From Isurus oxyrinchus (lineage: Eukaryota), in NCBI GenBank assembly GCA_026770705.1, contig JANJGN010000071.1:1612001-1676000 (forward strand): a stretch of DNA of 64,000 nt. Reading direction: 5' to 3'. Shown here one piece after another: positions 1 to 64,000 of the stretch. Both the position numbers and the translations under genes were made by a program. Every line of letters starts with the position of its first letter. The stretch's first letter is position 1. Under the pieces are notes generated by a model. It was not told where the DNA came from. It did no database searches and worked only from the letters and a program-made list of their open reading frames with translations.

Positions 1-2091
1 CCTCACTTTTCTGGTTTCTCAAATATTCGCAATCTCCAGCCTATCACTAAGCATCCCAACATTGCCGGCTTTATCTCACAATTGGATACCGTCCTTAGCT
101 TCCTGAGTTAGCCGCCGATGCTCCATCCTTTTTATAGATTCTTTCTTTCTTACTGGAAAATATCTTCATTGGCATTTATGAAACATCTCTTTAGACACCT
201 GTTACTCCTCATCTACACCCCCCCCCCCCTTAAACCTGCTGTCCCACTCTACTTGGGCTGACTCTACTTTTAACCCTTGTAATTGCCTTTAGTTAAGTTT
301 ATGACACTAGCTTCAGACCCAAGTTTCCAAATTGAATATTAAATTTCAACACCGTATGATTACTCTTCCCTTGAGGGTCCTTTACAATGAGATGTTAATT
401 AGTCTTGTCTCATTAAACATTGCCAGGACTAAAACAGCCTCTACCCTGGTTGGTTCCATGTTGCATTGTTCTCAAATACTGTCCTGAATACAATCTGTAT
501 AACCTCGCTGAAAGCTACATTTGCTAATCTGATTTGTCTAATCCATATGACGATTGAAAACTCCCATGATTAATGTGGTGCCTTTCTCACAGACCTCCTC
601 ATGTATTGATTTATAATCTACCCCTGCAGTGTAACTACTGTCAGGGGGGAGTATAAACCAACCCACCAGTGATTTCTTTCCCTTGCAATTCCTTATGTTC
701 ACCCAAACTGACTGTGCATCTTGACATCTGAGCCAAAATCATTTCTCACTACTTTACAGGTCTCATCTTTTATTAAGAGAGCTACCCCACCTCCTTTTCA
801 TTTTTCCTATCCTTTCAAAGATTCCAAATATCCTTCAATTTTCAATTTCCAACCTTGGTCACTTTGCAACCAACTCTCTGCAGTGTCCATCTTATCGTAC
901 CCATTAATCTCTATTTGTGCTATAACTTCATTCATTTGTTCCAACTTTATATTTTATATATTCATTCTTCCATGGGAAGTGGGCATCACTGGCTAGGCCA
1001 GCATTTATGGCCCATCCCTAATTACCTTGAGAAGGTGGTGGTGAGCTGCCTTCCTGAACCTCTGCACTCCATGTGGTGTAGGTACACCCACAATGCAGTT
1101 AGAGAAGGAAGTCCAAGATTTTGACCCTAGTGGCAGTGAAGGAATGGCGATATATTTCAAAATCAGGATGATGTGTGTCTTGGAGGCGAACTTCCAGGTG
1201 GTGGTGTCTGGGCATTTCAATCCCTTGTGACAATAAATGTAATATTATAGAAAATGCAAAGGCTTCTTGTAATCTATCACAGAATAAACAAGTTGCAGAA
1301 TTCAGAAAGCACTTTCTGAAATGTCAACAAAGTTCAGTGACATCACATTTCTGCTAATTACTATTCGGCCATGTTGGCTGCACGCAGTCAGGCAGTCCCT
1401 CGGTTGTGATGTGTCCACACAGCAGTACTGGGATGCATCAGCATCAAAGGACATGCTTAGTTGTTGCCGTGCAATGCATTTATTGCGAGGCTGTTGCACA
1501 CACGCCCTGTCGATGGACCCTCCGAATTACCATTCTGAATCGAGGCAAATCAACTTTCCTGCAACAACTTGCATTTATATGGCACACTTAATGTAACAAA
1601 CTGTCCCAAATCTCTTCAGGGGATTGTTACCTACATATAAATCCATCTCAGAGACACATAATGAGGTATTAGGGACAGGTGACAAAAAGCTGATTTCACA
1701 AAGCCAGTTAATNNNNNNNNNNNNNNNNNNNNNNNNNNNNNNNNNNNNNNNNNNNNNNNNNNNNNNNNNNNNNNNNNNNNNNNNNNNNNNNNNNNNNNNN
1801 NNNNNNNNNNNNNNNNNNNNNNNNNNNNNNNNNNNNNNNNNNNNNNNNNNNNNNNNNNNNNNNNNNNNNNNNNNNNNNNNNNNNNNNNNNNNACTGAATC
1901 TCTGTCCCCAATGACTCAGCATCAAGTCGTCACTGGGGAAACATTTCATTCCAAACCACACCAACCACAGACCCATTCAGTCCCTTCCTCCCTCTCTCCC
2001 CCTCTCCCCCAGTGGGTTGTCTCATGTTCCCAAGAATCTTCATCCCTGCCACCATCCACAAACCTCCTGACCACCTCTGCCTTTTTCACGC

Positions 2092-2340
2092 TCAGTTTCT
2101 CTTGAATCTGATCTGTGCGTATTCCGTCTGCTCTTCCCTGTGGACAGACCCATCACCACTGGGCACCCTGAAGACTTGGGGATTGGCGTAGAGAAACTCG
2201 TCGGGATTGTCGGGGTTCCCATGTCCAGCATTGCCTCCCACTGCACATTCAGAGACACCCCGGGGAGCTGGGGTCTCCCCCTCGCTAGTTGTGTCTCTGG
2301 TTGTGTTCCGGGGCTCAGTAATCAGCACGTTCTGTTTACC
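2092..2340 (-). other. Orphan paralogous terminal cytoplasmic exon (FLYANP / TEYAQI)
   Basis: Same length/acceptor/frame as 21858-22106; downstream 1235-1385 is homologous to the main gene's 3' flank 21675-21830. Confidence 0.8.
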
Positions 2341-2895
2341 CTACAGAGAAATGGAAACAGAAGGCATCCTCACATCATTTACTGGCACTGATAGGGTTAA
2401 AATATTCTGCAGCCTCGTTAGTGTCAGTCGTGGGTCAGTGGGTTTAACCCTCTCTCACATGTCTTATGAAAGAAAACGCCTATGGCAGTGCAGTGCTCCC
2501 TCAGTACTGACCCTTCGATAGTGCAGCACTTCCTCAATGCTGACCATCCAACAGTGCAGCACTCCCTCAGTACTGACCCTCCGACAGTGCAGCGCTCCCT
2601 CAGTACTGACCCTCCAGCAGTGCAGCGCTCCCTCAGTACTGACCCTCCGACAGTACAGGTCTTCCTCAGTACTGACCCTCTGACAGTGCAACACTCCCTC
2701 AGTACTGACCCTCTGACAGTGCAGCACTCCCTCAGTACTGACCCTCTGTCAGTCTCGCACTCCCTTGGTAATGGCTCTGGCGAGTGTCGGCTTGGATTCT
2801 GCACTCAGGTGCCTGGTGTGAGGCTCAATAACATGAATCTTGTAATCAGAGAGAGGATGAGAGAGAGAGAGAGAGATGAAGGGTCAGAGACTGAG

Positions 2896-3653
2896 CGTTA
2901 TGAATCTATTAATGTATGTATTGTAATTGGAAATTGTCTTTTTAAACAGAGGTTTAGTCTGTGGGTGTGTGTGTGTGTGTTTTAATTGGATTAAAGCCAG
3001 CCGGTCTGGGTACTTTTATGTATAGTAGTTTTGAGATGTAAACAAAGAGGTAAAGAGGCATATTGCATTTTTAAAAGGAGGATTCAAAGCCTGGGAGTGA
3101 ATTCTTAAACCAATCAATGTTTATATTACTAATAAAATTGATACTATGAAACGGGATTTATAGTTAGAAGAGATGGAGATCAAAGGTCCTGATGATACAA
3201 TGAGAATTTACATTCAAAGAGAAGAGCTGGGTATAACTTGAGCAGTTTTGTGTGTGCAGAGCAGAGGCTTGTAACATCAAAGCAGCTGTAAGCCTACACC
3301 TGTCTGCAAAGGAACCAAAGTGAAAGGAACCTCATTTGGAATTTGTGAGGTGAAAATGCTTCGCTTGGAATCTGCTTAAAGTCTATGGGTTGTCTTAGAG
3401 GACGTTAGTTTGGGAATTTGCTAAAAAGTTATGATAGAACTAGCTTGCAGCCATGTGCATATGATTAACTTGTGAAAATTAATAAATGTCTCATGTAGTT
3501 TGATATAAACCCATCTCAAGAACTGATGGTCTTATTCCTGAATTTAGAGCTGTATCTCAAACATTCCACTGGGAAATATAGGTTATGACAATTGTTTAAA
3601 GTTTCCCTCTGGGATTTTAAACAACAGCCTTTACCAGTTGCTGTGTCATAACA
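2896..3653 (+). mobile_element. Solo LTR-like element in the intron between orphan cytoplasmic exons
   Basis: Inverted termini (C)GTTATGA...TCATAACA; absent from the homologous intron at ~22950; same family as 43449-44265. Confidence 0.7.
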
Positions 3654-3788
3654 GAGAGACAGCATGATACTGAACCATTGCTGACTCCACAGGTACAAAT
3701 CAGTGGGTAACTGGGCTGGGAATCTGGGACATGTGTTGTCTACACACTGAGATAGAAGCTTTGGAGTGAGTGTAAACAGCTCCTGTAC

Positions 3789-3870
3789 CTGGTGTTTCAC
3801 AGAGAGTGGACTGGGGGTCAATACAATGTCACTGGTCCCTGAAACTCTCTCCTCCATCGCTGTTTTTCTC
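3789..3870 (-). other. Orphan paralogous cytoplasmic exon 1
   Basis: 82-nt homolog of 23126-23207 with intact AG and GT. Confidence 0.78.
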
Positions 3871-3999
3871 CTGTAATAACAAAATATCACACTGTGGTTA
3901 TCATATAGCAGAGAGTCAGTGTAGCACAGACACAGAGCCCACTGTAATCTTAGACCAACGACTGGGACTGTCTCTTTAAATCAGTTCTATACAAAGCAC

Positions 4000-4470
4000 A
4001 GAATCAAGAAGCTTGACACCATCCAGGACAAAGCAGCCCGATTGATCTACACCCCATCCCCCACATTAAACATTCACTCCCTCCACAACGAACACACAGT
4101 GGAAGCAGTGTGTGTACCATCTACAAGATGCACTGCAGCAACTCAGCAAGGCTCCTTCAACAGCACCTTCCAAACCCACGACCTCTACCATCTAGAAGGA
4201 CAAGGGCAGCAGACACATGGGAACACCACCACCTGGAAGTTCCCCTCCAAGCCACTCACCATCCTGACTTGGAAATATATCATCGTTCCTTCACTGTCAC
4301 TGGGTCAAAATCCTGGAACTCCCTCCCTAACAGCACTGTGGGTGTACCTACACCACATGGACTGCAGCGGGTCAAGAAGGCTGATCACCACCACCTTCTC
4401 AAGGGCAATTAGGGATGGGCATTAATGCTGGCATCACCAGTGACAGCCACATTCGATGTAAGAATTAAAA
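4000..4470 (+). mobile_element. LINE 3' end fragment (dup. ~48995-49465; same family on minus at 960-1210 and 45955-46205)
   Basis: TIQDKAARLI..SKSWNSLP..HHHLLKGN C-terminal ORF2 signature recurring in the window. Confidence 0.75.
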
Positions 4471-4789
4471 ATCTCACAGCTCAATGTATTTATTGGGATC
4501 CTCCTGCACACACGCCCTGTCGAAGGAGCCTTTGTGGTTCCATTGTTAATCGAAGCAGATCAGACTTACTGCAACTACTTGCATTTATATAGCACCTTTA
4601 ATGTAGCAAAATGTCCCAAGGCTCATCCGGGAATTGTTAGTCACATCTTCACCTGACTCTGAGGCACATGAGGAGATATAAGGGACAGGAGACCAACAGC
4701 TGAGTCAACAAAGTCAGTTATTAACGGGCATCTTAAAGGAGGAGCTGGAGATAGAGAATGAGTGACAGACACAGAAAGAAAGACAAAGA

Positions 4790-4826
<37 letters not shown>

Positions 4827-5023
4827 TGAATCTCTATCCCCAGTGGCTCAGCATCCAGTCCTCTCTGGAGAAGCATTTCATTCCAAACCACACCAACCGC
4901 AGCCCAATCGCATCCCTTCCTCCCTCTCTCCCCCTCTCCCCCAGTGCGTTGTTTCCTGTTCCCAGGAATCTCAATCACTACCCCCACCCCCACACCTCCT
5001 CACTCCCACTCCCCATTTCTCAT

Positions 5024-5272
5024 TCAGTTATGCTCGAACCTGATCTGTGCGTATTCCGTCTCCTCTTCCCTGTGGACAGACCCATCATCACTGGACATCC
5101 TCAATACTTGGGGATTGGCGTAGAGAAGGCCGTTGGGATTGTCGATGTGCCAATGTCCAGCATCGCCTCCCAATGCACCTTCAGAGAGACCCCGGGGAGC
5201 TGGGGTCTCCCCCTCACTAGTTGTGTCTCTGGTTGTGTTCCGGGGCTCAGTAATCAGCACGTTCTGTTTACC
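5024..5272 (-). other. Orphan paralogous terminal cytoplasmic exon (LLYANP / TEYAQI)
   Basis: Same length, acceptor and frame as 21858-22106; open to the homologous stop. Confidence 0.8.
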
Positions 5273-7506
5273 CTACAGAGAAATGGAAACAGAAGACATC
5301 CTCACATTATTTACTGGCACTGATAGGGTTAAATTATTGAGCAGCCTCATTAGTGTCAGTCTTGTCTCAGTGGGTTTAACCCTCTCTCTCATGTCATCTG
5401 AAAGAAACCACCTATGGCAGTGCAGTGCTCCCTCAGTACTGACCCCCCCGACTGTGCAGCACATCCTCAATAGTGACCCTCTGTCAGTCTCACACTCCCT
5501 CATTACTGACCCTCTGTCAGTCTCACACTCCCTCTGTACAGTGCAGCACTTCCTTAGCACTGACCCTCTGACAGTGCAGCACTTCCTTAGCACTGACCCT
5601 CTGACAGTGCAGCACTCCCTCGGAACTGACCCTCCATCAGTGCAGCGCTCACTCAGTACTGACCCTCCAACAGTGCAGCACTCCCTTAGCACTGACCCTC
5701 TGACAGTGCAGCACTCACTCAGTACTGACCCTCCATCAGTGCAGCACTCCCTTAGCCCTGACCCTCTGACAGTGCAGCACTCCCTCAGTACTGACCGTCT
5801 GACAATGCAGCACCCCCTCAGTACTGACCCTCCGACTGTGCAGTCCCCCGCCGGTACTGACCCTCTGACAGTGCAGCACTCCAAGACTGACCGTCTGACA
5901 ATGCAGCACCCCCTCAGTACTGACCCTCCGACTGTCCTGCCCCCCCGCCGGTACTGACCCTCCGACAGCTCGGTAATTTCTCAATTATGCCTGGTGGTCC
6001 TTTTAACTCAGAGCTGAGAGTTGCAGAGAATCGAGCACACATCCTGAACTGACACTTGCAGTGCAAGTACTGGGAGCGCGCTGGTCATTATCATGCTGCT
6101 GTCTGTGGGATCTTACTGTGCGCCAATGGCTGATTCTTTTCCCACAGTACATCAGTGACCTCACATGAAAGAAAAAAACCACTTGATTGTCTGCGAAACA
6201 CTTTGGGACGTCCTGATGTGTTGGAAGGCGCTAGAGAAATGCAAGTCCTCTTTGTCTTTCACTCGATCCTCTAAGGTGTCTGTTGATTAACCAGCCTCTC
6301 GGTGTTTGATGTAGGCCTGGTTATAAACAGTTAGAAGGATCAAATATCAAAAGTGCTTTGGCTGACAGTCAAACCGATTGTGCATTCGGAGAGATTAGAT
6401 ACGGTCTGCACACAATGACTCCAGTCTCTGGCACTGACTGCCGCCTGGGGTCTCCCTTCCACATAACACTCACAACTTGCATTTACACAGCGCCTCTGAT
6501 ATTGCAAAATGTCCCAGCCCACATTACCGGAGCGTAAATCAGAGAGAAGTCTAACACTGAGTCACATATGGAGATATTAGGGATAGGTGACCAAAAGCTT
6601 GGTCAAAGATGTCAGTTTTTAAGGAGCGTCTTAAAGGAGAGAGAGAGAGAGAGGCAGAGAGGTTAAGGGAGGGTATTCCGGAGCTCAGGGCCCCAGGCAG
6701 CTGAAGGCACGGCCACCAATGGTGGAGCGATGGGAATCAGGGGGACCCGGGAGATGCAGTAATGTCAGAGATTTTGGAGGAACATCGGGACCGGAGGAGG
6801 TGTTCTCCTGCTCCATATCTCTCTCTCTCTTCCTCTCATCCACTCCTCCTCTCCCTGTCTCTCTCTCTCCTACTCTTCCTCTCAATTGCCCTCTCTCCCA
6901 ATCTTTCACTCCTCTCTCCCTTTTCCTGTCTCTCTCCCTCTCTCTCCCCTGTCTCCTTCTCCCACTCTGTATCTCTCCCTCTCTCTCACACTATTTTTGT
7001 ACCTTTCGCTCACTCTGTAACTCTCCCTTTCCTGTTAATTTCTCTCTCTTGGACAATCTCTCTTCCCTTTTCACTTTCCCTCACTCCGCATCTCTTCTTT
7101 AATTTCTCCCTCTGTCACTCTCTCCCACCTATGTTCTTTCCCTTTCACCCCTCCCCGTCCCACTCTCTGTCTCTCTCTTCCAATCCCTCCCTCCCCCATT
7201 CCATCCCTCTCTCCGACTCTCGACTCCCAGCCTCTCTTTAACCCACTCCCAGGCTGGATCAGTCTCCCTCTCACTATTCCCGGCGTGGGTTACATTTAAA
7301 ATTCCTGTGGGGATATGTTCACTTCCTTGGAATTGCCTCTTCCCAGCTTTGCAAAAAAAGGGGTGGCGGGGGGGGTTCGATTTCAAACATGCCTCCTGAG
7401 TATAACCGAGACAGACTGCCACTGAAATCAGCTTGAAATCAGAAAACTTTCTGTGGAAGAAACGAGCAGGGAGAAACCTTAAAATAAGGAATGAATTTCC
7501 ACCTAC

Positions 7507-9946
7507 CGTGTCCGGGGAATCCACAGATTTCTCAATCGTCGAAGAACCTAAAGCAGTGTCAACCTGCAAAAAGAAAGAATTTATCAGGGAGAAAGTGAGA
7601 GGAGGATTGAGGGAGAGGGAGAGAGAGAGAGAGAGGTACAGGAGAGAGAGGGGGAGGAGGACAGACTTGCATTTCTCTAACGCCTTTCACCACATCCCAA
7701 AGCATTTCACAGCCACTGAAGGATGTTTTTGAAGTGCACTCACACTGTAGGAAATGTGGCAGCTGATTTGTGCACAGCAAGATCCCACAAATAGCAATGT
7801 GATCATGGCCTAGATCATCTGTTTTTGGTGATGTTGGGTGAGGGATAAATATTGGTCCCAGGACACCGGGGAGTACACCCCCTGCTCTTCCTCCAAATAG
7901 TGGCTGTGGGATCTTTCACACCCGCCCGAGAGGGCAGACGGGGGACTCAGTTTAATGTCTCATTCAACATTGTTGTGCTCCCTCAGTACTAACCCTTTGA
8001 CACTGCAGCACTCCCTCAGTACTAACCCTTCGATAGTGCTGCGCTCCCTCAGTACTGTCCCTCCATCAGTGCAGCTCTATTTCAGTACTAACCCTTCGAC
8101 ACAGCAGCACTCCCTCAGTACTGACCTCCGACAGTATAGCACTCCCTCAGTGCTGTCCCTCCAATAGTGCAACACTTCCACACTACTGACCCTCTGAGAG
8201 TGCAGCACTCCCTCAGCACGGAGCGTTGATCTACATTATGGGACTGAATACCCTGGAGTGAGACTCAGACCAGTGATTTAGGTAGGGTTGTGGGGGTTGG
8301 AGGAGGTTACAGAGATAGGGAGGGCTGTAGAGGCTGTAGGAGGTTACAGAGAAAGGGAGGGTTGTAAGGGCTGTAGGAAGTTACAGAGATAGGGAGTGTT
8401 GTAGAGGCTGTAGGAGGTTACAGAGATAGGGAAAGTTGTAGGGGCTGGAGGAGGTTACAGAGATAGGGAGGGTTGTAGGGGCTGGAGGAGGTTACAGAAA
8501 TAGGGAGGGTTGTAGGGGCTGGAGGAGGTTACAGAGATAGGGAGGGTTGTAGGGGCTGGAGGAGGTTACAGAAATAGGGAGGGCTGTAGAGGCTGTAGGA
8601 GGTTACAGAGATAGGGAGGGTTGTAAGGGCTGTAGGAAGTTACAGAGATAGGGAGGGTTGTAGAGGCTGTAGGAGGTTACAGAGATGGTGGAGTTGTGGG
8701 GGCTGGAGGAGGTTACAGAGGTAGGGAGGTGTGTAGGGGCTGTAGGAGGTTACAGAGATGGGGTGGTTGTGGGGGCTGGAGGAGGTTACAGATGTAGGGA
8801 GGGTTGTAGAGGCTGGAGGAGGTTACCAAAATAGACACTGCTGTAGGGGCCACAGTAGGTTACAGAGATAGGGAGAGTTATAGTGTGGAGAGGAGGTTAT
8901 AGAGTTCAGGAGGATTGTAGGGGCTGGAGGAGGTTACAGTGATTGTGAGGGTTGTGGGGCCTGGAGGATTTTACAGAGATAGGGAGGGTTGTAGGGTCTG
9001 GAGCAGGTTACAGAGATAGGGAGGGTTGTAGGGTCTGGAGCAGGTTACAGAGATAGGGAGGGTTGTAGGGTCTGGAGCAGGTTACAGAGATAGGGAGGGT
9101 TGTAGGGTCTGGAGGAGGTTACAGTGATCGTGAGGGTTGTGGGGCCTGGGGGAGGTTACAGAGATAGGGAGTGTTGTGGGGACTGTAGGAGGTTACATAG
9201 ATAGGGAGGGTTGTCGGGTCTGGAGGAGGTTACAGAGATAGGGAGGGTTATAGGGACTGGAGGAGGTTACAGAGATAGGGAGGGTTGTAGAGACTGTAGG
9301 ATGTTACAGAGATAGGGATTGTTGTAGGGGCTGGAGGATGTTACAGAGATAGGGAGGGTTGTAGGGGCTGGAGGAGGTTACAGAGATAGGGAGGGTTGTA
9401 GGGGCTGGAGGAGGTTACAGAGATAGGGAGGGTTGCACGGGCTGGAGGAGGTTACAGAGATAGGGAGTGTTGTAGGGGCTGGAGGAAGTTACAGAGATAG
9501 GGAGGGTAGTAGGGGCTGGAGGAGGTTACAGAGATAGGGAGGGTTGTAGGGGCTGGAGGAAGTTACAGAGATAGGGAGGGTTGTAGGGGCTGGAGGATTT
9601 TACAGAGATAGGGAGGGTTGTAAGGCCTGGAGGAGGTTACAGAGATAGGGAGTGGCTGAGGAGGGATTGAAAACAAGAATGAGAATTTCAGGGGAAATGA
9701 CAGAAGGAAATGATGTTAAATTCATAGAGGGCGACAATATTAAAGGCACGAACATAATAATATCAAACTGCGGAAGAGACCAGTCTATCTGGGTGGTAGA
9801 CGTAGAGTCATGTGCAAGAAACACCTCACCCAGAGGGACATCTCTTAGCTTAACCTCGACAAGGAGAAGAAGTGACTCAGCTGCAGGGAGAGCAGCAAAG
9901 TCAGAGTGAACAAGACAAGTCGCCATTTCATCTGGGAGCTTCCCAT
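7507..9946 (-). pseudogene. Duplicate of the unidentified signal-peptide exon pair (9854-9946 and 7507-7563), donor mutated GT->TT
   Basis: Same peptides as the 54/52-kb copy; the change at position 9853 destroys the donor. Confidence 0.4.
8280..9650 (+). repeat. 37-bp G-rich minisatellite (AGATAGGGAGGGTTGTAGGGGCTGGAGGAGGTTACAG)n
   Basis: Direct reading; paralog 53180-53995 is ~550 bp shorter. Confidence 0.95.
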
Positions 9947-10614
9947 CTCTGCCTGTCTCTTCTGATCTTCTGGCTCTGCTTTGATGCTTTGGTTTGTAAC
10001 TAGAGGAGCTTCCTGCTCTTATACCTGAAACACTTGAAGGGGACAGCCGGGGGCGGGTTGCTGTGTGGTATCACACCCATTTCTGGATATTGCAGGGTCG
10101 ATGTTCCCTGTCCCACTGGCCTGGGACCAGCAGTAAGGTCACTGGGACATTGACTGTCTGGCGCCGAGAACTATCAGTCCCTCCGCAACGCCCTTCACCT
10201 TGTGCAAATATGTGTTCATATTGATGCAACACAACATAGCAAAAACATAGGGGCTGGTTCTTATGTCGGCAAATCAGGTGAAGCGCACGCCCCCTAACCC
10301 CTTACTCCTCTCATTGCTCCTCCTTCCTGCCAGACACTTACTATTTTACAAATTGTGTGCGTTGCTTTTATTTCGGACAAGGGACCTCGAGGGGGAACTG
10401 ATTTACGCTGAGGTTTAGGGGTTAACAGCCATGTCATGTGTTGATCGGTCAGTGTTTACCATGTGGAGATTGTCTGTCACCAGCTTTGTTAATGGTTTAT
10501 CCAGGAACATTGAAGGGCATGAACGTTCTTGCTTTGTATGGAACAAGTTACCAACTGGGTTCAGTCATCGACTCAGACTCACATCAACATAAACTGGCTT
10601 CTGACAGGTAAGTT

Positions 10615-11230
10615 TCTATTACATAAGGGTAGGAGGAGGCCATTTGGCCCCTCGAGCCTGCTCCACCGTTCAAAGAGTGCATGGCTGATCTGCAAACTAG
10701 CCCCATATGCCTTTGTCCCATCTCCTTTAATACCTTTGGATAACAAAAATCTATCAGTCTCACAGGTTTAAAATGAACAACTTGATCGTGCATCAGTTCC
10801 TGTTTGGGGAAGAGAGTTCCAAATTTCTCCCACCCTTTGTACTTCCTAATTTAATTCCTTTTTAGGCTCTGACCCCGAGTCCCAGACTCCCCCCAACCAG
10901 GGGAAATGGTTTCTCTTTATCGCCCCCGATCTGTTCCCCTTATTATCATGCGAACTTTCATCAAATCTCCTGCTTAACATTCTAACTTCCAGGGAATACA
11001 AGCCGAGTTTGTGTTTAATCTCTCCTTGTGATTTAACCCTTGGAGTCCCGGTCTCATTCTGGTAAATCGACACTGCTCTCCCTCCGAGGTCAATATATCC
11101 TTCCTAAGGTGTGGGGCCCAGAATGTCTCACAGTGACTCCAGGTGTGGTCTAGCCAGGGCTTTATGTAGACTGAAGCATGACCTCTGCCCCCTTATATTC
11201 TAATCCGTGAGATAGAAAGGGCAGAGTTCC
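10615..11230 (-). mobile_element. CR1 LINE 3' fragment (dup. ~54945-55575)
   Basis: KLGLYSLE.R.L, GLEYKG.EVM remnants. Confidence 0.7.
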
Positions 11231-12799
11231 AGAATTGTTGTGTTTATTCGACAACAGAATAACAGAGGAAGGTTTCCTCTCTGCCCTCTTCAGCCCCACT
11301 GGGAAGGTCAGGATGAGAAGGTTGGGCTGGGTCCCCTGTACTGGACACTCGCTGAATCTTCCAATGATAGTTCTGGGCTGGATTTCAAAACGCATAGACA
11401 AGGATTCAGTGTTCCATCACATTCTACCTTTGTCTCTTTTCCTCTCGTTCTCTTTCTCTACCATCCTCTGTCTCTATCTATCTATCTTTCTCCTCATTCT
11501 CTCCTGCTTCATCTCTATCACTTTCTTTCTACTTCTTTGTGTGTCTCTGTCTGTCTCTCTCTCTCACTCTTTCTTTCCTTGTCCTTATCTCTTTCAGTGT
11601 CTCCCTCTTTCTCTCTCTCTCTCTCTCTCTAAATGTGACCCTCTCTAACAGTTTGGCCCAGTACTCTTATTTCCCTGTTTTACTGGTGTTCCATTTGAAG
11701 GTATACAAGACCAGATCAGACCAGAATGTTTATTTTCCAGTGTTTACTGTGTTTTTTTCATTCTGGGTGTCTCTCGACTCTGTCTGTCCCTCTCTGTCCT
11801 TTTATTTCATTCTTTCATGTGATGTGGACATCACTGCCTAGGCCAACATTTATTGCCCAACCCTAATTGCCCTTGTTCAGAGGCCACTTTTTAAAAGTGA
11901 ACCACATTGCTGTGGGTCTGGAGTCACATGTAGGCCAGACCAGGTAAGGACAGCAGATTTCCCTCCCTAAAGGGCATTTGTGACCCAAATACAAGAATCA
12001 GCAATGGTTTCCTGGTCATCATCGGACTTTTAATTCCAGGTTTTTATTGAATTGAAATTCCACCAACTGCTGTGGTGAGATTCTAACCAGGGTCCCAGGA
12101 CCATTACGCTGGGTCTCTGGATTACTGGTCCAGTGAAAATACCATCAGGCCAACACCTCCCCACTCTTCCCTTCCACCATCTTTCACACTTGTTCTCTCT
12201 CTCTCTCACTCTCCTTCTCTCTTCTCCCTCTCTCAGTCGCTGTCTGTCTCTCAATCTCTCTATCGCTCTCTATCTCCTGGAGGCTCTCTCTCTGACTGTC
12301 TCCCTCCCTATATCTGTAACCTCCTCTCTCTCTCCCTTTCCTCCAGCCCCTACAACCCTCCCTAAGGCAGCCTCCACCTGCCTCTACAATCCTCCCCATC
12401 TCTGTAACCACCTTCAACCCCTACACCCCTCCCTATATCTGTAACCACCTCCAACCCCCACAACCCTCCCCATCTCTGTAACCACCTTCAACCCCTACAG
12501 CCCTCCCTATACCTGTAACCTCCTCCAGCCCCTGTAACCCTCCCTATCTCTTGAAGGGTTCTCAAAATTCCCACATTTTCCATATCATCAACAAGGATAT
12601 CACTTTTGCACCTTTAAACTGCTGAGTTAAGTGGAAAACCCTGCAGACAGGAGGCTGGGCCCATGAAGGCCCAAAACCAGTTGTCTGCTGCACTTTGTGA
12701 CAAGCCCCGAATAAGTCCAAGGTCTAGAACCCAGGGAGTGGGAGTGATTCAGACGGCTCAGAAGTCGCAGGTGAAGCTGACACACACCACCACACCCTA

Positions 12800-13295
12800 C
12801 AAGGGGCTGAATGGCCTCCTCCTGTTCCTGTGTAATGGGCATCAGTGGCTGAATGGGCCTCGTCCTTTTTCTGTGTAACAGGCTCAATAGGGCTGAATGG
12901 GCCTCCTCCTGTTCTTGTGTAACAGGCTCGAGGGGGCTGAATGGGCCTCCTCCTGTTCCTGTGTAACAGGCTTGAGGAGCTAAATGGGCCTCCTTCCGTT
13001 CCTGTGTAACAGACATCAGTGGCTGAATGGGCTTGCTCCTGTTCCTGTGTAACAGTCTTGAGGGGGCTGAATGGCCTCTTCCTGTATCTGTGTAATAGGC
13101 TCAATGGGCTGAATGGCCCCCTTCTGTTCCTGTGTAACAGTCTTGAGGGGGCTGAATGGCCTCTTCCTGTATCTGTGTAATAGGCTCAATGGGCTGAATG
13201 GCCCCCTTCTGTTCCTGTGTAACAGTCTCGAGGGGGCTGAATGGCCTCCTCCTGTTCCTGTGTAACAGGCTCAAGGGGCTGAATGGCCTCCTTCT
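12800..13295 (+). repeat. ~40-bp minisatellite (GGGCTGAATGGCCTCCTCCTGTTCCTGTGTAACAGGCTC..)n
   Basis: About a dozen diverged tandem units resembling a CR1 3' tail. Confidence 0.85.
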
Positions 13296-13529
13296 GCACT
13301 GTAAACTTGTTGTGATACTGTAACTGCCTCTTTGGTTTCATTCAGCTGAATCTTCAGCTCTTCAGTCTCTTCCTTGTATCTCTTGCCTTCCTCCTGGAAC
13401 ATTGGACATGGTTGGGTCTTCCCTGCCAACTGTTTCTTCAGTTTGCTCAGAGCGGAACAGAATTCGCTTTCTTTCTCTTCAGGATTTTCCAGTGGAACCA
13501 ACTCTGACCTGAGGGACACTTGCAGCCTG

Positions 13530-14670
13530 TGAGGATGCTTCAATTCTTCAAACTCATTCCGAGATACACTCTCATATTCCCCCAGCAACTCAGCAACTCC
13601 TCCAGTGAAACATTTCAGAGCAGCTGAGCTTGGTTTTCTGGAACCAGTCTCGGCCCAGAAGACTAGGGCCCTCACCTGTCGCTATGATCACTGGAAGCTG
13701 GGCTGTCTGCTGCCTGTAGGACACAGGTACTGGGACCAGGTCCTTTCCCTGTATGGATTCTCCAGTGTGTGTCTTCAGCTGATCCATTGTTTGCTCTAAA
13801 TTCAGCGTCTGGGTTCCTTCATTTAGCTGTTTAAATGTGGGCTCTTCCACCACTGTGTCTGAGGCTCCCGTATCTGCCCCATTACTAGTGGCTGCCCATT
13901 CACTTGGGTTGTGATGGTTATAGGTTCAGTTTTTACCACTGTGACATTGGACAGGGAATAGACATCGGTATCAGCAGCTTCAGGCTCTGTGATATTATTC
14001 ACTTCCATCATGTTGGTGCACTGCCTGATGGGCTGTCTCGATTTCACCCTGCATTGCTTTATTACCCGCCCCATTCTTGTGGCAGTGATGGCATTCTGCT
14101 CCCTTGAACCTGCAGGTGTCCGGTACGAGCTCACTCCCCCCCACATCGAGAACAGGCCAACTTCGGAGTTGCTGCTGAAATACTCCCACGAAACCTTTTA
14201 GTTTCTGGAGCGGCAGAGACTGTCTCTCGCTTGGCGGCTGTCTCTCTCTCTCTCTCTCTCTCTCTCCAGTTTGAGCCTCACGCCCGGTGGTTGTTTCCTG
14301 TCCCAGCTGAGGACTGGTGCCATGTTGTACATCCTGTAAATCCCGCCAGTCTCTCCCAGCACTTTCCATGCCTGGCGCTATTTCCATGGTGCGCTTCAAA
14401 TCGATGTCGTCTTCTGCAAGTAAACGGCTCTGAATGGCGTTGGGGTGAACGACACAAACCAATCGGCCCCGCAACATGTCATTGAGTGTGTCTCCGAGGT
14501 CCCAGTGCTCAGTCACCTGCTTCCACTTCACTGTATAGGTTGCGATGGACTCACCCGGGGCCCTTACTCTGGAGTTAAACTTAAACCTCTGCATTATTAC
14601 CCACGGCTTCAGCTGAAAACACATCTTCATGAGGACGACTAATTGGTGAAAAGATTTAGAATTGGGTGTA
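13530..14670 (-). mobile_element. Degenerate Gypsy/Ty3 LTR-retrotransposon gag-protease fragment
   Basis: QRFKFNSRVRAPGESIATY, LNDMLRGRLVC..IQSRLLAE, zinc knuckle CRFKGAECHHCHK, VNGQPLVM.., GPSLLGRDW; several frameshifts. Confidence 0.85.
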
Positions 14671-15823
14671 ATACACGTCACTGTCTTCAGCTCTGAGACT
14701 GTCAATCCTCACCAAACAATTCTTCCCTTCCAAGTTCCCAATTATTTTAGCACGTCCCACGAATGTGGCCACCCCATAATTGGGATCTTTGGTGTATGTG
14801 ATGGTATATTTCCATCTATACCAATATTTATACCAAGCTCCGTGCAGTGCTGTGTAAGAGTGGGAAGGAAAGTCAAAGCTACACGGAATAACCACACAAG
14901 AGCTGCTGATGGCCCTCCGAGGCAGCGCCTTCATAGACCATCCCTCTGACGTCACTCCTGAAAGGCAACGAGGGAGGGGACTGAACATCAAAAAGCAGAA
15001 TATTACTTCAATGGAGAGAGGCAGCAGAATGCGGTACAGAGGGATCTGGGTGTCCTTGTACATGAATCACAGAAAGTCAGCATTCAGGAACAGCACAGAA
15101 TGAGGAAGGCAAGTGGAATGTTGGCCTTTATTGCAAAGGGATGGAGTATAAAAGGAGGGAAGTCTTGCAACAGCTGCACAGGGCGTTGGTGAGATTGTAT
15201 CAGGAGCAGTGTGTACAGTTCTGGTCTCCTTACTTAGGGAGGGATAGACTCTGCATTGGAGGCAGCTCAGAGGAGGTTCACTGGGCTGATTCCTGGGATG
15301 AAGGGGGTTTGTCTTATGAGGAAATGTTGAGCAGGTTGGGCCCTGTATCCATTGGAGTTTAGAAGAATGAGAGGTGATCTTATTGAAACATATAAGATTC
15401 TGAGGTGGTGGGGGGTTTGACAGGGTGGATGCTGAGGGGATGTTACCCCTTGTGGGGGAATCCTGTGAAGCAATAAGGATGTTTTACTGCATTAAAGGTG
15501 CTGTATAAATGCACTGTCATTCCTATTGAAACAAGCTCTCTGATGCACAAACAGAAAATGCTGGAAAAACTCAGCAGGTCTGACAGCATCTGTGGAGAGA
15601 GAAACAGAGTTGTTGTTTCGAGTCCGTATGAGGCTTTTGCTTTTGCTAAATTCTCTGACTCGCTATTCGCTCACTCTCTGTGTGATCACTAACCCTGTTC
15701 TCTAAAATTAAATGTTCACTTCCTCATTCCAGGAAAGAATCCAATTCCCTGAGTTCCGATCAGTAATGAATTTGTACCTTGCAGCAAGCTGATGAAGATC
15801 AATATCAGACCGACCTCTCCCAT
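14656..15823 (-). pseudogene. Second Siglec gene relic: leader exon (15778-15823, MGEVGLILIFISLLQ|G) + 3'-truncated V-set exon (14957 down to ~14670)
   Basis: Phase-1 leader and V exon with intact splice sites. GWSMK..SCVVIPCSFDFP..HGAWY..GNLEGKNCLVRIDSLRAEDSDVYY then runs into Gypsy gag and stops at 14656. No C2/TM exons found downstream. Confidence 0.82.
15060..15470 (+). mobile_element. CR1 LINE 3' fragment
   Basis: EYKRREVLQQLHRALVR..EQCVQFWSPYL (decayed LYxxLVRPHLEYCVQFWSP). Confidence 0.8.
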
Positions 15824-16089
15824 CTTCAGTTCCTCATCTAAATGGAAATGATAAAGACAGAGACTTTTTCATAAATTGTCCCCAGCGTTTCTTCCTCAAA
15901 CAACAACTTGTGGTTAAATGGCACCTTTCAGTGAGTTAAACAGCCCCAGGGAATAAACTAATGTCAAGACAAGGAAGGAGAGATTGAGAAGGGACATCGC
16001 AAACCGATTCACCAAACACGGCAAAAATTCATTGTTCCCTCACTCCCTGTGCTGGGTGTCCAGCTTTTTCTCTCAGTGAGTTTAGTCCT

Positions 16090-17900
16090 CACAATCTCTA
16101 TCTATCGCACTCTTCTGCTCTATCTCTCTCTCACACACACATTCTCTCTCTAACACACAATCTCTCTCTATCACACTCTTCTGCTCTATCTCTCTCTCTC
16201 TCACACTCACACATTCTCTCTCTAACACTCACTATCTCTCTCGATAACACTCTTCTGCTCTGTCTCTCACTCTCTCTCACACACATTCTCTCTCCAACAC
16301 TCACAATCTCTATCTATCGCACTCTTCTGCTCTCTCTCTCTCTCTCTCACACTCACATTCTCTCTCTAACACTCACAATCTCTCTCTATCGCACTCTTCT
16401 GCTCTATCTCTCTCTCTCACACACACACATTCTCTCTCCAACACTCACAATCTCTCTCTATCGCACTCTTCTGCTCTATCTCTCTCTCTCTCACACACAC
16501 ACACATTCTCTCTCTAACACTCACAATCTCTCTCTATCACACTCCTCTGCTCTATCTCTCTCTCTCACACACACACATTCTCTCTCTAACACTCACAATC
16601 TCTCTCTATCACACTCTTCTGCTCTCTCTCTCTCTCACACACACACACATTCTCTCTCTAACACTCACAATCTCTCTCTATCACACTCCTGTGCTCTATC
16701 TCTCTCTCTCACACACACACATTCTCTCTCTAACACTCACAATCTCTCTCTATCGCACTCTTCTGCTCTATCTCTCTCTCTCACACACACACATTCTCTC
16801 TCTAACACTCACAATCTCTCTCTATCACACTCTTCTGCTCTATCTCTCTCTCTCTCACACACATTCTCTCTCTAACACTCACAATCTCTCTCTATCACAC
16901 TCTTCTGCTCTATCTCTCTCTCTCTCACACACACACATTCTCTCTCTAACACTCACAATCTCTCTCTATCACACTCTTCTGCTCTATCTCTCTCTCTCTC
17001 ACACACACACATTCTCTCTCTAAAACTCACAATCTCTATCACACTCTTCTGCTCTATCTCTCTCTCACACACACACACATTCTCTCTCTAACAAACACAA
17101 ACTCTCTCTATCGCACTCTTCTGCTCTCTCTCTCTCACAAACACACATTCTCTCTCTAACACTCACAATCTCTCTCTATCACACTCCTCTGCTCTATCTC
17201 TCTCTCTCACACACACACACATTCTCTCTCTAACAAACACAATCTCTCTCTATCACACTCCTCTGCTCTATCTCTCTCTTCACACACACATTCTCTCTCT
17301 AACACTCACAATCTCTCTCTATCGCACTCTTCTGCTCTATCTCTCTCTCTCTCACACACACACATTCTCTCTCTAACACTCACAATCTCTCTCTATCGCA
17401 CTCTTCTGCTCTCTCTCTCTCTCTCTCACACACACATTCTCTCTGTCTCCCTCCCTCAAATACATTGTCTCTCTCTCTCTGACACAAACACTCTCTCACA
17501 CACTCACATACTTTCCCTAAAACTAACACAATCTCTCTTTCTGTCAAGCACACACTCTCTCTCACACACACACACTCTCTCTCTCAGACACACACATTCT
17601 CTCTCTCTCAAACATTTAACATTTCTCTTCATCTCGATCTTCTGCTGTCTCCCTCTTTCTCTCCCTCGCACACACACACACTCTCTGTCACAAACACACT
17701 CTCTCTCCCACACAATCTCTCTCACAGACACTCTGTCTCACACACTCACACTCTCTGTCACAAACACACGCTCTCTCCCACACACTCTCTCTCACATACT
17801 CTCACATGCACACTCTCTCCCTCATATACAAACACTCTCCCTCACACATGCACACTCTCTATCTCTTTTTCTCTCTCACACAGTCTCTCTGTCTCTCTCT
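16090..17900 (+). repeat. ~70-bp CT/CA composite minisatellite and low-complexity tract (dup. ~57510-58850)
   Basis: Unit ACTCACAATCTCTCTCTATCACACTCTTCTGCTCTATC(TC)n(AC)nATTCTCTCTCTAAC. Confidence 0.92.
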
Positions 17901-18825
17901 CTCTCTCAGACACTCTCTCTCTCTCTGATACAGAATGTTTTAAGACCTGCTCATGATTTCAGCTCAAAACCCAGGTAGATTCTCCCCAGTGAGGGAGTAG
18001 TGAGGGAGTGCTGCACTGTCAGAGGATCAGTACTGAGGGCGTGCTGCACTGTCAGAGGGTAAGTACTGAGGGAGTGCTGCACTGTCGGAGGATCAGTACT
18101 GAACACAATGTCCATTCAGAACAGCTCGGTCCCCGATCAGAGAAACAGCCTCAGACAGAACCAACTGACGCTGGAATCCATACAATTCATCAACGTGTTG
18201 GGAGTTAGTTTGATGTCGGAGATGGAGTGTTACTGGGAAGGATGGAACCCGTCAGGATGAACAGCTCGATGTACGACAAGGAAAGGATGAGCTAAGAGGG
18301 GTTGGTCACGGACAGACGGAGCATGTGAAGACTCAACAAGCTAATGGCAGGTGAAGAGCTGGAAAGGTGTCTTTTCAACACAAGGTTTAGACACAGAACT
18401 CGATGTTTGATCGGGTATTTCAAACCAGAGAAACTCTTTACAGGGTGAATGGACCTTGTCAATAATCCATCCAGCCAACCTCGCCTGGAGATTAGTCCAA
18501 TATTAGACACTAAACCGAGTCCCCCGTCTGCCCTCTCGGGCGGGTGTGAAAGATCCCACAGCCACTATTTGGAGGAAGAGCAGGGGGGAGATCTCCCCGG
18601 TGTCCTGGGACCAGTATTTATCCCTCAACCAACATCACTAAAAACAGATGATCACATTGCTGTTTGTGGGAGCTTGCTGTGCGCTAATTGGCTGCTGCGT
18701 TTCCTACATTACAACAGTAACCACACTTCGAAAAAAGGGTGAACTCACTTGTAAAGTGTTCTGGGGCATCCAGAGACCATGCTGTACAGAAGAGATTTGA
18801 CAGGAGCAGCAAGTGTTTTACTTAC

Positions 18826-19080
18826 AGGAGAATGAGTCCCCAGGGTTGTAGAGTCAATCCTGTCAGATGAATGTCTAACTGGAGACACTTCAGGGAGCTG
18901 ATCTAATTCTGGAAATGTTCAGTTTACCAGGATCGGAGGAGAGATGATCTTCCTCTCCTGACTGCATCGGACACGAGGTGAACTGGCTCTGGGAGGAGGG
19001 TCAGTGTTAACCCAGTTTTTCTGTGTTTGAGGGAGATGTGAAACTGGGGAAGTCACGTGGTTTTTTGGTGTGGTAACTCC
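18826..19080 (-). promoter_or_regulatory. Putative first exon/promoter of the second Siglec gene (ETS/PU.1, E-box, RUNX cluster)
   Basis: Donor |gtaagt at 18825; GGGGAAGTCACGTG (19046-19059) and TGTGGT (19069-19074); duplicated near 59970. Confidence 0.35.
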
Positions 19081-19257
19081 ATGTCTTTATTTGGTGCAGC
19101 ACTCATTTAGTTCATGTCGTTGTTTCAATGCTACAAAACCACAGTGCATTCTGGACTATTTCTGCCTGACCTGCTGTCAGATACACACAGTCTGACAGAG
19201 AGGCGGAAAAGTGGTCCCTAGCAACGTGTGTAACTGTGAACTCGGCTCAGTCAGAAT

Positions 19258-19293
<36 letters not shown>

Positions 19294-20074
19294 ATGCACA
19301 CTCACACATGCACACATACCCTCAAACACACACTCTTTTGCACAAACACTTTCTCTTTCACACACACACATACACACACACACTCTCTCTCTCACACACA
19401 TGTTCTCTCTCACTCCCTCTCTCAAACGCACAATCTCCCTTTCTCTCAATCTCACACACACACTATCACATACACAAATACTCTCTCACAGACACACACT
19501 CTCTTTTGCACGCAAACTATCTCACACATACATTCTCTCTCTATCTTTCTCTCTCACACGTATACTCTCTCTCACTCTCACATAGACATTCTCTTTCTCT
19601 CACACACTCTCTCACACACACAAGCTACCTCCCTCTCTCATGCACACACACTCTAACTCTCTTTTGCTCTCTCACACATACACACTCAGTCTCTCACACA
19701 TACATTGTCTCTCTCTCTCTCACACAAACGCACTCTCTCTCTTCGAGATGGAAGGTTGGTGTTTTGAGACCATGTCAAAGTTTCAGCTCAAAATGCGGAC
19801 GGACTCTCCCCAGTAAGGGAGTGCTGAGGGTGTGCTGCACTGTTGGAAGGTCAGTACTGAGGGAGTGCTGCACTGTCGGAGGGTCAGTACTGAGGGAGTG
19901 CTGCACTCCCAGAGGGTCAGTACTGAGGGAGTGCTGCACTCCCAGAGGGTCAATGCTGAACGAATGCCACACTGTCAAAGGGTCAGTGCTGAGCGAGTGC
20001 TGCACTGTTGGAGGGTGAGCGTTGAGGAAGTGCTGCACTGTCACTGTCACTGACCATCCGACAGTGCACTGTCA

Positions 20075-20675
20075 CCTAGGCAGGTGGAGATTATTCCATC
20101 ACACTCCTGACCTGTGCCTTGAGGTTGATGGACAGGCTTTGGGGAGTCAGGAGATGAGTTACTCACCACAGGATTCCCAGCCTCTGGCCTGCTCTTGTAG
20201 TCACAGTGTTTATATGGCTAGTCCAGTTCAGTTTCTGGTCAACGTTAACCCCCAGCGTGTTGAGAGTGGGGGATTCAGCAATGGTGATGCCATTGGACAT
20301 TAATGGGAGATGGATATATTCTCTCTGGTTGGAGATGGTCATTGCCTGGCACTTGTGTGGCATGAATGTTACTTGCCACTTGTCAGGCCAAGCCTGGATA
20401 TTGTCAAGGTCTTGCTGCATTTGGACATGGACTGCTTCAGCATCTGATGAGTCATGAATGATGTTGAACGTTGTGCAATCATCAGCGACCTTCCATAATT
20501 CTGACCATCTGATAGAATGAATGTCATTGATGAAGCAGCTGAAGATGTTTGGGCCTAGGACACTACACTGAGCAACTCCTGCAGTGATATCCTGGAACTG
20601 AGATGACTGACCTCCAACAACCACAACCACCTTCCTTTGTACTTGGTATGAATCCAATGAGTGGAGAGTTTTCCC
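20075..20675 (-). mobile_element. CR1-clade LINE reverse transcriptase fragment
   Basis: AGVAQCSVLGP..FINDI..VADD..QQDLDNIQAW..KWQVTF..KC..LGV..DQKLNWTSHI. Confidence 0.85.
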
Positions 20676-21565
20676 TGTGACATGACATGGCAGATGATGT
20701 GTGCTTGGTGCTCCAAATCCACAAGGGAAAATTGGTCATGCTATCACAATAGTTTTGCAATTTGTATTTATTATAAGAAGCGTGCACTGAATTCAGGAGT
20801 AATGAGATGACCACAACCTTTAGAGATTTTAAAAATTGGATTAAGATATTTATTAACAAAATAAAAGATTTCAAGCACAGACATAATACCACAGTTAGTT
20901 GCAGCTAAAATATATTCTCAAATTCCTAATTAACCTGACTCCCAGTTACAGAACCCGTTTAATGCAACAGTCGAAAATAAGATTTTAGATTAAAAACAAA
21001 CCCAGCGAGTTAACACAGCACACACTTGACAGTGGAATTCTAAATGGATTTCTCCAACTTTATTTACTGAACATAACAGACTTATGCACAAATGCCTGGA
21101 GGCTTCTTCAAGCCTGTTTCACACACTCCTGTTAGATCTTACATGGCCCCAACATAGTCTTTCATTCTCCTTTATACATGTTTCTCTCTCTTTGATGTAA
21201 ATTCTTTGGAACTGTACCTTTCCCATAATATAAACTTTCATGTTGCCAATATTGTCAATGAAGTTTGGGTAAAATTTAAAAAAACTCCTTAGCTTTGCTT
21301 ATTGGGCTTGTCCTAAACAGACCAACATCCCTTTGAAATCAAAACAACCCCTTCACACCTTACATGTTAACACAGCCTCCATGTGTTCTCATTAGCATTT
21401 CAAGTACATTTCTACATCTAGCTTCTTTTGATAATCTCAAGCTTGCAGTCTACCTGACTCCAGATGTAATTAAACCACACAGACAGATCCATCTACACTC
21501 ACACTCATAAACCTACTTTAAAACAAACCAGGAAAATATTAAGCAAATTATTATACTTTCGTACC
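20676..21565 (-). mobile_element. AT-rich LTR-like insertion
   Basis: Begins TGTGACATG, interrupts LINE-like sequence; composition resembles the reverse complement of the other LTR-like elements. Confidence 0.4.
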
Positions 21566-21857
21566 ACCCCTGATTCCCATTGACTCCAGTTATGCTCGGG
21601 CTCCTAGATGCCACACTCGGTTAAATGCAGCCATGATGTCAAAGGCAGTCATTCTCGTCTCACCTTGTATTAACAGATGTAACATTATACATAATTCATA
21701 AGCTTCTCACAATCTTTGACAGCATGGAAAAAGATGCAGCATTCAGAAAGCTCACTCAGAACCAATAAAAAAAAGTTGAGCAACATCATATTTCTGTTCA
21801 TTACTATTTGGCCATGTTGGCTGCACACACCCCACAGCCCCGCTCCCTGTTTCACAC

Positions 21858-22106
21858 TCAGTTTTTCTGGAACCTGATCTGTGCGTATTCCGTGTCCTCG
21901 CTCCTGTGCACAGTCCTGTCACCGCCGGGCAGCTTTGAAAAGTTGATGTTGGCGTAGAAAAGCTCGTCTGGTTTGTCGGAGTTCTCATGTCCAACATCGC
22001 CTCCCACTGGACCTTCAGAGAGACCCCGGGGAGCTGGGGTCTCCCCCTCACTAGTTGTGTCTCTGGTTGTGTTCCGGGGCTCAGTAATCAGCACGTTCTG
22101 TTTACC
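21858..22106 (-). CDS. Terminal cytoplasmic exon with ITIM (LFYANI) and ITSM/ITIM-like (TEYAQI)
   Basis: ttctctgtag|GGT, 82 codons + stop; motif order as in CD33-type Siglec tails. Confidence 0.88.
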   Translation of the reverse strand, partial: GKQNVLITEPRNTTRDTTSEGETPAPRGLSEGPVGGDVGHENSDKPDELFYANINFSKLPGGDRTVHRSEDTEYAQIRFQKN

Positions 22107-25100
22107 CTACAGAGAAATGGAAACAGAAGACATCCTCACATCATTTACTGGCACTGATAGGGTTAAATTATTGTGCAGCCTCATTAGTGTCAGTCGTGTC
22201 TCAGTGGGTTTAAGCCTTTTTTCACTCTCTTTCTCTGTCTCTCTTTCTCTCTCGCTTTCTCTCTCTCTTTATAATTTAATCTCTATCACACTCCAACAGT
22301 GCAGCACTCCCTCAATACTGACCCTCTGACAGTGCAGCACTCCCTCAATACTGACCCTCTGACAGTGCAGCACTCCCTCAATACTGACCCTCCGACAATG
22401 CAGTACTCCCTCAGTACTGACTCTCTGACAGTGCAGCACTCCCTCAGTACTGACCCTCCAACAGTGCAGCACTCCCTCAATACTGACCCTCTGACAGTGC
22501 AGCACTCCCTCAATACTGACCCTCTGACAGTGCAGCACTCCCTCAGTACTGACCCTCTGACAGTGCAGCACTCCCTCACTACTGACCCTCCGACAGTGCA
22601 GCACTCCCTCAGTACTGACTCTCTGACAGTGCAGCACTCCCTCAGTACTGACCCGCTGACAGTGCAGCACTTCCTCAGTACTGATCATCCGACAGTGCAG
22701 CACTCCCTCAGTACTGACCCTCCGACAGTGCAGCACTCCCTCAGTAATGACACTCTGACAGTGCACAACTCCCTCAGTACTGACCCTCCGACAGTGCAGC
22801 ACTCCCTCAGTACTGACCCTCCGACAGTGCAGCACTCCCTCAGTACTGACACTCTGACATTGCAGCACTCCCTCAGTACTGACCCTCCGACAGTGTAGCA
22901 CTCCCTCACTACTGACATCAGGTGCCTTGTCATTATTGTGTTCAGATTTCTGGTCAAAGAGCGAGTGATGGAGGGTGACAGCGGCTGGGAGCGAGAGACA
23001 GTGCTGACCACTGAGCCATTGCTTCACAGGGAGATATCTGTGTGTAACCCGGCTGGGAATCTGGGACACGTGTTGTCTACACACTGAGGTTGAAGCTTTG
23101 AAGTGAGTGTAAACAGCTCCTGTACCTGGTGCTTCACAGAGAGTGACCTGGGGTTCAATGCAATGTCACTGGTCCCTGAAACTCTCTCCTGCGTCGCTGT
23201 CTTTCTCCTGCAATAACACAATATCACACTGTGGTTATCATATAGCTGAGAGTCAGTGCAGCACAGACACAGAGACCACTGTAACCGTACAGCAACGGCT
23301 GGACTGTCTCTAGTTCCAATAAGGGGTATCAGCGTGACATCACTATAATGGAAGTGTGTCATGTGATCCAATCTCAGTTTGACATTTGCTTTGAGCAGAG
23401 CACACACTCACAGCTCTGATGCCTTCAATCTTTCTCCATATGTATAACTGTTCTCGTGCCGAGTCTTGATAAACAAATCATTAACATTCTCACCAAATCC
23501 CCTATGAGTGATTGGTGTTTTCTGTCTTATACAGTAAATAAGCCTAAGGTATAATATCATTATAATGACACGCCATATCTTGGACCCCCCCCTCCACCCC
23601 TGCTCTTCCCCCCATAGCCCTTCAAATGTTCCCCCTTCAAGTATTTATCCAATTCCCCTTTTGAAAGATCCTATTGAATCTGCTTCCACCGCCCTTTCAG
23701 GCAGCACCTTCCAGATCACAGCAACTGATTATTATTCATCTGGATAACGGGCAATGAAAAACACTCTCTGGATCATAACGGATAAAGAGACCAGTTAGGG
23801 AGAGGCATCTGGCGCTTAACACAAGGGAAACAATCACCGACTTAAGGAAAGAACATTGAAGCAAATATTTATCCCGGAGTAATCGTGCAGAGTGAGGAAT
23901 CTCTGAGTCTCGTGATCGTTTAGCTGGATACAGGACAATGAAAGGTTCTCTCTGGATCAGAGTGGACACAGGGATCACTTACAGAGAGGGACCTGGTGCT
24001 GATCCCAAGGGAAACAATCATCGACTTCAGGAAAGAACATTGAAGCAAATGTTTATATTAAAATCAAGTTAAATCTTCAGACTTACTTTCTCACACAGAT
24101 GAAGATGAAGATTCCAGCCAGGAAAACACTCAACATGATCCCAGCCGTGAACAATCCTACTGTCCATTTACTGGAGTCTCTACCTGTAAAAACAGCCATT
24201 AATTACTGCACTACAGGTTTACAATGATGCTCCGATGTATCTCGAGAAGCGATACACTCACTCAGTGTTTAAATACTCATTCTCGGGCAATGCTGACATT
24301 TATTGTCCATCCCTAGTTTCCCCTTGAGAAGGTGGTGGGGGGTCTTCCTCCTGAACCACTGGTTTGTCCCAAACTGGGAGACCAGTTCAGAGGGCAGGTA
24401 AGAGTTAACCATGTTGGTGTCTGAGACTGGAGTCACATCCACATCGAGACATGCTTCCCTCCCTAAAGGGTATGTAGTCTCTACACATGTAACAACCAAC
24501 CTCACTGAAATAATCGACTATCAGGTCATTATCACACGGTGGTTTGCGGGATCTTGCTGTGCACAAATCAGTACCTGTGTTTCCTACATTACAAAAGTGT
24601 GCTCACTTCGATAATGCTTCATTGGCTGTTGAATGTTTAGTAATTTCTAAGCAATTTATGAATACAAGTGTTGCATTTCAAAGTAATCCATGTAACATTT
24701 ATATATATTTATCAATTAAAGAATGAGAAGTTCAGCAATTAAAAGGGTTGTTCAGGACAGTTAGAGAGAGAAAGGTCGTCAAGTATGGAGATTGGAAACG
24801 AAGACCTGACAGCCTTGTCCTCACAACCATTGAAGGAGAAACTGAGAGCAAAAACAGAAAGGGAGAGGAAAAATTGGGTGTGTGGATAACGTGGACTGAG
24901 CGAGGATTGAAGAAAACTGGATTAAAAACAACACGATCCCAATGGCTCCACGGAGACCACGGAGAGAACAAACAAACAAATGTATCTCCACACTCACGTT
25001 CCACAGTGATGGTTATGAACCCCTCCACTGCTCCATGTTCATTCTCTGCCACACACTGATAGTCTCCAGTGTCCCTGGATGTAACGTGAGGAATCACCAA

Positions 25101-25969
25101 CCACAGCTCATTGTTGGAACTTGTTCTGTTCATTGGGACATTAAGATGTCGCCACGTCAGGTTAGAAGCTGGGAAGCTCTCGACAGAGCAGATTATCATT
25201 GTAGAATTCCCCTCAATTATATTGATCGATGAAGCGTTAATCATATCAAGAGAAGTAAATGAGAGATTCTGTGGAGCATCTAAGAACAAATCAAGTGTTT
25301 AAAAGTGAGCAAGCACAGTTTACAGCAAGACTCCATGCATCATCTCTCTGTATCTGATGTCTGTATGCATAGCCAGGTCCCTCCACTCCATATAACTTCC
25401 ATTGTCAAATTTATAGTGGGCACTGCCTATGTAAACAGTCAAACTGCAGTTACATTCTCCCAACAGTAGAGGTGCTGTCCACCTAGAATGCAAGAAACTT
25501 TCACATCCTCAGGATATACCCAAGGGCTTGACAGGCAATGATTGTATTTGATTGATGGAGCACTGAGGGGTAAATCTACAATTCTCTGTTCAGGAGGTTG
25601 CTCATCCAATTCAGGGTCTTGTTGATCTGGAGTTTACCTTCCTTCAACACAGAATCAGAGCTGATACCGAGACTCCAGTGCAGCACTGAGAGAGGACAGG
25701 GAACTCACACATGTGTTTGTGTTTGTGTGTTTTAGTATGTTTGTGTTTCTGCACAAGAGAGTATGTTTATGTGTGCGTGTGTGTATGTGTTTGTGCATGT
25801 GTGCGTGTGCCTGTTTGTATACATCTGTGCATGAGTGAGTGTGTGCATGTGTATGTCTATGTGTGTGCACATGTGACTGTGTGTGTGAGTTGAGTGTGTG
25901 TGTGTTTCTGTGTATGTGTTTCAACATGCATCACTGTGTGTGTAAGTGTGCGTGTATGTGTCTACACAT

Positions 25970-26017
<48 letters not shown>

Positions 26018-39600: not shown

Positions 39601-42359
39601 TTCACACCCAGGGCCCCAGAGCATCACCCGGGGCCTCTGGAATACTAGCCCAGTGACAATACCTCTCTGCTACCGCTTCCCCTTAGTGAAGCCAGTCTTC
39701 CACTCAGAACTCCCCCCATTATCACCGTCATGAATCACTAATTAGTCTAACATTCCTGTCTGCTCTTCAACACAGCTGATTGGCTAATCTGATTCAATCT
39801 GATTGGTGTTCATTCCCTGTTCAATGTTTAAGGAATCACCAATCACTCGTCCTCTAGTTATTCTCCTGCCCACAAGAGGGAACATTCTCTGTCTACCCAG
39901 TCAATCAAAACCTTTCATCTAAACCTAGTGGTGCTTGAGTATATAGTCGGGAATCCAGGGCAATGGAGCCTCAGGAGAAGAGATGGAAACCCTGTGAGGT
40001 GGAACGTCACTGAGGCCATCCGAGTTGAAGCAACTTTTGGAGAGAATTCCAAGGCAAGATCTTCGAAGTTGAAGACTGGAATCCCTCATGAGAGAAACAG
40101 AGTTTCAGTGAGATTGGTTGACAGACAGTGTTCACTGATGTCCGGGTGGGTTGTTGTGAAATCCATGGGCTCTATCTTGGTCGCGTTTACAATTTAATGA
40201 GTAATGTGGCTGTGAGACCACAGTTTGCCTGTTAATTCACATGAGCTCATATTAATCCAGAATGTTAGGGTATAAGGTGGATATTGTAAATTATTTTATC
40301 TTTCTGAGCTGGTTTAGTAAAGTTTATTTTTGTTTGTTTAAAAGCCATGGAATCTTGTAGCTCTATTCTCTTTGCAAGCGTCTTAAATCTCAAACCTCGT
40401 CTACTTGAAACAAAATATTATTGGTTCCTAACTGTAAATTACGAAAAAAATTGGGTGCCTGTTCCTCCATCAGCAACTCTTTAACCCTTTTATCCCTCCA
40501 AGTAATAAGATTTTGTAAATGTATTCATTCATGGGATGTGGGCGTCGCTGCCAAGGCCAGCATTTGCTGCCCATCTCTAATGTCCCGTGACATAATCTCT
40601 GTAGCAGAGTAGAGACAATCATGATCACTCAGGATATTTGACATCTATCCACAAGAGCAGCTTAGGCTTCCTTCTCTCTTTCAGTTATCTTACTCCCTTA
40701 TTGAAGTTTCTAGCATGGTGAGAACTGGATGGTTTGCTCGGACATTTCAGAGGAACCACGTTGCTATGAGTCTGGAGTCACATGTAGGTCAGACCAGATA
40801 TAGACGGCAGATTTCCTTCCCTAAAGGCCATTAGTGAACCAGATGGGTGTGTATGACAATCGATGATAGTTTCATGGTCTCCATTACTGAGACTAACTCC
40901 CATTAGTGTAAACAGAGTGAACAGTTTTCCATTGATCCCACCTTTCCCGTTCTCTCCGGTATTTTACACACTATTGCTCGATAATTTGATTCTGCCAAGG
41001 ACCCCTTGGAAAATCATGGACCCCAGTTAGACAACCGATGGAATAAGGAATCTCTTTGGATTCTCATTGTCTAAGGAATCTCTTCGGATCCTCATTGTCG
41101 AAGGAATCTCTTTGGATCCTCATTGTCTAATGGATTATTTCTGATCCAAACTCCATATTGTTGTATTGTTGATTCCAATGCAGCATTGTAGACTGACTTG
41201 TCCCCAAGCTCAGCACTGACCCTACTCCAGCAGAGACTGTGAAACACACTAACAAAGCGCCTCTAGCCTGAGCTCTGCATGTGTCGGAGGTGCCGTTGTG
41301 GTGGTTTCATGACTTTCAAAGATGCTGTTGTCATTTTTTTTGTTCAAACTGAACTGGGCCCCACATGAAGTGTTGATACCAGAAACCTCTTGTTCCCTGT
41401 CCTTCTGAAACATCTGTGATTGAACAGGATTCTGAAGATTTGCTGATAAGGTTCTTAAATTGTCTGATTGTTGATTGATACAACACAGGAGGAGCTCATG
41501 TGACTCATCGTGCATGTGCTGACTCTTTCCCAATTCCTCTCCAAAACCTTTCGCACATTCCTGCAAATTTCCCTTCAAGTATTTATCCAGTTCCCCTTCT
41601 GAAAGTTCCTGTTGAATCTGCTTCCACCACTCTTTCAGGCAGTGAGGCAATGGTCTCTCTCTGAGCTGCAAAGTGCTCAGATTCTGTGAAATTTAAACTA
41701 TGCAGCAGATCAGAGACACTCATGATAACTCAGAATATTTGACACCTTTACACCCAGTCAGCTTTGCCTTTCTTCTCTCTTTCAGTTATCTTGCTCTCTT
41801 ATTGAAGTATCTAGCAAGGTGAGAATGGACAGGAAGTGTGACACTGAACAACCTGTCTATTCTAGGAGCTGCTGTGTTGTCTTCATGGGAAGTTTTGAAT
41901 AAAGGCAGCAAAGGACACAAATTTCAGGTCATTGCTATCGGAGACCTCACATTAGGATAGGCTTCATCCCCCAGTTTTTATCCCTGCTTCTCTACTCAAC
42001 ACATCAATCCCCATCGCTCACTGACCAACGTCCGACAGCACCTGAATTTCAAGATTCTGCTCTCGCTGCTACAAACCTGCCTATCCCTGTAAACTCCTCC
42101 AGCCCCTACAACCCTTCAAGACCACTGGTCTACTCCAATTCTGCTGTCAGACAGGGAGTCAGTGTACATCAGTGAGCACAGGGGTGATGGGTGAACGGGA
42201 CTTGGCGTGAGTTTGTACACTGGATCACTGCTGAATCAGTTCCCTATCAGAGCTCAATAAGAATGATCTTTAACAAAGACTATTAACCATAAATCTGTCC
42301 GAGCTGACAATGGTATTACCTTGCAGAAGTGACAGGAGGAAGTAAGATTTCCCGATCAT
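21858..42359 (-). CDS. Siglec-family inhibitory receptor with 14 Ig domains (V + C2 + 12 tandem C2), TM, ITIM + ITSM-like tail; spliced, ~1504 aa
   Basis: Exons join in frame at canonical AG/GT sites: 42320-42359, 38825-39190, 38157-38453, 12 x 282 nt, 24087-24183, 23126-23207, 21858-22106 (total 4515 nt). Siglec hallmarks are in the V domain and the tail. Orthology (MAG/CD22/SIGLEC1/CD33-related) cannot be assigned by eye. Confidence 0.88.
22295..22915 (+). repeat. 33-bp minisatellite (CAGTACTGACCCTCTGACAGTGCAGCACTCCCT)n; other arrays near 2490, 5420, 7980, 18000, 19820, 37620, 47480, 50420, 52790, 58930, 61070
   Basis: ~19 tandem units; the unit is 11 codons long, explaining the spurious STDPLTVQHSL / VLRECCTVRGS ORFs. 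Confidence 0.95.
23126..23207 (-). CDS. Cytoplasmic exon 1 (RKTATQERVSGTSDIALNPRSLSVKHQ)
   Basis: 82 nt, ttattgcag|G ... CAG|gtacag; phase 2-0 bridges the TM and terminal exons exactly; paralogous copies keep the same boundaries. Confidence 0.78.
24087..24183 (-). CDS. Transmembrane exon (RRDSSKWTVGLFTAGIMLSVFLAGIFIFICVRK)
   Basis: tttttacag|GT ... AGAAA|gtaagt, 97 nt, phase 1-2; ~23 uncharged hydrophobic residues followed by a basic stop-transfer. Confidence 0.88.
24998..25279 (-). CDS. Tandem C2 Ig exon R12 (membrane-proximal)
   Basis: 282 nt, intact AG/GT, open frame. Confidence 0.88.
26041..26322 (-). CDS. Tandem C2 Ig exon R11
   Basis: 282 nt, intact AG/GT, open frame. Confidence 0.88.
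27301..27582 (-). CDS. Tandem C2 Ig exon R10
   Basis: 282 nt, intact AG/GT, open frame. Confidence 0.88.
28366..28647 (-). CDS. Tandem C2 Ig exon R9
   Basis: 282 nt, intact AG/GT, open frame. Confidence 0.88.
29455..29736 (-). CDS. Tandem C2 Ig exon R8
   Basis: 282 nt, intact AG/GT, open frame; NRTSCYNE carries an extra Cys. Confidence 0.88.
30522..30803 (-). CDS. Tandem C2 Ig exon R7
   Basis: 282 nt, intact AG/GT, open frame. Confidence 0.88.
31584..31865 (-). CDS. Tandem C2 Ig exon R6
   Basis: 282 nt, intact AG/GT, open frame. Confidence 0.88.
32672..32953 (-). CDS. Tandem C2 Ig exon R5
   Basis: 282 nt, intact AG/GT, open frame. Confidence 0.88.
33751..34032 (-). CDS. Tandem C2 Ig exon R4
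   Basis: 282 nt, intact AG/GT, APRNPS-type N-terminus shared with R11. Confidence 0.88.
35313..35594 (-). CDS. Tandem C2 Ig exon R3
   Basis: 282 nt, intact AG/GT, open frame (YQCEAEN variant). Confidence 0.88.
36232..36513 (-). CDS. Tandem C2 Ig exon R2
   Basis: 282 nt, intact AG/GT, open frame, near-identical to R1. Confidence 0.88.
37197..37478 (-). CDS. Tandem C2 Ig exon R1
   Basis: 282 nt, tttttag|ATGCACCA ... GTGGAAC|gtgagt; APQNLSI..ICSVESFPASNLTW..DTGDYQCVAENEHG..ITVE. Confidence 0.88.
38157..38453 (-). CDS. Siglec domain 2 (C2-type Ig) exon
   Basis: 297 nt, phase 1-1. DFTDKPTIFPAEIIAGKRVDVSCTFNTTC..LTW..SVLTLIPS..HHGHTLSCRV has the extra Cys expected for the D1-D2 disulfide. Confidence 0.9.
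38825..39190 (-). CDS. Siglec V-set (sialic-acid-binding) Ig domain exon
   Basis: 366 nt, phase 1-1. EWKGDTP..GSCVQIPCHYSYP..GVWF..GDCSLII..EDAGPYYFRIE shows the N-terminal Trp, CxxxxC, E-strand Cys and F-strand Arg typical of Siglecs. Confidence 0.93.
42320..42359 (-). CDS. Leader exon, coding part (MIGKSYFLLSLLQ|V); exon extends as 5'UTR to 42401
   Basis: ATG at 42359, hydrophobic 13 codons + 1 nt, donor CAAG|gtaata, upstream acceptor ctctttcag. Phase 1 joins the V exon to give ...LLQVGWSQEW. Confidence 0.8.
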
Positions 42360-42791
42360 TGTCCACTCCCAGATATTTCCTCAGCTTCTAACTCTGAAGT
42401 TCTGAAAGAGAAAGGAGTTAATGAGACTTCACCTCTTGTCCGAATGCTCTTGAGAGATCAGAACTGCTTTTAGACAATATCTTCACAGACTAATTTGATT
42501 CTCTGTGGGATGATAGGTGCTCTACAGAGAGTTACAAGGCTTTCAGAAAGAAAAACAATGAAGGTCTTGCATTTCTATAGCACCTTTCACCACCTTGGAT
42601 GTCCCCAAGCTCATGTCCCTTGAGCTAGAAAGATGTTCTGTACAACAGACTTGAGCCTCACACCCAGATCTCAATAATCAGTAGAAATCTTTCAAAGGCA
42701 TCGATCATTGGAATCTGTCTTTATAAAGTCACAACATCAGCAAAGGACGGTGTTGGTGGTGGAAGTGAATTCCAATCGTTCCGTTACTTAC

Positions 42792-42935
42792 CCAGGACCT
42801 GTCCGACTGCTCGCCTGGGGAGGAACTGCCCACACGCTCTGCTTGGGCTGAATGACCTCATCCTGTGCTGATCCATCTGTGTATTAAATTAGAAAAGGCT
42901 GATGTGTCACTGTGAGCCAAAATGAGGAAGTTGGA
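42792..42935 (-). promoter_or_regulatory. Putative non-coding first exon (donor at 42791) and PU.1/ETS site of the Siglec gene
   Basis: CTGG|gtaagt strong donor upstream of the leader exon's acceptor; AAAATGAGGAAGT at 42919-42931 matches the PU.1 consensus. Confidence 0.45.
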
Positions 42936-42989
42936 ACAAAGTGAGTGAACAGCACTTAGCTGTGCACTGTCAGCAAACCCTGTGTCTGT

Positions 42990-45950
42990 ATAAGAATATA
43001 AGAACAGAACAAGTAGGATCAGCTGGACACCCTGACATTTTCATTCCTTGTATTCCATCCACTCATTTTTTTATCTACTCACTGAAACTATTTATCTCCC
43101 TCTGCAGCCTCTTTGTGTCCTCCTCACAACTTGCTTTCCTGCACAGCTTATATATTTCCTACCTATCTTCACCATACAGTCAGAAAATCTGCCTACAGTA
43201 CAGTCAGTCTCTTCATCCAAGTCACTAATGTAGATTGTGAATAGTTGAGGCCTCAGCACTGATCCCTGTGGCTCTCCACTAGTTACAGTTTACCAAGCTG
43301 AAAATCACCCATTTATCCTGGCTCTCTGTTTCCTGTCAGTTCGCCAGTCCTCTATCCGTATTAATATATCCCCCCCAACACCATCCAATTTCACCCTGTG
43401 CATTGTCCTTTGATGTGGCACCTTATCGAATGCCTTTTGGAAATGCAATGTCATGAAGAGATATTTGTGTGTAAAATGTGCTTTGAAATTATTATTTAAA
43501 ATAGAATTCTAGTGGTGGTCCATGTATAGGTGTGTGTCTGGGTGTGTCTTAATTGGATTAAAGCCAGCTGGTCTGTGTGCTTTGATGTTTAGTAGTTTTG
43601 AGATGTTAATTGGGTGAATTGTGAGGAGAACAGTAAAGTGTTCATTTGCAATTGTTGAATAAACCATTCCAGACTGGGGGTAAAATCTTGCACCTAGTTA
43701 GAAGGAGCCAAAAGATGTGTTTTTTCTTGTTTTTACTAATGAAATTGGTGCTATGAAAGGGGGTTTTATTGTTCGACGAGCTGGAGTTCAGAAGTCCGAG
43801 TGATACAATGGAAAATTTACATTCAAAGGGAAAGCTAGTTATATAAAGGAAGGAGTTTGTGTGTGTGAGGCAGGAGCATTTCAGACCTAACCAGCCTGTA
43901 GCCTCCAACCAACTAGCAAAGGAACCTCATTCGGAATTCGTAATGTCAAATGTGCTTTGCCTGGTGTCTATATTATGTCAATGGTTCATTGTTGCCTTAG
44001 TAGAGATTTTCATGGGGGTGATTAATTGGGGGATTTGTTAAAAAGTTATTATAGTAGTTATTTGTAGCCAATGTGTATGTGTTAAATTAATAAATGGTTT
44101 ATTTAGTTTTATATAAAAAACCCACAATCCTCGGTGGTCTTATTCCTACTGAATTCAAAGTCTTCATCTCGAAATTACAAACAGCAAAATTGGGTTATGA
44201 CATTTGTTTCAATTTTCCCTCTGGGATTTGAACAACTCAGCCTTTACCCTTGGCTGTGTCATAGTCCCTAATACACCACATCTACAGGTTCCACTTTATC
44301 CAATCCACTTGTTCCATCCTCGAGGAAATCTAATTATTTTTTCAAACATGATATCCCTTTCACAAACCCATGTTGACTAAGTCTGATTGAATTATGGATT
44401 TCTAAATGTCCTGCTGCTCCCTCCTTCATAATGAATTCTGGTATTTTCCCAATGACAGATATTAGACTAACTGACCTGTAGTTTCTTGCTTTCTGCCTCC
44501 TCCCTTTATTGAACAGAAATGTTTCATTTATGTTTTTCCAATCCGCTGGGACCTTCCCATAATCTAAGGAATTCTGGAAGATTACAACCAATGCATCCAC
44601 CGTCTCTGCAGCCATTTCCTTTCAGACCCTCACATTCAGGCCGTCTGCTCCATGGGACTTGTCAGCATTTGTCTCATTAGTTTTCTTAATACTTTTTCTC
44701 TGGTGATAGTGATTGTTTTATGTTCCTCCCTCCTTGTTGCACCGTGACTTTCTCCTGCTATTGGGATGGTTTTAGAGATTTTTACTGTGAAGACAGACCC
44801 AAAATTCTTGTTGAAAGTCTCTGTCATTTCCTTGTTTCCCATTATTAATTCCCCAGTCTGATTTTCTATGTGTCCCATTATTACTGTAGCTTCTCTCTTA
44901 TTTTAATGTACAACATCTCACTGTCATTGTTTATGGTTCTTGCTAGTTTACTCTCATATCATCATTTCTGCCTCCTTATATTTCTCCCCTCACTTTTCTG
45001 GTTTCTCAAATATTCCCAATCTCCAGCCTATCACTAAGCATCCCAACATTGCCGGCTTTATCTCACAATTGGATACCGTCCTTAGCTTCCTGAGTTAGCC
45101 GCCGATGCTCCATCCTTTTTATAGATTCTTTCTTTCTTACTGGAAAATATCTTCATTGGCATTTATGAAACATCTCTTTAGATGCCTGTTACTCCTCATC
45201 TACACGCCCCCCCCCCCCCCCCCCTTTAACCTGCTGTCCCACTCTACTTGGGCCGACTCTACTTTTAACCCTTGTAATTGCCTTTAGTTAAGTTTATGAC
45301 ACTAGCTTCAGACCCAAGTTTCCAAATTGAATATTAAATTTCAACACCGTATGATTACTCTTCCCTTGAGGATCCTTTACAATGAGATGTTAATTAGTCT
45401 TGTCTCATTAAACATTGCCAGGACTAAAACAGCCTCTACCCTGGTTGGTTCCATGTTGCATTGTTCTAAAATACTGTCCTGAATACAATCTGTATAACCT
45501 CGCTGAAAGCTACATTTGCTAATCTGATTTGTCTAATCCATATGACGATTGAAAACTCCCATGATTAATGTGGTGCCTTTCTCACAGACCTCCTCATGTA
45601 TTGATTTATAATCTACCCCTGCAGTGTAACTACTGTCAGGGGGGAGTATAAACCAACCCACCAGTGATTTCTTTCCCTTGCAATTCCTTATGTTCACCCA
45701 AACTGACTGTGCATCTTGACATCTGAGCCAAAATCATTTCTCACTACTTTACAGGTCTCATCTTTTATTAACAGAGCTACCCCACCTCCTTTTCATTTTT
45801 CCTATCCTTTCAAAGATTCCAAATATCCTTCAATTTTCAATTTCCAACCTTGGTCACCTTGCAACCAACTCTCTGCAGTGTCCATCTTATCGTACCCATT
45901 AATCTCTATTTGTGCTATGACTTCATTCATTTGTTCCAACTTTATATTTT
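42990..45950 (-). mobile_element. Degenerate CR1-clade LINE ORF2 (interrupted by LTR); its 44988-45950 part is duplicated at 1-955
   Basis: IFQNSLDYGKVPADWK..NYRSVSLISVIGK..SQHGFVKG RT-upstream motifs; frameshifted. Confidence 0.85.
43449..44265 (+). mobile_element. Solo LTR-like element nested in a CR1 LINE
   Basis: Starts TGTCATGA, ends ..TGTGTCATAG; CR1 sequence resumes on both sides; homologous to 2896-3653. Confidence 0.7.
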
Positions 45951-47085
45951 ATATATTCATTCTTCCATGGGAAGTGGGCATCACTGGCTAGGCCAGCATT
46001 TATGGCCCATCCTTAATTACCTTGAGAAGGTGGTGGTGAGCTGCCTTCCGGACCCTCTGCACTCCATGTGGTGTAGGTACACCCACAATGCTGTTAGAGA
46101 AGGAAGTCCAAGATTTTGACCCAGTGGCAGTGAAGGAATGGCGATATATTTCAAAATCAGGATGATGTGTGTCTTGGAGGCGAACTTCCAGGTGGTGGTG
46201 TCTGGGCATTTCAATCCCTTGTGACAATAAATGTAATATTATAGAAAATGCAAAGGCTTCTTGTAATCTATCACAGAATAAACAAGTTGCAGAATTCAGA
46301 AAGCACTTTCTGAAATGTCAACAAAGTTCAGTGACATCACATTTCTGCTAATTACTATTCGGCCATGTTGGCTGCACGCAGTCAGGCAGTCCCTCGGTTG
46401 TGATGTGTCCACACAGCAGTACTGGGATGCATCAGCATCAAAGGACATGCTTAGTTGTTGCCGTGCAATGCATTTATTGCGAGGCTGTTGCACACACGCC
46501 CTGTCGATGGACCCTCCGAATTACCATTCTGAATCGAGGCAAATCAACTTTCCTGCAACAACTTGCATTTATATGGCACACTTAATGTAACAAACTGTCC
46601 CCAATCTCTTCAGGGGATTGTTACCTACATATAAATCCATCTCAGAGACACATAATGAGGTATTAGGGACAGGTGACAAAAAGCTGATTTCACAAAGCCA
46701 GTTAATNNNNNNNNNNNNNNNNNNNNNNNNNNNNNNNNNNNNNNNNNNNNNNNNNNNNNNNNNNNNNNNNNNNNNNNNNNNNNNNNNNNNNNNNNNNNNN
46801 NNNNNNNNNNNNNNNNNNNNNNNNNNNNNNNNNNNNNNNNNNNNNNNNNNNNNNNNNNNNNNNNNNNNNNNNNNNNNNNNNNNNNNACTGAATCTCTGTC
46901 CCCAATGACTCAGCATCAAGTCGTCACTGGGGAAACATTTCATTCCAAACCACACCAACCACAGACCCATTCAGTCCCTTCCTCCCTCTCTCCCCCTCTC
47001 CCCCAGTGGGTTGTCTCATGTTCCCAAGAATCTTCATCCCTGCCACCATCCACAAACCTCCTGACCACCTCTGCCTTTTTCACGC

Positions 47086-47334
47086 TCAGTTTCGCTTGAA
47101 TCTGATCTGTGCGTATTCCGTCTGCTCTTCCCTGTGGACAGACCCATCACCACTGGGCACCCTGAAGACTTGGGGATTGGCGTAGAGAAGCTCGTCGGGA
47201 TTGTCAGGGTTCCCATGTCCAGCATCGCCTCCCACTGCACATTCAGAGACACCCCGGGGAGCTGGGGTCTCCCCCTCGCTAGTTGTGTCTCTGGTTGTGT
47301 TCCGGGGCTCAGTAATCAGCACGTTCTGTTTACC
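47086..47334 (-). other. Orphan terminal cytoplasmic exon, duplicate of 2092-2340 (LLYANP / TEYAQI)
   Basis: Two amino-acid differences from the 2092 copy; intact acceptor. Confidence 0.8.
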
Positions 47335-47889
47335 CTACAGAGAAATGGAAACAGAAGGCATCCTCACATCATTTACTGGCACTGATAGGGTTAAAATATT
47401 CTGCAGCCTCGTTAGTGTCAGTCGTGGGTCAGTGGGTTTAACCCTCTCTCACATGTCTTATGAAAGAAAACACCTATGGCAGTGCAGTGCTCCCTCAGTA
47501 CTGACCCTTCGATAGTGCAGCACTTCCTCAATGCTGACCATCCAACAGTGCAGCACTCCCTCAGTACTGACCCTCCGACAGTGCAGCGCTCCCTCAGTAC
47601 TGATCCTCCAGCAGTGCAGCACTCCCTCAGTACTGACCCTCCGACAGTATAGGTCTTCCTCAGTACTGACCCTCTGACAGTGCAGCACTCCCTCAGTACT
47701 GACCCTCTGACAGTGCAGCACTCCCTCAGTACTGACCCTCTGTCAGTCTTGCACTCCCTCGGTAATGGCTCTGGCCAGTGTCGGCTTGGATTCTGCACTC
47801 AGGTGCCTGGTGTGAGGCTCAATAACATGAATCTTGTAATCAGAGAGAGGATGAGAGAGAGAGAGAGAGATGAAGGGTCAGAGACTGAG

Positions 47890-48647
47890 CGTTATGAATC
47901 TATTAATGTATGTATTGTAATTGGAAATTGTCTTTTTAAACAGAGGTTTAGTCTGTGGGTGTGTGTGTGTGTGTTTTAATTGGATTAAAGACAGCCGGTC
48001 TGGGTACTTTTATGTATAGTAGTTTTGAGATGTAAACAAAGAGGTAAAGAGGCATATTGCATTTTTAAAAGGAGGATTCAAAGCCTGGGAGTGAATTCTT
48101 AAACCAATCAATGTTTATATTACTAATAAAATTGATACTATGAAACGGGATTTATAGTTAGAAGAGATGGAGATCAAAGGTCCTGATGATACAATGAGAA
48201 TTTACATTCAAAGAGAAGAGCTGGGTATAACTTGAGCAGTTTTGTGTGTGCAGAGCAGAGGCTTGTAACATCAAAGCAGCTGTAAGCCTACACCTGTCTG
48301 CAAAGGAACCAAAGTGAAAGGAACCTCATTTGGAATTTCTGAGGTGAAAATGCTTCGCTTGGAATCTGCTTAAAGTCTATGGGTTGTCTTAGAGGACGTT
48401 AGTTTGGGAATTTGTTAAATAGTTATGATAATACTAGTTTGTAGCCATGTGCATATGATTAACTTGTGAAAATTAATAAATGTCTCATGTAGTTTGATAT
48501 AAACCCATCTCAAGAACTGATGGTCTTATTCCTGAATTTAGAGCTGCATCTCAAACATTCCACTGGGAAATATAGGTTATGACAGTTGTTTAAAGTTTCC
48601 CTCTGGGATTTTAAACAACAGCCTTTACCAGTTGCTGTGTCATAACA
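47890..48647 (+). mobile_element. Solo LTR-like element (duplicate of 2896-3653)
   Basis: Same termini and sequence. Confidence 0.7.
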
Positions 48648-48782
48648 GAGAGACAGCATGATACTGAACCATTGCTGACTCCACAGGTACAAATCAGTGG
48701 GTAACTGGGCTGGGAATCTGGGACATGTGTTGTCTACACACTGAGATTGAAGCTTTGGAGTGAGTGTAAACAGCTCCTGTAC

Positions 48783-48864
48783 CTGGTGCTTCACAGAGAG
48801 TGGACTGGGGGTCAATGCAATGTCACTGGTCCCTGAAACTCTCTCCTCCATCGCTGTCTTTCTC
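48783..48864 (-). other. Orphan cytoplasmic exon 1, duplicate of 3789-3870
   Basis: 82 nt, intact splice sites. Confidence 0.78.
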
Positions 48865-49783
48865 CTGTAATAACAAAATATCACACTGTGGTTATCATAT
48901 AGCAGAGAGTCAGTGTAGCACAGACACAGAGCCCACTGTAATCTTAGACCAACGACTGGGACTGTCTCTTTAAATCAGTTCTATACAAAGCACAGAATCA
49001 AGAAGCTTGACACCATCCAGGACAAAGCAGCCCGATTGATCTACACCCCATCCACCACATTAAACATTCACTCCCTCCACAACGAACACACAGTGGAAGC
49101 AGTGTGTGTACCATCTACAAGATGCACTGCAGCAACTCAGCAAGGCTCCTTCAACAGCACCTTCCAAACCCACGACCTCTACCATCTAGAAGGACAAGGG
49201 CAGCAGACACATGGGAACACCACCACCTGGAAGTTCCCCTCCAAGCCACTCACCATCCTGACTTGGAAATATATCATCGTTCCTTCACTGTCACTGGGTC
49301 AAAATCCTGGAACTCCCTCCCTAACAGCACTGTGGGTGTACCTACACCACATGGACTGCAGCGGGTCAAGAAGGCTGATCACCACCACCTTCTCAAGGGC
49401 AATTAGGGATGGGCATTAATGCTGGCATCACCAGTGACAGCCACATTCGATGTAAGAATTAAAAATCTCACAGCTCAATGTATTTATTGGGATCCTCCTG
49501 CACACACGCCCTGTCGAAGGAGCCTTTGTGGTTCCATTGTTAATCGAAGCAGATCAGACTTACTGCAACTACTTGCATTTATATAGGACCTTTAATGTAG
49601 CAAAATGTCCCAAGGCTCATCCGGGAATTGTTAGTCACATCTTCACCTGACTCTGAGGCACATGAGGAGATATAAGGGACAGGAGACCAACAGCTGAGTC
49701 AACAAAGTCAGTTATTAACGGGCATCTTAAAGGAGGAGCTGGAGATAGAGAATGAGTGACAGACACAGAAAGAAAGACAAAGA

Positions 49784-49828
<45 letters not shown>

Positions 49829-50025
49829 TGAATCTCTATCCCCAGTGGCTCAGCATCCAGTCCTCTCTGGAGAAGCATTCCATTCCAAACCACAGCAACC
49901 GCAGCCCAATCGCATCCCTTCCTCCCTCTCTCCCCCTCTCCCCCAGTGGGTTGTTTCCTGTTCCCAGGAATCTCAATCACTACCCCCACCCTCACACCTC
50001 CTCACTCCCACTCCCCATTTCTCAT

Positions 50026-50274
50026 TCAGTTATGCTCGAACCTGATCTGTGCGTATTCCGTCTCCTCTTCCCTGTGGACAGACCCATCATCACTGGACAT
50101 CCTCAATACTTGGGGATTGGCGTAGAGAAGGCCGTTGGGATTGTCGATGTGCCAATGTCCAGCATCGCCTCCCAATGCACCTTCAGAGAGACCCCGGGGA
50201 GCTGGGGTCTCCCCCTCACTAGTTGTGTCTCTGGTTGTGTTCCGGGGCTCAGTAATCAGCACGTTCTGTTTACC
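50026..50274 (-). other. Orphan terminal cytoplasmic exon, duplicate of 5024-5272
   Basis: Identical translated peptide; intact acceptor. Confidence 0.8.

Positions 50275-64000: not shown

Follow-up and report, generated by a model that had tools for sequence, protein, structure and literature searches.

Introduction

Unequal crossover is known to create chimeric genes in immune gene clusters, and the SIGLEC14/5 fusion is an example. In mammals, MAG and CD22 are neighbors of the hepcidin gene (HAMP). Among tyrosine motifs, YxN binds Grb2, and YxxP is preferred by the SH2 domains of Crk, Nck, and Abl. A wide form of the ITIM consensus admits isoleucine at Y+3, as in YANI; YANP fits neither this form nor the narrower one with leucine or valine at Y+3. 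According to the available portions of PMC13358205 and PMC11590682, the tails of Siglecs combine a proximal ITIM-like motif with a distal TxYxxI motif. Hepcidin genes, as laid out in the available text of PMC3325200, have three exons: one for the signal peptide, one for the prodomain, and one for the RX(K/R)R motif and the eight-cysteine peptide.

Here we analyze a 64,000-nt stretch of DNA from Isurus oxyrinchus (the window). A sequence-only reading had described two extra terminal exons and an extra cytoplasmic exon lying 17–20 kb downstream of a Siglec-like gene. It proposed that these could be alternative last exons of that gene, which would replace its ITIM with YANP, or else remnants of a deleted paralog. 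We consider it probable that this cassette is a transcribed, non-signalling passenger of repeated segmental duplication, with a two-unit Siglec-like tail in the place of hepcidin exon 3.

Results

An intact Siglec-like gene in the window

Features are on the minus strand unless stated otherwise. The main Siglec-like gene is intact. It comprises a leader exon (42320..42359), a V-set exon with the Siglec arginine (39190-38823), a C2-set exon (38452-38156), twelve near-identical Ig exons (24998..37478; 12/12 open), a transmembrane (TM) exon (24087..24183), cytoplasmic exon 1 (23126..23207), and a last exon (21858..22106) that encodes YANI and TEYAQI and has a weak donor (GTTCCA). Downstream of the last exon, at a distance of 793–1085 nt, there are poly(A)-like hexamers. 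The twelve Ig exons make a very long stalk; among the paralogs, the number of Ig exons ranges from none to twelve.

The V domain of the main gene aligns best with sialoadhesin, MAG, and CD33-type Siglecs (PDB 1URL/1OD7, 5LFR, and 2ZG1). Protein P0002 matches sialoadhesin with E = 3.8e-15 and with the F-strand arginine and three cysteines in register; we take this arginine to be the essential residue for binding sialic acid. For the Siglec-like genes, V-set and Ig_CD22 from Pfam scored above their cutoffs, and the closest protein matches were from white shark and basking shark. C2-set domains, a single TM segment, and a cytoplasmic tail are present both in the main gene and in the genes that donated the tails. 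YANI, with its isoleucine at Y+3, lies outside the L/V consensus for ITIMs in the available text of PMC13358205, and TEYAQI fits the TxYxxI/V consensus of the same text in 91 of the 92 tail exons that we read.

Between the main gene and the cassette is part of a second class of Siglec-like gene, with a leader exon (15778..15840) that matches the N-terminus of P0009 and P0014 and a truncated V-set exon (14660..14958). The V exon is cut by a decayed insertion that resembles an LTR retrotransposon (13277..14659), with a weak match to gag-asp_proteas (E = 0.0037, below the cutoff). The same junction between V exon and insertion is found in 48 of 63 copies of the second class, and the other 15 are untruncated. 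By eye, V domains of this class (L010:3976-4330, P0009/P0014) have tyrosine at the position of the Siglec arginine. There is also a second class of TM exons, ~78% identical, with a lysine near the cytosolic end (G000:C52:2078436, 2144449, and 2220393; C1130; C646). We did not find a matching tail exon downstream of these, and they possibly belong to tail-less or activating receptors. On the plus strand of the window, an ITIM-like ELIYAEV followed by a stop (10404-10415 and 54733-54744) travels with the duplicated unit and may be due to chance.

A tail cassette without a TM exon

The cassette consists of two tail units. Unit 1 is a type A exon (5272-5024, 249 nt) with an AG acceptor, YANP, and TEYAQI. 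Both a splice joint and the sequence indicate an in-frame internal donor after position 5040 (5040/5039, GTTCGA), so that the exon's own stop (5026-5024) is read only if this donor is not used. Unit 2 begins with a cytoplasmic exon, cyt1' (3870-3789; 82 nt, phase 2 to 0), which has AG/GT ends and splice joints on both sides, and finishes with a type B exon (2340-2092, 249 nt) that encodes YANP, TEYAQI, and a stop. The donor site of exon B is dead (ATTCAA). Exons A, cyt1', and B share their lengths and phases with the main-gene exons (23207-23126 and 22106-21858) and contain no premature stops, and where the main gene reads YANI, both terminal exons read YANP. The earlier description of these exons thus stands, with slightly corrected coordinates, and so does its observation that the cassette has no adjoining TM exon: a TM query matched only 24087-24183 within the 64-kb window.

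The whole cassette recurs at 50274-47086, inside a 45-kb tandem duplication whose copies are 97–98% identical. The upstream duplicate (57143-57512) lacks the leader, the truncated V exon, and the insertion that are present at 12.7–16 kb.

The sequence-only reading had emphasized that these exons have no stops despite many substitutions. There are indeed no stops, but this is weak evidence for constraint. Exons A and B have 37 and 34 differences from the YANI exon over 231 sites, but only 13 and 10 differences from the nearest of 33 TM-linked exons of the YANP class. Given so few changes from TM-linked exons, the absence of stops is expected: the chance of remaining stop-free after that many random changes is 0.64 for exon A and 0.74 for exon B.

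YANP is the common form in tails that are built in series

Across the genome, pattern matching identified 279 tail exons and 310 TM exons, or roughly 300 Siglec-like receptors, although uncollapsed haplotypes may have raised these counts and mismatches may have lowered them. On contig C52, the 84 tail motifs among the matches listed form 55 clusters, of which 41 have a TM exon no more than 6 kb away (23 single, 15 double, and 3 triple). The other clusters lie right after a 57-nt exon (5 clusters), ~21 kb after one (4 clusters), or neither (5 clusters).

We read 92 tail exons, a non-random set because the loci were mostly chosen from pattern matches, and found LYANPQ in 71 and YANIN in 15. YANP tails occur on intact TM receptors in this genome and in gene models from white shark and basking shark. 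So YANP is a standing motif of the family, and the idea of an ITIM converted specifically in the orphan exons does not hold. Both YANI and YANP fit YxN.

The tails of intact receptors have one to three copies of a two-exon unit. Among the 90 of 92 exons whose head could be assigned, a GT donor with G at +5 is present in every internal unit (40/40) and in no last unit (0/50); for one divergent exon among these 50, the site was parsed wrongly, and the paralogs are not independent. The junction between serial units keeps the frame (233 + 82 nt), and RefSeq models from white shark and basking shark (P0003-P0007) have the same junction. At one two-unit locus in white shark, isoforms X1, X2, and X6 include both units, X4 and X5 include the YANI unit only, and X3 has a frameshifted end. 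The serial junctions and these isoforms suggest that the units act in series and that skipping is optional within two-unit genes. Thus, splicing does appear to alter the tail motifs within one locus elsewhere in the family, as had been suggested for this one, but a role for the cassette as a switch is not supported.

Hepcidin exons lie upstream of the cassette

Two hepcidin exons sit 4.6 and 2.2 kb upstream of the cassette. The coding part of exon 1 (9854..9946) has 31 codons, resembles a signal peptide, and is 94–95% identical to the hepcidin genes on contig C34; in this copy, its phase-0 GT donor is lost (TTAAGC). Exon 2 (7507..7563) is a 57-nt piece of the prodomain with phase 0-0 that is 90–93% identical to the C34 genes. 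The core promoter of hepcidin is also present (10019..10075), and its TATA-like box lies 77 nt ahead of the first ATG.

The identification rests on basking shark protein P0044, which is a hepcidin (PF06446, E = 1.5e-11). The N-terminal 50 residues of P0044 correspond to exons 9946-9854 and 7563-7507 of the window; the basking shark gene splices both exons in frame, and isoform X2 of that gene is hepcidin. We had considered whether 9946-9854 could be an activating TM exon that belongs to the second class of Siglec-like gene. This is ruled out because it is hepcidin exon 1, and in 20 of 20 copies there were no ectodomain exons before it. Similarly, the 57-nt exon is not a cytoplasmic exon of a Siglec, as none follows an intact V exon in the six such genes that we mapped.

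Within hepcidin intron 2, there is the start of a minor exon (6287..6316) that has nine codons and then a stop, with a splice joint at 6315/7506 in run X1. This stretch is present in both C34 hepcidin genes (92–95% identity).

In a canonical gene, exon 2 would be followed by the third exon. In the fusion, the tail takes its place: neither RX(K/R)R, which is absent from residues 32-70 of the fused frame, nor the eight-cysteine exon 3 is present. The boundary can be located from sequence identity, as the locus matches an intron of one cluster hepcidin from 7600 to 5730 and TM-linked Siglec paralogs from 5727/5793 to 5030. Because identity switches at about 5730-5790, the join between hepcidin and tail falls in an array of a 33-bp satellite (5411..5968, strand undefined) that holds the probable crossover (about 5730-5830). 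An unequal crossover within this shared satellite likely put the tail where hepcidin exon 3 belongs.

Transcription would start at the hepcidin core promoter, and the basking shark model suggests that exon 1 is spliced to exon 2. However the locus might be regulated, the similarity to the promoters of canonical hepcidin genes takes in the TATA box but stops ~130 nt upstream, so hepcidin-like regulation cannot be assumed. A search for conserved iron or inflammation elements led to GGCGCC at -219, which is absent from the canonical hepcidin genes, so we rejected it. The available part of PMC8773737 gave no regulatory motif for comparison.

Copies of the fusion in the genome

The window holds a second copy of the fusion (47086..54290), and all of its splice sites are intact. 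Its exons are hepcidin exon 1 (54290-54198), hepcidin exon 2 (52361-52305), exon A (50274-50042), cyt1' (48864-48783), and exon B (47334-47086). Together, they give 714 nt and 237 codons with no internal stop. The predicted product of 237 residues has a signal peptide and four tyrosines but no TM segment and no convertase motif. Intact copies would yield this chain, and the signal peptide, whose cleavage is expected from homology to hepcidin, would route this chain, with its four tyrosines, to the secretory pathway. With a signal peptide and no membrane anchor, the product likely cannot signal, as its tyrosines would be kept away from kinases and SH2 proteins. The window's other copy is likely a pseudogene, because the donor of its exon 1 is lost.

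We tallied 40 exons with the tail signature: 24 are headed by hepcidin exons, 10 are headless, and 6 are TM-linked. About 24 cassettes of this type thus stand behind hepcidin exons 1 and 2 and a TATA box. "EEQTE" was rejected as a signature specific to orphan exons because of those 6/40 TM-linked cases. In thirteen of the 24 fusions, no splice site is missing and the frame is open, and the phases fit exactly; one of these thirteen has only exon B. Ten are damaged: seven have lost the exon-1 donor, one has a stop, one has a stop and has lost an acceptor, and one lacks exon 1. The remaining fusion is cut by a contig end. The exon-1 donor is also lost in 9 of the 28 cluster hepcidins that we fetched. 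Separately, for twelve A-cyt1'-B cassettes (L141-L145, L147, L150, L151, L153, L156, L158, and L159), the preceding 5.5 kb contains no TM exon and no hepcidin exon.

There is no TM exon in any of 19 fusion loci (L062-L080) and no hepcidin exon at any of 20 TM-linked loci. In 20 of 20 sampled copies, the interval from the truncated V exon to hepcidin exon 1 is free of C-type Ig exons on the same strand. In a phylogenetic tree, the A exons with hepcidin heads group in a single shallow clade (8 rows, support 100/99) that is nested among the TM-linked YANP exons. The earlier suggestion of a remnant of a deleted paralog therefore had the origin right. To this we would add that the remnant of a beheaded Siglec paralog was joined to the 5' half of hepcidin and was then amplified.

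Is the fusion a functional new gene? It might make a protein that consists of the tail only, is secreted, anchored by its signal sequence, or initiated internally and cytosolic, and serves SH2 proteins as a decoy or adaptor. The 13 of 24 copies that are intact and in frame are consistent with this, as is a spliced joint in run X1 (see below), and cyt1' has an ATG in a good context for internal initiation. In the fusion clades, pN/pS is 0.42 for exon A and 0.75 for exon B. These ratios come from only 7 and 18 variants, and the test has little power because the tails of intact receptors give 1.0–1.15; with intact tails near 1, dN/dS is uninformative as a test of function. On the other hand, the diversity of the tail exons (pi of 0.011–0.018) equals that of the longer introns (0.012; 20–28 copies), and 10 of 24 copies are damaged. 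Hepcidin exon 2 has just one variant in 57 nt across 28 copies, which is below most introns, but two non-coding stretches are equally invariant. So neither pN/pS, with its low power, nor the comparison of exon to intron diversity detected purifying selection on the fusion copies. A fusion protein of hepcidin and tail was absent among 16 homologs of the tail and 3 homologs of exon 1. As for a cytosolic product, the basic residues before the hydrophobic stretch and the ancestry in hepcidin would favor export. Overall, we think it unlikely that the fusion is a functional new gene.

Splice joints in assembled reads

We compared contigs from four sequencing runs (4 of the 21 listed) to positions 1950-7700 of the window. 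That these runs are RNA is only a guess; X9 was flagged as probably DNA, and X1 and X2 are from one sample. The joint from the internal donor of exon A, which lies just past TEYAQI and ahead of the stop, to cyt1' (3869/5039) was seen in X1, X2, and X9 (3/4 runs). The joint from cyt1' to exon B (2339/3788) was seen in X2 and X9 (2/4 runs). Both have GT-AG ends, and both may derive from any two-unit paralog.

The joint from hepcidin exon 2 to a tail exon (2339/7506, also GT-AG) was found in X1 only (1/4 runs), in one contig with 26 letters on the short side. Exons A and B start alike, so the tail partner could be either of them. A second contig from X1 joins hepcidin exon 2 to the minor exon at 6316. 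Exon 2 is not covered in X9 and X11, to which we attach no meaning. Since no hepcidin exon is found at the 20 TM-linked loci, the joint between exon 2 and the tail is specific to the fusion loci.

If these joints came from other paralogs, processed copies, or chimeric assembly, and if many of the copies were duplicates of haplotypes or of the assembly, then the cassette would be a wholly silent remnant. Besides the uncertain nature of the runs, which are represented by assembled contigs, the 97–100% identity of the fusion copies and the missing exon-1 donor in the window's copy are compatible with this. Against it, the joint of exon 2 to the tail can come only from fusion loci and its ends are exactly GT-AG, and the copies differ by indels and deletions. 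We give this explanation a small chance, about as small as for a functional new gene.

Last and weakest is the original proposal, in which the upstream YANI receptor would bypass its own final exon in favor of exon A or B, 17–20 kb away, and so change its ITIM to YANP. Phases and splice sites are compatible, a YANI gene lies ~17–20 kb upstream of several copies, and basking shark has RefSeq models that look like read-through (P0010). However, there are poly(A)-like signals and a weak donor at the final exon of the main gene; a leader, a V exon, a promoter, and two hepcidin exons intervene; the nearest same-strand TM exon is 41–152 kb away in other copies; and YANP tails are already found on many intact paralogs, so we consider it very improbable. 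Upstream of the cassette lie a TATA box and hepcidin exons of its own, and in one contig hepcidin exon 2 is joined to the tail.

A large set of divergent hepcidin exons

Contig C34 carries two canonical hepcidin genes (G000:C34:15200603-15235743, L126-L129) whose exon-3 peptides are identical; Siglec-like V, C, and TM exons lie beside them. The two genes have the same exons 1 and 2 as the window, with 90–95% nucleotide identity. Beyond these, the cluster has 124 matches to exon 1, 119 to exon 2, and 86 to a divergent exon 3, with the latter on C52, C71, C121, C150, C189, and smaller contigs (e.g., L133-L140). In the cluster, the eight-cysteine exon 3 lies ~2.3 kb after exon 2, which is the place that exon A holds in the fusion.

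We read 13 of the exon-3 matches outside of C34. All 13 were open and had eight cysteines, with RQKR in 10 and RQNR in 3; the acceptor AG was missing in 2 of them. The peptides are ~51–55% identical to hepcidin from basking shark. Eight distinct cluster sequences of exon 3 have 12 non-synonymous variants and 1 synonymous variant among them. The cluster's exon-3 set is possibly a large expansion of antimicrobial-type hepcidins.

One could imagine that a lamniform shark evolved an amplified family in which the promoter and leader of hepcidin drive a four-tyrosine Siglec tail, and that the product, either secreted or acting in the cytosol as an SH2 decoy, tunes ~300 receptors from within a cluster of more than 80 diversified antimicrobial-type hepcidins. 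We regard this scenario as unlikely, and the preferred reading remains that of a non-signalling passenger.

Comparison with known systems

In the open-access literature, we found no publication on this cluster, on serial tails, on a fusion of hepcidin and tail, or on an expansion of hepcidins in sharks. The available portions of PMC13358205 do not mention sharks, those of PMC8502971 contain no shark data, and those of PMC8455134 name Siglecs only within a list. While a Siglec tail, a hepcidin, and a crossover chimera are known kinds of things, the serial-tail design, the satellite-joined fusion, and the hepcidin expansion were not found in print in that literature.

Like CD33-related Siglecs and those of the MAG/sialoadhesin type, the shark receptors have a V-set domain with the arginine and cysteine pattern, C2-set domains, a TM segment, and a tail with a proximal ITIM-like motif and a distal TxYxxI. 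They differ in their number (~300 TM exons in one genome), in that their tails are made of one to three tandem two-exon units, with a donor inside what was formerly the last exon, and in that most of the units have YANP instead of an ITIM. Tandem units let these receptors lengthen their tails and mix tyrosine motifs, and the strength of the donor tracks the position of the unit. The gene models from white shark (XP_041037215-221 and XP_041037157) and basking shark, which are automatic annotations, agree on the units, the serial junction, the presence of YANP and YANI, and the optional YANP unit. Unlike the window, none of the shark RefSeq models returned joins hepcidin exons to a tail.

The fusion shares exons 1 and 2 and the core promoter with hepcidin (HAMP, including the multi-copy HAMP2 of teleosts), but it lacks exon 3, the cleavage motif, and any cysteines. 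The ~86 divergent third exons beside two canonical genes are far above the copy numbers in the available text of PMC3325200. With so many of them, the split between hepcidin as an iron hormone and hepcidin as an antimicrobial peptide becomes testable in cartilaginous fish.

In our preferred reading, satellite-mediated exon shuffling brought together two immune genes that have no relation to each other, and the resulting product undergoes splicing. As in the SIGLEC14/5 fusion, a crossover in a tandem cluster would have placed the coding part of one gene under the promoter of another. The difference is that here unrelated partners were joined via a satellite, and the product has neither an ectodomain nor a membrane anchor.
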